A stretch of 64,000 nt of DNA, taken from assembly GCA_020634075.1 (NCBI GenBank), contig JACKCJ010000001.1, forward strand, positions 77,016 through 141,015, written 5' to 3'. This document shows positions 1 to 64,000 of this stretch, piece by piece; the stretch's first letter is position 1, and every line of letters begins with the position of its first letter. Source of the stretch: Dehalococcoidia bacterium (lineage in GTDB: Bacteria > Chloroflexota > Dehalococcoidia > UBA2979). Under the pieces are notes generated by a model. It did no database searches. It was given only the letters and a program-made list of their open reading frames with translations, and was not told the origin of the DNA. The translations under genes were made by a program, and so were the position numbers.

Positions 1-1
1 C

Positions 2-223
2 CGCCGCGTCGAGGAGGCGATGCCGAACGTCGTCGCTGCGGAGATCCGCGACGAGCACGCGTACGGCGCCGGCCACACGCTCTGGTTCCGCCCGCTCGGC
101 GACGGGCCGGAGCTCGAGGTGGACCTCCCCTCGCGACCGTACGAGGTGCTTGATGTCGCGTCGCGGAAGCGCTGGACGCTGGAGCTCCCGCCCGAGGACC
201 TGCACGTCGTCGCGGCCGATTAG
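2..223 (+). CDS. hypothetical protein. Either the C-terminal fragment of a gene running off the window start, or a 67-aa ORF from the ATG at 20.
   Basis: The reading frame is open back to position 2. The ATG at 20 follows GAGGAGG with only a 2-nt spacer, which is too short for a good RBS, so continuation from upstream is likely. No recognisable domain. Confidence 0.25.
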   Translation, partial: RRVEEAMPNVVAAEIRDEHAYGAGHTLWFRPLGDGPELEVDLPSRPYEVLDVASRKRWTLELPPEDLHVVAAD

Positions 224-242
224 GCGCTGCGCGAGACCGCCC

Positions 243-1580
243 TCAGGCGGCCGCCTGCGGCGGCGTGAGCACCGGATCGCTCTCCGGCAGCGGCTCGGGA
301 GTCGCCCTCGGCGCGGGCCGGCGAGCGAGCGCGAAGAACACCGAACCGGCTGCCGCGAGGCCTGCGAGCACGTCGAACCCGAGGCGGTACGAGCCCGTCT
401 GGTCGTAGATGTATCCGGCGATCAGCGGCCCGAAGATCGCACCGAGGATCACGACCATGTTCGAGATGCCCATGATCGCGCCGAATGAGGTCCGCCCGAA
501 GTAGTCGGCTCGGAGCGCCGCCATCTGCGGCCCGCGCATGCCCCAGGCGCTCCCGTGGATCACGACGAAGGCGGCGATCATCAGCGCATGCGTCGCGTGC
601 GCGAGGAGGATCATGCCGACCGCGTGCATCCCCATGCAGCAGAACGCCATGAAGCGTTTGCTGGAGTGGTCGCCGATCCAGCCGCCGGCCAGCGTGCCGA
701 ACATGAAGACGAGCGTCAGCGCCGAGTACACGCCGGCCGCGGCGCCGAGCGAGTAGCCGAGCGACTCGTTCAGGTGCGACACCATGTGGACGTTCACCGC
801 ACCGACGACGAACAGCGCCGCCCCGTGCCCCAGCGACAGCCACCAGAACGACGGCTCCCGCAGCGCCTCGCGCAGGGTGAAGTCGGCGCCGCGCGCGGAG
901 CGGACGGTGCGCGCCATCGCGGCCGCCTCGGGCGAATCGCCGTCGGGCTCCAGGCCCAGTTCCGCGGGGCTCCGGACGAGGAGCGACGTGATGGGCAGGC
1001 CGACGACCAGCACGAGGATGCCCGAGACCATGGCCGTGCTGCGCCAGCCGATGCCCTCGAGCGAAAGGACGGTGAGCGGGACGATCACGCCACCGAGGGC
1101 GCCACCGACGCTGGTGAGGCTCAGCGCCGTCGAGCGCCGTCGCTCGAACCACTGCACGACGGCCGTGGTGATCGTGAGGTAGCCCATGAGGCTCGCGCCG
1201 ACGGCCATCACGAGGAACGCGCCGTAGAACGTCCAGGGCGAGTTGATCCGGCTGAAGAGGAAGAACCCCAGCGCGAGGATCACGACGCCGATGCGCGCCA
1301 CGCGGCGGGGGCCGAACCGGTCGACCAGCCAGCCCTGCGCGGGGCCGACGATGCCGCCCTCGGCCTCCCGGAGCGCCGAGGCCCCCGAGAGCACCGTGCG
1401 ACTCCATCCGAAGTCGTTGCTGAGCACGACCACGTAGGAGCCATATGCCTGGCCCAGGAGCGAGCCCTGCAGCAGTTGCAGGACGGCCCCGGTCAGCACG
1501 ATCCACCACCCGTGGAACAGCCGACGACCCGGCACGGTGCACCCCTCGTGGGCCCACTTGGCTGCGAATCGCGGAATCAT
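243..1580 (-). CDS. MFS transporter
   Basis: 445-aa ORF with about 12 hydrophobic segments and MFS-like loops (GPAQGWLVDRFGPRR). The overlapping ORF 220..1557 in another frame is Arg/Gly-rich junk. The start codon is uncertain. Confidence 0.75.
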   Translation of the reverse strand: MIPRFAAKWAHEGCTVPGRRLFHGWWIVLTGAVLQLLQGSLLGQAYGSYVVVLSNDFGWSRTVLSGASALREAEGGIVGPAQGWLVDRFGPRRVARIGVVILALGFFLFSRINSPWTFYGAFLVMAVGASLMGYLTITTAVVQWFERRRSTALSLTSVGGALGGVIVPLTVLSLEGIGWRSTAMVSGILVLVVGLPITSLLVRSPAELGLEPDGDSPEAAAMARTVRSARGADFTLREALREPSFWWLSLGHGAALFVVGAVNVHMVSHLNESLGYSLGAAAGVYSALTLVFMFGTLAGGWIGDHSSKRFMAFCCMGMHAVGMILLAHATHALMIAAFVVIHGSAWGMRGPQMAALRADYFGRTSFGAIMGISNMVVILGAIFGPLIAGYIYDQTGSYRLGFDVLAGLAAAGSVFFALARRPAPRATPEPLPESDPVLTPPQAAA

Positions 1581-1690
1581 ACCCGTGTTGAGCGCCGTAT
1601 CACAGCGTTCACGAGACGGTAGATGGGTACAAGTTCGTACAAGGGCGTTCGGCCCTAGGTCACAGGCCTCAACGACCGTAATATCCGCCG

Positions 1691-2965
1691 ATGCTGAGCC
1701 GTCCCTTCCTCATCATTGCGCTGTCGATGTTCACCGCGACGATGGGCCTCGGGATGGTCCTCCCGCTGCTCCCGGTCTACGCGAAGAGCTTCGGCGCGAG
1801 TGGCGCCACCATCGGCCTGACGGTGTCCGCATTCGCGATCCCGCAGCTGATGGTGAGCCCGTTCATCGGCCGGCTCGCCGATCGCTTCGGACGCAAGCCG
1901 TTCTTGCTGCTCGGTGCGGCCGCCTACTGCGCGTCGGCGATCGGCTGGTGGGCGGCGGACACGCTGGCGATGCTGATCGCGTTCCGCGCACTCTCCGGCC
2001 TCGGGTCGGCGCTGATCTTCTCGAACGCTCAGGCGTACGTGGGCGACCTCGCCCCGCCGGGCGCCGAGGGCCGCTACATGGGCGCCTTCGGCGTCGCCGA
2101 CTTCCTCGGCTTCGGGCTCGGACCACTCTTCGCCGGGCTGATCCGGGACCACGCCGGCCTCGGGCAGGTGTTCCTGTCGATGGCGGCCCTCTACGCGGTG
2201 GTGTTCGTGCTGATCGGACTGCTGCTGCCGAGCCGGCCCGTGCGACTCCACCTCGGCTCGCCGCAGATCACCGCGCCGTGGGGACGGATCTTCCGCCACC
2301 CGACGATGCAGGCCCTGATGTTCCTGCGCGTCTGCTTCGCGCTGGCCACGGGAATCTCGATGGCGTTCCTGGCCGTGCACCTCGAGCAGTCCGTCGCCGC
2401 CACGGCGACGATGGTCGGGCTCGTCTTCGCCGCGCAGCAGATCGTCGGAGGACTCTCCCAGCCCCTGCTCGGACGTCTCGCCGACCGCTTCCCGCGCTCA
2501 TGGCTCGTGTTCGTAGGGACCGCCGTCATGGCGGCCGGCATGTCCACCGTCACGTGGACCGACTCCTACCCCGTCATCCTCGGCGGCATGATGCTGGGTC
2601 CCGGCCTCGGCGCGGCGCTGGCGAACGTCTCCGCGCAGGCCCTCCAGGTCGACACCGGCCGCGACCTTGGCATGGCGACCGTCGCGAGCCTTGGCTCGAC
2701 CTCGTTCGCGGCCGGGTTCCTCCTCGGCGCCATCGGGGGTGGTCGGCTCGTGGACGCGACGAGCGTGCCGACGGCGTTCGGCCTCGGCGCGGTCGTGATC
2801 GTGGTCGGCGGATCGATCTTCCTCGTGCGCGTGCGCGGGCTCCAGGCGCGCGCCGTCGCGGCGGCAGCGGCCGCCGCTGCGGCCGCCAGCGCGGCGGCGA
2901 GCGCCGTGCTGCCCTCCGGCGACGACGAGACCGGCGAGGTCATCGAGACGCCGGTCGCGCCCTAG
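1691..2965 (+). CDS. MFS transporter (multidrug-efflux-like)
   Basis: 424 aa, 12 predicted TM segments, with the MFS signature GRLADRFGRKP after TM2. Divergent from the previous MFS gene, with a 110-bp shared promoter region. Confidence 0.8.
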   Translation: MLSRPFLIIALSMFTATMGLGMVLPLLPVYAKSFGASGATIGLTVSAFAIPQLMVSPFIGRLADRFGRKPFLLLGAAAYCASAIGWWAADTLAMLIAFRALSGLGSALIFSNAQAYVGDLAPPGAEGRYMGAFGVADFLGFGLGPLFAGLIRDHAGLGQVFLSMAALYAVVFVLIGLLLPSRPVRLHLGSPQITAPWGRIFRHPTMQALMFLRVCFALATGISMAFLAVHLEQSVAATATMVGLVFAAQQIVGGLSQPLLGRLADRFPRSWLVFVGTAVMAAGMSTVTWTDSYPVILGGMMLGPGLGAALANVSAQALQVDTGRDLGMATVASLGSTSFAAGFLLGAIGGGRLVDATSVPTAFGLGAVVIVVGGSIFLVRVRGLQARAVAAAAAAAAAASAAASAVLPSGDDETGEVIETPVAP

Positions 2966-3177
2966 CCACGCGCCCTTCGCTGCGCCCCTCGCATGCGTGA
3001 GCCCGGTGCCTCACGGCCCTCGGTAGTCGATAGGTTCTGCTGCTCCTGAGCCGGTGGGGTTACGGCCCTGCAAGGTGCGCGGATTTAGCGTCGCGAGAGC
3101 GGTGACTCTGCGCGATCGCGTCGCGGCTCTCGCGGCCATGCGCTCCGAATGACCACCGACACGCGAGGGAGACGTCC

Positions 3178-4542
3178 ATGAGCGACGACCGGAACCTGCT
3201 GCCCCACATCCCCGTCGGGCCGAACTCGTTGCTGTCGCGGCGCCGGCTATTGCAGGCCGGCGGCGCGGTCGCCGGGGGTCTGGCGTTGAGTCGCATCACC
3301 CGGGCAGGCGCCCAGCAGCCACCGCCGGCGCCCAACGAACTCGTCCCGCCGCCCGATCCACCCTGGAGCGCACAGGGCCAACCGTTCACCACGCAGGGCA
3401 TCCGCTCCCCGTACGTGGAGATCCAGCGGGCGTACTCGGGTGGCGATAGCCCCAACGTCACCCGCCAGACAGCCGGTTCAAACTTCGCGCCGCTGCAGGA
3501 CCTCGACGGCATCATCACGCCGTCGGATCTGCACTTCCAGCGGAACCACTCAGGCACGACGATCATCGATCCCGCTGAGCACCAGGTGCTGGTCCACGGG
3601 ATGGTGGACCGCCCGAAGGTCTACTCGATGGACGACATCAAGCGGTTTCCCAGGCGCACGGAGATCCACTTCCTCGAGTGCTCCGGAAACAGCGGTGCCG
3701 GGTACTCCGGACCGAGCCCGGACACGACCGCCCAGCTGATGCACGGACTCACGAGCACTAGCGAGTGGGGCGGCGTGCCGATGACCACGATCATGCAGGA
3801 CGTCGGCGTGCAGGAAGGCGCCGAATGGGCGCTGTTCGAAGGCGCCGACGCCTCGCGGATGGACCGCAGCGTCCCTCGCAGCAAGCTCGAGGATGACGCG
3901 ATGCTTGTCTACATCCAGAACGGCGAGCCGATCCGTCCCGAGCAGGGCTTCCCGCTCCGCCTGCTCCTCCCCGGCTGGGAGGGGAACACGCAGATCAAGT
4001 GGCTGCGACGGATCGAGTTCGGCAGTGGTCCCTTCTACACGAAGGAGGAGACGCGCCACTACACGGACGCGCTACCCGATGGCCAGTCCCGCCAGTTCAC
4101 CTACGAGATGGAGGTGAAGTCACTCATCACGTGGCCCTCCGCCGGACACCAGGTGCCCGCGCCGGGGTTCTGGGAGATCAACGGCATCGCGTGGAGCGGC
4201 TTCGGGACCATCACCGGGGTCGAAGTCAGCGTGGACGGCGGCAACTCGTGGGGGCCGGCCGAACTCATGCAGCCGGTGCTCCCCAAGGCGCACGTCCGCT
4301 TCCGGTTCCCTTGGGTCTGGGACGGCACGCCCCGCGTCATCATGAGCCGCGCGACGGACGACACCGGGTACACGCAGCCTGCGCGCCAGCGCCTGCTGGA
4401 CATCCGCGGCACCCAGTACATCTACCACTTCGACGCGATCCAACCGTGGCTCGTCGACGCTGACGGCGCCGTGACGAACGCCATGGGACAGAGCGCGAGT
4501 GACCTCCCCTCCGACACGCAGATCTCCGAGGAGTACCTCTAA
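3178..4542 (+). CDS. sulfite dehydrogenase / sulfite-oxidase-family molybdopterin subunit (SorA-like), TAT-exported
   Basis: N-terminal twin-arginine signal (SRRRLLQAGGAVAG). Molybdenum-ligand motif of the sulfite oxidase family (HFLECSGNSG). C-terminal SO dimerisation domain. RBS GAGGGAG upstream. Confidence 0.8.
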   Translation: MSDDRNLLPHIPVGPNSLLSRRRLLQAGGAVAGGLALSRITRAGAQQPPPAPNELVPPPDPPWSAQGQPFTTQGIRSPYVEIQRAYSGGDSPNVTRQTAGSNFAPLQDLDGIITPSDLHFQRNHSGTTIIDPAEHQVLVHGMVDRPKVYSMDDIKRFPRRTEIHFLECSGNSGAGYSGPSPDTTAQLMHGLTSTSEWGGVPMTTIMQDVGVQEGAEWALFEGADASRMDRSVPRSKLEDDAMLVYIQNGEPIRPEQGFPLRLLLPGWEGNTQIKWLRRIEFGSGPFYTKEETRHYTDALPDGQSRQFTYEMEVKSLITWPSAGHQVPAPGFWEINGIAWSGFGTITGVEVSVDGGNSWGPAELMQPVLPKAHVRFRFPWVWDGTPRVIMSRATDDTGYTQPARQRLLDIRGTQYIYHFDAIQPWLVDADGAVTNAMGQSASDLPSDTQISEEYL

Positions 4543-5369
4543 TGACCGACGTCCACACTCCTCACCGCCCCGCCCCGCCGAACGCCCTCCTCGGGCGCTG
4601 GCTCTTGGTCGTTGCAGCATTCAGCCTGCTTCTGCTCGCGGCCTGCAGCGGCGACGAGGACAACGGCACCGCCACCTCGACCGCCACCGAGGTCGGAGCG
4701 ACCGAGACCGCCACGGGCACGGCAACCGGCACCGCGACGGGCACGGCGACGGCCACCGGAACCGCCGCACCGGCGGGACAGTACAGCCTCGCACCCGGCG
4801 GATCGCCAACGCCGGCGGCGACCGAAGCCGCCGCCGGTGGTGACGCACAGCAGATGTCGCTGCAGGCGAACATCGGCTCCGAGGCGCCGCAGGACCTCGT
4901 CGACGAATGGAACATCGACATCGACCCGGATGGGACGGGCCTCTGGGACGCCCAGGGTTCGGTGTCTGCCGGCGCGGACGTTTTCCAGGCGAACTGTGCG
5001 CGCTGTCACGGACCGGACGGCGCGGGTACCGACCTGGCACCGCAACTCGTCCTGGGCCCGGACATGGAGCCGGGGCCCTGGCAGTTCGGCGCCCCAAGGA
5101 CGGTCGCGAACTACTGGCCGTACCTGACGACATACATCGACTACATCCACCGCGCGATGCCGTTCGACAACCCGGGGTCGCTCTCCGAGGAGGACGTCTA
5201 CTCGGTGGTCGCGTGGATCCTGAACCAGAACGGAATGATCGACGACAACGCGACCCTCGACCCGGACAGCATCATGCAGATGAACGAGCTGCCGAACTAC
5301 CCGAGCTTCTTCCCGTGCTATCCGGATGAGTGTCGGCCGGAACCGGCGCTGCGGGGCAATGACCAGTGA
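4542..5369 (+). CDS. monoheme cytochrome c lipoprotein (SorB-like electron acceptor)
   Basis: Start overlaps the sorA stop (ATGA). Lipobox LLAACSG. Single CxxCH motif (CARCHG). Low-complexity (TATG)n linker after the lipobox. Confidence 0.7.
   Translation: MTDVHTPHRPAPPNALLGRWLLVVAAFSLLLLAACSGDEDNGTATSTATEVGATETATGTATGTATGTATATGTAAPAGQYSLAPGGSPTPAATEAAAGGDAQQMSLQANIGSEAPQDLVDEWNIDIDPDGTGLWDAQGSVSAGADVFQANCARCHGPDGAGTDLAPQLVLGPDMEPGPWQFGAPRTVANYWPYLTTYIDYIHRAMPFDNPGSLSEEDVYSVVAWILNQNGMIDDNATLDPDSIMQMNELPNYPSFFPCYPDECRPEPALRGNDQ
4708..4768 (+). repeat. imperfect 9-12 bp in-frame tandem repeat (ACG GGC ACG GCG ACC ...) encoding a (T-A-T-G)n linker
   Basis: Direct reading of the sequence: gccacgggcacggcaaccggcaccgcgacgggcacggcgacggccaccggaacc. 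Confidence 0.6.
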
Positions 5370-5854
5370 CAAGCGCCATACCGGTCGCCCGGCCTCTCGT
5401 CGCGGCGACCCGCACGGGGAGAGTGGTCGCCGTGTGCAGCCGGGAGGGGCGCTCGTCGCGGATGGCGAAGCCTGAGGTGCCGGCCATCGAAGTCGATCCT
5501 GACGTGGGCGTCGTCGGCGACGTCCATGCCGGGCCGGGCAAACGGCAGGTCGCCCTTATCAGCCACGATGCGCTCGAGCGTCTGCGCGCGGCGGTCGGCC
5601 CAATCGACTGTGGCGCGATGGGCGAGAACCTGGTGCTCACCGGCGTGAGTACGGAGTCGCTCCGACCGGACACACGGATCGCCTTCGCGGGCGGCGCCGT
5701 CCTCGAGGTGACCCAGCCGCGCACGCCATGCGTCGAGCTCGACGCGATCGCTCCGGGCCTGCTCCGAGCCGCCGTCGGGCGCTGCGGGGTGTTCGCGCGC
5801 GTCCTCACCGGCGGGCGGCTCGAGGCCGGGGCCGCCTTCGAGGTCCTCGGCTAG
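5366..5854 (+). CDS. MOSC domain-containing protein
   Basis: GTG start overlapping the cytochrome c stop (GTGA). Contains the MOSC core with its conserved Cys (VTQPRTPC) and the HAGPGKRQV...GENL motifs. Confidence 0.7.
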   Translation: MTSAIPVARPLVAATRTGRVVAVCSREGRSSRMAKPEVPAIEVDPDVGVVGDVHAGPGKRQVALISHDALERLRAAVGPIDCGAMGENLVLTGVSTESLRPDTRIAFAGGAVLEVTQPRTPCVELDAIAPGLLRAAVGRCGVFARVLTGGRLEAGAAFEVLG

Positions 5855-5943
5855 CGCTCGCAGGCGGAGGCGCGTGCAACGTTCGTAATCGCGGACTACT
5901 CTCCGCGCGCGCACTGGGCGCGCACAGGGACGAGGACGTCGCG

Positions 5944-6945
5944 ATGCGGAAGATCGGGATCGGGCTCAACTGGCAGGGCGCGTTCAACATGCAGGACGCG
6001 ATCGAGCAGGCGAAGGTCGCCGATGACTCGGGCGTCGATCACCTGATGGTGGCCGAGGCCTGGGGACGTGACGCGTTCACGACCATGGCCATCCTCGGCT
6101 ACGAGACGCACAACATCCGCATCGGCACCGCGATCATCAACGTGTTCTCACGGACGCCCGCGGCGCTGGCGCAGCACTTCACCTCGCTGGACGCGCTGAC
6201 CGACGGGCGCATGATCATCGGGATCGGCTCGTCCGGCCCTCAGGTGATCGAGCACTTCCACGGCATGCCCTTCGACAAGCCGATGCGCCGCATCCGCGAG
6301 TACACCGAGATCATCAACATGCTCGTCGCCGGCGAGCCGCTGAACTACCACGGCAAGATCTTCAACCTCGAACGCGGCTTCACCCTCCGCCACCTCGACG
6401 AACTGCCGCGCCGCCACATCCCGATCTTCATCGGCGCCTTCTCCGAGAAGTCGGTGCGCCAGACGGCGGAGATCGCCGACGGCTGGTTGCCCGGCCACAC
6501 GACGCGGGACAAGTGGAAGGACGAGGTCGCGACGTTCCACCAGTACGCCCGCGAGGCCGGGCGCGACCCGCTCTCCATCGAGATCAAGGCCTCCGGGGGC
6601 GTCACCATCACCGACGACCCCGAGAAGGCGTACGAGGGCGTCCGGATGCAGAACGCCTTCTACATGGCCCGCATGGGTGACCTGCACTACAACGCCTACC
6701 GCGCCTTCGGCCTCGGCGAGGTGGCGGACGAAGTCCGTCGGGCGTGGCGCGAGTCAGGCTCCGAGGCCGCCTACCGTGCCGTGCCGGACGACGTGGTCCA
6801 CTCGCTCGGCTACGCCGGGCCGGTCGAGGGCGCCATCGACTGGATGGAAGAACAGCGCGACGCGGGGTACACGCTCCACGGCGTCTCGGTGGACGAGCGT
6901 GACCCGAAGAAGCGCGCCGCGATCTTCAAGCAGCTCGTCGGCTAG
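5944..6945 (+). CDS. LLM-class (luciferase-like) F420-dependent oxidoreductase
   Basis: TIM-barrel luciferase-like motifs (DSGVDHLMVAEAWGRDAFT, RMIIGIGSSGP, IFIGAFSEKS). Internal ATG at 5944 chosen because the upstream part of ORF 5728.. overlaps the MOSC gene. Confidence 0.7.
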   Translation: MRKIGIGLNWQGAFNMQDAIEQAKVADDSGVDHLMVAEAWGRDAFTTMAILGYETHNIRIGTAIINVFSRTPAALAQHFTSLDALTDGRMIIGIGSSGPQVIEHFHGMPFDKPMRRIREYTEIINMLVAGEPLNYHGKIFNLERGFTLRHLDELPRRHIPIFIGAFSEKSVRQTAEIADGWLPGHTTRDKWKDEVATFHQYAREAGRDPLSIEIKASGGVTITDDPEKAYEGVRMQNAFYMARMGDLHYNAYRAFGLGEVADEVRRAWRESGSEAAYRAVPDDVVHSLGYAGPVEGAIDWMEEQRDAGYTLHGVSVDERDPKKRAAIFKQLVG

Positions 6946-6966
6946 ACGGACAGCCGGGCAGTTTCG

Positions 6967-8217
6967 CTAGCCGTAGCGGTCGCCGACCGCGCCCTGCGCG
7001 TAGAGGTCCTCGATCTCGGCCTCGGAGAACCCGAGGTCGGCGAGGACCTCGCGGTTGCACTCGCCGACCAGCCCGCTCGGGCGGTCCCACGACGGCTCGT
7101 CCGGCTCGACCTCCCACAGGAACCCCGGGAACACCTGCGTCCCCACGTACGGGTGGTCGACGTACTGCAGCCAGTTCCGGGCCTGGAGCTGGGGGTTGGA
7201 GAGCAGTGACCACGGCGCGACCGCGGGTGCGGCGATGGCGCCCGCGCTGCTGAGGCGATCCGCGATCTCCTCGGCGGTGCCGCTCGCGACGAACTCCGCC
7301 AGCGCCCCATCGATCTCGTCGCGATGGGCGAGGCGACCGGTGATGGTCGCCCAGGGGTGTCCTCGTTTCGCCCACTCCGGATGCCCGACGGCGCCGGCGA
7401 GGGCATTCCACTGCGCGTCATCCTCGGCCGCGACGAACACCCACGAGTCTTCACCCGCTTCGCCTGCGGCGGCGCGGTAGCAGCGATGCGGCACGATCAG
7501 CGGATCGGTGTTCCCCACGCGCTCCTGGCGCCGGTGGTTCACCGCCCAGTCCGCGACCAGCGCCGGGAGGTGCCAGTTGAGCACCTCGATCTGCGAGATG
7601 TCGACGAAGGTCCCGGTCCCCGTGCGCTCGCGCTGCTGCAGGGCGGTCACCGCCGCGAACACGATCGCGAGCGCCCCGGTCGCGTCCGAGTGGTAGATCG
7701 GCTGCGTGTCCTCCACGGGACGATCCGGGTAGCCGCGGACGATGGTGTGTCCCGCGGCGGCATCGAGCCCCGAGCCGAGCGTGACGTAGCCCTGGTACGG
7801 CCCCTTCGCGCCCCATCCCGGCAACGAGAGGTAGATCAGGTTCGGGTTCAGCTCGTGCGCGACTTCCCAGCCGAAGCCGAGTCCTTCGACCGTTCCCGCG
7901 GAGTAGCCCTCGAAGAACACGTCCGCCTCGCGGAGCAGTCGGCGCATCGCCTCGATGCCCCCCTCGGAGCGGAGGTTGAGGGCAATGTTGCGCTTGTTGC
8001 GGTTCGAGATGTGGTGGATCGGGCTGCGCTCGAACGCGGGGCCCTCTCCGGGCCACGGCTGCACGGTCGCCAGCGGACGGGTCATCGAGTTGCGCGGGAA
8101 GGACTCCACCTTGATCACGTCGGCGCCGAGGTCGCCCAAGAGCGATCCCGCCATCGGACCCGCCCAGACCTCGCACAGCTCGACGACACGGAGTCCCTTG
8201 AGCAGCGTCGATGTCAT
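6967..8217 (-). CDS. CoA-transferase family III (CaiB/BaiF) protein
   Basis: N-terminal [31 protein letters not shown] signature of family III CoA-transferases. Confidence 0.8.
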   Translation of the reverse strand: MTSTLLKGLRVVELCEVWAGPMAGSLLGDLGADVIKVESFPRNSMTRPLATVQPWPGEGPAFERSPIHHISNRNKRNIALNLRSEGGIEAMRRLLREADVFFEGYSAGTVEGLGFGWEVAHELNPNLIYLSLPGWGAKGPYQGYVTLGSGLDAAAGHTIVRGYPDRPVEDTQPIYHSDATGALAIVFAAVTALQQRERTGTGTFVDISQIEVLNWHLPALVADWAVNHRRQERVGNTDPLIVPHRCYRAAAGEAGEDSWVFVAAEDDAQWNALAGAVGHPEWAKRGHPWATITGRLAHRDEIDGALAEFVASGTAEEIADRLSSAGAIAAPAVAPWSLLSNPQLQARNWLQYVDHPYVGTQVFPGFLWEVEPDEPSWDRPSGLVGECNREVLADLGFSEAEIEDLYAQGAVGDRYG

Positions 8218-8221
8218 GCGC

Positions 8222-9448
8222 CTATCCCGTCACCGCTGCGCGAAAGAGCGCGAGGCGTTCGGTGGTCGAGTAGCCGAGGTCGCGGAGGACCTCGTCCGTG
8301 TGTTCGCCGATCCGCGGAGCGGGGCCGTGATCCCAGCCGCCATCGAGGTGGAACGGTGGGCCGGCCAGCAGCGTCGTCCCCCCCGTCGGGAGGGCGTGCT
8401 CCACGAACGAGCCGCGGGCGACCGCCTGCCGGTCTGTGACGACCTCGGAGACATCGAGGACGGGCGCGACCATGACGCCGTACTGCTGGAGATACGTGAA
8501 CACCTCGTCGCGCGTCCGCTCGCGGAGCCACGGGTCGAGGATGGCGAAGAACTCGTCGAAGTGAAGTGCCTTCTCGGCCGGCGTGAGGAACCGCTCGTCG
8601 GTGATGAGCTCCGGGTGTCCAATCGCCTCGCAGAGCCGGTTGAAGAACGGCGGATTGGCGGAGGCGAACACCACGTACCCGTCACTGCACCGGTAACAGC
8701 CGGCCGGATACGCCGCCTTCGACTGCCCGCCGGCGCGCGGCATCTCCGCTCCCTGGAACTCCCACACCACGAACCAGGTGTCGACACTCCCGGTCATCGC
8801 CTCGACGCCGGAGACCTCGACCTCGCGCGGTTCGCCGCCGTGCTCCGAAGACCACAGGCACGCGTTCGCGACGGCAGCCGCCGTCGCGGCCCACTGCATC
8901 TCTGGGACGTAGGGGGCATAGCGCAGCGGCTCCTCGTCGGGGAGCGAGTGCTGACGCATGCGGCCGGTCCACGCGAGGAGCGACGTCCCGTTCTCGGTGC
9001 GCTCGGCGAACGGACCGTCCAGGCCATGCTCCGTGAGGACGACGACGTGCGGCCGGTGCTCCAGCAACCGCAGGCCCTCGCGCAGCTCGACGGCGACGGA
9101 CGTCGCGGTGTGCAGCAGCACGAGGTCGGCGTGTTCGCAGAGGCGGTCGAACACCTCGAGCCCTGACGGACTCGCGAGGTCGAGCGTCAGCGAACGCTTG
9201 CCCGTGTCGAGCGCGACGTGGAAGGCGCCAACCTCGAGGTCAGGGACGTCCCCGGGGAACGGTCCGATGCGACGCATCGGTGCACCGCCGGGTGCCTCGA
9301 CCTTCACGACGTCTGCCCCGTAGTCCGAGAACAACTTGGCGGCAGCCGCGACCGGAATCGATCCGCCGACCTCCACGATGAGGCGGCCGGCGAGCGGTCG
9401 GGTGGAGGCGTTCGTCGTCATTGCGAGTGTTATAGCACTGGGCCGCAA
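8222..9448 (-). CDS. CoA-transferase family III (CaiB/BaiF) protein, paralog
   Basis: LIVEVGGSIPVAAAAKLFSDYGADVVKVE motif. Separated by 5 bp from the first CoA-transferase, so it could be a heteromeric partner. The start could be the internal ATG at 9421. Confidence 0.8.
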   Translation of the reverse strand: MRPSAITLAMTTNASTRPLAGRLIVEVGGSIPVAAAAKLFSDYGADVVKVEAPGGAPMRRIGPFPGDVPDLEVGAFHVALDTGKRSLTLDLASPSGLEVFDRLCEHADLVLLHTATSVAVELREGLRLLEHRPHVVVLTEHGLDGPFAERTENGTSLLAWTGRMRQHSLPDEEPLRYAPYVPEMQWAATAAAVANACLWSSEHGGEPREVEVSGVEAMTGSVDTWFVVWEFQGAEMPRAGGQSKAAYPAGCYRCSDGYVVFASANPPFFNRLCEAIGHPELITDERFLTPAEKALHFDEFFAILDPWLRERTRDEVFTYLQQYGVMVAPVLDVSEVVTDRQAVARGSFVEHALPTGGTTLLAGPPFHLDGGWDHGPAPRIGEHTDEVLRDLGYSTTERLALFRAAVTG

Positions 9449-9659
9449 TCACGCTGTGCATATCCCGCGCGTTCCGGGCACGGTCAGCGGCCGCTGCGCT
9501 GCGTTGCAGGCTCGCAACACTCCTGCCCGCCCTCGACACCCGAGCGTCACGTGCTCCTCCGTACGTTCTGTGAGCGTCGGTGACAGACAGGGGCCACGAA
9601 TGACGTCCGCGCCATGCGACATCGGCTACATCGCGCCCCGCGCCCGAGGCCGGGCGTAG

Positions 9660-11791
<2,132 letters not shown>

Positions 11792-11795
<4 letters not shown>

Positions 11796-13824
11796 GCGTC
11801 GTCCGCGCGAACGGCCGTTCCGAGGAGCATCCGCCTCCGCGCGTCGTGATCGACGCCGTCCGGCCGGAGGTCGACTCCGGCCGATACCCGGCCAAGACCA
11901 CCGTCGGCGACCGCTTCCGCGTCGTCGCCCACGCGTACGCGGACGGGCATGACCTGGTGGAGGTCGAGCTGCTTCACCGCGTCTCGGGCGACGAGACGTG
12001 GCGCCGCGTTCCGATGACGGCGCTCGGCAACGACGAGTGGGAAGCGACGTTCAGGCCGCGCCACATGGGCGCGCACGAGTACGCCGTGGTCGCCTGGGTC
12101 GATCACTTCGGCTCGTGGCTCGCCGACCTCGAGAAGCGCGTCGAGTCCGGCTGGGACGTCAGCGCCGAGATCGCCGAGGGCGCGCGCTTCCTGCGCGAGA
12201 CCGCCGACCGCGCGCCCGTGGCCGAGGACCACGTGACGCTCCTCGGCGCGGCGACGTGGCTCGAAGACCCCGAGGTGTCCACGGAGCGACGGCTCGAAGT
12301 CGTGCGCGATCCGGACCTGCACCGGGCCGCCTCGGCGTCCCGTGACCGCAATGGCGACACGTCGTACTGGCGCGCCCTCCCGCTGTGGGTGGATCGGGAG
12401 CGAGCCCGCTTCAGCAGCTGGTACGAGATGTTCCCGCGCTCGGCGACGCCCGATCCGGCTCGCGGCGCCACGCTCCGCGAGGCGGCATCCCGGCTACCGG
12501 ACATCGCGGGGATGGGGTTCGACGTCCTCTACCTCCCGCCGATCCACCCGATCGGGACCACCGAGCGCAAGGGCCCGAACAACACCCTCAATCCCTCCGA
12601 GGATGCCCCGGGCAGCCCGTGGGCGATCGGCTCGCACGACGGGGGACACACGGCGGTCGATCCGGGACTCGGCACGGTCGAGGACTTCGAGTGGTTCGTC
12701 GACGAGGCCTCGAAGCACGGACTCGAGGTCGCGCTCGACCTCGCGTTCCAGTGCTCGCCCGATCACCCATGGGTGCGGGAGCACCCCGAGTGGTTCCGTC
12801 ACCGCCCCGACGGCTCGATCCGCTTCGCGGAGAACCCGCCGAAGCAGTACCAGGACATCTACCCGATCAACTTCGAGACGGACGACTGGAAGGCGCTCTG
12901 GACTGAACTCCTGAACGTCACCACGTTCTGGGTCGAGCGGGGCGTGCGCATCTTCCGCGTCGACAACCCGCACACGAAGCCGTTCCCGTTCTGGGAGTGG
13001 CTGATCCGCTCCGTGCACGCCACGCACCCCGAGGTGATCTTCCTCGCCGAGGCGTTCACCCGGCCGAAGCGCATGGCCGGCCTCGCCAAGCTCGGGTTCA
13101 CGCAGTCCTACTCGTACTTCACGTGGCGCAACACGAAGCAGGAACTGACCGACTACTTCCTTGAGCTGACGAGTGCGCCGCTCGCGGACTTCATGCGGCC
13201 GAACCTGTTCGCCAACACGCCCGACATCCTGCACGAGTACCTCCAGGAGGGAGGGCGCCCCGCGTTCCTCGCGCGCCTCACGCTCGCGGCGACGCTCGGG
13301 CCGTCGTACGGCATCTACAGCGGCTTCGAGCTCATCGAACGCACGGCGGCCGAGCCGGGGTCAGAGGAGTACCTGGACTCCGAGAAGTACCAGGTGAAGC
13401 CTCGCGACTGGGACGCACCGGGCAACATCAAGGGTGAGATCCGCCGCCTGAACGAGTTGCGCCAGGAGTTCCCCGCGCTCCAGCACAACCACGAGCTGTG
13501 GTTCCTCCCCGTCCAGAACGACCAACTCATCGCCTACATCAAGTCCGACCCCGGCGGCGACCCGTCCGAGGAGTCGCGCGGTCACGTCCTCACGGTCGTG
13601 AACCTCGACCCCCACGCGGCGCAGCAGGGCTGGGTCGGCGTCCCCCTCGACGCGCTCGGGCTGCGCGGCGCGCCCGCGTTTGCCGTGCGTGAGCTGCTCA
13701 CCGACGAGCGCTACACGTGGACGGGGGAATGGAACTCGATCCGCCTCACGCCGGAACGTCCGATGCAGATCTTCGCGTTCGAGGGCCCCGTCGGGGCGGA
13801 CGACCCCGGAGGGATCGTGCTGCC

Positions 13825-13828
<4 letters not shown>
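11792..13828 (+). CDS. glgE: alpha-1,4-glucan:maltose-1-phosphate maltosyltransferase GlgE
   Basis: ATG overlaps the glgX stop (ATGA). GlgE-specific N-terminal DUF3416 region and a GH13 catalytic core ([10 protein letters not shown]). Confidence 0.85.
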
Positions 13829-17264
<3,436 letters not shown>

Positions 17265-17268
<4 letters not shown>

Positions 17269-19196
17269 CCAGCGTGCTCACGGACTACGACGTGCACCTG
17301 CTCGCCGAGGGCACTCACCTCGAGGCGTACCGCCGGATGGGCGCGCACCCGGCGGAGCGCGATGGTGAGCCCGGCGTCGAGTTCGCCGTCTGGGCGCCCA
17401 ACGCGCGCGCCGTGTCCGTGATCGGCGACTTCAACGGCTGGAACCACGAGGCGACGCCGCTCGAGGTGCGCCCCGGCGCCGGCACCTGGGAGGGATTCGT
17501 CGCCCATCTCCGCCAGGGCGACCGGTACAAGTTCAGCGTGCTCCCCGCGGACGGCGACCGGCGCAGCGAGAAGTCCGATCCGTACGCGTTCTATGCCGAG
17601 CTGCGTCCGCAGACTGCGTCGGTCATCTGGGACCTCGACGGCTACGAGTGGGGCGACGAGACGTGGATGCACGAGCGCGGTCAGCGCAACGGCTACGACG
17701 CGCCGATGTCGATCTACGAGGTGCACCTCGGTTCGTGGGCGCGGTCGCCCGAAGAGAGCAACCGCTGGCTCACCTACCGCGAGATGGGCCCGCGACTGGC
17801 GAGGTACGCCCGGGAGATGGGCTACACGCATGTCGAGCTCTTGCCCGTCGCGGAGCACGCGCTCGACGAGTCATGGGGCTACCTCACCTCCTCGTACTTC
17901 GCGCCCACCGCGCGCTTTGGCACGCCGCAGGACTTCATGTTCTTCGTCGACTGCCTCCACCAGGAGGGCATCGGCGTGATCATGGACTGGGTGCCGGCCC
18001 ACTTCCCGAAGGACGCGCACGGCCTCGGCGTCTTCGACGGCACGCACCTCTACGAGCACGCCGATCCGCGGCTGGGTGAGCACCCGGACTGGGGGACGTA
18101 CGTCTTCAACTACGGGCGGCGCGAGGTCTCGAACTTCCTCCTCGCCAACGCCCTCTTCTGGCTGGACTGCTACCACGTCGACGGGCTCCGCGTGGATGCC
18201 GTCGCGTCGATGCTCTACCGCGACTACTCGCGGCGCGCAGGCGAGTGGGTGCCGAACGAGTACGGCGGACGCGAGAACGTCGAGGCGATCACGCTGCTTC
18301 GACGCCTCAACGAGGCGGTGTACGAGCGCTTCCCGGACGCGATGACGTTCGCGGAGGAGTCGACGGCGTGGCCGATGGTCTCGCGACCGACGTCCGCCGG
18401 CGGCCTCGGCTTTGGCTACAAGTGGAACATGGGCTGGATGCACGACACGCTGCGGTTCTGGCAGCGCGACCCGGTGTATCGCGGCTACGACCTCGGCGAC
18501 CTGACCTTCGGGCTCCTCTACGCGTTCACCGAGAACTTCGTCCTCCCCTTCTCCCACGACGAGGTGGTGCACCTCAAGGGTTCGATGATCCAGAAGATGC
18601 CGGGGGATGACTGGCAGAAGTTCGCGAACCTGCGAACCCTGTACGGGTTCATGTACGCGCACCCCGGCAAGCAGTTGCTCTTCATGGGTGACGACTTCGG
18701 CCAGTGGTCCGAGTGGAACGCCCTCACCAGCCTCGACTGGCACCTCCTCCAGCATCCGCCCCACCAGGGCCTCCAGCGCTGGGTCCGTGCGCTCAACACC
18801 CTGTACCGCGCGCACCCCGCGCTCTGGCAGCAGGACTTCGTCTCCGAGGGCTTCGAGTGGATCAGCGCCTCGGACCACGAGAACGCGGTCATCGCCTTCG
18901 TCCGCAAGGGACTCGACCCGTCCGACTGCGTCCTGGTCGTGTGCAACCTCACGCCCGTCCCGCGGGAGGGCTACCGGCTCGGTGTGCCGCTCCCCGGGCA
19001 ATGGGTGGTGGAGGGGAACAGCGACGAGGCCCGCTTCGGCGGCTCGGGGTATGCGTCTCCGCCCCAGTACGAGAGCGTGCCTGAGCCCTCCCACGGGCGT
19101 GCCCAGTGCGTCGACCTCACCCTGCCGCCGCTGAGCACACTCATCCTGGCTCCGAGCGCGAGCGGCCTGGCCGCGCAGAGCCAGCCCACCCCGTGA
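17265..19196 (+). CDS. glgB: 1,4-alpha-glucan branching enzyme GlgB (short form lacking the N1 domain)
   Basis: GTG at 17265 overlaps the treS stop (GTGA). Motifs [25 protein letters not shown] and [11 protein letters not shown]. Confidence 0.85.
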
Positions 19197-21226
19197 ACGT
19201 CTGTCTCGTCCTCCATGCGCATCAGCCGCCGGGAAACTTCGACTCCGTCTTCGAGCACGGGTTCGAGGTCTGCTACGGCCCCGTCCTCGACCTGATCGAG
19301 GAGCGTCCGGACCTCCGTCTCTCCATGCACTGGTCGGGCTCGCTCCTCGAATGGACCGAGAAGCACCGCCCCGGCCGGATCGACCAGATCCGTCGACTCG
19401 TGCAGCGCGGCCAGGTGGAGGCGGTCGCGGCGGGCATGTACGAGCCGGTGCTCTCGCTGCTGCCGAGGCGAGACCGGGTCGGCCAGTTGAAGGCACACCG
19501 GGCGTACCTCGAGCGGCTGTTCGGCGTCGACGCGACGACCGGCTGGCTCACCGAGCGCGTGTGGGAGCCATCGCTCGCGTCGGACCTCGCCGAGGGCGGC
19601 ATCCGCGCGGTCACGCTCGACGACCGACACTTCTTCTCCGCGGGACTGGCCGACGAGGACCTCGATGTCCCGTACCTGACCGAGCACCAGGGCGCCCCGA
19701 TCGTGGTCGCGCCCGGCCGCGGAGAGATGCGTGCAGCGATCCCCTGGATGCCCGTCGACGAGGCGCTCGACGTCATCCGACGACGAGCCGACGACGGCGC
19801 CGAGGTGCTCGTGTACGGCGATGACATCGAGAAGTTCGGGATGTGGCCGGGCACCCACCGCTCGGTGATCCGAGGGCGGTGGCTCGCGCGCTTTCTCGAT
19901 GGGCTCGCCGCGCTTCAACGCGAGCGCGACGACATTCGCGTGGTCCCGCTCGGCGAAGCAGCCGAGGCGACGAGGCGACCGCGCCGGATCTACATCCCCG
20001 ATGGGTCCTACCCCGAGATGCTCGACTGGTCGCTCACGGCGGACGCGCAACGACGCATCTCCCAGGTGCGGGGGTCGCTCTCGGAGGCGGGCCTCCTCGA
20101 TAGGCTCTCGCCGTACATCCGCCAGGGGCTCTACTTCCAGTTCCTCGCGAAGTACCCCGAGGTGAACCACCTCCACAAGCGCATGCTCGATGTGAGCCGC
20201 CGCGTCGAGCGGCTCCTTCCGCGGCGCGGGCCCTGGGACCCGCAGGCGCTGCCGGAGGCCGTCCGCGAGCTGTGGCGCGCCCAGGCCAACTGCGCCTACT
20301 GGCACGGGCTGTTCGGAGGCGTCTACCTCCCCCACATCCGGCAGCGGCTCTGGTTCCACCTCCTGCGCGCCGAGGACGCCCTTGAGGCAGAGCGAGGGCC
20401 GGGGCGCGTCCTCCGTCGCTTCGACCTCGACGCCGACCGGGAGGACGAGTTCGTGGTCACGACTCCCGAGCTCATCACGGTGATCGATCCGTCCGAGGGC
20501 GCGATCGTCGAGCTGTCACACCGTCCGAGTGGCGTGAACCTCGGCGACACCCTCGCGCGACGCGAGGAGGCGTACCACGAGACCGGCGCGGCGGCGCCGT
20601 ACCCCTACGACCGCGGCCGGCGCGGCATCTTCATCGATCGCTTCCTTCCAGCAGGACGGCCGCCTGCGCGGACAAGCGCAGTCCAGGACCTCGGAGACTT
20701 CGCCGGACAGCCGTACGAGGCCCGCGCCCGGCGTCGCGCCGACCTCGTCGAGGTATCGCTCACGCGGACCGCTGACGCGGCGGGATCGTCCGTGCGCGTC
20801 GACAAGACGCTGCGCGTCGCCACCGAGGAACCAACGGTCGAGGCCAGCTACCGGATTGCTCCCGAGGACGGCGAGTTGGAGGCACGCGTCGCCGTCGAGG
20901 TGAACCTCGCGATGCTCTTCCGCGAGCGGCGCCACGGACAGGCGACGCTCGGCGATCGCCAGGTGGAGTTGCCACGAGGCGGGGCCGCGAGAGGCGTCAC
21001 CTCGGCCGCCCTCGCGATGGACGACATCGCGGTCGGCGTCGGGCTGGCGATCGAGCCGCCGGCCGACATCGATATCCGCCCGATCGAGACAGTGTCCCGC
21101 TCGGAGGGCGGCTTCGAGCGCAGCGCCCAGGAGCTGGCGGTCCTCGTCTCGTGGCCGCTCCGGCTCGTCCCCGGCGAGACCTTCGAGGCAACGGTGCGTC
21201 TCAGCCTCCTCGAGGTCGCGCGATGA
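19193..21226 (+). CDS. glycoside hydrolase family 57 protein (alpha-glucan branching or 4-alpha-glucanotransferase type)
   Basis: GTG at 19193 overlaps the glgB stop. GH57 N-terminal signature (CLVLHAHQP) and WLTERVWEP motif. Confidence 0.75.
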   Translation: MNVCLVLHAHQPPGNFDSVFEHGFEVCYGPVLDLIEERPDLRLSMHWSGSLLEWTEKHRPGRIDQIRRLVQRGQVEAVAAGMYEPVLSLLPRRDRVGQLKAHRAYLERLFGVDATTGWLTERVWEPSLASDLAEGGIRAVTLDDRHFFSAGLADEDLDVPYLTEHQGAPIVVAPGRGEMRAAIPWMPVDEALDVIRRRADDGAEVLVYGDDIEKFGMWPGTHRSVIRGRWLARFLDGLAALQRERDDIRVVPLGEAAEATRRPRRIYIPDGSYPEMLDWSLTADAQRRISQVRGSLSEAGLLDRLSPYIRQGLYFQFLAKYPEVNHLHKRMLDVSRRVERLLPRRGPWDPQALPEAVRELWRAQANCAYWHGLFGGVYLPHIRQRLWFHLLRAEDALEAERGPGRVLRRFDLDADREDEFVVTTPELITVIDPSEGAIVELSHRPSGVNLGDTLARREEAYHETGAAAPYPYDRGRRGIFIDRFLPAGRPPARTSAVQDLGDFAGQPYEARARRRADLVEVSLTRTADAAGSSVRVDKTLRVATEEPTVEASYRIAPEDGELEARVAVEVNLAMLFRERRHGQATLGDRQVELPRGGAARGVTSAALAMDDIAVGVGLAIEPPADIDIRPIETVSRSEGGFERSAQELAVLVSWPLRLVPGETFEATVRLSLLEVAR

Positions 21227-23112
21227 GCGCTCAGTGGCAGCCGAGCCTCGGCGCATGGCCCATCGAGCTCGGCGTCGAGTTTCGCGTGTGGGCTCCCCGC
21301 CCTCGGACGATCGCGCTGGAGGTCGACGGCCGCGAGTACCCGTTGGAGCGCGACGCCGAGGGATTCGCCTCGATCGTCGTGGAGGACGCCCGCGCGGGAT
21401 CGCGGTACGGCTACCGGCTCGACGGTGGGAACGCGTTCCCGGACCCGGCATCGCGATTCCAGCCCGAGGGGGTGCACGCGCTGTCGGAGGTCGTCGATCC
21501 TCGCTTCGAGTGGACCGACGGCGACTGGCGCGGCCTCGATCCGGACGCCGTCACGATCTACGAACTGCACGTTGGCACGTTCACGCCGGAGGGCACGTTC
21601 GCCAGCGCCGCGAATCACCTCGACCACGTCGCCGACCTCGGGGTCACGGCCATCGAGGTGATGCCCGTCGCGGACTTCCCCGGCCGCCGCAACTGGGGCT
21701 ACGACGGGGTGTCGCTCTTCGCGCCCTCGCGGGCGTACGGACGTCCCGAGGACCTCCGCGCCTTCGTCGATCGCGCCCATGCCCTCGGCCTCGGCGTGAT
21801 CCTCGATGTCGTCTACAACCACTTCGGCCCGGACGGCGCCTACCAGGGCGCCTACAGCGACCGCTACTTCACCGAACGCCACCACACCCCGTGGGGCGCG
21901 GCGATCAACCTCGACGCGCCGGGGAGCGATCACGTCCGCGCGTACTTCATCGAGAGCGCCCTGCACTGGCTGCACGAGTACCACGTCGACGGGTTCCGTC
22001 TCGACGCGGTGCACACCCTGATCGACGACAGCCCGCGCCACTTCCTCGCGGAGTTCCGCGACGTGACCGCCGAGTCACGCCGGGAGGGGCAGCCTCCCCC
22101 GTTCCTCCTCGCCGAGGAACACCGCAACCTCGAGATCGTCACGAGGGCGCGGGCGGATGGGGGCTACGGCTTCGACGCCGCCTACTCCGACGACTTCCAC
22201 CACGAGCTCCAGCGCATGCTGACCGGGCACACCGACGGCTTCCTCATCGACTACCGGGGGAGCACCGAGGACGCGGCGGTCGCCCTCGAGACGGGCTGGA
22301 TCTACTCCGGCCAGGCATCCGCCTTTCACGGAGGCGAGCGAGGCACCGACCCGACGGGGCTTCCGCTGCCGCGTTTCATGCACTGTCTCGAGAACCACGA
22401 CCAGGTCGGCAACCGAGCGTTCGGTGAGCGGCTCTTCCACGAGGCGTGGGAGCACTCGTTCCGTGCCGCGACCACCGTGCTCCTGTTCAGCGCGGCGACT
22501 CCGATGCTGTTCCAGGGCGACGAGTGGCTGGCGAGCACGCCCTTCCTCTTCTTCACCGACCACAACGAGGAACTCGGGCGTCTCGTCCGCGAGGGGCGCC
22601 GCAACGAGTTCGGGGCATGGGCGGCGTTCAACGACCCGCGCCTGCGCAACCACATCCCGGACCCGCAGGCTGACGAGACGTACCTGCGGAGCGTCCTCCG
22701 CTGGGACGAACGCGACGAGCCTCGGCACGCCTCGGCGCTCGCACTTCATCGTTCGTTGTTCCGGCTGCGGCGCGGCGAGCCGGCGCTGCGGTGGGGCTCC
22801 GACGCGCACCAGGCGAGCCTGAGCCCCGAGGACGGCAGCATCGTCGTGAGGCGGTCGCGGCCGGGGGCGCGCGACATGCTCCTGCTTGCTCGACTGACCT
22901 CGTCGGGCGGGATCGCCGAGCCGGACATCGACCTCGACACCATCCTCGACCCGCCGCCCGGCGCAGGCTGGGAAGTAGTCCTCACGACCGAGGATGACGG
23001 ACTCGTCGTCGAGCCGATGCCGCCACAGCTCGACGTGGCGGCGCACGGTGCGTGGGCCTACTTCCATCGCCCCGGCGCCGTGATCCTCCGGGCGACCGAG
23101 CCGGCACGGTGA
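21223..23112 (+). CDS. treZ: malto-oligosyltrehalose trehalohydrolase TreZ
   Basis: ATG at 21223 overlaps the GH57 stop (ATGA). Motifs IYELHVGTFTPEGTF, GFRLDAVH and HDQVGNR. Confidence 0.85.
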   Translation: MSAQWQPSLGAWPIELGVEFRVWAPRPRTIALEVDGREYPLERDAEGFASIVVEDARAGSRYGYRLDGGNAFPDPASRFQPEGVHALSEVVDPRFEWTDGDWRGLDPDAVTIYELHVGTFTPEGTFASAANHLDHVADLGVTAIEVMPVADFPGRRNWGYDGVSLFAPSRAYGRPEDLRAFVDRAHALGLGVILDVVYNHFGPDGAYQGAYSDRYFTERHHTPWGAAINLDAPGSDHVRAYFIESALHWLHEYHVDGFRLDAVHTLIDDSPRHFLAEFRDVTAESRREGQPPPFLLAEEHRNLEIVTRARADGGYGFDAAYSDDFHHELQRMLTGHTDGFLIDYRGSTEDAAVALETGWIYSGQASAFHGGERGTDPTGLPLPRFMHCLENHDQVGNRAFGERLFHEAWEHSFRAATTVLLFSAATPMLFQGDEWLASTPFLFFTDHNEELGRLVREGRRNEFGAWAAFNDPRLRNHIPDPQADETYLRSVLRWDERDEPRHASALALHRSLFRLRRGEPALRWGSDAHQASLSPEDGSIVVRRSRPGARDMLLLARLTSSGGIAEPDIDLDTILDPPPGAGWEVVLTTEDDGLVVEPMPPQLDVAAHGAWAYFHRPGAVILRATEPAR

Positions 23113-25625
23113 ACGAGCCCCGCTCACGCGTGCTGAGCACCTACCGGCTCCAGCTCCATGCCGGGTTCACGTTCGACGACGCGCGCGAGGCGCTCCCGTA
23201 CCTCGCCGGCCTCGGCGTCTCGCACCTCTACCTGTCGCCGATCACCCAGGCGGCCCCCGGCAGCACGCACGGCTACGACGTCACCGACCCCACGCAGCTC
23301 AACACTGAGCTGGGGGGCACCGAGGCGTACGAGCGGCTCATCGCAGAGCAGCGCGCGCATGGCCTCGGCCAGATCGTGGACATCGTCCCCAACCACATGG
23401 GGATCGGGCCGAACAGCGGCAACAGCTACTGGGAGGACGTCCTCCGGCACGGGCCCGACTCGCCATACGCCGCCGTCTTCGATGTCGAGTGGGACACGCC
23501 GCCGCGCGGCCGCGTGGTGCTGCCCATCCTCGGCGCGACGCTCGACGACGTCATCGCGCACGGGGACATCGAGGTCGACCGGGACGCCGACGCGCTCGTG
23601 CTGTACGGCAACCCCCTCCCGCTCCGTCCCGGCAGTCTCGAGGAGTGGGGCGACGGCACCGATCTGCGCGACCTCGTCGCGCTGCAGCACTACCGCCTCG
23701 AGTACTGGCGTGCCGGCCAGGAGCGTGTCGACTACCGGCGCTTCTTCGCGATCGACGACCTGATCGGCGTCCGCGCGGAGGATCCCGAGGTCTTCGACCT
23801 GCTGCACCGTCTGCCGCTCGCGCTCGTCGAGCGCGGCGCCGTCGACGGCCTGCGCATCGACCACGTCGACGGCCTCCGCGATCCCGCCGCCTACCTCGCG
23901 AAGCTCCAGGCCCGCCTCGATGAAGCAGGACATCCAGGCGCCTACACCGTGGTCGAGAAGATCCTCGAGGCGGACGAACCGCTGCCGGACTGGGCCTGCG
24001 ACGGCACGACGGGCTACGACGCGATGAACGAGTTCACGCGCGTGCTCGTCGCGGCCAGCGCAGTGGAGTCCTTCGAGGCGATCGATCGAAACGCGACGGG
24101 CCGGGAGACGTCGTACGAAGAGGTCGCCGCCGAGGGACGCGCGCACGTCGTCCGCGACCTCCTCGGGGGACAGTTCGCGCGCCAGGCGCATCGCCTGTTC
24201 GAGGCGTCCCGCCCGCCCGGCGTCTCGGAGCCGGAGTTCACGGACGCGCTCCTCGACCTCCTCGCGCACGTCGAGGTCTACCGCACCTACCACCGCCTCG
24301 ACGAGCTCGATCCGCGGGCGCTCGCCGTCATCGGCGAGGCGGCCGATGCCCTTCTCCGCCGCTCTCCGGAGGCCACGCCCTCACCCGCGATCGAGGCGGC
24401 ACGACGCGTCCTCGCCACGCCGCCGGACGGCGAAGCCCGCGAGGTCGTCCTGTCGCTCCAGCAACTCATGCCGGCGGTGCAGGCGAAAGGCATCGAGGAT
24501 CGCGCCCTCTTCCGCTTCCGCCGCCTGCTCGCCCTGAACGAGGTCGGCGGCGATCCGGCGGCCTTCGGAGAGAGCGTCGAGGAGTTCCACCAACGGATGG
24601 CCGACCGCGCGGCGTCGTGGCCGCGACGGATGCTCGCGACCGCGACGCACGACCACAAGCTCGGTGAGGATGTCCGCGCGCGCCTCGCCGCGCTCTCGGA
24701 GGTACCCGAACTCTGGGGCGAAACCGTCGCCCGCGCGTTCGCGGTCTTCGACCGGCTGCAGGCGGAGTCGACTGATGTTGCCTCCGTGCACCCGTCCGAC
24801 CTCTACCTCCTGCTCCAGGCGATCGTCGGCGCCAGTCCCGAGGGCATGACGCAGGGGCGCTCCGACGATGACGCCTTCGCCGACCGCCTGGTCGCTTACG
24901 TGGTCAAGGCGCTCCGCGAGGCCGATGAGCGCACCTCGTGGGTCGGCGGAGACGAGGGCTACGAAGCCCGCGTGGCGAGCCTGGCCCGACGTGCGCTCGA
25001 CGATGACGGCCTGCGTGAGGCGCTCGCTCCGGTCATGCGCCTGGTCGTCCCTGCCGGCGCGATCAATGGACTCGCTCAGACGCTCCTCAAGCTCGCGGGG
25101 CCCGGTGTGCCAGACACGTACCAGGGCAACGAGCTGTGGGACCTCTCGCTCGTCGACCCCGACAACCGCCGCGCCGTCGACTTCGACCTGCGTCGCCGGC
25201 TCCTCGCTGAGGTCGACAACGTCGGCCCCGGGGAGCTCCTCGATGCGTGGCGAGACGCGCGGATCAAGCTCCGGCTGACCTCCGCCGTGCTGCGGACGCG
25301 GCGGGAGCATCACGCGCTGTTCCTTGACGGCTCGTACGAACCGCTGACGGCCGTTGGCGCGCGTGCGGAGCATGTCCTGAGCTACGCGAGGACCTCGGGA
25401 GACGACATCGCGGTCGCCGTCGCCCCGCGCTTCACCTCGGCGCTCAACGCGCCCGACGGGCGTTTCTGGGCGCCCGACTGGGCCATGACCGCGCTCGACC
25501 TGACGCAGTACGAGGTGGATGGGTGGCGCGAAGTCGTCACCGGCAGGTCGATCGCGGGCTCCAGCCTCGAGGAGATCCTCGGGCCGTTCCCGGTCGCGCT
25601 ACTGCTCGGCCGGCGCGTGCGCTGA
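23109..25625 (+). CDS. treY: malto-oligosyltrehalose synthase TreY
   Basis: GTG at 23109 overlaps the treZ stop (GTGA). Motifs STYRLQLH, IVDIVPNHMG and GLRIDHVDGL. Confidence 0.85.
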   Translation: MNEPRSRVLSTYRLQLHAGFTFDDAREALPYLAGLGVSHLYLSPITQAAPGSTHGYDVTDPTQLNTELGGTEAYERLIAEQRAHGLGQIVDIVPNHMGIGPNSGNSYWEDVLRHGPDSPYAAVFDVEWDTPPRGRVVLPILGATLDDVIAHGDIEVDRDADALVLYGNPLPLRPGSLEEWGDGTDLRDLVALQHYRLEYWRAGQERVDYRRFFAIDDLIGVRAEDPEVFDLLHRLPLALVERGAVDGLRIDHVDGLRDPAAYLAKLQARLDEAGHPGAYTVVEKILEADEPLPDWACDGTTGYDAMNEFTRVLVAASAVESFEAIDRNATGRETSYEEVAAEGRAHVVRDLLGGQFARQAHRLFEASRPPGVSEPEFTDALLDLLAHVEVYRTYHRLDELDPRALAVIGEAADALLRRSPEATPSPAIEAARRVLATPPDGEAREVVLSLQQLMPAVQAKGIEDRALFRFRRLLALNEVGGDPAAFGESVEEFHQRMADRAASWPRRMLATATHDHKLGEDVRARLAALSEVPELWGETVARAFAVFDRLQAESTDVASVHPSDLYLLLQAIVGASPEGMTQGRSDDDAFADRLVAYVVKALREADERTSWVGGDEGYEARVASLARRALDDDGLREALAPVMRLVVPAGAINGLAQTLLKLAGPGVPDTYQGNELWDLSLVDPDNRRAVDFDLRRRLLAEVDNVGPGELLDAWRDARIKLRLTSAVLRTRREHHALFLDGSYEPLTAVGARAEHVLSYARTSGDDIAVAVAPRFTSALNAPDGRFWAPDWAMTALDLTQYEVDGWREVVTGRSIAGSSLEEILGPFPVALLLGRRVR

Positions 25626-26447
25626 GTCGAACCGCCGACCCGTCGACCAGGACCGAGGCATGACGAGGCCCGGTGGCGCCACGAGGCGTTCCGGAAGGTG
25701 CGGCAACACGGCGCGACTCAGACGCTCCGCCGCTACGAGCGTCCTCGCGCGACGTCGTCCCCAACTGAGGCCGTAGGCCTCCCTCAGACGTCGGGGCAGG
25801 AGGCCCGCCGTGAGCTCGCGCATGAGCGGCATCGCCGGCGAGAGCCAGGGCGCGTCCGGCAACGGCGCGAAGAGGTCAGATGCGATTTGCCTCGCCGCGT
25901 CCGTCACCTCGACGGAGCGCACCATCGCGTGCATGTAGCTTTCGAACACATCGACGGTCGCCGGCATAGCAGCCGCCGGAAGCCCGATCCACTCACCTAG
26001 CTGACACATCTCGCGGTAGTAGGCGGCGACCGTGACTGCCGGGATCGGGCCGACGAACCGTCGGTACGTGATAAGCGATGTGTCGATCAGGGTGGCAAGC
26101 ACCCACCGCTGGAGTTCCTCGTCATCGGCGCTGTAGCCTTCGCCCACGACGAAGCGATGGGCCGCGCGCACGGACTCCGCGGCGTGGCGTGCCTCCTCGG
26201 GCGTACCGAACGCGATGGCATACATGGGACGCAGCGTGCCGAGGAGCCGGCCGAGGCGATCCTCGCGGTACCCGGAGTGCTCGGCGACGCCCCGCGCGAC
26301 CAGTGGATGGGCGACCTGCATGAGGAGCGCCCGCCCTCCCCCGAGGATGAGCACGCCCTGCGAGTGGAGCCGTCGCACCGCCGGGAAGTCCGGGGCGCGC
26401 TCCGGCATTGGAGCGGGCGAGGCGGCGTCAGGAATCGGCGCGCCCAT
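25599..26447 (-). CDS. oxygenase MpaB-family protein (DUF2236)
   Basis: 282 aa with the characteristic LMQVAHPLVARGV...HRFVVGEGYSADDEELQRWV region of DUF2236. Its 3' end overlaps the treY 3' end by 27 bp (convergent). Confidence 0.6.
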   Translation of the reverse strand: MGAPIPDAASPAPMPERAPDFPAVRRLHSQGVLILGGGRALLMQVAHPLVARGVAEHSGYREDRLGRLLGTLRPMYAIAFGTPEEARHAAESVRAAHRFVVGEGYSADDEELQRWVLATLIDTSLITYRRFVGPIPAVTVAAYYREMCQLGEWIGLPAAAMPATVDVFESYMHAMVRSVEVTDAARQIASDLFAPLPDAPWLSPAMPLMRELTAGLLPRRLREAYGLSWGRRRARTLVAAERLSRAVLPHLPERLVAPPGLVMPRSWSTGRRFDSAHAPAEQ

Positions 26448-26949
26448 CGAGCAGCCCGCGGAGATAGGCGATCTGGGCGCCGTGATGAGCCACGTGATGG
26501 ATGAGGCTGTTCAGGCGCACTCCCACGGTGGGGCGTGGCGTCCACTGCGGCTCGTCCAGCTCGCGATCGAGGTCGGCGTCGGAGAGCGTCGCCACGTATC
26601 GGTCGGTCCGGTCCGCGACGGCGCGGTAGTACTCGCGCAGGGACTGCACCGAGGGCGGATGGACCTCGTTCACCTGCTCGAGACTGTTGCCGGTGCCGAA
26701 GTTGTCGCCCTCGGGTGGCATCCCGAAGCGCTCGTGGAAGCCCTCGGCCGTCCAGAGCTGCTCCTCGCCCATCAGGTCGGCCACGTGCATGTCCTCGACG
26801 CGTCCGATGTGCCAGGCCATCCAGCCGATCGGGTTCGCCTCGGGCGATGGCCGATACGCGAGGTCGCTGTCGTCGAGACCATCCAGCGCCCGCTCCACGA
26901 CCCCCCGGCCGCGGCTGATGCCGTCCTCGATCACTGCGCGTGCGTCCAT
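26428..26949 (-). CDS. DinB/YfiT-family (DinB_2) metal-dependent protein
   Basis: 173 aa. DinB-like four-helix-bundle His triad region (AWHIGRVEDMHV ... HHVAHHGAQIAYLRG). Confidence 0.65.
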   Translation of the reverse strand: MDARAVIEDGISRGRGVVERALDGLDDSDLAYRPSPEANPIGWMAWHIGRVEDMHVADLMGEEQLWTAEGFHERFGMPPEGDNFGTGNSLEQVNEVHPPSVQSLREYYRAVADRTDRYVATLSDADLDRELDEPQWTPRPTVGVRLNSLIHHVAHHGAQIAYLRGLLDGRADS

Positions 26950-26994
26950 CGTCGGCTCCCGTCCGCCGGCCCTGCCCGATCGATGGTAGGCCCG

Positions 26995-27858
26995 CTACCA
27001 GAGCGTGACGCGACCGCCGAGCTCCATCGGGACCACCTCGACGCCCGGCGTAACCCGATCGAGTTCGTCGAGCACCGGGGTGAGGTCCGTTATGTCAGGA
27101 GCGCCCTCGATGCCGGCGAAGTTGTCGTGGTGCCCGAGGATGACGCGACGCGGGCGCAGCAGCTCGCACTCGCGCACGATGAAGTCCTCCACGGAGCCCT
27201 GGATCGGCTCGCCGTCGATGTTCCCGCGTCCGGCCGCGGCGAGCAGGGCGACATCGGGATTGAGGTGGGCGTACAGCCCCGTCCAGTACCCCATCGAGTC
27301 CTGGAAGAGGATCGTGCCCTCCGGCGTTTCGATCAGGAAGTCGAGCGGGCCGCCGGTGCTCGAGGAGTTCGCCATCCCGGCGTAGAACGCCTCGCCCCGC
27401 GCGGCGCGTCGGGCGTTCAGCCGCTCCAGCTTCTCGTTCTCCGTCGTCCCGTAGTCACCGAAGACGGGCTTCCCGGGAGCGGCGGCGCGCGTCCAGATGC
27501 AGGAGTGGAGGCTCGGATAGACGCGGACGGTGACGTCGTCGTTCAGCCGGAAGCGCTCGCCACCCTGCGCCGTCCAGAGCTGCTCCTCGGCGACGCCCCG
27601 CTCGCGGAGGACACGCGCCGACTCATGCGATGCGATGACCGTGGCGCCCGTCCGGTTCGCGATGACGTCCGCGCCGGCGAGGTGATCCCAGTGCGCGTGT
27701 CCGACGAGGGCGAAGTCCGCCTCCGCGACGTCACCCGTGGTCATGCCGACGGCGGGCGAGGCGTCCGGGCGGTCCATGTACGTATCGAGGAACACGACCA
27801 GGCCGTTGATGGTCAGCCGATACGTGGCGCAGCCATACCAGTCGAGCGTGATCGTCAT
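26995..27858 (-). CDS. MBL-fold metallo-hydrolase
   Basis: Internal ATG at 27858 with a GGAGG RBS. HxHxDH motif (VGHAHWDHLAG). The longer ORF back to 28149 is Arg-rich and non-protein-like. Confidence 0.7.
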   Translation of the reverse strand: MTITLDWYGCATYRLTINGLVVFLDTYMDRPDASPAVGMTTGDVAEADFALVGHAHWDHLAGADVIANRTGATVIASHESARVLRERGVAEEQLWTAQGGERFRLNDDVTVRVYPSLHSCIWTRAAAPGKPVFGDYGTTENEKLERLNARRAARGEAFYAGMANSSSTGGPLDFLIETPEGTILFQDSMGYWTGLYAHLNPDVALLAAAGRGNIDGEPIQGSVEDFIVRECELLRPRRVILGHHDNFAGIEGAPDITDLTPVLDELDRVTPGVEVVPMELGGRVTLW

Positions 27859-27935
27859 GCACCCCTCCTCGCTTCCGAGAGCGGGCGCATGGTAGTCCGG
27901 GGCGGTTCCCCTTGCCGGGGAGCGGCCGTTCCGAG

Positions 27936-28130
27936 CTAGTCCTTGATGCGGGCTTCTTCGCGCACGGGCGAGCCGTTGTCGAAGAACGAGACGAACGCCG
28001 CGCCGAGGGCCGCGGTCAGGCCCAGCGGCTTGAAGACGGAGCAGTCGACGGCGCCGAGCGCGCAGCCGGCGAACGACAGCAGCGCCACGCCAAAGAGAGC
28101 GATCCAGATCCGGTTCGGGGTAAGGGCCAT
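27936..28130 (-). CDS. small membrane protein (64 aa, 2 predicted TM)
   Basis: Strong RBS (GCGAGGAGGCTCCG-ATG) and two hydrophobic helices. No known family. Confidence 0.4.
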   Translation of the reverse strand: MALTPNRIWIALFGVALLSFAGCALGAVDCSVFKPLGLTAALGAAFVSFFDNGSPVREEARIKD

Positions 28131-28263
28131 CGGAGCCTCCTCGCTTCATCCCATCATACCCACTTCATGCGGGCATCCGAGGCCTATCCGCATCGTTATC
28201 ATCCGTCCGCCCCCACCACCTCGGCGGGGACGGGCATCCGACCGCAGGAACGGGGAAGAGCAG

Positions 28264-29193
28264 ATGGCGAAGCATCTCGAAGGCAAGGTGGCGATCGTGA
28301 CCGGGGCCGGTCGCGGCATCGGACGGGGGATCGCCCTCGAGCTGGGGCGACAGGGCGCGAAGGTCATCGTGAACGACCTCGGGGCGACCGTGGAAGGCCA
28401 GAGCAGCGACGAGACGCCGGCGCAGGAGGTGGTGAACCAGATCCGCGCCGAAGGCGGCACGGCCGAGGCGAACTACGCCGACGTCGCGGACCACCAGCAG
28501 GCCGAGGACCTGGTTCGGCAGGCGCTGACGACCTACCAGGGCCTGGACATCCTCATCAACGTCGCGGGCATCCTCCGCGAGCGCATGATCTTCAACATGA
28601 CCGAGGAGGAGTGGGACGCCGTCATCCGGGTGCACCTCAAGGGCACCTACAACACGACGCACTTCGCCTCGATCCACTGGCGGACCGAGCGCAAGGGCGG
28701 CTACCGGCTGATCAACTTCTCCAGCACGGCCGGCATCAACGGCTCGCCCGGGCAGCCGAACTACGCCGCCGCGAAGGCCGGCCTCATCGGCTTCACGAAG
28801 TCCTGCGCGAACGCCCTCGCCCGCTACGGGGTGACCGCGAACGCGATCGCGCCGGGCGCCGCGACCCGCATGACGGACCGAGGCCTGCGCAACCGCGACA
28901 ACATGCGCCAGGGCATCGCCGAGAGCGAGAACGTCGAGGGCTCGGAGCGTGACCCTGAGAACGTGGCGCCCGGCGTCGTGTTCCTCTGCACCGATGCCGC
29001 CGAGAACATCTCCGGCCGCACGGTCGGGATCTCCGGCTACCGGATCACGCTTTACAGCGACATGGTGCCGGAGCGCGAGATCTACGGGACGCAACGCTGG
29101 GAGATGGACGACCTCGTCGAGCGCCTGCCGCAGACCGTCTTCCACGGCCTGGTGCCGCCCTCCGGCGACCGACCGGGCGGTGGCGGCGCGTAG
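28264..29193 (+). CDS. SDR-family oxidoreductase
   Basis: NAD(P)-binding TGAGRGIGRGIA motif, NVAGI motif and the catalytic YAAAKAG motif. RBS GGGGAAGAG. Confidence 0.8.
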   Translation: MAKHLEGKVAIVTGAGRGIGRGIALELGRQGAKVIVNDLGATVEGQSSDETPAQEVVNQIRAEGGTAEANYADVADHQQAEDLVRQALTTYQGLDILINVAGILRERMIFNMTEEEWDAVIRVHLKGTYNTTHFASIHWRTERKGGYRLINFSSTAGINGSPGQPNYAAAKAGLIGFTKSCANALARYGVTANAIAPGAATRMTDRGLRNRDNMRQGIAESENVEGSERDPENVAPGVVFLCTDAAENISGRTVGISGYRITLYSDMVPEREIYGTQRWEMDDLVERLPQTVFHGLVPPSGDRPGGGGA

Positions 29194-29216
29194 CCATCGA
29201 GGGCGTCAGCACGAGC

Positions 29217-29240
29217 GAGGCCGGGCTTTCGCCCGGCCTC
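29217..29240 (+). terminator. intrinsic terminator hairpin between the convergent SDR and lipoprotein genes
   Basis: Perfect 10-bp stem GAGGCCGGGC-TTTC-GCCCGGCCTC followed by GUGUCGUCUCGUCUC. Confidence 0.55.
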
Positions 29241-29267
29241 GTGTCGTCTCGTCTCGGAAGTTGGCGC

Positions 29268-30320
29268 CTAGAAGCCGCAGCCGTCGAACGAGTAGGTGAC
29301 GTTCGCGTGACCAGCCGCGACCGCACGATCGCGGAACACCCTGAGCGACGGGTTCCCGTCGAAGAAGTCGAACTTCGGCTCGACCTCGGGCGAGCCGGGG
29401 ACGCCGAAGACGTACGCCGCGAAGCTCTCCGCGAAGTCCTCTTCGGGGTTCGTCGCCGCGTAGGCGCCGAGGAACTCCGGCGACGCCGCGCAGCGGTCAT
29501 CCGCCGCGCCCTGGTCGTCCTGGTTGTCGACGTCGATCTCGTCGATGTAGTCGCTCCAGAAGGCCTCGATCCACGCCCACATGAACGAGTCGTCCTCGTA
29601 GCAGCCGTTGCCTTCGAAGTAGGTGTCGCAGGCCTCGGCGTCCGTCTCGCGGTCGAGCTGAGGCGTGGTCGCCGTGTAGATGTGCGTGAACTCGTGCGCC
29701 ATCGTGAGAAGCAGCTCGGTCTCGTCCGCCTCGGACGCGTTGAGGTTCACCGTCATCTGGAAGACGTTGGCGCCGTCGTACGAGTCGAACGGCGAGACGT
29801 AGGCGAGGGTGTCGCCGTCCGGCCCGGCGTCGTACCCGGCGAAGAGCACGAGGTCGCCGAGGTCGTCGGCCGTGGCGACGACGCCGAGCACCTCCCATGC
29901 GTGGACGAGCCGCGGGTCTTCCTCGCCGAAGCAGATCGCGCCGAGCTTCCCGTCCACGACGAAGTACGCGGAGGTGAAGGCGTCGATGACGTCCGCCGAC
30001 TGCCCGGCCGCGATGTCCTCGAGGGCACACGACACGTCTTCGCGCGAACCGGGGACGGCCGCGTCCAGCGGGCGGTCCTCGTCCTTGTCCTCGGCATCTG
30101 CCTCGTCGGCGTCCGCCTCGTCGGTCGCCGTGGCGGACGCGTCGACGTCCTCGCGGGCATCGGTGGCGGACGCCTCGGTCGTCGAGTCGGCCTGCTCGGC
30201 CGCGACGACATCCTCGCCGTCTTCCTCCTCGTCATCGCCGCCGCCGCAGGCGACCAGGAGCAGCATCGTGCTCAGGAGCAGGAGCGTCAGAAGGAACGGG
30301 ATCCGTAGGGCGCGCAACAT
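29268..30320 (-). CDS. lipoprotein with a HExxH zinc-metallopeptidase-like motif
   Basis: Signal peptide with lipobox (LLLVACGG), a ~70-aa poly-acidic D/E/A/T linker, and an AHEFTH motif. Internal ATG at 30320 chosen. Confidence 0.6.
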   Translation of the reverse strand: MLRALRIPFLLTLLLLSTMLLLVACGGGDDEEEDGEDVVAAEQADSTTEASATDAREDVDASATATDEADADEADAEDKDEDRPLDAAVPGSREDVSCALEDIAAGQSADVIDAFTSAYFVVDGKLGAICFGEEDPRLVHAWEVLGVVATADDLGDLVLFAGYDAGPDGDTLAYVSPFDSYDGANVFQMTVNLNASEADETELLLTMAHEFTHIYTATTPQLDRETDAEACDTYFEGNGCYEDDSFMWAWIEAFWSDYIDEIDVDNQDDQGAADDRCAASPEFLGAYAATNPEEDFAESFAAYVFGVPGSPEVEPKFDFFDGNPSLRVFRDRAVAAGHANVTYSFDGCGF

Positions 30321-30513
30321 CCACCTCTTGCCAGGGGCAGTCAGCCACCGACAGGACGAGCCGGCACCCAACCAACCGGGAATTGTGAGCGCCGAGTATG
30401 CCCCGACCGGGACCTAGGGGGGAGGCGGGAGACTGACGAACGGCTGCGGAATGGACGGCACGCAGTGCAGCCGGATCGGCGCCTTCCACCGAGGTGGACC
30501 GACCACGAACAAC

Positions 30514-30535
30514 GAGCCGGGCAACTGCCCGGCTC
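30514..30535 (-). terminator. intrinsic terminator downstream of the nuoF-like gene
   Basis: GAGCCGGGC-AACT-GCCCGGCTC hairpin about 25 nt past the stop codon on the minus strand. Confidence 0.5.
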
Positions 30536-30560
30536 GTCGCGTCCATCGTTGCCTCGAGGG

Positions 30561-32468
30561 CTAGGCCAGCGGGACGAGGCCCGGCTTCGGCGCCTTGGCG
30601 CGCTTGCCCATCACTTCCGGAGCGACGTCGAAACATGCGCCGCAGCGGATGCACGCCTCGTCGATGACGCGGCGGCGACCAGGCTCACCCTGGATGGCGG
30701 CCGTCGGGCAGATGTCGGCCGCGGCGGCCGCCTGCTCCTCCGGGCGCTGGTGGGCCACATAGACCTCGTACATGCCCTTGAGCGTGAGCGTCGGGTCGAC
30801 GCCCAGCAGAGCCGCCTCGAAGTCGTTCTTGAAGTGGACACGCGTGTTGCGCGTGATCTTCGGGCTGAACTGGCCGTGCACGCAGTTGGAGAACTGCACG
30901 GTGCGGTCGATCAGCGCGAGGTTCGGGTCGTCCTCGCGGCGGCCCTCCCCGTCGATGATGCGACGGATGATCTCGGTCTGTCGCTGGTTGCCGCCGTGGC
31001 AGGTGGTGCAGCGGCCGCAGGACTCTTCCTCGACGAACGCGGCGAGCGCCTCGGTCATCACGAGGACACTCGTCTGGTCGTTCATGAAGACCATGCCGCC
31101 GCCGCCCATGATGGCGTCCCACGGGCTGAAGGAGTCCGGCTGCAGGATCAGCTTCGGGAGCGCCTCGGGCGGCAGGAGCGAGCCCAGCGGCCCGCCCGAC
31201 TGGATGGCCTTCAGCTGTCCACCCTGGATGCCGCCACAGACGCGGAGACAGTCCTCGAGGCGGGTCGCGAACGGGACTTCCATGAACCCGACGCGCGGGA
31301 TGTCACCGGAGAACGAGAAGATCTTCGTCCCGGACGCCTTGTCCGAACCGTGCTCCCGGTACCACTCGGAGTTGTGCTGGATGATCAGCGGGACGTTCGC
31401 GAAGGACTCGACGTTGTTCACGTTCGAAGGCTTGTTGAACACACCGCGCTGCGCCGGGAACGGCGGCTTCACGCGCGGCATGCCGCGAGAGTCCTGGATC
31501 GAGGAGAGCAGGCCCGTCTCCTCGCCACAGACGTACGCGCCGGCGCCGCGGACGACGCGGAGGCGGAACTCCATGCCCGTGCCCAGCACGTCGTCGCCGA
31601 GGATGCCCGCAGCCTCCGCCTCCTTGATGGCGCGCTCCATGCGCTCCACCGAGAACGGGTACTCGTCCCGGAGGTAGATGAAGCCGACCTTCGCCTTGGT
31701 GGCGTAGCCGCCGATGAGCATGCCCTCGATCAGGAGGTGCGGGTCGCCCTCCATGACCACGCGGTTCACCCACGCGCCCGGGTCGCCCTCGTCGGCGTTG
31801 CAGACCATGTAGTGCTCGTCGCCGGCGGCGCCGAAGAGGAAGTTCCACTTCACGCCGGTCGGGAAGTTCGCGCCGCCGCGGCCGGTGAGGCCGGCGTCGT
31901 TCAGCTGGTTACGGACGGCCTCCTCGGAGAGGTGCCGGCCGAGCATGCGCGCGGTCGCGCGGTAGCCGTCACGCGCGATGTAGTGCAGAAGGTTGTCCGG
32001 GTCGGTCAGGCCGAGGTTCCGCATCAGCCGGCGCTCGCGCGGCTCAAGGCTGAAGAACTCGTGGTCACGGATCGAGGGGACGCCCTCGTGGGTGCCGGTG
32101 ATCATGCCGATGCGGATGTCCGCTGCCGCGCCCCACGTCCCGGTCGCCTCGTCGACGATGCGGCCCGCGTCCTCCGGACGCACGGGGCCGTAGAGCACGG
32201 TCTCGCCGTTCGGGAACGTGATCTGGACGCTGGGGTGGATCCACTGCATGCCGTAGCCGTGGACCTGGCCCATGTCGACGGCGGCGTTCCGCTCCGAGAT
32301 CACCCGGTGGATCGCGATGCCGGTCGCCCGGGCCCCGTTCGCGAGGCTCGAGGTGTCCATGGCGATGTCGATGCGCGGCCGCTCGGGGTTACGCCACGCG
32401 GCGTACTCGGCGTCGGCGCGCTCGCGGAGGGCGTCGTACTTCTGGAGTGCGATGTCCGACTCAGGCAT
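30561..32468 (-). CDS. NADH-binding FMN/Fe-S subunit, NuoF / formate-dehydrogenase-beta (FdsB)-like, with a C-terminal 2x[4Fe-4S] ferredoxin domain
   Basis: NuoF core motifs: NAD binding (GRGGANFPTGVKW), FMN site (ADEGDPGA), SLBB domain and 4Fe-4S cluster (ESCGRCTTC). Extra Cys-free N-terminal ~100 aa like FdsB. C-terminal CIRCGAC ferredoxin domain. Confidence 0.85.
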   Translation of the reverse strand: MPESDIALQKYDALRERADAEYAAWRNPERPRIDIAMDTSSLANGARATGIAIHRVISERNAAVDMGQVHGYGMQWIHPSVQITFPNGETVLYGPVRPEDAGRIVDEATGTWGAAADIRIGMITGTHEGVPSIRDHEFFSLEPRERRLMRNLGLTDPDNLLHYIARDGYRATARMLGRHLSEEAVRNQLNDAGLTGRGGANFPTGVKWNFLFGAAGDEHYMVCNADEGDPGAWVNRVVMEGDPHLLIEGMLIGGYATKAKVGFIYLRDEYPFSVERMERAIKEAEAAGILGDDVLGTGMEFRLRVVRGAGAYVCGEETGLLSSIQDSRGMPRVKPPFPAQRGVFNKPSNVNNVESFANVPLIIQHNSEWYREHGSDKASGTKIFSFSGDIPRVGFMEVPFATRLEDCLRVCGGIQGGQLKAIQSGGPLGSLLPPEALPKLILQPDSFSPWDAIMGGGGMVFMNDQTSVLVMTEALAAFVEEESCGRCTTCHGGNQRQTEIIRRIIDGEGRREDDPNLALIDRTVQFSNCVHGQFSPKITRNTRVHFKNDFEAALLGVDPTLTLKGMYEVYVAHQRPEEQAAAAADICPTAAIQGEPGRRRVIDEACIRCGACFDVAPEVMGKRAKAPKPGLVPLA

Positions 32469-33006
32469 TGATCGCCCCGTCCAGGTCTGAACCGTCGCGG
32501 AGTGCGCGCGCCATGCGGACGGCGCGGGCGGCGTTCATGTTGCCCACCGGCGTCTGCGTCGGGCCGTGCTCGCCGTGCTGCTCGAGCCACACCATCGGAG
32601 CCAGCTCACAGCACCCGTTGCACTGGCCGAGCACCATGCCGACGCGGCCGTCCTCGGTCTGCTCGTGGAGCTCCTCCATGCCGAGCGTCACGAGCATCGC
32701 GTCGCGGATGCCGTTGGAGTTGCGGAGGCGGCACGCCGGGCCCGAGCACCAGCGGACGGTGGTCTGAGCCGGCGGGTGGAAGCGGAACTCGTCGTAGAAC
32801 GACGCCGCCCCGTAGAGGATCGAGGGGAACATATCGAGTTGCTCGGCGATGACCTCGAGCGATTCCTTGCTCAGGTAGCCGAACTCGTGCTGGACCCGGT
32901 GGAGGGCCGTCATCATGTCGCCGTTGTTCGGACGCAGGTCCGCGACGAGCGCCCGCACGCGGGCTTTGGCTTCGGTCTCCAGCGGCATGGGCAGCCTCTC
33001 GACCAC
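32461..33006 (-). CDS. NuoE / FdsG-like thioredoxin-fold [2Fe-2S] subunit
   Basis: Cys pattern WCSGPACRL ... GQCNGCCELAP of the 24-kDa subunit family. Its 3' end overlaps the nuoF-like start by 8 nt. Confidence 0.8.
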   Translation of the reverse strand: MVERLPMPLETEAKARVRALVADLRPNNGDMMTALHRVQHEFGYLSKESLEVIAEQLDMFPSILYGAASFYDEFRFHPPAQTTVRWCSGPACRLRNSNGIRDAMLVTLGMEELHEQTEDGRVGMVLGQCNGCCELAPMVWLEQHGEHGPTQTPVGNMNAARAVRMARALRDGSDLDGAINA

Positions 33007-33137
33007 ACGAGGCGCATCGGCCCCGTGTCCATCACGAAACGCCCTCTTCGGGCTCCCCGCAATCTACCGCAGGTACACCCTCGGGCCAAGACGAGGTCCG
33101 AGGAGCTTCAGGACGCACCGATGTCGGATCTCGAGGC

Positions 33138-33332
33138 CTACTTCGACTTTCGTCCGAACGCGCCGAGGAATGGCGATCCCGCCCCGAGCATGAAGCCGAA
33201 GTCGTACCAGTTGCCGCTCCGCAGGACGTTGTAGAGCGGGAACTCCTTCCACGCGCCGAACACGTGGACGATGAGCACGATCCACGCCGTCAGGCCGTTC
33301 CAGGCGCCCCAGAGGAAGTCCTGCCACCACAT
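33138..33332 (-). CDS. small aromatic-rich membrane protein (64 aa from the internal ATG; GTG at 33356 would give 72 aa)
   Basis: GGAGG sits 8 nt upstream of the ATG at 33332. Two hydrophobic segments. It lies between the FAD-oxidoreductase and nuoE-like genes. Family unknown. Confidence 0.35.
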   Translation of the reverse strand: MWWQDFLWGAWNGLTAWIVLIVHVFGAWKEFPLYNVLRSGNWYDFGFMLGAGSPFLGAFGRKSK

Positions 33333-33409
33333 GCGCCGCCTCCAGTGCCGCGTCACGCCCCGGTGAGCGGAGTATGAGGCACCTCGGACCGCGCGAGGTC
33401 AGGCCAAGG

Positions 33410-34807
33410 TCACGCGCCCGGAGGGACGGCGGCCCCGACTTCGCGCGGGTGGCCGGCGCCGGAGTGGTCGCTCTCGACGAGCTGCGCCACGCGCCGGCCC
33501 ATCCGCAGCGAGTAGTTCTGCCCACGGTCCTCGGGATAGATCTGCGTCGTGTTCGCGAGGTAGAGGCCGGGGATCGGCGAGCGATGCGGCGGGATGATCT
33601 CGTGGTACCCGACGCGGACGACCGGCTGGCCGGCGCGATCGCGGAACACCCACTGGTCCTGGATCCACGATCGCTCGAACTTCGGGTTGATGCGCTTCAG
33701 CCACGGCTCGTACAGGTCGAGGAGCTCCTCGACGCTCATCTGCGCCATCGGGTCATTCGGGCTCATGTAGTCCGAGAGGTAGACGATGTGCTTCCCGCCG
33801 TACGTCGAGGGCGGCAGGAAGTTCGTCTGTTCCACCGCGACGACGAACGGAGCATCGTCGTCGGTCATCGTCAGCCAGTAGATGTCCGACAACGCCCGGT
33901 CCAGCGTGATCACCACCACGGTCGCCCACTGGTACTGCACCGCGTCCAGCATCTGCGCATAGCGCTGTCCGGCAGCGCCGCTCGACTCAAGCTGCGGGAC
34001 GATCTTCCGGAACAGCCCCGACGGCGTCGTCGCGAGGATGGCGTCGGCGCGGTCCTCGCGACCGTCCTGGAGGCGCACACCCACGGCGCGACCGTCCTCC
34101 GTGATGACCTCCTGCACCGGCGCGCCGGCAGTCAGTGAGCCGCCGAGCTTCCGGCACGCCTCGACGAGGCCGTCGACGAGGCGCCCGAAGGAGCCCTTGA
34201 GGTAGCCCAGCTGCTCCTTCGCGAGCAGCCCACCGATGATCGGCAGCCCGCCCTTCGGCCGCGAGGCGAAGCGCAGGTAGATCTTGCCCCAGAACCAGAC
34301 CATCGAGACGTCCTCGGCGTGCTCCGAGAACTTCGCCTTCAGGAGCGGGCCCCAGACGCGGTCGTAGCCCTCGCGACCGACGCGGGAGCGGATCCATTCG
34401 GCGGCCCGGGTGCCCTCGTAGCGACGGAAGTCGTGGATCCGGCGCAACCAGAGCGCCGTGAGGCCCAGGCGGAGGCGCGAGAAGAGCGAGACGCGGTCGA
34501 ACTTCAGCAGGTCGAGCGCACCGACGAACGGGTAGTTCTTGCCGGCGGCGTGGAGGCCGACGTTCGAGTCGATCCACTCCACGTCCTTCGCGAGGTCGAG
34601 CTCCTCGAGGACACGCACGGCCTCGTCGTCGGACTGGAAGAGGTGGTGGTAGAAGATCTCGAGGCGTTCGCCGCCGACCTCGAAGGTGCGGACCTGCCCG
34701 CCAAACTCCGGGCTGGCCTCGTAGAGCGCGACCTCGTGCCCGCGCTTGAGCAGCTCGTACGCCGCGCCGAGGCCGGCCATCCCGCCTCCGATAACGATCA
34801 CCTTCAT
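33410..34807 (-). CDS. FAD-dependent oxidoreductase, amine-oxidase / phytoene-desaturase (HpnE/CrtI/PPOX-like) superfamily
   Basis: N-terminal Rossmann fold (MKVIVIGGGMAGLGAAYEL...ALYEASPEFGGQVRT). Start overlaps the stop of the flippase-like gene by 4 nt. Confidence 0.75.
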   Translation of the reverse strand: MKVIVIGGGMAGLGAAYELLKRGHEVALYEASPEFGGQVRTFEVGGERLEIFYHHLFQSDDEAVRVLEELDLAKDVEWIDSNVGLHAAGKNYPFVGALDLLKFDRVSLFSRLRLGLTALWLRRIHDFRRYEGTRAAEWIRSRVGREGYDRVWGPLLKAKFSEHAEDVSMVWFWGKIYLRFASRPKGGLPIIGGLLAKEQLGYLKGSFGRLVDGLVEACRKLGGSLTAGAPVQEVITEDGRAVGVRLQDGREDRADAILATTPSGLFRKIVPQLESSGAAGQRYAQMLDAVQYQWATVVVITLDRALSDIYWLTMTDDDAPFVVAVEQTNFLPPSTYGGKHIVYLSDYMSPNDPMAQMSVEELLDLYEPWLKRINPKFERSWIQDQWVFRDRAGQPVVRVGYHEIIPPHRSPIPGLYLANTTQIYPEDRGQNYSLRMGRRVAQLVESDHSGAGHPREVGAAVPPGA

Positions 34808-35928
34808 GCGTCCACCTTCGAGGGTTCAGCGATGCGCGCGCCGTCTCCGGGCGTCCCCGCGCCGGCCGGCGGCTCCGGGTCACCCTCGGCGATCTCATCC
34901 GCATCGGGCGTCAGGGTCTTGAGTCCGAGGTCCTGCCGCCAGATGAGGAGCAGGCCGATGATGGCGACGGGCACGAGGATCGTCGCGTGCAGGACGAGGG
35001 CGTAGGCCGTACCCGTCGCGGCCGGCACGCCGAAGCGTCCGACGACCTCGCGGGCGAAGTACTCGTACGGACCGATGCCACCGGAGGTGCTCGGGGCCGC
35101 CATCGAGAGGTTCGCGGCGCCACAGACGCCGAAGTAGATGCCGATGTCGAGGCCCAGGCCGAACGCTTCGCCGACGGCCCAGCACGAGAGCGCTTCCAGC
35201 GCCCACGAGAGCGTGGTCAGGCTCGTCACGACGACCCACGCCCGCCCGGTGCGCATCGGGGCGAGGCCGGACATGAACCGGTCCGCCCAGCCCTCGGCGC
35301 GCTCACGGATGCGTCCGGGCAGCAGGCGCAGCCCGAAGGCGGTCAGCCGCGCCCCGAAGACGGGGCGCGTGGCGAGCAGCACGATGATCGCCGTCAGCAC
35401 GATGAACGCGCCGCCAACGAGCGCGGCGAAGATCTGGAGCGGCGTCGTGCCTCCCGCGAGCGCGATCGTCGCCGCGAGGAAGATCGCCAGCACCAGGCCA
35501 TCCAGGATCCGCTCGACGAGGATCGTGGCGAGGACGGCGAAGCCGGAGATGCCGCGCTGACGCTTCAGGAGCACCGCGCGGACGATCTCGCCGGTGCGGG
35601 CCGGGAGCACGTTGTTCGCGGCGAGCCCGATCGTCATCAGCGACGCGGCCTCGGTCTGGCTCAGCGGCGCGATGGGCTTGAGGATGGCCGCCCAGCGCTG
35701 CGCCCGCACCCACACGCTCGCCCCAAACAGGAGCAACGACACGGTGATCCAGGCGGGCGAGACGCCGGCGAGCGCGTCCATGAGCTCGTTGCCATCGACC
35801 TGCCGGAGGAGCAGGACGAGGAACACGAGGCTGACCCCGAGGCCCAGGATGATGCGGAGGTGGCGCACGGTGCTTCGGTCTCTCAGCTCATCGCGCGCCG
35901 GTAGCTCGCACCGGCACGCCGCCGGCAC
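34804..35928 (-). CDS. lysylphosphatidylglycerol-synthase-TM-domain / UPF0104 'flippase-like' membrane protein
   Basis: 8 predicted TM helices with the TIGR00374-like NNVLPARTGE motif. The start may be an internal GTG. Confidence 0.7.
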   Translation of the reverse strand: MPAACRCELPARDELRDRSTVRHLRIILGLGVSLVFLVLLLRQVDGNELMDALAGVSPAWITVSLLLFGASVWVRAQRWAAILKPIAPLSQTEAASLMTIGLAANNVLPARTGEIVRAVLLKRQRGISGFAVLATILVERILDGLVLAIFLAATIALAGGTTPLQIFAALVGGAFIVLTAIIVLLATRPVFGARLTAFGLRLLPGRIRERAEGWADRFMSGLAPMRTGRAWVVVTSLTTLSWALEALSCWAVGEAFGLGLDIGIYFGVCGAANLSMAAPSTSGGIGPYEYFAREVVGRFGVPAATGTAYALVLHATILVPVAIIGLLLIWRQDLGLKTLTPDADEIAEGDPEPPAGAGTPGDGARIAEPSKVDA

Positions 35929-35992
35929 CGCGAGCTGAACGCGGGTACGTACTCACCCGATCCAGTGTGGGTCATACTCGCCGCCAGCGTCA

Positions 35993-37990
35993 CTAGTCGG
36001 AAAACCCCGTATCGCGCGAATTAACCGTTGCATTCTTCGGGAAGTACACCTCGGCCTGCAGCGATCCGATCCGCTCCACGTCGCCACGATGGACGAGGAA
36101 GTTCGTCCACTCGTCGATCAACTCGCCGGACTTCAGTTCATCGAACAGGCCGCTCAACGTCGTGGCGCGGTAGCCGGCCTCCGGGAACCACCAGCGGTGC
36201 GGGTACTGCACCGGCGCCTGGTACATGTTCCGCACGTCGGGGCGTCCGCTGACGAAGCCCCGCGTCGTGATCACGATGTCATCCGGCTTCAGCGTCTCCG
36301 TGTTGATCTGATCCTTGTCGATGTAGGTGACATTCAGTCCGCGGAGATACCACGCCCACGGCCACGTGAGTGACTGGTCAGTGTGAATCACCACGCGGTT
36401 CGCCGTCCCCTCTCGCAGCGCGGCACGGATGTCGTCCGCGATCGGCAGGAGGCGCGGCGAGGTCTGGACGTAGATCAGCGGCTCGACGGGCGTATCCGGG
36501 TTCACACGGTTGAGGTTCCAGTCGACGCGCACCGCGAGGACGCCCAGCAACAGGAGGAACGTCGTGGCCGCCGAGGCGCTCGCCCACTGGAGCGTGCTCC
36601 CGCGTCCCCGCCGCACCGCCGCTGCCGCCCGCGGGACCACGCGCCCGATGACGTACGCCGCGAGGAAGCACAACGGCAGGGCGAGGTGGAACGTGAGCCA
36701 CGGCATCTTCTCGCCGGCATAGGAGAGCGCCGCGAACATCGAGAGGAACCAGAACACGCCGAGCGCGGCGAACCAGTCGCGTCGCACGACCGTCAGCCAG
36801 AGACCACCGATCAGCCCCGGGATGAGTACGAGCGACTCATACAGCGGCACCAGCCAGAAGTAGTAGAACCACGGCTGGGTGCCGCGTCGCACCTCCTGCT
36901 GGTCGATCCAGTAGTCGAGCGACGTCCAGAATGCGCCGGCAATGCCGGTCGGGTGCGTGCCCCACGTCGTGTAGAGCGGCACGAGCACCAGCAGATACGC
37001 GGCGACGCACCAGATCCACCAGCGCGGTTGCCACGCGGCGCCGACCGCGGCCGCGACGACGAGTGTGATCGGCACGACGATGGTCGCGAGGTCGCGACGC
37101 ATCGCGTCGTCGACATCGTGACCGAGCACCATCACCGGGATCTCAACGGCCGCGGAGAGCAGCGGCAGCACCAGTGTCGCCGTGACAACGAGCATGTCCG
37201 CGCTGCGCGGACGTCGATACCAGCCGTACCGCGATCGGAGGCGTCCGAGGAACGGCCAGCCGACGGCGATGAGCCAGGCGACCGGGGTCAGCACGAGGCT
37301 GCCGCGCGCCTGCTGGAACAGCGTGGCGCCCTCCAGCCGCTCGCGGCGCGGCTGCCAGAAGAGGTCATGGGCCAGCCAGGCGTTCTGGTAGAGCAGCAGG
37401 ATCGCGGCGATCAGGTAGGCGGTCTCCTTCGCCGCGAACTGCAGCGCGAGCATCGCCGAGTAGATCACGAGCCAGCGAGGGCGCCCGTCGCGGCGGTAGT
37501 GGAGCATCGCCCCGACCATCACGACGAGGAACAGCCCGACGAACGGCTCGTTCCGGGCGAACCGCGAGTAGTACATGATCGACGGCGACAGCAGCAGGAA
37601 CACCGACGCGAGCACGATCGACGGCCCGTTCAGCCATCGGCGGAACAGGAGTGGCGAGGCGACAAGCGCCGTCCCCGCGAGCGCGTGCGGTAACCGGCCG
37701 GTGAACTCCGAGTCCCCGAAGAGCTTGAAGAACGCCGCAATCAGGTGGAACTGCAGCGGGCCGTGCATGAGCGGGTTGTGCTCGTAGCCGCGCCCCTCGA
37801 AGAAGTACCACCCGTACATGAGGTGCAGCGACTCATCGTGGTGCAAGGCGCGGGCACCCAGCCCGATCACGCGCGTGGCGAGGGCGATCGCGGTGATGCC
37901 GATCACCATCCAGGTGACGCGGTCCCACGACCGGACATCGAAGCGGAGGCGCGACCTCGACCGCGCCGCGGTGCTCACGGCGAGACTCAC
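35993..37990 (-). CDS. TIGR03663-like polytopic membrane protein (GT-C / PMT-like N-terminus)
   Basis: 665 aa with more than 12 TM helices. N-terminal region (HHDESLHLMYGWYFFEG...HGPLQFHL) resembles PMT/ArnT-like glycosyltransferase-C. WFYYFWLVPLYE segment. Start overlaps the DUF2298 stop by 4 nt. Confidence 0.65.
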   Translation of the reverse strand: MSLAVSTAARSRSRLRFDVRSWDRVTWMVIGITAIALATRVIGLGARALHHDESLHLMYGWYFFEGRGYEHNPLMHGPLQFHLIAAFFKLFGDSEFTGRLPHALAGTALVASPLLFRRWLNGPSIVLASVFLLLSPSIMYYSRFARNEPFVGLFLVVMVGAMLHYRRDGRPRWLVIYSAMLALQFAAKETAYLIAAILLLYQNAWLAHDLFWQPRRERLEGATLFQQARGSLVLTPVAWLIAVGWPFLGRLRSRYGWYRRPRSADMLVVTATLVLPLLSAAVEIPVMVLGHDVDDAMRRDLATIVVPITLVVAAAVGAAWQPRWWIWCVAAYLLVLVPLYTTWGTHPTGIAGAFWTSLDYWIDQQEVRRGTQPWFYYFWLVPLYESLVLIPGLIGGLWLTVVRRDWFAALGVFWFLSMFAALSYAGEKMPWLTFHLALPLCFLAAYVIGRVVPRAAAAVRRGRGSTLQWASASAATTFLLLLGVLAVRVDWNLNRVNPDTPVEPLIYVQTSPRLLPIADDIRAALREGTANRVVIHTDQSLTWPWAWYLRGLNVTYIDKDQINTETLKPDDIVITTRGFVSGRPDVRNMYQAPVQYPHRWWFPEAGYRATTLSGLFDELKSGELIDEWTNFLVHRGDVERIGSLQAEVYFPKNATVNSRDTGFSD

Positions 37991-40356
37991 TGGGCGTTCC
38001 CCGTCACCGGGTCCTCGTAGAGCAGGCGCGCGAAGACATCAGGGGTGTACGGGGTCTGGAAGACCTGCAGACTCGGGGTCGAGAAGACGATCGGCCAGCC
38101 GGCGAACCGCTGCGAGACCCGGACGCCGTAGGCGGCGCGCTCCGGATGCCCCACGACCACGTGGGTGATGCCCCAGTCGTAGACAGTGTCGAGCTGGTCG
38201 GGCCGGTCGCCGGTGTAGAGCGTCTCGATGGCGGCGCGACGCGCATCCTCGCGGATGTCGCTGTGCCACTGTCGCTCGTGCCCGGGCCATCCGAGGAGGG
38301 TCGGAATGCCCGTGAACGCGGAGAACCGATTCCCGGCGTCGTAGGACTCGCTGATCGCTTCGGCGACGATGTCCTCCTGGGGATTGAGTTCGTCGCGGCC
38401 CCAGCGCAGGGCGCTGAAGAACCCGGGATCGTTCCGTTCAAGGTACCCGATGGCGCTCAGACCGTGCCCCTGCCCTTCGCGCGATCGCGCGACCGCGGCC
38501 ATCGGCGGCGTGATCATCGTCGCGACGGTGACCAGCAGCCCGGCCCAGCCGATCGTCCGCCCGATCCGTTGGACGCTCCATCCCCCCTCGAGGTTCCCCG
38601 CTCGAGCCTCGCGCCGTCCGAGGACACGCTCGCTCGCGAGCGCGAGGAGCGCGGCGCCACCGACGGACAGCATCGCCCAGGCGTGGAACCAGAACTTGAA
38701 CGCGGTGTTGAGGCGCCCCGGGAAGGAGTCGTCGATCTGGACCAGCTCGGTCAGGTAGAGGAGGCCCAGGGCGCACATCACGAGGAACGCCCCGGCGGCG
38801 CCGGCACGCCGGCCCAGCGGCTCCGAGGACACCGTTGCGGCGACCGCGGCAAGCGCCATGCCGAGCAGCACGATCGTGATCCAGCCCCAGCTGCGTGCGG
38901 CCACCTCGGCGGACGCGCCGGTGCCAATCAGCCACGCCGTCCACAGCCCGATCGGCAACACGACGAACGTCGCCGCGTCGACCAACCGACGCTGGCTCGG
39001 TCGCCACGTGAACGCCAGTCCAATGATGGCGGGGACCAGGAGCGGCAGCCAGAACAGCAACCAGCGCCCGGCGTCCGAGTACTCACCCTCCACCGGCGCG
39101 AGGCCGAGCGGCTGAGGGTCGAGCGTGTCGAAGAACGTCCACGCGAAGGCCAGCGCCAGCACCGCCGGCGCGAGCGCCCAGCGGACGGCGAGGAATCCGC
39201 CGAGGATGAATGGCCAGCCGGTCCGGCACGCACTCCACCACGCCGCCACGCCCCACAGCGCCCCGTAGGTGATGACATCCCAGGAACTCGTCATGACCAG
39301 CCCAGCGAACACGGCTGCCGTCAGGACGAGGTGGTCGGGACGTGCGAACCAGCGACGCCAGCTGAGGGGCGTCGAGCCCTCGAAGACCTGGACCCCAAGC
39401 GCCATGGCGACGATGCCGAGCGGCAGCGCGAGGAGGTGCGGGTGCGGGTCACCGAGGACGAGCGAAAACCCGGGGTACTCGCTGATCACGCCCGGGATCA
39501 CGCGGGTCGTCGGCCACCACCACCAGAACCGATCGGGGACGAGGTTGGTCGCGCCGACCTTCGTCGGTACGTCCTCGATCCCCAGCCAGCCCCACGCGGC
39601 CTCGCCTCCGATGCCGTTCGCGGAGGCGATCTGCACCAGCCCGACCAGCGGCGCCACGAGGAGCAGCGCGGCCACGGCCGTCCCGCCGGCGATGAGTTGC
39701 GTTCGGCGCCGCCTCGGCCCGCCGAGCTGAACGATGTCGATCGCGAGGCCCGCCACGGCCGCGGCGGCCATCGCGCCGACGGCGGCGGTGGCGAGGTTGA
39801 ACGCGCGCTCCGGCGGCTCGCCGGAAAGCCTCGCGACGTGGTCCACCTCGACCTGGCCGAGGTGGTAGTAGGAGAGCCGTTCGCCCGCGAGCCACGGGTC
39901 CAGCGGCGGGAGCTCGCGGGCGCTATGCACGGCGTTCAGCAGCATGAGGTCGGCGGGCTTCTCCGTCCCCCACGCGTCAGGCGAGCCGACGCGCGCGAAC
40001 AGCACGACCGCGAAGACCGCGACGGTGATGCCCTCGGACGCGAGGAGGGGGCGCCAGCGCGATCGCAATGCACCGAGGAGCTCGCGTCGCCAGCCGAGCA
40101 GCGCCAGCGACACCGCGCCCAGCGTCGCCACCGACGCGATGACCATCGGCGTGCCGTACGGCACGTCCGTGAGCCGCACCACCAGCCAGGTCAGCAGCGC
40201 GGCGGTCGCGAGGCCAAGCGGACGCGCGAAGTACACCCCGCGAGAGCTCAGGCGCTCGAACAGGGCCGCTGCCGGCACCAGCCCGACGAGCCCGAACAGG
40301 GCGAGGGCGAGATACCACCAGAGCGCCGACGCGACGATCGCTCCGTCCACGACCAC
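37987..40356 (-). CDS. DUF2298 / Chlor_Arch_YYY (TIGR03662-like) large polytopic membrane protein
   Basis: 789 aa, about 20 hydrophobic segments, SYYHLG and FWWWWPTTRVIPG motifs, and a C-terminal soluble domain. Begins 15 nt after the ftsY stop. Confidence 0.65.
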   Translation of the reverse strand: MVVDGAIVASALWWYLALALFGLVGLVPAAALFERLSSRGVYFARPLGLATAALLTWLVVRLTDVPYGTPMVIASVATLGAVSLALLGWRRELLGALRSRWRPLLASEGITVAVFAVVLFARVGSPDAWGTEKPADLMLLNAVHSARELPPLDPWLAGERLSYYHLGQVEVDHVARLSGEPPERAFNLATAAVGAMAAAAVAGLAIDIVQLGGPRRRRTQLIAGGTAVAALLLVAPLVGLVQIASANGIGGEAAWGWLGIEDVPTKVGATNLVPDRFWWWWPTTRVIPGVISEYPGFSLVLGDPHPHLLALPLGIVAMALGVQVFEGSTPLSWRRWFARPDHLVLTAAVFAGLVMTSSWDVITYGALWGVAAWWSACRTGWPFILGGFLAVRWALAPAVLALAFAWTFFDTLDPQPLGLAPVEGEYSDAGRWLLFWLPLLVPAIIGLAFTWRPSQRRLVDAATFVVLPIGLWTAWLIGTGASAEVAARSWGWITIVLLGMALAAVAATVSSEPLGRRAGAAGAFLVMCALGLLYLTELVQIDDSFPGRLNTAFKFWFHAWAMLSVGGAALLALASERVLGRREARAGNLEGGWSVQRIGRTIGWAGLLVTVATMITPPMAAVARSREGQGHGLSAIGYLERNDPGFFSALRWGRDELNPQEDIVAEAISESYDAGNRFSAFTGIPTLLGWPGHERQWHSDIREDARRAAIETLYTGDRPDQLDTVYDWGITHVVVGHPERAAYGVRVSQRFAGWPIVFSTPSLQVFQTPYTPDVFARLLYEDPVTGNAQ

Positions 40357-40371
40357 CGACCTCGAGCGGTG

Positions 40372-41457
40372 CTACCGCCCGCTGGGCAGCGGCTGCCCGA
40401 GCAGGGACGCGACGAACGAGCGCGGCTCGAAGGGCGCGAGGTCGCTCTCGCGCTGGCCGACACCGACGAACCGCACGGGGAGACCGAACTCCTTCGCGAT
40501 CGCGAAGACGATGCCGCCCTTCCCGGTGCCGTCGAGCTTGGTGAGCATGACGCTCGTGACGTCGACGGCCTCGGCGAACGCCTTCGCCTGCGAGAGTCCG
40601 TTCTGACCGGTCGTCGCATCGAGCACCAGCAGTACCTCGTCCGGCCCGCGCGGGATGTGCCGCTCGATCACGCGGCGCACCTTGGACAACTCGGCCATGA
40701 GGTTCTGCTTGTTCTGGAGGCGGCCGGCCGTGTCGATGAGGACGACGTCGGCGTCCCGTGCCTGCGCGGCCTGGACGGCGTCGAAGGCGACGGCCGCCGG
40801 GTCGGCGCCCTGCCCCTGGGCGATCACCTCGAACCCGACGCGCTCACCCCACTCCTGGATCTGCTCGATGGCGGCGGCACGGAAGGTGTCGCCGGCCGCG
40901 GCGACGACCTTCTTGCCCTCCTGCATGTAGCCCCACGCGAGACGTCCGATGGCGGTCGTCTTGCCGGTGCCGTTCACCCCCACCACGAGCACGATGTGCG
41001 GCCGCGGCGGCTCCTCGTAGCTCGCCGGGAGCGGCCCCCACAGGCGACCGCGCGGTTCCTCGACGGCCTCGAGGATCGCGACCAGCTCGGCGGCGAGCGC
41101 GTTGCGCACGTCGTCCGCCTTGCGGAGGTTCAGCGACCGGACCCGCTCGACAACCTCCAGCGTGGTCGGCACGCCGACGTCAGCGCCGATGAGGATCTCC
41201 TCGAGCGACTCCCAGGTGTCCTCGGTGACGTCGGCGGAGAAGACCTCGGTCAGCCGCCCGAGGAATGAGCGACGGGTGCGCTCGAGCGCAGCGTCGGTCG
41301 CGGCGGCGGCGGCTGCCTCCTGTCGCGCTTCCTCGGCGTCCTCATCAGCGTCCTCGAGGTCGTCGAGGTCCTCGACCGGCTCCTCGACCGCTGGCGCCTC
41401 GTCGCGAGGAACCTCGGGTGTCTCTTCCTTCTTGCGTCGACGTCCAAAGAACGGCAC
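40372..41457 (-). CDS. ftsY: signal recognition particle receptor FtsY
   Basis: Acidic N-terminal domain. SRP-GTPase motifs VGVNGTGKTT, DTAGR and TKLD. Confidence 0.9.
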   Translation of the reverse strand: MPFFGRRRKKEETPEVPRDEAPAVEEPVEDLDDLEDADEDAEEARQEAAAAAATDAALERTRRSFLGRLTEVFSADVTEDTWESLEEILIGADVGVPTTLEVVERVRSLNLRKADDVRNALAAELVAILEAVEEPRGRLWGPLPASYEEPPRPHIVLVVGVNGTGKTTAIGRLAWGYMQEGKKVVAAAGDTFRAAAIEQIQEWGERVGFEVIAQGQGADPAAVAFDAVQAAQARDADVVLIDTAGRLQNKQNLMAELSKVRRVIERHIPRGPDEVLLVLDATTGQNGLSQAKAFAEAVDVTSVMLTKLDGTGKGGIVFAIAKEFGLPVRFVGVGQRESDLAPFEPRSFVASLLGQPLPSGR

Positions 41458-41614
41458 GGCGTCTCCCGATCACGCGGCCCTCCCGCGATGCACGGGGGAG
41501 CCGGGGTTGGTTCAGACAGAAGCGAGCGGTGCCGGGATCGTACCCGAGCACCGCTCGCTGATTCGCTAACGGATCTTGCGCTCCCGGTGAACGACTTCGG
41601 GAGCCTCGTATCCG

Positions 41615-44600
41615 CTATGCGGTCTTCGGCAGGTCCGCCAGCCGGAGCGACAGCACCTGGCTCGCGGAGTCGTCACCCATCGAGATGCCGTAGATGGCGT
41701 CCCCGGCCTCGATGGTGCGGCGGTTGTGCGAGATGACGACGAACTGTGTCCGGTCCCGGAGCTCGAGGAGCGTGTCCACGAACCGGCCGACGTTCGCCTC
41801 GTCCAGCGCCGCGTCCACCTCGTCCAGCACCACCACCGGCGCCGGGTTCACCGAGAGCAGCGCGAACAGCAGCGCGACCGAGGTCATCGAACGCTCACCG
41901 CCGGACAGCACGGCCATGTTGGTGATCCGCTTGCCGGGAGGCTGGGCGAAGATGTCGACGCCCGGCTCGGCGTCCGAGTCGTCCTCGGACTCCAGCAGCC
42001 GGAGCTCCGCCTGCCCGCCCCCGAAGAAGCGGGTGAAGTACGTCCCGAAGCGCTCGTTGACGAGGTGGAACGTCTCCACGAAGCGCTCCCGGATGAGCTT
42101 CTTGAGCTCCCGGATCGCCTCGCGCAGCTCCGCCTCCGCCGCCTCGAGGTCCTCGACCTGAGAGGACAGGAAGTCGAACCGCTCCTGCTCGGTGGTCAGC
42201 TCATCGACCGCTTCGACGTTTACCGGGCCCAGCGCCCGGATCTCGCCGCGCAGTTCCGAGATGCGCTCGCGCAGCGCGGGCACGTCCACCTCGGCGCCGC
42301 CGCGGAGCGGTACCGGCGCGGCGACCTCGACGTCATCGTCGTCGGTGTCGTACTCGGACCGGGGCGGGTCGCCCTCGGGGATCGCCTTCGGCAGCGGCTT
42401 CACGGAGCCGTCGTCGCGGATCTCCATGCCCTCTTCCGAGATCTCCCGGTAGAGGGACTGGAGGCGCTCCGCCGCTCGGCGCAGCCGGTTCTCGGACTCG
42501 AGCATCTCGCGCTCGGTGCCGAGGACTGCCCGCTGCGAGTCGCCCCGGTTCGCCGAGAGCTCGCGCTCCTCGGACGTCAGCTCCGCCACGAGGGCGTGGG
42601 CCGGGCCGATCTGCTCCTGCACGTCCGTCCGCTCGGTGCGGAGGTTCGCCTGCCGCTCGCGACGGTCGCGGAGCTGCAGCTCGAGGTCCTCGCGCTCGCG
42701 GGTGATCTGCTCCAGCAACGCCTTCCGCTCCTGGAGTTGCGTCAGCGCCTGCGTCCGGGCGGCGACGCGCTCCTCGCGCTGAGCCGCGAGCGACCGACGC
42801 TCGGCCTCGGCGCTCGCGAGCGCCTGCGTCGCCTCGGTCACGCGGGCCGCCGCGGCGTCACGCTCGCCACCGACGGCGGTCGAGCGGTCGCGCAGCGAGG
42901 TGATGCGCTCCGTGACCTCCTCGATGGCGGTCGCGGTCGCCTGCTGTCGCTCACGCAGCTCGTCGCCGCGCGGCGCGTCCGCCGGGTTGTCCTCGATGCG
43001 CCGGGTGAGCGCACGCGCCTCGGAATCGATCTCCGCCTGGCGGCGCTCCAGCGCCGTCCGCGCCCCCGCGTGCTGGCGACGGGCCTCTTCGGCCTCGTCG
43101 ACGACACGGCGAGCGGCCGCGACGGCGTCCTGTGCCTCGCGGAGCGCCGCCTGGGCGCGCTCGACCTCGGCCTTCGCCGGCTCGATGGCGCGCTGGGCCT
43201 CCGCGACCTGGTCGGGCAGCCCCTCCAGTTCACGCTGCATGGAGAAGCGCTCGGACACGCCACCGGTGCGGCCGCCGTACATCGCGCCGCCCGGCCGCAG
43301 CAGCGTGCCGTCACGCGTCACGACGGAGCCGAGGCCCCGCGTGATCATCGCCTCGGCGACACGCATGTCCTCGACGACGATGACGCGGCCGAGCAGCGTG
43401 TCGACCAGCGGCCGGTACTGCTGCTCGCAGCGCACGAGGCGCGCGGCGATCCCGACGACGCCGCGCTCGTTGAAGAGGTTCAGGGGGTACTTGTGCTCGA
43501 TCTTGGCGAGCGGGTAGACGGTCGCCGTGCCGGCGCCGTGTTCCTTGAGCCACGCCAGCGCCGCGACGGCGTCCTCGTACTTCTCGACCACGATCGCCGA
43601 GAGGTGCTCCGCGAGCGCCGCCTCGATCGCAGTCTCGAGGCCCTCCGGAACGCGGATCAGCCGCGCGACGGCGTCGACGACGCCAGCCAGCGGGTGCTCC
43701 TCGCCCTCGGGCGCCGGGTCCGCCTTGCCCTCGATGAGCGCCTGGGCGCCCCCGGTGGCCGACGGCATCGACTCCTGCAGTTCCTCGATGAGGCGGTGTC
43801 GCTCCTGCAGCGTCCGCACGCGGTCCTCGGCGGCACGGAGCGCCTGCTGAGCTGCGTCGAGCTCCTTGCGAGCTTCCTCGACGCGCCGCTCGGTCGCCTC
43901 GCGCCGCTCTCGCGCCATGCGGGCGGCCTCGGCACGGGCTTCGGCCTCACGCTCGTGCGCCTCGAGCGCCTGGCGCTGGGTCACACCCTCGGCCTGCAGC
44001 GCCTCCAGCGCGGCGTGCGCCTCCGCCTTCTCCGCGGTGCGGCGCTCCAGCCGGACGCGCTCTTCCTCGATGCGGCGACCGAGGTCCTCGCGCTCCGCTT
44101 CGAGGCGGGCCCGGCGGGCCTCGGCCTCGGAGAGGTCACGGAGGACGCTGCGCGTCGCCTCGTCCGCCGAGGCCAGCGCCTCGCGGTCGCGCTGCAGGCG
44201 CGCCTGCTCCTCGCTCACCTTCGCGTCGAGCGCGGCGAGCTGAGCATCGAACGACCCGGAGTCGTCCTCGGGGACATCGGCGATGGCGATCGCGCGTTCG
44301 AGCTCCTCGCGGCGCTCCGCGAGCAGCTCGAACCGCTGCTGCGCGAGGGCGACCGCCTGCTCGAGACGGAGCCCCTCCTCGGCCAGTTCGCGCTCCTTGC
44401 GCTGGAGGGTCTCCAGCGAGGTGCGTCGCTCACCGAGGACGGAGTTCAGCTCGCCCAGCCGCGACTCGATCTTCGCGAGGGCGTCGCGGGCCTCCGCGAA
44501 TGCCGCGCCCTTCTGGTCGTACTCGGCCTGCGCAGCCGTCTGACCCTCCTGGGCCGACTGCAGCTCGTGCTCGAAGTAGACCTCGAGGGCGTCGGACAGC

Positions 44601-45262
44601 TCGGCCGCCAGCTCCTTGTAGCGGGCGGCCCGCTTCGACTGGCGCTGGAGGGCGCGGATACGCGGCTCCACCTCGCGGATCAGCATCCGCACGTGGCCGA
44701 GGTTGTCGCGCGTCTCGACGAGGCGACGCTCGGACAGCGTGAGCTGGTGCCGGTGACGCCGCAGGTCCGCGGCCTCCTCGATCAGCTCGCGGCGGTCGCC
44801 GGGCTTGAGCGCGAGGACCTCGTCCACGAGACCCTGCGACATGTGCGCGTAGGAGTTCTGGCCCACCTGCGCTCGCCGGAACAGGTCGACCACGTCCGAG
44901 AGACGGACCGACTGCCCGTTGATGAGGTACTCGTTCTCACCGGAGCGGTGTGCGCGCCGGGTCACGGAGACCTCGGAGAACTCGATGGGCATCCAGTGCT
45001 CGGAGTTGTCGAGGATGAGCGTGACTTCCGCCATGCCCATCTGACGCCGCTTCTCCGAGCCGGAGAAGATGACGTCCTCCGTCTTGCGGGCGCGCACCTG
45101 CTTCTGGGACTGCTCGCCGAGCGCCCAGCGGATCGCGTCCGCCACGTTGGACTTGCCGGACCCGTTGGGCCCGGCGATCACGGTCATGCCGGGGCCGAAC
45201 TCGAACCGATGTCGGTCCGCGAACGCCTTGAAGCCGTGGACTTCTAGCCGTCTGAGGTACAC
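41615..45262 (-). CDS. smc: chromosome segregation protein SMC
   Basis: 1215 aa with N-terminal Walker A (GPNGSGKSN), long coiled coils, hinge, and C-terminal signature/Walker B (LSGGERSMTSVALLFAL...VLDEVDAALD). Confidence 0.9.
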   Translation of the reverse strand: MYLRRLEVHGFKAFADRHRFEFGPGMTVIAGPNGSGKSNVADAIRWALGEQSQKQVRARKTEDVIFSGSEKRRQMGMAEVTLILDNSEHWMPIEFSEVSVTRRAHRSGENEYLINGQSVRLSDVVDLFRRAQVGQNSYAHMSQGLVDEVLALKPGDRRELIEEAADLRRHRHQLTLSERRLVETRDNLGHVRMLIREVEPRIRALQRQSKRAARYKELAAELSDALEVYFEHELQSAQEGQTAAQAEYDQKGAAFAEARDALAKIESRLGELNSVLGERRTSLETLQRKERELAEEGLRLEQAVALAQQRFELLAERREELERAIAIADVPEDDSGSFDAQLAALDAKVSEEQARLQRDREALASADEATRSVLRDLSEAEARRARLEAEREDLGRRIEEERVRLERRTAEKAEAHAALEALQAEGVTQRQALEAHEREAEARAEAARMARERREATERRVEEARKELDAAQQALRAAEDRVRTLQERHRLIEELQESMPSATGGAQALIEGKADPAPEGEEHPLAGVVDAVARLIRVPEGLETAIEAALAEHLSAIVVEKYEDAVAALAWLKEHGAGTATVYPLAKIEHKYPLNLFNERGVVGIAARLVRCEQQYRPLVDTLLGRVIVVEDMRVAEAMITRGLGSVVTRDGTLLRPGGAMYGGRTGGVSERFSMQRELEGLPDQVAEAQRAIEPAKAEVERAQAALREAQDAVAAARRVVDEAEEARRQHAGARTALERRQAEIDSEARALTRRIEDNPADAPRGDELRERQQATATAIEEVTERITSLRDRSTAVGGERDAAAARVTEATQALASAEAERRSLAAQREERVAARTQALTQLQERKALLEQITREREDLELQLRDRRERQANLRTERTDVQEQIGPAHALVAELTSEERELSANRGDSQRAVLGTEREMLESENRLRRAAERLQSLYREISEEGMEIRDDGSVKPLPKAIPEGDPPRSEYDTDDDDVEVAAPVPLRGGAEVDVPALRERISELRGEIRALGPVNVEAVDELTTEQERFDFLSSQVEDLEAAEAELREAIRELKKLIRERFVETFHLVNERFGTYFTRFFGGGQAELRLLESEDDSDAEPGVDIFAQPPGKRITNMAVLSGGERSMTSVALLFALLSVNPAPVVVLDEVDAALDEANVGRFVDTLLELRDRTQFVVISHNRRTIEAGDAIYGISMGDDSASQVLSLRLADLPKTA

Positions 45263-46207
45263 CTAGGATCCACTTCCGGGGACCGCCGTGCCACCGGCTG
45301 TCCCGTGCTCCCCCGCCCCCGGTTGTTCGATCCCCGCCGGCGCGTCGCCCAGCTCTCGGAGCCGAGCCCGCACCTTCGGCAGCGCCTGTCGCGCCGCGTT
45401 CTTCTCTGCTTCTTGCTTGGTCCCTGCCTGCCCTCGTCCGAGGGCTTCGCCCTGGAGGTAGACCTCCACGGTGAACTCACGATCATGCTCGGGGCCGGAC
45501 TGGCCGACGAGCCGGTACTCCGGGCGTCCGAGGTGCTCCTGCGCGATCTGCTGGAGCGTGCCCTTCGGGTTCAGCACCCCCGGATCGCGCGCCAGCGCCT
45601 CGAACTCGTCCCCGAGCGTGCGTCGCACGAACTCGCCGGCGGTCGCCAGTCCTCGGTCGAGGTAGACGGCTCCGACGATGGCCTCGTACGCGCGCTCGAG
45701 GTTGCCCTCGCGTTCGCGACCGCCGGTCTGCTCCTCGCCACGTCCGAGCCGCAGCCAGGGGCCGAGGTCGAGCACGTCGACGGCGACACGCGACAGCGTT
45801 GGCCCGCAGACGAGGGCGGAGCGCCACTCGGTGAGGCGGCCCTCCTGCACCTGCGGGAAGCGCGCGTAGAGCTCCTCCGCGACGATCGCGCCGAGGATGG
45901 CGTCGCCCAGGAACTCGAGCCGCTCGTTCGTCGGCGCGGGGTCCTCGGGGTGTTCGTTCGCGAATGAGGGATGCGTCAGCGCCGCGTGGAGCAGCGCCGG
46001 GTCATCGAAATGGACGCCGATGACCGCCTCGAACGCAGCCACGTCGCCGGCCGGGAGGTCGGCGCCTGTGGGCGTGTCGGTGGGACGTTCAGAAGCCACG
46101 GTGATCAAGCCCGACCCTATCCAGACGCACGCGCCCCACCCGCGCGTACGATGTCGTCTGTAGGTCTGGCAGGATGTCGGGGAGAGAGAAACTGCCAGTT
46201 CAGGCAT
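45263..46207 (-). CDS. rnc: ribonuclease III
   Basis: RNase III signature ERLEFLGDAILG and a C-terminal dsRBD. Classic rnc-smc-ftsY synteny. The start is uncertain (an internal GTG is possible) and the C-terminal tail is Gly/Ala-rich. Confidence 0.85.
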   Translation of the reverse strand: MPELAVSLSPTSCQTYRRHRTRGWGACVWIGSGLITVASERPTDTPTGADLPAGDVAAFEAVIGVHFDDPALLHAALTHPSFANEHPEDPAPTNERLEFLGDAILGAIVAEELYARFPQVQEGRLTEWRSALVCGPTLSRVAVDVLDLGPWLRLGRGEEQTGGREREGNLERAYEAIVGAVYLDRGLATAGEFVRRTLGDEFEALARDPGVLNPKGTLQQIAQEHLGRPEYRLVGQSGPEHDREFTVEVYLQGEALGRGQAGTKQEAEKNAARQALPKVRARLRELGDAPAGIEQPGAGEHGTAGGTAVPGSGS

Positions 46208-46252
46208 CGTAAGAACCGGCTCTCCGCAGTGTCAACAATCGCTTAACTGCTT

Positions 46253-47479
46253 ATGCGCCCTACACGTAATGCGCTCCTCGCCGCCCTGGAGCCAGCTTCG
46301 CGCGTGCTCCTGGAAGCCGCGGAGGACGCAGCGCGTGCCCTCGATGTGGGTCTGTGGCTCGTCGGCGGTGGCGTACGCGACCTCGCCGTCCGGCGTCCCC
46401 TCCACGACGTCGACCTCGCGTTCGCCGGTGACCCCTCCGCGTTCGTGGATGCCGTCGCCGCGCGGTGCCCCGAGGTGACCGTGGAACGCACCGACCGCTT
46501 CGGCACGGCCACGATCGCGTCCGACGAGGCCCGACTCGACCTCGCGCGGCTACGCACCGAGCGTTATGTCGTCCCCGGCGCCCTGCCCGAGGTCCGCGCA
46601 GCGAAGAGCATCGAAGCCGACCTCGCCCGCCGCGACTTCAGCGTGAACGCGATCGCGCTCGAACTGGCGCCCGAGGTCGACCGCCTCATCGACCCGTACG
46701 GCGGCATCGAGGACCTCGGCGCCGGTCGGCTGCGCGTGCTCCACGAGCGTTCGTTCATCGACGACGCGACCCGCCTCTGGCGGGGCGCGAGAACCGCCGC
46801 GCTGTTCGACCTCGAGCCGGACGCCGCGACGGCCCGCCTCATCGACGAGGGGCTGCGGTGGACGGAAGAGATCTCCGGCACGCGCCTGTGGGCGGAACTC
46901 GCGTACACGGCCGGCCGTGGTCGCGCCCTCGGAACGCTCGAACGCCTCGAGCGCTGGGGCGTGCTCCGGTCCGTGCATCCCGGGTTCTGCCTCGCGCCCG
47001 AGTCGGCCGCGGCGCTCCAGCGCCGTCACCCCATGCCCGTCGAGCGGTTCGCCGCGGTGCTGCTCGCGCCGCTGGCGGCTCGGGACGCGATCCTCGAGCG
47101 CTTCCAGGCTCCCGGAGCCGCCCGGGAGGTTGTCCAGGAGACCGCCCGCCTCCTCGCCGCGGAATCCAAGCCCGACTCGCTGCTCGGCGTCGAGGGCGTG
47201 AGCACCGAGGCCCGCCTCGCAGCCAGGTGGCTGCAGCCCGAGCAACAGGCCGAGCTCCAGCGGGCCCTCCGCCGCTGGGAGCGGACACGCCCGTGGCTGA
47301 ACGCGGAGCAACTCGTCGCGATGGGTGTCCCGCGCGGGCCGGCACTCGGCGCCGCGCTGCGTGGCTTGCGCCGGGGCCGTTACCTCGGCACCCTGAGGAC
47401 GATCGCGGAGGCACGACGGCACGTCCGTCGCGTCCTCGCGAGCGAGGCGCACTGGGACTTCGACGAACCACTGGACTGA
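46253..47479 (+). CDS. CCA tRNA nucleotidyltransferase (polyA-polymerase head-domain family)
   Basis: LWLVGGGVRDLAV...DVDLA nucleotidyltransferase motif and RDFSVNAIA motif. Confidence 0.75.
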   Translation: MRPTRNALLAALEPASRVLLEAAEDAARALDVGLWLVGGGVRDLAVRRPLHDVDLAFAGDPSAFVDAVAARCPEVTVERTDRFGTATIASDEARLDLARLRTERYVVPGALPEVRAAKSIEADLARRDFSVNAIALELAPEVDRLIDPYGGIEDLGAGRLRVLHERSFIDDATRLWRGARTAALFDLEPDAATARLIDEGLRWTEEISGTRLWAELAYTAGRGRALGTLERLERWGVLRSVHPGFCLAPESAAALQRRHPMPVERFAAVLLAPLAARDAILERFQAPGAAREVVQETARLLAAESKPDSLLGVEGVSTEARLAARWLQPEQQAELQRALRRWERTRPWLNAEQLVAMGVPRGPALGAALRGLRRGRYLGTLRTIAEARRHVRRVLASEAHWDFDEPLD

Positions 47480-47490
47480 GGGGACGACGG

Positions 47491-47847
47491 ATGCGCGCTC
47501 CAGCTGATCTGACCTGCGCCGTCTGCGGCGAGACCGCCGAGGCCGCGACCCTGCTCGCCGAGTGCTTCGAGTGTGACCGCTGGTTCCACCTGAACCCGTA
47601 CTCGAACCAGCCGGGCAAGGACTGTGGCGACGCCGTCATCGGCCCGACCGACGGCATCGAGACGACCTGCAACGACTGCATCGAGGCGGCCGAGCGCCGT
47701 CGCGTCGCCGCTCTCGGGCCCGACCGTGCCAAGGCAGAGGGGCTCGCCGGCACGGTGCTCGGCGGCCAGGTGCCGCTCCCGCCGGCCCGTCCCGGCCAGG
47801 CGCCCACCGAAGGACGCCGTGCGTTCCGGCGCGTGGACGACGAGTAG
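47491..47847 (+). CDS. zinc-ribbon / Cys-rich small protein (118 aa)
   Basis: GAGGGGA RBS 6 nt upstream. CxxC...CxxC...C...CxxC arrangement. Coding-like GC3. No family recognised. Confidence 0.45.
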   Translation: MRAPADLTCAVCGETAEAATLLAECFECDRWFHLNPYSNQPGKDCGDAVIGPTDGIETTCNDCIEAAERRRVAALGPDRAKAEGLAGTVLGGQVPLPPARPGQAPTEGRRAFRRVDDE

Positions 47848-47849
47848 CG

Positions 47850-48185
47850 ATGCCGGACGGGCCTGACGAGGTCGTATCCGCCGAGGGCGCGCCGGATACC
47901 CCGGAGGCGACGGACGAGGACGCGGTCCCCGGACCGTCGAAGATGGTCTACGTGGCGCTCTTCCTCGCGGGCCTCTTCGTGGGTCGGATCGCGTCCGAGA
48001 ACTTCGCACCGGGGTCGCTGGGCGCGCTCGACCTGTTCATGTACCTCGGGCTCGCCCTCAGCATCGCCTGGGCGTGGCGATCGTGGGCGCGTCGCGCCAT
48101 GATCCAGCGCCACCTCTCCGCCGAGCGCCGAAAGCAGGCGGTCGAGCGGCGCGCGCCGCGTCAGAAGCAGAACCGACGGCGATAG
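47850..48185 (+). CDS. small membrane protein (111 aa)
   Basis: Starts 3 nt after the zinc-ribbon stop. Acidic N-terminus, two TM helices and a basic C-terminus. Confidence 0.4.
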   Translation: MPDGPDEVVSAEGAPDTPEATDEDAVPGPSKMVYVALFLAGLFVGRIASENFAPGSLGALDLFMYLGLALSIAWAWRSWARRAMIQRHLSAERRKQAVERRAPRQKQNRRR

Positions 48186-48198
48186 GCGTCACCGAGCG

Positions 48199-48723
48199 CT
48201 AGAGGTCGGCCGCGTCCGATCCGGCGATCGCTCCCCGGCGCGCGAACCACGTTGCGTCACTCTCGTCGTCGGGGCGTGCCGACGACGGCACCGGCGTGAA
48301 TCCGCATCTCAGCATGAAGTAGAGGCCGCGCCCGTTCGTCCGAGGCACGCGCACGAGCATGGGCGCGTAACCCTCGGCGGCGAGCTTTCGCTCCGCGGCA
48401 AGCACCGTCTTGGTCGAGGTCGCCCGGCCCCGTGCCTCGCGAGCGGTCGCGACGGCGAGCAGCGCCGCCTGGCCGGGCGTCGGGCAATCGCGCCGCACGA
48501 GGGCGACACCCACCGTGTCGCCGCCTTCGCGGACCTCGAACCAGTCACCGTCGGCGTCGGGCATCTCCGGTGCGGCCGAGCGGTCGTAGCCATCCGTGAG
48601 CGCACGGACGAGCGCCGGCTGTGCCGCGATGCGCGCGGCATCCGATCGCACGAGCGAGACGCCGAGGTAGCGCGTCCACGCGCCGCTCCGCGCCCCACTG
48701 GCCACCTCGCTCACGGCAGCCAT
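48199..48723 (-). CDS. GNAT-family N-acetyltransferase
   Basis: Acetyl-CoA binding region (VGVALVRRD...RGRGLATALL-like: ARGRATSTKTVLAAERKLAAEGYAPMLVRV). Confidence 0.6.
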   Translation of the reverse strand: MAAVSEVASGARSGAWTRYLGVSLVRSDAARIAAQPALVRALTDGYDRSAAPEMPDADGDWFEVREGGDTVGVALVRRDCPTPGQAALLAVATAREARGRATSTKTVLAAERKLAAEGYAPMLVRVPRTNGRGLYFMLRCGFTPVPSSARPDDESDATWFARRGAIAGSDAADL

Positions 48724-51533
48724 CGCTCGACGTGGCCGGAGAGCGCGTCGGCCTTCATCGTGCGCACCTCGCAGTCCGGGAGCCCCTCCAGGAAGGTCTC
48801 GCCGTACTGGCGTCGGACGATGCGGGAGTCGAGGACGACGAACACGCCACGATCGGTGGAGCCACGGATCAGTCGGCCAAACCCCTGCCGGAACCGGAGG
48901 ACGGCCTGCGGCAGCGCGTACTCGCCGAACGGATCCTCGAACTGGTTCGAGCGGCCCTCGTACACGGGGTCGGTCGGCACGGGGAACGGGAGGCGCGCGA
49001 TCACGATCTGCGAGAGCGCCTCGCCCGGGACATCGATGCCCTCCCAGAAGGCCGCCGTCCCGAGCAGCACCGAACGAGGGCGCTCGTTCAGCAGTCGCAG
49101 CAGCCGCTGCGGCGAGCCGTCGACACTCTGGGCAAAGACGTTGATGTCGTCCTCGGCGAGCAGGTCACGGAGCGCGGCGGCGGTGGCGCGCACGGCGGCG
49201 TGCGAGGTGAACAGCACCAGCGTCCTGCCACGCGCGGCCCGGACGACGTCCGCGATGGTCTGCTGAAGCGACGTGTCGTACGACGGCATCCCGGGCTCCG
49301 GGAGGTCCTCGGCGAGCAGCGAGACGACGGCGCGGCGGTAGTCGTACGGAGACTCCACGAGCAGCGTGTCCGCCTCATCGAGGCCCAGGCGGCGCACGGC
49401 GAAGTCGAACGAGCCGCCCGCGGTCAGCGTCGCGCTCGTCGCGAGGATCGTGGAACGGTCGCCGTAGAGGTCGTCCATCAGCCGCGGGGCCACCTCGAGC
49501 GGAGCGCGGCCGAGGCGGATGTCGCCCTCTGCTCGACTCACCCATGCGACTTCGTCGCGCGACGGACGGAGGACGGTGCGCAGGAGCGTGTCGCGAGCGG
49601 CACCCAGCGCCTCGGCGTGGCGTGCGATCTCGGCGCGGAGGGCGTCTCCCTGCAACGCTCCCTCGGCTTCCAGGGACTCGGCCGTCTGGCGGACCTGCCC
49701 CAGCCGGTCGCCGATGATCTTCAGCCCGAGGTCGACGTTCACGGTGACCGTCTCGACCTCCTCCCATGCCGCCTGGCCGCGACGCGCGGCGGTGAGCGAG
49801 ATGTCGGAGCGCGGCGCGCCCTCCTCGGCCAGTTCGTTCACGAACGCGCGGAGTGACTCCGTCAGCGAGCGGACGTGGTCGCGCGTCCCGTTGACCGCGA
49901 TCTCGATCTGCTCGGCGAGCGGCGCGAGGCCGGCGATGGGCGACAGCGCGAGCACCTCGCCACCACCCGAGAGCCCCTGCAGACGCCGGGCGAAGCCGGG
50001 CTCGCCGTGACGGTCGGTCATGCCGAGCACGTCGACGACGTCACGAAGCTCCTTCATTCCCAGCGTGGCGCTGAAGTGCTGCGTCGCGACGTCCTCCAGG
50101 CGGTGTGCCTCGTCGATCACGAGGTGGTCGAACGGCGGCAGCACCTGGTCGTCGCGTGCGGCGTTCACGAGCAGCAGCGAGTGGTTCGCGATCACCACGT
50201 GCGAGGCGGCCGCCCGCTGGCGGGCGCGCAGGAGGAAACACGAGCCGTCGCGGACGTACGGACAGCGGCGCGCGAGGCAGTCGTTGTCGTCCGCCGAGAT
50301 CTGCGACCACAGCGGCCGCTCCTGCGAGGTCATGTAGAGCTCGGCGAGGTCGCCCGTCTCGGTCTCCGGCAGCCATGCGGCGACCCTCGCGAAGAGGCGC
50401 ACCTCGGCCTCGGTGCGCGGTGACGGGTCCTGGCGCACCTGTGCCCAGCGCTCAAGGCAGAGGTAGTTGTTGCGCCCCTTGAGGACGGAGATGCGCGCGC
50501 CACCCGTCTCACCACGTTCGCGCAGGTACGCCTCCACGAGCGCGGCGGAGGCCGGCGCGTCGCGCTGGGCGAGCTGGTCCTGCAGGTTCAGCGTGTGCGT
50601 GCTCACCACCACGCGATCGCCGTTGCGCAGGGCGTGCAGCAGCGACGGCACGAGGTAGGCCATCGACTTCCCGGTGCCGGTCCCGGCCTCGACCGCGAGA
50701 TGGCCGCCATCGCGCAGCTGGGCCGCGACCGCGCGCGCCATCGACACCTGCGAGGGTCGTGGCTCGTATGACGGGAACAGGTCCGGGCGTTCACGCGCGA
50801 TGTTGAACACCGCGTCGATCTCGTCGGGTGACGTGACGACGCGCTCCGTGCGCGGGACGAGCGGCTCATAGCGCTCGCGCGTCGGACCGACGGGCAGCGA
50901 AGCCATGATCGCGAGGGCTTCCTCGGCGCTGATCGCGGCTCCCCCGCCACGGGCGAGCGCATCGTCGATGAGCGTGATCACGCCCCACCCCGCTCGTTCC
51001 GCGAAGCCACGCAGCTCGACGAGGAGCGAGCGCGGCATCGACTCGAGGCGGTCGAGGAGCGCGAGGAACACGTCGCGGGTTGCCTCGGCGTCCGCAAGGG
51101 CGCGGTGTGCGACGGGCATCACGATGCCGAGCGTCTCCGCGATCTTGCCGAGGTTGAGGCGGTCTGCCGTGGGCAGCAGCACCGAGGCGAGCTCCCACGT
51201 GTCGAACGACGGGGCGTAGGTGTGCACGCGCTCCGCTTCGAGGAACGCGATGTCGAAGGCGATGTTCTGGCCGACGATCGGGCGGTCGCCGATGAACGCC
51301 CGGACGGCGTCACGGACCTCCGAGAAGCGCGGCGCGCCGGCGACATCGGCGTTCGATATGCCCGTGAGCTCCTGGACCTCGATCGGGATGTCGCGGCCGG
51401 GGTTCACGAAGGTGCGGTAGTTCTCGAAACGCCCGGAACGGTCGAACCGCGTCGCGCCGACCTCGATGATGAGGTCGTTCTCCACGTTCAGTCCCGTGGT
51501 TTCGAGGTCGAGGGCGACGAACTCGTCGAGCAC
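48711..51533 (-). CDS. dinG: DinG-family ATP-dependent helicase with an N-terminal DnaQ-like 3'-5' exonuclease domain
   Basis: N-terminal DEDD exonuclease (VALDLETTGL, GQNIAFDIAFL). Central and C-terminal DEAD/DEAH helicase motifs (GTGKS, VIDEAH). Confidence 0.8.
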   Translation of the reverse strand: MLDEFVALDLETTGLNVENDLIIEVGATRFDRSGRFENYRTFVNPGRDIPIEVQELTGISNADVAGAPRFSEVRDAVRAFIGDRPIVGQNIAFDIAFLEAERVHTYAPSFDTWELASVLLPTADRLNLGKIAETLGIVMPVAHRALADAEATRDVFLALLDRLESMPRSLLVELRGFAERAGWGVITLIDDALARGGGAAISAEEALAIMASLPVGPTRERYEPLVPRTERVVTSPDEIDAVFNIARERPDLFPSYEPRPSQVSMARAVAAQLRDGGHLAVEAGTGTGKSMAYLVPSLLHALRNGDRVVVSTHTLNLQDQLAQRDAPASAALVEAYLRERGETGGARISVLKGRNNYLCLERWAQVRQDPSPRTEAEVRLFARVAAWLPETETGDLAELYMTSQERPLWSQISADDNDCLARRCPYVRDGSCFLLRARQRAAASHVVIANHSLLLVNAARDDQVLPPFDHLVIDEAHRLEDVATQHFSATLGMKELRDVVDVLGMTDRHGEPGFARRLQGLSGGGEVLALSPIAGLAPLAEQIEIAVNGTRDHVRSLTESLRAFVNELAEEGAPRSDISLTAARRGQAAWEEVETVTVNVDLGLKIIGDRLGQVRQTAESLEAEGALQGDALRAEIARHAEALGAARDTLLRTVLRPSRDEVAWVSRAEGDIRLGRAPLEVAPRLMDDLYGDRSTILATSATLTAGGSFDFAVRRLGLDEADTLLVESPYDYRRAVVSLLAEDLPEPGMPSYDTSLQQTIADVVRAARGRTLVLFTSHAAVRATAAALRDLLAEDDINVFAQSVDGSPQRLLRLLNERPRSVLLGTAAFWEGIDVPGEALSQIVIARLPFPVPTDPVYEGRSNQFEDPFGEYALPQAVLRFRQGFGRLIRGSTDRGVFVVLDSRIVRRQYGETFLEGLPDCEVRTMKADALSGHVERWLP

Positions 51534-51631
51534 GCAGTGCGGCCTTCCCGGCTACGGATCTCCCGCCCATTGTGCCGGGTCGAGGAGTGTCGCTGGGGAG
51601 GCGACTGGCGCGGCGGTGGGAGTGGGAGCGG

Positions 51632-52327
51632 CTACTCCTGCTGAGCCTGCTCGATCGAGCCTTCCTCGAGGCGGACCCAGCGGCCGGAGCGCGTGCGGTG
51701 GATCGCCTCGAAGCGACCGCCGTGCAGCTCCTCGAGGAACTCCTCGGGCGACGAGATCATCGGCTTGTCGAAGCCGGTCGCGAACGTCGCCACCCCGCTG
51801 GACGAGTGGGCGTCGGAACCCCCGGTGGTCGGCAGGCCGAGGATCTTCGCCACCTCGGCGGCGAAGTAGTTCTCCTGCGGCGTGTTCGCGCCGTTCCCGA
51901 TCTCGATCGCGTGCACGAGCTTGAACACCGGCATCTGCTCGGCGGCCTGCTCGGGGGTCAGCTCGAACTTCTCACCGGTGCGCATGGCGGTGACCGGGTC
52001 AAAGAGACGGCGGAACGGGTGCGCCACGATGAGGAAACCGCCGAGCTTGTCGAGCTCCTCACGGAGCTTCTCGGCACGACGAATGCCCTGCAGGTAGGAC
52101 GGCAGACCAATGGCCAGCATGTGGCCCATGTCGGTGGAGACTTCCATCCCGAAGTTCACGAACACCTCGGGGTGCTCGTCTCGGAACGCCTTCCGCTGGT
52201 GGGGCTCCAGCACCTTGTCGTGCTCGGCGAGGTTGACGCCGCGCAGTCCGATGTTCTGCGCGATACCCATCAACTCGTGCGGATCCAGCATCGAGTCCGA
52301 CGACGTCGGATTCGTGTGGATGTGCAT
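51632..52327 (-). CDS. PHP-domain (polymerase/histidinol-phosphatase-like) phosphoesterase
   Basis: MHIHTN...SD N-terminal metal-binding motif and GGSDAHS motif. Confidence 0.7.
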   Translation of the reverse strand: MHIHTNPTSSDSMLDPHELMGIAQNIGLRGVNLAEHDKVLEPHQRKAFRDEHPEVFVNFGMEVSTDMGHMLAIGLPSYLQGIRRAEKLREELDKLGGFLIVAHPFRRLFDPVTAMRTGEKFELTPEQAAEQMPVFKLVHAIEIGNGANTPQENYFAAEVAKILGLPTTGGSDAHSSSGVATFATGFDKPMISSPEEFLEELHGGRFEAIHRTRSGRWVRLEEGSIEQAQQE

Positions 52328-52503
52328 GTCGAAGATCGAGCCGGTCTTGCCGTCGTGGAGTTCCAGCGGGAACCTCCCCCGTCTTTCGTCCCCTCGGTGG
52401 GTGGACGTGTCCTGAGGTTGGCAGAGTCTACGGGGCAGTCCCCTCTTGGGCTACCCGCCGCGTACGACTGTTATGCCGCCACCTTCGTAGTCATTATGTC
52501 ACA

Positions 52504-52920
52504 TCAGCGATCGAGGGATCCGAGTACCGGGAGGACCACTCCGAACGACAGCGCCGCGATGGTCAGCACCATCAGGACCACTGGCGCTTCCGCGGTCCGC
52601 ACCCTGCCCCGGACGAAGGCGTACAGCCCGGCGAGCGTGAGCGACCCTCCGCCGACCACGAGCGCGAAGCGCAGCGCGGCATCGGCGCCGCCGGCGCGAT
52701 GGAAGAGCGCCCCGAGGACGAGGCCGATCAGCGTGAACGTCAGTGTCAGGCCGTTCGCGAGGATCACGCCGATGATGCCGAGCCTCCTCGTGCCGGCGAT
52801 CCGTGCGGCGAGGCCCGGCTTGCGGGCCATGACGACGAGGACGAGCCCGGTGGCGACGATCCCCGCCATCGCACCGGCGATCCACCCGGCCAGGAGCGAC
52901 CGCGCGAGGTCGGCGTCCAC
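52504..52920 (-). CDS. hypothetical membrane protein (138 aa, 4 TM)
   Basis: ATG lies immediately after the ispE stop. Hydrophobic throughout. Confidence 0.5.
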   Translation of the reverse strand: MDADLARSLLAGWIAGAMAGIVATGLVLVVMARKPGLAARIAGTRRLGIIGVILANGLTLTFTLIGLVLGALFHRAGGADAALRFALVVGGGSLTLAGLYAFVRGRVRTAEAPVVLMVLTIAALSFGVVLPVLGSLDR

Positions 52921-53865
52921 CTAGCTGCCTGCCGCGCCGTCCGCCGGGAGGGGCTCGATCGCGGTCGCCGCGGCGCGGCCGAGCGTACGCGTCTCGAACA
53001 CCGTGGCGCCGACGGCACGGAAGTCCCGACGCAGCTCGGAGGCCTTCGCGTCCTCGCGGATGAAGAGGTACACCGCCGGGCCGGAACCGCAGAGGTGCAG
53101 TTGGAGCGCGCCGGCCTGCCCGTAGCGCGCATAGTGCGCGACGAGCTCCGGCTCGGTGCGCTCGATCACCGCCTCGAACGCGTTCACCAGGTCGTTCGTC
53201 GGCGGAGGCGCCTTGCGCGCGATCCGTGCCGCGAGTCGCTTCGCCTTGTCGCCACTCGTGAAGTCGTGGGGATGGAGGGCCCCATAGCGCCGGCCGGTCT
53301 TGTTCCCACCGCTCGGGACCGGCGGCACCAGGACGAGCAGGCGCAGCGGCGTCACGTCGCGAAGCTCCTCCACGCGCTCACCCCGCCCGGTGCAGCGAGC
53401 AGCGCCACCGTGGAGGAAGAACGGGACGTCCGACCCGATCGTGGCCGCGATTGCCTCGAGGCGTGACATCGGCCAGCCCAGCTCCCAGACGTGGTTCAGT
53501 CCGCGGATCACCGCGGCGGCGTCGGACGATCCCCCACCCAGCCCGGCCGGCGAGGGAATGCGCTTCTCGACGGTGATGCGCAGGTCCGGCGAGCGACCGG
53601 CGGCCTCGGCGACCCGGATCGCGGCGAGGCGCGAGAGGTCGCCCTCGGGGTCGATGCCCGCGGCGTACTCGCCGGTGATCGAGACGTCGATCCCGGCGCC
53701 CTCCTCGCGCGGCTCAATGGTGACTCGGTCGGCGAGGTCGATGGTCGTCATGACGGTGTCGATCTCGTGGAAGCCGTCCGGGCGCTTCCGCAGTACCTCG
53801 AGCGCGAGGTTGATCTTCGCCGGCGCGATGAGCCGAACGCCGCGAGCGGTGCCGACGTCACTCAT
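52921..53865 (-). CDS. ispE: 4-diphosphocytidyl-2-C-methyl-D-erythritol kinase IspE
   Basis: GHMP kinase motifs (APAKINLAL, PSPAGLGGGSSDAAA). ATG at 53865 overlaps the rsmA stop. Confidence 0.85.
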   Translation of the reverse strand: MSDVGTARGVRLIAPAKINLALEVLRKRPDGFHEIDTVMTTIDLADRVTIEPREEGAGIDVSITGEYAAGIDPEGDLSRLAAIRVAEAAGRSPDLRITVEKRIPSPAGLGGGSSDAAAVIRGLNHVWELGWPMSRLEAIAATIGSDVPFFLHGGAARCTGRGERVEELRDVTPLRLLVLVPPVPSGGNKTGRRYGALHPHDFTSGDKAKRLAARIARKAPPPTNDLVNAFEAVIERTEPELVAHYARYGQAGALQLHLCGSGPAVYLFIREDAKASELRRDFRAVGATVFETRTLGRAAATAIEPLPADGAAGS

Positions 53866-54919
53866 CGTCGGGATCCGAGTCGAAGTCCACGTCGAACACC
53901 TCGGGGCCATCCTCATCGTCGTCTTCGAAGTCCTCGGTGAAGTCGCCCCGTCCGCGCTCGATCACGTCGAGCTCGCCGGGGAATCGCGCCATGAACGCGC
54001 GGAACATCCGCTCCCAGTCCTGCAGCGAGAGGTGCTGAGGTCGGGCGGCCGGCTCGATCCGGGCGTCGTCGAGCATCGCGAGGATCTCGTCGCGCGGCAG
54101 CCCGCTCTCGTCGACGAGGCTGTTGTGGATCTGCTTGCGGGGCTGAGCGAAGCCGGCGCGGACAATGTGGAAGAACGCCTCGATCTCGCCCGGCGTCAGG
54201 TCGAGCGCCGGGCGCTCGAAGCGCTCGATCTCCACCACCGCCGACTGCACCTGCGGCGGTGGCCAGAACGCCTGGCGCGGCACCGGGAAGAGCAGCCGCG
54301 GCTCGCCGTAGAGCTTGATCGAGATCGAGAGCAGCGACTCCTTGCCCTCGCCCCCGACCATCCGGAGCGCCACCTCGCGCTGGATCAGGATCACGATGCG
54401 CTGAGGAGCGGGATCCGACTCGAGCAGCTTTCGGACGATCGGCTGCGTGATGTAGTACGGCAGGTTCCCGACCGCGACGTACGGCACGAGCGGCGGCTCG
54501 GCGCCAGACTCCTGCAACAGCTCGATCGGCTCGAAGTCGAGGACATCCGCCGCGAGCAGGTGCAGGCCGGTGTGCTCGCGGAGCCGCTCGCGGGTGAGGG
54601 CGGCAAGCTCCTCGTCCAGCTCGATCGCGACGACCTGCTTCGCCCGCTTCGCGAGCTCCTCGGTCAGGCCACCCGGCCCGGCGCCGATCTCGAGCACGGG
54701 CACGTCCGCGTCGCGGACGGCGGCGTCGGCGATATCACCGAGGAGGAACTCGTCCACGAGGAAGTGCTGCCCCAGCGCCTTCCGGGGCCGGACACCCAGG
54801 CGCTTCAGGTACTCGGGCGGCTCGGGGAGCTCCTCGCGCGCGGCTTTCGCGCGCTGACGCGCCTTCGCCGGGTTGCGGCGGGCGGCGGAGGAGGGACGGC
54901 GACGACGGGCCGGGGTCAT
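53858..54919 (-). CDS. rsmA: 16S rRNA (adenine1518/1519-N6)-dimethyltransferase RsmA/KsgA with an acidic C-terminal tail
   Basis: SAM-binding motif LEIGAGPGGLT and the GNLPYYIT motif. Conserved rsmA-ispE arrangement. Confidence 0.9.
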   Translation of the reverse strand: MTPARRRRPSSAARRNPAKARQRAKAAREELPEPPEYLKRLGVRPRKALGQHFLVDEFLLGDIADAAVRDADVPVLEIGAGPGGLTEELAKRAKQVVAIELDEELAALTRERLREHTGLHLLAADVLDFEPIELLQESGAEPPLVPYVAVGNLPYYITQPIVRKLLESDPAPQRIVILIQREVALRMVGGEGKESLLSISIKLYGEPRLLFPVPRQAFWPPPQVQSAVVEIERFERPALDLTPGEIEAFFHIVRAGFAQPRKQIHNSLVDESGLPRDEILAMLDDARIEPAARPQHLSLQDWERMFRAFMARFPGELDVIERGRGDFTEDFEDDDEDGPEVFDVDFDSDPDDE

Positions 54920-55059
54920 CGGCGCCTCCCGTGGACACAGTCGGTGGATTCGTCGGTGGTCTTGGGAGCCCTCGGCCGCCGCGTCGCGGCGACCGAGGGA
55001 TGAGGTCGGAATTAGCCGTGCCCCGCCGTCGGGCGGTCCTGGCGGCTTGATCCCGCTGG

Positions 55060-55180
55060 CCAGCTCAAGCCCGGCGACCCCATGGCGCCCAACGAAGTCG
55101 GCTTACCGTTGCTGCCTTCCGGCCCTGGCGGGGTTCACCGGACGTTGCCGCATGGGACCAGGCTCTCAACGCCGCCTGGC
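55060..55180 (-). ncRNA. ffs: probable signal recognition particle RNA (small bacterial 4.5S-type, ffs). Boundaries are approximate.
   Basis: The minus strand reads ...CCGCCAGGGCC-GGAA-GGCAGCAACGG..., matching the domain IV consensus (AGGUCC-GGAA-GGAAGCAGC). Flanking CCAUGCGGCAACG / CGUUGGGCGCCAUGG arms can pair to close a long hairpin. Confidence 0.5.
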
Positions 55181-55451
55181 GTTCACAGTCCCGTCTGGAC
55201 CGTTCTCGGACGGGCATTCAGCCCCGCTATAGCGGATTGCGGGTACAGGGCACCGCTAGAGCCCCGCCTAGCACGACCGTTTCCGATCGTAACAGCCTCA
55301 CCCGGCAAGCCGCGACTGACGGGCCCTCGCACGGGGGATCGCCCCCGCGCGGATCGAGGCGTAGCCTGTCGCCCCACGAGGTCAACGGTCGGCGCGCATC
55401 CCGTCCTCGAGGTTCAGCCCGGCGCGCCACGGAATCGGAGTGGCTCTTCAT

Positions 55452-56789
55452 ATGCGCGTGCTATCCATCGGCCACCGGATGCGCCACCGCAACCTGGACA
55501 ACCACACGATCCTCAACGCCCCGAACATCGCCGACTACGACGCGATCGTGCTCGACCTCGGCGCGACGTTCGACACGGTCCGCGAGGCGGCCCAGCAGTC
55601 CGCGCACTACTCCACGAACGCCGACGTCCCGATCGTCAACGGCGACTCGACCGACGGCATGACCGGCCTCGCCGAGGTCCTCCAGCGCCGCCGCGACGAA
55701 ATCGCGCGCGCCCTCGACAACGGCGCGACGATCCTCGTGTTCACCGCGCCGCAGTCGCGCTTCCACGGCATCAACGGCCTGCACAGCTTCGACCGCTTCT
55801 TCCTCCTGCCGGCGCCGGACGGCGTCGCCTGGGACGACCGCACGGTCCAGGGCTCCGAGGGCACGGCCGTGGCCGTCGTCGACCACGACCACCCGTTCGT
55901 GCGCGTCTTCGAGGTCTACCGCCGCAACGTGCAGTACCGCGCCGTGTTCAACGATCGCGCCGAGGGCGTCGCGAAGGCCGGGCGCGTGCTCATCCGAGCG
56001 ACCGGCGGCCAGGCGGTGGGAATCGACTTCCCGGTGCTCAACGGGCACCTCGTCTTCCTGCCCAGCCCGAAGGCCAGCAGCGCGGGCAACTTCCCGGACC
56101 AGCTCGGCGCCGCGGTGATGGAAGCGATGCAGGACCAGCTCGGCCGCCCCGATGAAGACCCGCCGCGGTGGGCGAACGAGTTCGCCCCGCCAGGTATCGA
56201 GGACCGCCGCAACGAGGTCCAGCGCGCTCGTGCCGACCTCGACCAGGCGCAGGCTGCGCTGGACGAGGCGCAGAAGGGGCTCCGCGAGGAGGAGTACCTC
56301 CGCGACGCCCTCTGGGCCGCCGGCGACGCCGCGCTACTGCCGGCCGCCCTCAAGTGCGGCGAGATCATTGGCTTCCGCATCGCCCGCGACGGAAACTCGG
56401 ACCCGATGTTCATGGACGGCTCCACCGCCGTGCACGTCGTCGTCGCCGGCGCCGTCGACACTGTCGACATGGCCGCGCACTACCGACTCCGGGCGCGCCT
56501 CGACAAGATCATCGAGACGCGCGCCGTGAACCCTCGTGGCGTGCTGATCGTGAACGGCCAGCGCCAGACGCACCCGCTGGAGCGGAAGCGCCAGTTCGAG
56601 GACGCGGTCCGCGTCGCGGCCGAGGGCCAGGGCTACGCCATCCTCACCGCGAGCGACCTCTTCCGCGTGGCCTACGCGGCGCGCGCCGGCCTGCCCGAGG
56701 ATCGCCTCGCGCAGGCGCGGGAGCGGATCGCGAGCACGAACGGCGTCGTGGAGCTGGACGACCTGCTGACCGTGGAGAACGAGGCGTAG
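55452..56789 (+). CDS. hypothetical protein (445 aa) with a central coiled coil. No recognisable domain.
   Basis: Coding-like composition. A GTG at 55440 is an alternative start. Region 282-312 is a heptad-like RARADLDQAQAALDEAQKGLREEE. Confidence 0.6.
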   Translation: MRVLSIGHRMRHRNLDNHTILNAPNIADYDAIVLDLGATFDTVREAAQQSAHYSTNADVPIVNGDSTDGMTGLAEVLQRRRDEIARALDNGATILVFTAPQSRFHGINGLHSFDRFFLLPAPDGVAWDDRTVQGSEGTAVAVVDHDHPFVRVFEVYRRNVQYRAVFNDRAEGVAKAGRVLIRATGGQAVGIDFPVLNGHLVFLPSPKASSAGNFPDQLGAAVMEAMQDQLGRPDEDPPRWANEFAPPGIEDRRNEVQRARADLDQAQAALDEAQKGLREEEYLRDALWAAGDAALLPAALKCGEIIGFRIARDGNSDPMFMDGSTAVHVVVAGAVDTVDMAAHYRLRARLDKIIETRAVNPRGVLIVNGQRQTHPLERKRQFEDAVRVAAEGQGYAILTASDLFRVAYAARAGLPEDRLAQARERIASTNGVVELDDLLTVENEA

Positions 56790-56883
56790 CCGCTGCCTTG
56801 TAGACGGCTGGCGTAGACAGTGGGCGTAGAGAACGCCCGGGCGCGCCTCTCCCTACTCCGCGCTCGCGTTCCCGATCGCTACG

Positions 56884-57459
56884 ATGCGGCACGCGATGCC
56901 GCCCTCACCTGACGCGTCATCCTCGAAGCACCCGGCAGCGCGTCGCCCCAGCGGGTCGACGCTGCTCAACGTCGCCCTCGTCGTCCTCGCGGTCGCAGCG
57001 TTCACCGTCATCGCCGTCCGACGCGGTGGCGCCGAGCGAGGCGTCGAGGTCGAGCGGCGCGGTGCACCCGCCGGGATCGATGAGATCCGCGTGCACGTCT
57101 CCGGCGCCGTGGCCCAGCCGGGCGTCGTCGTTGCGCAGCCCGGCGATCGCATCGTCGATGTGGTCGACCGCGCCGGCGGCGCGCTGCCCGAGGCCAACCT
57201 CGATGCGGTGAACCTCGCGCTGCGGATCCGCGACGAGGATGCCGTCTACGTCCCGTTCGCCGGCGAGGAATCCGCGCCCCTGGTCGACCTCAACACGGCC
57301 ACTCAGGCCGAACTCGAGGCGCTCCCGGGCATCGGGCCCGCGACGGCGCGCGCCATCGTCGCGGCTCGTCCGATCGCCTCGGTCGACGACCTCCTCGAGC
57401 GCGACCTCGTCGCCGGGGCGGTGTGGGAGGAGATCCGTCTCCTCGTCACGACGCGCTGA
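56884..57459 (+). CDS. comEA: competence protein ComEA (SLBB + helix-hairpin-helix DNA-binding)
   Basis: TM anchor, SLBB-like region, and C-terminal HhH (LNTATQAELEALPGIGPATARAIV). Confidence 0.8.
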   Translation: MRHAMPPSPDASSSKHPAARRPSGSTLLNVALVVLAVAAFTVIAVRRGGAERGVEVERRGAPAGIDEIRVHVSGAVAQPGVVVAQPGDRIVDVVDRAGGALPEANLDAVNLALRIRDEDAVYVPFAGEESAPLVDLNTATQAELEALPGIGPATARAIVAARPIASVDDLLERDLVAGAVWEEIRLLVTTR

Positions 57460-57473
57460 GCGGAGCGCGAGCG

Positions 57474-59765
57474 ATGAACCGCATCCCCGTGCTCCCGATC
57501 CTCCTCGGCGCATATGTCGCCGGGGTCGTGTCGGCGGCCGTGCTCGGCGGCCCGTGGCCGTTGACCTTTGCCCTCGGTGGGCTGGTGGGGAGCGCCCTCC
57601 TGCTCCGCCGAGGAACGCTGGCGATCGCTGCGGTCGCCCTGCTGGTCGTGGTCGCGGCAACCGTCGGCCACTGGCGCCTCGAACGCCTCGATGCGGCGCC
57701 GCCCCCACCGCTGGCCGCAATGACCGGCACGCACGAGGTGACCGGCGTTGCCCGCGACGATGCGGTCATCCGCGGCTCGACGCTGCGCGTCGACCTCGGG
57801 GTCGAGACCGTCGACGGCGAGCCAATGCACGGCGCGATCAGGATCTCGACGCGCAACTCCGTCGGCGTGGTGCGCGCGGGTGACCGCATCCGCCTCGTCG
57901 TGGACCTCGAAACGCCCCCGAGCGCCGAGGCGTTCGACTACCGCGCCTACCTCCGCGACCGCGACATCCACCTCGTCGGCGCGTTCCCGACGGAGTGGGA
58001 GCACATCGGCGCGACCGACCGAGGCTGGCGCGGGCGGCTCGAGCAACTCCACCGCGAGGTCGTGCGACGCATCGGGCGCGCCCTCCCGGAGCCCGAGGCG
58101 TCGCTGGCTGCCGGCGTGCTCGTGGGCGAGCAGGGCTCACTCCCGGACGACGTCGACGAAGCGCTGAGGGCGACCGGCACCACGCACCTCGTCGTCGTGT
58201 CCGGGCAGAACGTCGCGGTAATCATCGGAATCGCGATCGCGGCACTGACGGCCTTCGTCTCCCGGCGCACGGCCTCGTTGTGCGCGCTCGTCCTGCTGCC
58301 GGGCTACGTCGTCTTCGTGGGCGCGGACCCTCCGGTCGTCCGCGCAGCGATCATGGCCGTCGCCGTCATCGCCGCCGGCGTCACGGGTCGGCGGACGCCG
58401 GCGTGGGTGTACCTCGTCTACGCGGCCGGCGTGATGCTCATCCTCGATCCGGTGCTCGTCCGAGATGTGTCGTTCCAGCTCAGCGCCATGGCGACGGTCG
58501 GCATCACCACGCTGGCCCCCGCGCTGCGCGACGCCGTCCTTGCGAGGTTCCCGTGGCTCACCTCTCCCGGCCGGGCCGCCGTGGTCGGCGTGACCGCGAC
58601 GGCGACCGGTGCCGCGCTCGCGGTGCTGCCCGTGCAGGTCGCGACCTTCGAGGTCATCGCGCCGTGGACGATCCTCGCGAACGTCGCGGTCGCGCCGGTC
58701 TACGAGGCGACGGTCTTCGCCGCCGCGCTCGCAGCCCTCGTAGGTGACGTCGGCCCGCTCGGCCTCGCGCTCACCATCGCGCCGAGGGCGTTCCTGTGGC
58801 TCGTCGAGGTGCTGGCGCGGCTACCCGGCGCGCAGATTGCGGTCGAACTCCCGCTGGTCGCGGGCGCCGTGTTCGTCGGCCTCCTGGTCGCCGCGACCGC
58901 CCGCCTCGCCACGTACGCGAGGTCGGCCACTGCCGTCGCCGTCCTCGACGGTGGCATCAGCTCGAGGTTCACGACGACCGCCGGACTGGCGCTCGTCGCC
59001 GGCGGGCTGTGGTGGACCGCCCTCGCACCGTCCGAGGCGTTCCCCAGCGTGACCGTGCTCGACGTGGGCCAGGGGCTCGCGGTCCTCGTGCGCGACGGCG
59101 ACGCGACGCTGCTGATCGACAGCGGCCCACGAGACGGTGCGGTGCTCGCCGCGCTGGGACGCGAGGGCGTCACCCAGCTCGATGCGGTCGTCCTGACGCA
59201 CAACGACCTCGACCACACCGGCGGGCTGGCCGCGCTTCGTGAGCGGCTCGACGTCGACGCCGTCTACGTGGAGGCATCGACGGTGGCCCTCTACGACGGG
59301 GTCCAGCCCATCGACATCGGCGACCGGTTCGGCGTCGGCGCGATCACGGTCGAGGTCATCGGCCCGCCCGTCGCTACTCGCGACTACCGGCTCGCGTCGG
59401 ACAACGACGGCTCGCTCGTCCTGCTCGTCGCGATCGGTGACCGGCGCGTCCTCGTGACGGCCGACATCGAGGCGCCCGCCGAGGCGTGGCTCGTCGCCTC
59501 CGGCGTCGACCTCCACGCGGACGTCCTCGTCGTCCCACACCACGGTTCGAACACCTCCTCGACGCAGGGGTTCATCGAGGCTGTCGCGCCGCGCGTTGCC
59601 GTCGTCCCGGTCGGACAGAACCCGTACGGCCACCCGAACGCCGAGGTCCTCGCCCGCTACGAGGGAGACGAGTCGATCTCGCTCTACCGGACGGACGAGG
59701 ACGGCGCGATCACCCTCACCAGCGACGGCGAACACCTGTGGCTGAGGGCAGGCGGCGGACGCTAG
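57474..59765 (+). CDS. comEC: DNA internalisation competence protein ComEC/Rec2 with a C-terminal MBL domain
   Basis: Polytopic competence domain (GTTHLVVVSGQNV). C-terminal metallo-beta-lactamase (VLTHNDLDHTGG, VVPHHGS). Confidence 0.85.
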   Translation: MNRIPVLPILLGAYVAGVVSAAVLGGPWPLTFALGGLVGSALLLRRGTLAIAAVALLVVVAATVGHWRLERLDAAPPPPLAAMTGTHEVTGVARDDAVIRGSTLRVDLGVETVDGEPMHGAIRISTRNSVGVVRAGDRIRLVVDLETPPSAEAFDYRAYLRDRDIHLVGAFPTEWEHIGATDRGWRGRLEQLHREVVRRIGRALPEPEASLAAGVLVGEQGSLPDDVDEALRATGTTHLVVVSGQNVAVIIGIAIAALTAFVSRRTASLCALVLLPGYVVFVGADPPVVRAAIMAVAVIAAGVTGRRTPAWVYLVYAAGVMLILDPVLVRDVSFQLSAMATVGITTLAPALRDAVLARFPWLTSPGRAAVVGVTATATGAALAVLPVQVATFEVIAPWTILANVAVAPVYEATVFAAALAALVGDVGPLGLALTIAPRAFLWLVEVLARLPGAQIAVELPLVAGAVFVGLLVAATARLATYARSATAVAVLDGGISSRFTTTAGLALVAGGLWWTALAPSEAFPSVTVLDVGQGLAVLVRDGDATLLIDSGPRDGAVLAALGREGVTQLDAVVLTHNDLDHTGGLAALRERLDVDAVYVEASTVALYDGVQPIDIGDRFGVGAITVEVIGPPVATRDYRLASDNDGSLVLLVAIGDRRVLVTADIEAPAEAWLVASGVDLHADVLVVPHHGSNTSSTQGFIEAVAPRVAVVPVGQNPYGHPNAEVLARYEGDESISLYRTDEDGAITLTSDGEHLWLRAGGGR

Positions 59766-60157
59766 CCCTCGGACGGCTCGCCGGACGGTGGGGGCGGCAT
59801 CGGGATCACGGCGAACAGCGCATCAACCGCGCCGGGGTTACCGAGGCGCCACGTCCCGCGCGCCATCGGCTCGATGCGCACCGCATCGCCGGGCTGCAGG
59901 AGCACCTCGGAGCCCTCGGCGGGGGTGAGGACGAGCGCGCCCTCGAGGAGGACCGCGAAGGCCGGGATGGCGCGGTGGAAGCCGGGGTGTGAGCCGGACT
60001 CGAAGCGCATGAGCATCACCCGCGTCGCGCTGCCGAGCACGACGCCGCCGACGCCCTTGAACTCGCCGGGCCCGTTCTCGAACGGTGACTCAACGAGCGC
60101 GAGCGGTTCGAGGACCGACTTACCTCGGTCGTTCGCGGAGAGCCGGTACTGCGCCAT
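59762..60157 (-). CDS. cupin-domain protein
   Basis: 131 aa, a small beta-barrel protein of unknown function with cupin-like conserved His/Glu spacing. Confidence 0.6.
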   Translation of the reverse strand: MAQYRLSANDRGKSVLEPLALVESPFENGPGEFKGVGGVVLGSATRVMLMRFESGSHPGFHRAIPAFAVLLEGALVLTPAEGSEVLLQPGDAVRIEPMARGTWRLGNPGAVDALFAVIPMPPPPSGEPSEG

Positions 60158-60281
60158 GGAGGCAGTCTAGGCGCGAGCTCCCTGTACCAGAACTTCGGGG
60201 TGCTCGCGCGGAGGGCCGGAACGGTGGGCCGTGCTACGTTCGGCTTCGCCTCACATCGGTTCGACTGGTCTGGAGACTGCC

Positions 60282-61019
60282 TTGGCATTCGAGCGCTCGC
60301 ACGGTCGCGGACTCCGCGAGGAACGCCCCCTCACCATCGAGCCCGGATACACGAAGCACGCCGAGGGCTCCGTCCTCATCTCCACCGGCGACACCCGCGT
60401 CCTCTGCACCGCGAGCGTCGAGGCGGGCGTGCCGGGGTGGCTCCGCAACTCGGGCCGTGGATGGGTGACCGCCGAGTACGGCATGCTGCCCCGCTCCACC
60501 CACACCCGCTCCGACCGCGAGGCGGCGCGAGGTCGCCAGGGCGGACGCACGCAGGAGATCCAGCGCCTCATCGGCCGCTCACTCCGCGCCGCCATCGACA
60601 TGAACAAACTCGGCGAGACGACGATCACCATCGACTGCGATGTCCTCCAGGCCGATGGCGGCACGCGGACGGCCGCGATCACCGGTGGCTGGATCGCGCT
60701 CGCGATGGCGGTGGACTACCTCCAGCGGGCGGGCGGCCTCCCGACGTCACCGCTGAAGACGCAGGTCGCGGCGATGTCCGTCGGCATCATCGACAGCCAC
60801 CAGTTCCTCGACCTCGACTACCGCGAGGACTCCGGCGCCGACGTCGACTTCAACGTCGTCGCGCTCGGCACCGGCCAGCTCGTCGAGGTCCAGGGCACGG
60901 CCGAGCACGCCCCGTTCACCCGGGACGAGATGTCGCAGCTCGTCGACCTCGCCATGTTCGGCATCAACCGTCACTTCGAGGCCCAGCGCGAGGTGATGAA
61001 GGAGTGGCGAGCGCGCTAG
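60282..61019 (+). CDS. rph: ribonuclease PH
   Basis: Motifs [27 protein letters not shown] and [16 protein letters not shown] at 60282 with GGAGA 5 nt upstream fits the E. coli N-terminus. The ORF is open from 60231. Confidence 0.85.
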
Positions 61020-61417
61020 CTCGCCCGCTGCTGCAGCCCTCGAAGCACCGAGAGCGCGCGCTCCGCGTCGGCCGCCGGCACGAAGACGTGGTCGTGGTGG
61101 AACGCCGCCACGACGTTCGCGCTGATGCCTGCCTCGGCGAGCACGCCCGCCACGGCCGCCGTCAGCCCCACCGCCTCGAGGCTCGAACGCACCGTCAGCG
61201 TGATGCAGCGGAACACGCCTTCGACGGCGAGCCCGGCCGCCTCCGCCCGTTCACGCTCGACGATCAGCGATCGGCCCTCGTCCTCCACGAACGTTGCGAG
61301 CGGCTGGAGCTCATCGGTCATCGTGTCGTCGTCCACGGTGATGAACACGTACTCGCCCTCGCGGAGCGACGGCTCGAGGTGCGCGAGGAGCTGGTCGAGG
61401 TCGGTCAGGCCGGACAT
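61016..61417 (-). CDS. ACT-domain-containing protein
   Basis: 133 aa, two beta-alpha-beta-beta-alpha-beta-like halves. Convergent 4-nt overlap with rph. Confidence 0.55.
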
Positions 61418-61475
61418 GGCACTCCCGGGGACGCGCTGATCACGAACAAAATGATCGTCGATCTGATCAAAACTC

Positions 61476-61504
61476 TTGACGATCGATCCTCACGCTCGTA
61501 ATTT
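61476..61504 (+). promoter_or_regulatory. sigma70-like promoter (TTGACG - 17 nt - TAATTT) in an AT-rich island
   Basis: Read directly from the sequence: cTTGACGatcgatcctcacgctcgTAATTTta, inside a ~90-bp stretch far below the local GC content. Confidence 0.45.
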
Positions 61505-61574
61505 TATGTCCAACCACCGGAGTTCACCGCTCTCTCCCTCCCCAGAGGAAGCAGGCGGACGACGGGACCGATCG

Positions 61575-61880
61575 ATGCTCTACACCGTGATGTGCCGCCT
61601 CCAGCGGCCGGCCCCTGAGTACCCGACGCTGTCGGGCGCCATCCAGGCGGCAGGCGTCGCCAACTGGCAGGTCAACGAATCGACGTGGCTCGTCGAATCC
61701 GACCACCCCGCCGAGGCGCTCCGGGATTCGCTCCAGCTCTGCATCGAGGACGGCGACCTGGCGATGGTGTTCCCGGTGAGCGTCGGCGGCGGCCGCTGGA
61801 CTCCCCTCGCGGAGTTCCGGTACGGACGCCAGTTCCTCACGGGTGCCCTCAAGCGCGAGCAGTCGCCCTCGGCCGTCTAG
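61575..61880 (+). CDS. hypothetical small protein (101 aa)
   Basis: First ATG downstream of the predicted promoter, with a weak RBS (GACGGGA). Sits in an otherwise empty 480-bp gap. No family recognised. Confidence 0.3.
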   Translation: MLYTVMCRLQRPAPEYPTLSGAIQAAGVANWQVNESTWLVESDHPAEALRDSLQLCIEDGDLAMVFPVSVGGGRWTPLAEFRYGRQFLTGALKREQSPSAV

Positions 61881-61895
61881 CCGCCGAGTCCCCCG

Positions 61896-62534
61896 CTACG
61901 CCTCCGGCAGCGGCTCCCCCCAGCGGTCGAGCGATGCGACCTCGTTCAGCGGCTTCCGGGTGACCGGCCCGAAGTTCCCCTGCGGATAGCCGACCGGGAT
62001 CGCGTACACCACGAACGTGCCCTCGGGCATCCCGAAGAGCGCGCGCACGTCGTCCATCACGCTCGGGTGGAGGCTCGTGATCGTCGCGCCGAGGCCGAGC
62101 GAGCGCGCAGCGAGCAGCAGGTTCTGGGTCGCCGGGATGACACCGGTCGTGTCGACCATTGCGCTGCTGTCGGCGCACATGAGGATCACCGCCGGCGCGT
62201 CGCCGAAGTGGTCCGCGAGGCGCATCGCGCTCATGCGGACCTTGTCGTTCGGGTCGAAGTCCTCGGGCTTGTGGAATCCCTCGTCACGACGCTTCGCCCA
62301 CCACGCCTCGCGGTAGATCGCGCCCAGCTTCGCCCGCTGCTCGGCGTCCTGCACGACGAGGAAGTGCCACGACTGGCGGTTGCTCGGCGAAGGCGCCTGG
62401 CGCGCCGCGTCGACGATGTCGCGGAGATCCTCGAGGGCGACCGGGTCGGGCTTCAGCCGCCGGATGGCGCGCATGTTGTACATGGCCTCGCCCAGCGGCA
62501 TCGAGAAGCGGTCGGACGTGGACGATGCAGGCAT
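61896..62534 (-). CDS. nitroreductase-family protein
   Basis: Nitroreductase fold motifs (RAIRRLKPDPV, SPSNRQSWHF, PATQNLLLAARSLGLG). Confidence 0.75.
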   Translation of the reverse strand: MPASSTSDRFSMPLGEAMYNMRAIRRLKPDPVALEDLRDIVDAARQAPSPSNRQSWHFLVVQDAEQRAKLGAIYREAWWAKRRDEGFHKPEDFDPNDKVRMSAMRLADHFGDAPAVILMCADSSAMVDTTGVIPATQNLLLAARSLGLGATITSLHPSVMDDVRALFGMPEGTFVVYAIPVGYPQGNFGPVTRKPLNEVASLDRWGEPLPEA

Positions 62535-62592
62535 GCGGGCCTCCTCGGGCGTGTGCGCTAGAGGAGGAGCCTAGCGGGAGGCGGCAGACGCG

Positions 62593-62916
62593 TCAGGCGT
62601 ACTCGCCGAGGAACATGCCGCCGAGGACGTGCACGTGGGCGTGCTCCTGCGACTGCATGCCGTCGTAGCCGAAGTTCGAGACGAGGCGGAAGCCGCCGGG
62701 ACAGTGCTCCTGCGCGACCTTGATCGCGGCCGCGCCGACCTCGCCCATGTCCGACCAGAGCTCGGCCTGCGTCTTGTGCTGCTTCGGGCTGGCGAGCAGC
62801 ATCGTCGGCACCCAGCGGAGGACGTTCCGGAAGACGATGACGTTCTCGGTCTCGTAGAGGATGTCCGCGGGCTCACGGCGCGCGATGATCTCGCAGAACA
62901 CGCAGTACCGAGCCAT
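62593..62916 (-). CDS. HIT-family (histidine triad) protein
   Basis: CVFCEII zinc-binding motif and HAHVHVL histidine triad. Internal ATG at 62916 chosen. Confidence 0.75.
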   Translation of the reverse strand: MARYCVFCEIIARREPADILYETENVIVFRNVLRWVPTMLLASPKQHKTQAELWSDMGEVGAAAIKVAQEHCPGGFRLVSNFGYDGMQSQEHAHVHVLGGMFLGEYA

Positions 62917-63114
62917 GTGAAGCCTGTCGTTGCGTGCCGCCCTCGCTGCCACGTCTGTCCCGGGTGGTCGTTAACGCCGAGGTAGAACGTCGCCGCGAGG
63001 ATTGCGAGACTGTGAGCGGTCGGAGCGGTCAGTCTATGGACGCGCCTCCGACAGCGTCAAAGCGAGCTCCGCACTTCCACCGCGCCGCCGCTGCTGCACC
63101 GAAAGAGCCGTGTG

Positions 63115-64000
63115 ATGACTGAGATCCGTCCCTTCCGAGGCCTCCGCTACGACCCGACGAAGGTGAACCCGAGCGATGTCATCGCCCCGCCGTATGACGT
63201 GGTGGGCGCGGATGCCGTGAAGGCGCTCCACTCGCGGTCGCCGTACAACGCCGCCCACCTCGAGAACCCGGCCGGCTCCGAGCGCGACCGGTACGCGGGC
63301 GCGGCGAAGCTCATCGCGCAGTGGAACAAGGACGGCGCGCTGAAGCGCGACGCGAAGGCGGCGTACTACGTGTACGAGCAGCGCGCGAAGATCCCCACCG
63401 GGACCGGCGGCTCGCGCACCGTGTCGCGTCGGTGCTTCTTCGCCCGCACGCGCCTCCACCGCCCGGAGGAAGGCATCATCCGCCCGCACGAGGCGACGCT
63501 GACCGGCCCGCGCGAGGAGCGGATGAAGCTCCTCCAGGCGACGAAGACGAACATCAGCCCGGTCTTCGGGATGTTCCTTGACCCCTCCGGCGACGCGAAG
63601 AAGCTCCTCGCCGAGGTCGCGAAGCGCGAACCGGACTTCGAGGCGACGGACGCCGTCGGCGACCGCCACCGGTTGTGGGCCGTCTCCGCGGCGTCCGAGG
63701 TGAAGACGCTGACCGACGCCGTCGCCGCCTCCAACGTCACGATCGCGGACGGGCACCATCGCACGCACACCGCCCTCGACTACCTCGACCTCGCCCGCAA
63801 CGCGAAGAAGGGGAAGTGGACCGGGAACGAGCCCGAGAACTTCGTCCTGATGGGCCTCATCCCCGAGGATGACCCGGGCCTCGTGATCCTCCCGATCCAC
63901 CGCCTGATCCACGGCGAGGTGCCCGGCGACATCCTGCTGCAGCTGTCGGCCCTCTACCGCGTCGAGGCGGCGCCCAGCGCCGAGGCCGCGTGGGAGCAGG
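63115..64000 (+). CDS. DUF1015-domain protein, 3'-partial (runs off the window)
   Basis: Manual translation gives MTEIRPFRGLRYDP...VIAPPYDVV, typical of DUF1015. It is absent from the ORF track because there is no stop in the window. RBS GAAAGAG upstream. Confidence 0.7.
   Translation, partial: MTEIRPFRGLRYDPTKVNPSDVIAPPYDVVGADAVKALHSRSPYNAAHLENPAGSERDRYAGAAKLIAQWNKDGALKRDAKAAYYVYEQRAKIPTGTGGSRTVSRRCFFARTRLHRPEEGIIRPHEATLTGPREERMKLLQATKTNISPVFGMFLDPSGDAKKLLAEVAKREPDFEATDAVGDRHRLWAVSAASEVKTLTDAVAASNVTIADGHHRTHTALDYLDLARNAKKGKWTGNEPENFVLMGLIPEDDPGLVILPIHRLIHGEVPGDILLQLSALYRVEAAPSAEAAWEQ

Follow-up and report, generated by a model that had tools for sequence, protein, structure and literature searches.

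The window (the whole stretch of 64,000 nucleotides that was analysed) carries four genes directly behind ftsY (Table 1), and the question they raise is whether they serve a common function and, if so, which one. The first-pass annotation had read them as a lipid-linked glycosylation or envelope-polymer system. This reading is supported computationally by the GT-C folds of the two largest products and by synteny, which includes a core of the same genes with a GT2 gene in Methanomicrobiales.

Table 1. Features of the ftsY-associated cassette and its flanks (positions in the window)
Feature	Position	Strand	Remarks
NuoE/NuoF-like genes	30561-33006		beyond the 403-nt gap
Intergenic gap closing the cassette	33007-33409	-	403 nt
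NF005560 (PRK07233)-type FAD oxidoreductase, amine-oxidase fold	33410-34807	-	465 aa
LPG_synthase_TM / TIGR00374 flippase-like membrane protein	34804-35928	-	374 aa
TIGR03663 / Agl23-type protein	35993-37990	-	665 aa, PMT_2-like GT-C-fold
DUF2298 / TIGR03662 (Chlor_Arch_YYY) protein	37987-40356	-	789 aa, predicted GT-C-fold glycosyltransferase
ftsY (SRP receptor)	40372-41457	-	TIGR00064, 336 bits
smc	41615-45262	-	family match; upstream of and co-directional with ftsY
rnc	45263-46207	-	family match; upstream of smc, co-directional, same gene string

Gene order and its conservation

The six ORFs of smc, ftsY and the cassette lie on the minus strand throughout, with GC3 values of 0.91-0.93; large plus-strand ORFs across the region (e.g. 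38146-41268) were rejected as high-GC artefacts. Four co-directional genes of the families first proposed are borne out behind ftsY by the ORFs and HMM scores, while the span originally given for them (34804-40356) holds three only, the FAD oxidoreductase gene occupying 33410-34807. Reading of the sequence confirmed both four-nucleotide stop/start overlaps that had been described, GTGA at 37990-37987 (DUF2298 and TIGR03663-type genes) and ATGA at 34807-34804 (flippase-like and FAD oxidoreductase genes), as well as the 15 nt between ftsY (TAG, 40374-40372) and DUF2298 (GTG, 40356). The inner gap between the two gene pairs, reported as 65, is actually 64 nt (35992-35929). A GAGG lies inside the 15-nt gap, and the GenBank version of the DUF2298 protein is 787 aa long, implying an alternative GTG start at 40350.

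Among Chloroflexota, the order ftsY, DUF2298, Agl23-type, flippase-like and FAD oxidoreductase gene was identified within 12 kb at 54 loci, with GC contents of 51-75% and DUF2298 identities of 27-50%. Recurrence in 54 independent loci is far beyond chance. The earlier expectation that the four genes would be syntenic in other genomes was checked and holds: all four occur in order at 53 of the 59 loci with enough flanking sequence, the flippase-like gene keeping its cassette position in the same proportion (53/59). TIGR03663 members characteristically share a genome with TIGR03662, in many cases as neighbours, and here 60 of 67 loci place the Agl23-type gene immediately after DUF2298; both coupled pairs have a median overlap of -4 nt. 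Directly upstream of DUF2298, ftsY was found in 68 of 77 loci, a position that also holds in 26 loci without smc there, with a median gap of 17.5 nt. Since this gap is short both here and across loci, and since no terminator-like hairpin was found between the genes of the ftsY and cassette string, co-transcription with ftsY is plausible. The sole sigma-70-like site in the 32.4-46.4 kb region (46235-46206, weak evidence) is upstream of rnc, and analysis of the gap at 33007-33409 gave no Rfam family match and no terminator-like site.

Variant loci were also identified. At one (L084) a PMT_2 domain and DUF2298 are fused in a single gene, and at another (L089) the genes behind DUF2298 encode DprE1-like (466 bits) and DprE2-like enzymes. 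DprE1 and DprE2 are lipid-linked pentose epimerases, and their presence behind DUF2298 provides a redox precedent for the scheme proposed below. Lone DUF2298 genes without partners occur at L042 (Anaerolineae) and L083 (Haloarculaceae), which counts against that scheme. At four loci the cassette is interrupted by a DedA/VTT gene. Some members of the DedA/VTT family are Und-P flippases (PMC11474028, PMC12893004), so these insertions suggest a link to polyprenyl-phosphate.

In Methanomicrobiales, overlapping genes form an operon of FAD oxidoreductase (NF005560), GT2, LPG_synthase_TM and DUF2298, the flippase-like gene adjoining that of the GT2 in the archaeal operons. Dol-P-hexose transferase and ArnC models match the GT2 weakly, as MprF and GlcN_PG_flip models do the archaeal flippase-like protein. 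In Methanoregula, a true TIGR03663 gene is located 3 kb from the DUF2298 operon.

Two membrane proteins with GT-C folds

The DUF2298 protein matches PF10060 (268.6 bits, cutoff 27.8) and, over aa 11-747, TIGR03662 (353.3 bits, cutoff 300.25), a family described by a YYYxG motif, strong hydrophobicity and a length of 700-900 aa. It has about 15-16 hydrophobic segments, predicted to form some 16 TM helices, and its YYYxG region reads S-Y163-Y164-H-L-G167, with His replacing the third Tyr; no variation across domains is seen at Y163, Y164 or G167. Its confident AlphaFold model matches GT-C glycosyltransferases only, and a C-terminal globular domain (aa ~616-789), predicted to be extracytoplasmic, resembles the C-terminal domain of AglB/STT3. 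The invariant acidic and His residues fall in loops predicted to be outside. GT-C enzymes typically carry one or more conserved acidic catalytic residues in the first long extracytoplasmic loop; in DUF2298 the first long predicted-outside loop contains E132, D136 and D153 but comes after the fourth helix. Two conserved strings, (T/V)I(T/S/N)E293 and GD303xH305xH307, share a loop, where the TIxE-like one precedes the other by 10 residues. In oligosaccharyltransferases (OSTs), two DXD motifs (EL1, EL2) come ahead of TIXE/SVSE (EL5); the resemblance of the DUF2298 strings to these motifs may be due to chance.

Searches of 12 DUF2298 proteins for STT3 (PF02516, TIGR04154) gave no match with a threshold as loose as E<=10, and there was no OST among the hits of a profile search of PDB sequences. 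DUF2298 differs from the OSTs STT3, AglB and PglB in having no sequence-level STT3 similarity and no WWDYG or DK/MI motif, in that its two motif-like strings share one loop in reversed order, in its approximately 16 TM helices versus 13, and in its genomic partner, which is a monosaccharide-type GT2 and not an oligosaccharide assembly pathway. The literature holds no experimental work on any DUF2298 protein, which counts against the proposed scheme.

The Agl23-type protein scores 251 bits against TIGR03663 (cutoff 126.25) with a match split in two stretches, the better of which covers model positions 3-210 of 435 only; a PMT_2 domain is present at aa 76-201. The TIGR03663 signature consists of an invariant N-terminal DE dipeptide, an HGP tripeptide and two Arg residues (TIGRFAMs description). 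This signature is present and aligns with the archaeal protein: among 58 sequences no variation occurs at D52-E53, H76-G77-P78, R99, R117, R143 or R146. The N-terminus is Arg-rich and hence predicted to be inside, and HHDE (50-53) follows directly after TM1, HHDE and HGP (76-78) being predicted to lie in the first outside loop; this placement of HHDE fits the GT-C pattern of acidic residues described above. Methanoregula Agl23, which matches TIGR03663 end to end (416 bits), shares 32%/24% identity with the protein and conserves HHDE, HGP and GEKxPWL. Foldseek matches of the AF2 model (pLDDT 89) are ArnT, AglB, STT3, Pmt4 and ALG9/12. NHL beta-propeller fusions are common among PMT_2 proteins of this clade.

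HMM and structure searches, run as a check that had been proposed, did not reassign either large protein to an unrelated family. The sole matches of the two confident models are ArnT, STT3/AglB, PMT, ALG9/12 and AftA, all of them GT-C, and the characterised GT-C enzymes among these matches all use lipid-phosphate-linked donors. For the cassette proteins such a donor is suggested by context: the archaeal-operon GT2, the DprE1/E2-like neighbours and the DedA insertions.

The statement that the function of TIGR03663 is unknown is outdated: the NCBIfam name of the family is "flippase activity-associated protein Agl23", and genetics and a flippase assay have been published for the Haloarcula protein (PMC11182771, which cites Lu et al. 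2020 Mol Microbiol for Haloarcula hispanica Agl22/Agl23). By experiment in H. hispanica, Agl23 is defined as contributing to the flipping or use of Dol-P-hexose. Purified HhAgl23 moved M5GN2-PP-Dol in proteoliposomes and suppressed a yeast rft1 deletion (PMC11182771), and Haloarcula Agl23 is reported as a flippase in proteoliposomes and not as a transferase, a result that counts against the scheme favoured here. The name and the assay raise the alternative that the Agl23-type protein is a flippase or scramblase for a lipid-linked sugar, as proposed for H. hispanica, with DUF2298 as the sole transferase and with the LPG_synthase_TM protein and flavoenzyme serving another step, e.g. return or modification of the free carrier lipid; the Methanomicrobiales core operon, which works without an adjacent Agl23 gene, fits this too. 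We consider it unlikely. The GT-C fold of the protein is complete, and its first outside loop carries an invariant acidic motif of the DE type, as in PMT/ArnT-type transferases; a separate flippase-like gene is conserved within the operon, and the NHL beta-propeller fusions suggest acceptor binding outside the cell.

Flippase-like protein and flavoenzyme

The flippase-like protein matches LPG_synthase_TM (153.3 bits; TM domain at aa 26-325 of 374) and TIGR00374 (69.6 bits). It corresponds to the flippase-domain type of MprF, and is in the same Pfam family (LPG_synthase_TM), but lacks the aminoacyl-PG synthase domain, with no bifunc_MprF match. Characterised MprF-type flippases carry modified phospholipids or glycolipids and not polyprenyl-phosphate sugars, which counts against the proposed scheme. 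The cassette shares the operon logic of synthase, tailoring enzyme and flippase with the aminoglycolipid operons GpgSDF and HexSDF, but its tailoring enzyme is a flavoprotein and not a deacetylase.

These likenesses allow a reading in which the flippase-like protein and flavoenzyme are an independent lipid-remodelling pair, making or exposing a modified phospholipid or glycolipid as with MprF, GpgSDF and HexSDF, and adjoin the GT-C genes through inherited gene order without a shared pathway. The 64-nt gap does divide two coupled pairs, those LPG_synthase_TM-type proteins that have been characterised act on lipids of the Lys-PG or GlcN-PG type and belong to synthase-tailoring-flippase operons, and the archaeal homologue weakly matches the MprF and GlcN_PG_flip models. 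This reading is nevertheless very improbable: the flavoenzyme, GT2, flippase-like and DUF2298 genes of Methanomicrobiales overlap in a single operon, the four-gene order of Chloroflexota (53/59 loci) spans deep divergence, and a lipid synthase or deacetylase partner is missing. The GT-C proteins of the cassette indicate instead that the flipped lipid would be a donor and not, as with MprF and GpgSDF/HexSDF, the end product.

The FAD oxidoreductase matches NF005560 (PRK07233) over aa 1-448 (450.2 bits, cutoff 252) and Amino_oxidase (126 bits), possesses the N-terminal FAD-binding GxGxxG motif VIGGGMAGLGAA and shares 31% identity with its counterpart in the Methanoculleus operon (E 8e-52). Its scores against HpnE (99 bits, cutoff 283), CrtD (53 bits, cutoff 580), protoporphyrinogen oxidase (PPO; 48.7 bits, cutoff 97.85) and crtI_fam (42.9 bits, cutoff 238) are all under the equivalog cutoffs, and its identification as HpnE, CrtI-CrtD or PPO was rejected. 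HpnE, CrtD/CrtI and PPO, the closest characterised flavoenzyme relatives, have isoprenoid or tetrapyrrole substrates and not sugars, which counts against a sugar-directed role.

The flavoenzyme could instead act on the carrier lipid, saturating or modifying an isoprene unit of polyprenyl-phosphate to give a dolichol-type, archaeal-style carrier, with the remaining model the same. After NF005560, the characterised families with the highest scores, namely HpnE (99 bits), CrtD, CrtI, CrtO and carotenoid isomerase, all have isoprenoid C-C bonds as their target, and the flavoenzyme family is shared with dolichol-using Methanomicrobiales. This is a possibility of some weight but an improbable one: an enzyme acting on the carrier lipid in general would not have to be tied so closely, and in a pathway-specific way, to a single flippase-like gene, the alternative redox neighbour of DUF2298 is the sugar-modifying DprE1/DprE2 pair, and the isoprenoid-enzyme models are all far under their cutoffs. 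As the target we slightly favour the sugar or head group over the isoprenoid chain.

Proposed scheme and known systems

The scheme favoured here, which we hold to be probable as a whole, comprises five steps. A small GT2 would make a polyprenyl-phosphate-linked monosaccharide at the cytoplasmic face; this enzyme is assumed, since no polyprenyl-phosphate GT2 is present in the operon or the whole 64-kb window, an absence that counts against the scheme, and in Dehalococcoidia its gene would lie outside the window, while in Methanomicrobiales it belongs to the operon. The PRK07233-type flavoenzyme would modify the lipid-linked intermediate, a role that we infer as redox tailoring, and the MprF-type flippase-like protein would carry it to the outer leaflet. 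There it would be the donor from which two unrelated GT-C-fold enzymes, the DUF2298/TIGR03662 protein (AglB-like outer domain) and the PMT-like Agl23-type protein, glycosylate acceptors outside the cytoplasm; these would most likely be proteins that are secreted or located at the surface, or possibly a lipoglycan. The genes would be coupled translationally in pairs and probably transcribed with ftsY. Of all this, the analysis shows directly which families the proteins belong to, their folds, the conservation of gene order and the conserved residues in predicted outside loops, whereas donor, acceptor, flipping direction, flavin chemistry and co-transcription are inferred.

It has been described that GT-A, flippase and GT-C components act together with partners often at separate loci, and multi-component transmembrane glycosylation systems of this kind include GtrB/GtrA/GtrC, CsbB/GtcA/YfhO, GtlA/GtcA/GtlB and ArnC/ArnD/ArnEF/ArnT (PMC8035078). 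In these systems, as proposed for the cassette, a polytopic GT-C enzyme draws on a flipped lipid-phosphate sugar outside the membrane; GT-C proteins of the PMT_2 type are frequent among them, GT2 and flippase genes may be elsewhere, and ArnD is a precedent for tailoring a lipid-linked sugar ahead of flipping. The cassette likewise has a flippase-like protein and two GT-C-fold proteins. Unlike in those systems, its flippase-like part is of the MprF/LPG_synthase_TM type and not GtrA, Wzx or EmrE, its two tandem GT-C proteins are unrelated and one belongs to the uncharacterised DUF2298 family, an amine-oxidase-fold flavoenzyme is obligatory, and the bacterial operon is without GT2, its gene string being fixed behind ftsY.

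The 665-aa protein resembles Haloarcula hispanica Agl23 in scoring above the TIGR03663/Agl23 cutoff and in retaining the DE, HGP and Arg signature of the family, and Agl22 is a Dol-P-hexose-forming GT2 comparable to that of the archaeal operons. The cassette protein differs in being bacterial, only ~24-32% identical to archaeal Agl23, extended by a C-terminal domain of ~150 aa and split in its HMM match; the reported activity of Agl23 is flipping, and a pairing with DUF2298, flippase-like protein and flavoenzyme is undescribed for it. Mycobacterial DprE1/DprE2, which act with Emb/Aft arabinosyltransferases, differ in that the flavoenzyme of the window has the amine-oxidase fold and not VAO/FAD_binding_4, and no DprE2-type reductase is found in the cassette.

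As the set recurs across Chloroflexota and, together with a sugar-activating enzyme, in methanogens, the four genes very probably constitute an uncharacterised system that adds sugars to cell-surface molecules.

Gene organisation and conservation of the cassette

Codon-position GC picked out a single minus-strand gene string in the window (GC about 70%), in which ftsY is followed by genes for a DUF2298/TIGR03662 protein, an Agl23-type/TIGR03663 protein, an LPG_synthase_TM flippase-like protein and a PRK07233-type flavoenzyme (see table). Long plus-strand ORFs were rejected as genes, the minus strand being taken as coding because GC3 and homology favour it. Pfam and NCBIfam scores confirmed the four family assignments of the first-pass annotation. 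Its account of the gene junctions also held: the ftsY TAG lies 15 nt from the DUF2298 GTG, with a GAGG inside, and the genes are coupled in pairs by a GTGA overlap (DUF2298/Agl23-type, 37990-37987) and an ATGA overlap (flippase-like/flavoenzyme, 34807-34804). The gap between the pairs measured 64 nt rather than 65, and the span it assigned to the cassette (34804-40356) misses the body of the flavoenzyme gene. Among MAG proteins labelled "Dehalococcoidia bacterium", MCB9490535.1 matches the 665-aa protein at 100% identity, and MCB9490533.1 is the exact 465-aa flavoenzyme; the DUF2298 entry in the same set is of 787 aa and labelled "hypothetical protein".

Coordinates of features in the window and in relatives' loci (L-numbers)
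Feature	Position	Strand	Remarks
rnc	45263-46207	-	
smc	41615-45262	-	
ftsY	40372-41457	-	
DUF2298, 789 aa	37987-40356	-	Pfam DUF2298 268.6 bits; NCBIfam TIGR03662 353.3 bits (cutoff 300.25)
Agl23-type, 665 aa	35993-37990	-	TIGR03663 251 bits (cutoff 126.25); PMT_2 at aa 76-201
Flippase-like, 374 aa	34804-35928	-	LPG_synthase_TM 153.3 bits; TIGR00374
Flavoenzyme, 465 aa	33410-34807	-	Amino_oxidase; NF005560/PRK07233 450 bits (cutoff 252)
NuoE-like/NuoF-like pair	30561-33006	-	2Fe-2S thioredoxin-like; Complex1_51K, 635 aa
Alpha-glucan genes (seven)	9660-25625	+	Isoamylase-like (CBM48), GlgE maltosyltransferase, 1183-aa TreS-maltokinase-type fusion, GlgB, GH57 amylase/glucanotransferase, two more alpha-amylase-family proteins
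Fusion, 940 aa	48711-51533	-	RNase_T-type exonuclease + DinG-like helicase (DEAD + Helicase_C_2)
ORF, 449 aa	55440-56789	+	Coding-type GC3 0.95; no Pfam match at E<=1e-5
DedA/VTT insertions	L026:8278-8937; L027:7304-7966; L028:16082-16744; L031:16071-16730		
PMT_2/TIGR03663-NHL repeat fusions	L002:12052-15246; L028:13182-16055; L088:7087-10923		
DUF2298 with FG-GAP insertion, 1238 aa	L090:8001-11717		
Extra ORF, 546-579 aa	L002:10415-12055; L080:7122-8828; L081:12361-14100		No Pfam/NCBIfam match
Agl23 gene, Methanoregula	L087:1837-5064		9 nt after EF-1alpha and ribosomal protein S10
DUF2298-DprE1-like locus, metagenomic bacterium	L089:8001-16940		

A promoter/terminator scan found no terminator-like hairpins between the cassette genes and a sole promoter-like site, upstream of rnc; with a similar background expected, the scan is uninformative. 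No Rfam family matched at 30-48 kb of the window. The NuoE- and NuoF-like genes begin 403 nt downstream of the cassette. Among 53 loci, such a pair is at most 600 nt downstream of the flavoenzyme gene in 11 and at most 5 kb downstream in 20 (loci listed: L004, L006, L008, L009, L012, L014, L016, L022, L030, L049 and L079); it could be an electron partner of the flavoenzyme or merely a conserved gene order. Elsewhere in the window, seven co-directional alpha-glucan genes make up a GlgE-pathway cluster; several of them, as listed, begin 60-240 nt inside the gene before, and translation probably starts further downstream. A 940-aa exonuclease-helicase fusion and a 449-aa ORF were also observed.

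When GTDB species, each represented by one genome, were scanned with a DUF2298 profile, 583 relatives were obtained, of which the best 80 were taken; every one of these 80 was a Chloroflexota MAG. Their loci, together with two from the protein index, were searched with the window proteins (tblastn). DUF2298 is directly downstream of ftsY in 68 of the 77 loci with room, and is itself directly followed by the Agl23-type gene in 60 of 67. The four-gene synteny, for which the first-pass annotation had proposed a genomic-context survey, was borne out, with the cassette genes in order in 53 of 59 loci. All five genes including ftsY occur in order within 12 kb in 54 loci, which range from 51 to 75% in GC and from 27 to 50% in DUF2298 identity. 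The linkage might have been a by-product of the rnc-smc-ftsY cluster; this was rejected, since smc does not adjoin ftsY in 26 of these 54 loci (e.g. L090), and the cassette is therefore linked to ftsY itself. Across loci, ftsY and DUF2298 are separated by a median of 17.5 nt, and the median spacing of both coupled pairs is -4 nt.

Longer PMT_2 proteins occur in a more distant clade, some fused to NHL beta-propellers, and in four Chloroflexota loci a DedA/VTT gene (product about 220 aa) lies between the PMT_2 and flippase-like genes. One locus has a second DUF2298 gene, and DUF2298 is found alone in some Anaerolineae and in one haloarchaeon. Extracytoplasmic beta-propeller modules have been gained by cassette GT-C proteins in some lineages, one DUF2298 protein carrying an FG-GAP insertion, and some distant cassettes have an extra ORF between the DUF2298 and PMT_2 genes.

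Folds and conserved residues of the two large proteins

Searches of PDB sequences with the four proteins and profiles A1 and A2 yielded no informative match to the three membrane proteins, no solved-structure relative of either large protein (DUF2298 and Agl23-type) being found by sequence, even with profiles; the flavoenzyme matched only a distant structural-genomics entry (3ka7). Profile-profile comparison showed no similarity between the DUF2298 and Agl23-type families, which are thus not sequence-detectable paralogues, and no weak STT3 or PMT match was present among 12 DUF2298 proteins (Pfam, E<=10). AlphaFold models of the two proteins are confident (pLDDT 94.3 for DUF2298 and 89.0 for Agl23-type). 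The Agl23-type model matched ArnT, AglB/STT3, Pmt4, ALG9 and ALG12, and the top structural match of DUF2298 was AftA; on the strength of these model matches both are assigned to the GT-C fold. Structure prediction of the two proteins had been proposed in the first-pass annotation. The DUF2298 model has an OST-like architecture, with OST sequence motifs absent.

Invariant in the Agl23-type family are H50-H51-D52-E53, H76-G77-P78, several Arg residues and G-E-K-M-P-W-L, and these align with a bona fide archaeal Agl23. The HHDE motif comes straight after the first TM helix, behind an Arg-rich N-terminus. PMT and ArnT-type enzymes canonically carry their catalytic acid at this position. Purified Haloarcula Agl23 has been reported to translocate Man5GlcNAc2-PP-dolichol and to rescue a yeast rft1 deletion (PMC11182771); if this result holds here, the Agl23-type protein would be a flippase, leaving DUF2298 as the sole transferase. 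However, the transferase-type motifs that the protein retains and the separate flippase-like gene of the cassette speak against this.

In DUF2298, twelve residues are invariant between Chloroflexota and archaea (D153, W155, Y163, Y164, G167, P295, H305, E537, R548, N550, K554 and E739) and E132, D136, E293, D303, H693 and W697 are nearly so. They map to loops 122-190, 245-306 and 537-554 and to the C-terminal domain; the positive-inside rule, applied to the helices of the AlphaFold model, predicts an outside location for each of these regions. AfAglB has a TIXE motif and an Asp-His-His second "DXD" motif (PMC8342417), which the DUF2298 strings (T/V)-I-x-E293 and G-D303-x-H305-x-H307 resemble. 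Both strings are in one loop, their order is the reverse of that in OSTs, and WWDYG is absent; this likeness is a lead only, not a test.

Loci outside the Chloroflexota

An operon of overlapping genes was identified on three Methanomicrobiales contigs, including one of Methanoculleus bourgensis and one of Methanoregula, in the order NF005560 flavoenzyme (444 bits), 238-aa GT2, LPG_synthase_TM and one or two DUF2298 genes. The best, weak, matches of the GT2 are haloarchaeal dolichyl-phosphate hexose transferase, ArnC and AglJ. The window flavoenzyme is 31% identical to that of Methanoculleus over its full length (E 8e-52); together with the operon, this indicates that flavoenzyme, flippase-like protein and DUF2298 form a unit conserved across domains, of which the archaeal form includes a GT2 that would make the lipid-phosphate sugar. 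Known substrates of MprF-type flippases are modified phospholipids and glycolipids (GpgSDF, HexSDF). The flippase-like protein might accordingly work with the flavoenzyme as an independent lipid-remodelling pair, but the overlapping genes of the archaeal operon argue against this.

The archaeal operon is flanked by cetZ and by L7Ae-S28e-L24e-ndk genes. Methanoregula has a full-length TIGR03663/Agl23 gene (416 bits) 3 kb from it, directly after EF-1alpha and S10; its DUF2298 operon abuts L7Ae-S28e-L24e. These placements parallel the bacterial one behind ftsY.

On a bacterial contig (L084), a PMT_2+DUF2298 fusion of 1489 aa, PMT_2 in front, is followed by a second DUF2298. Locus L089 encodes TIGR03662/DUF2298, then directly a DprE1-like FAD oxidase (NF053785, 466 bits), a DprE2-like reductase, WecB and two PMT_2-PA14 proteins. 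DprE1 and DprE2 epimerise a polyprenyl-phosphate pentose, supplying GT-C arabinosyltransferases. L089 resembles a lipid-linked glycosylation locus of the arabinose type and is a candidate for one outside Actinobacteria. The DUF2298 family as a whole is matched by 10,710 clusters at 50% identity (E<=1e-3), and includes giants of 1,700-2,750 aa (P0366-P0380, from the search of representatives) that contain two or three DUF2298 regions and are extended at the N-terminus by about 700 aa.

A proposed glycosylation pathway

In multi-component transmembrane glycosylation a GT-A/GT2 enzyme loads polyprenyl phosphate, a flippase moves it and a GT-C enzyme transfers the sugar outside, the partner genes often being at separate loci (PMC8035078). 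By analogy, the cassette most likely follows this logic: a GT2 would load sugar onto polyprenyl phosphate, the MprF-type (LPG_synthase_TM) protein would take the flippase-like role, and two different GT-C enzymes, DUF2298 and Agl23-type, would transfer the sugar to an outside acceptor; the flavoenzyme gene is tied to the flippase-like gene by the ATGA overlap. The data support the folds, the motifs in predicted outside loops, the conserved operon and the archaeal version with GT2; the lipid-linked donor we infer. No homologue of the archaeal GT2 was detected in the 64-kb window (tblastn), nor other glycosylation genes among its remaining genes (Pfam). The DedA insertions are also consistent with the pathway, given the role of DedA proteins in undecaprenyl phosphate recycling (PMC11474028, PMC12893004). 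Secreted or surface proteins are favoured as putative acceptors because the architecture resembles PMT and OST, because fusions to NHL and PA14 occur, and because the genes stand behind ftsY in bacteria and next to translation genes in archaea.

The cassette proteins are members of TIGR03662, TIGR03663, LPG_synthase_TM and NF005560 by curated thresholds, but not of OST, MprF, HpnE, CrtI, PPO or DprE1 by theirs. Identification of the flavoenzyme as PPO, HpnE or CrtI was rejected, each scoring below cutoff, and the PPO naming of its methanogen homologues, annotated by similarity only, was likewise set aside; to our knowledge PRK07233-type flavoenzymes are unstudied, and often misnamed protoporphyrinogen oxidase. 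Its pathway-specific coupling and the occurrence of DprE1/E2 as neighbours of DUF2298 speak slightly for a lipid-linked sugar as its candidate substrate. It may act on the carrier lipid instead, an isoprenoid chain being favoured by its nearest characterised relatives, HpnE and CrtD/CrtI.

A bolder proposal, unlikely when all its parts are taken jointly, is that DUF2298 would be an unrecognised, very divergent STT3/AglB oligosaccharyltransferase relative, as its modelled GT-C core, AglB-like outer domain and TIxE-like and D-x-H-x-H strings would suggest. Its donor for glycosylating secreted proteins would be a polyprenyl-phosphate monosaccharide, with the flavoenzyme and MprF-type protein as obligatory partners providing new donor chemistry and transport. 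Fixation behind ftsY would reflect a coupling of glycosylation to SRP-dependent protein export, and Methanotecta archaea and Chloroflexota would have exchanged the module, like the archaellum. Archaellum exchange between Methanotecta and Dehalococcoidia/Anaerolineae, where the bacterial filaments appear O-glycosylated (PMC12488501), is a precedent for such an exchange.

Family descriptions already record that TIGR03662 and TIGR03663 co-occur, and there are earlier studies of Agl23. We know of no characterised member or solved structure of the DUF2298 family. Literature searches found no functional study of DUF2298, TIGR03662/3, PF10060 or the "YYY domain" ("Y_Y_Y" matches concern an unrelated domain), and nothing on a cassette of these four genes in fixed position behind ftsY, on the core with GT2 that is shared across domains, or on DUF2298 having a GT-C and AglB-like architecture. 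The overall pathway logic is familiar, and the cassette pathway is proposed here from computational analysis. The window locus and its archaeal counterpart give a concrete, testable assignment for four poorly annotated families at once. They bear on whether Agl23-type proteins are flippases or transferases, a flippase-like gene here adjoining an Agl23-type gene with transferase-like motifs, and point to a surface-glycosylation route common to Dehalococcoidia and methanogens, whose envelopes are poorly understood.
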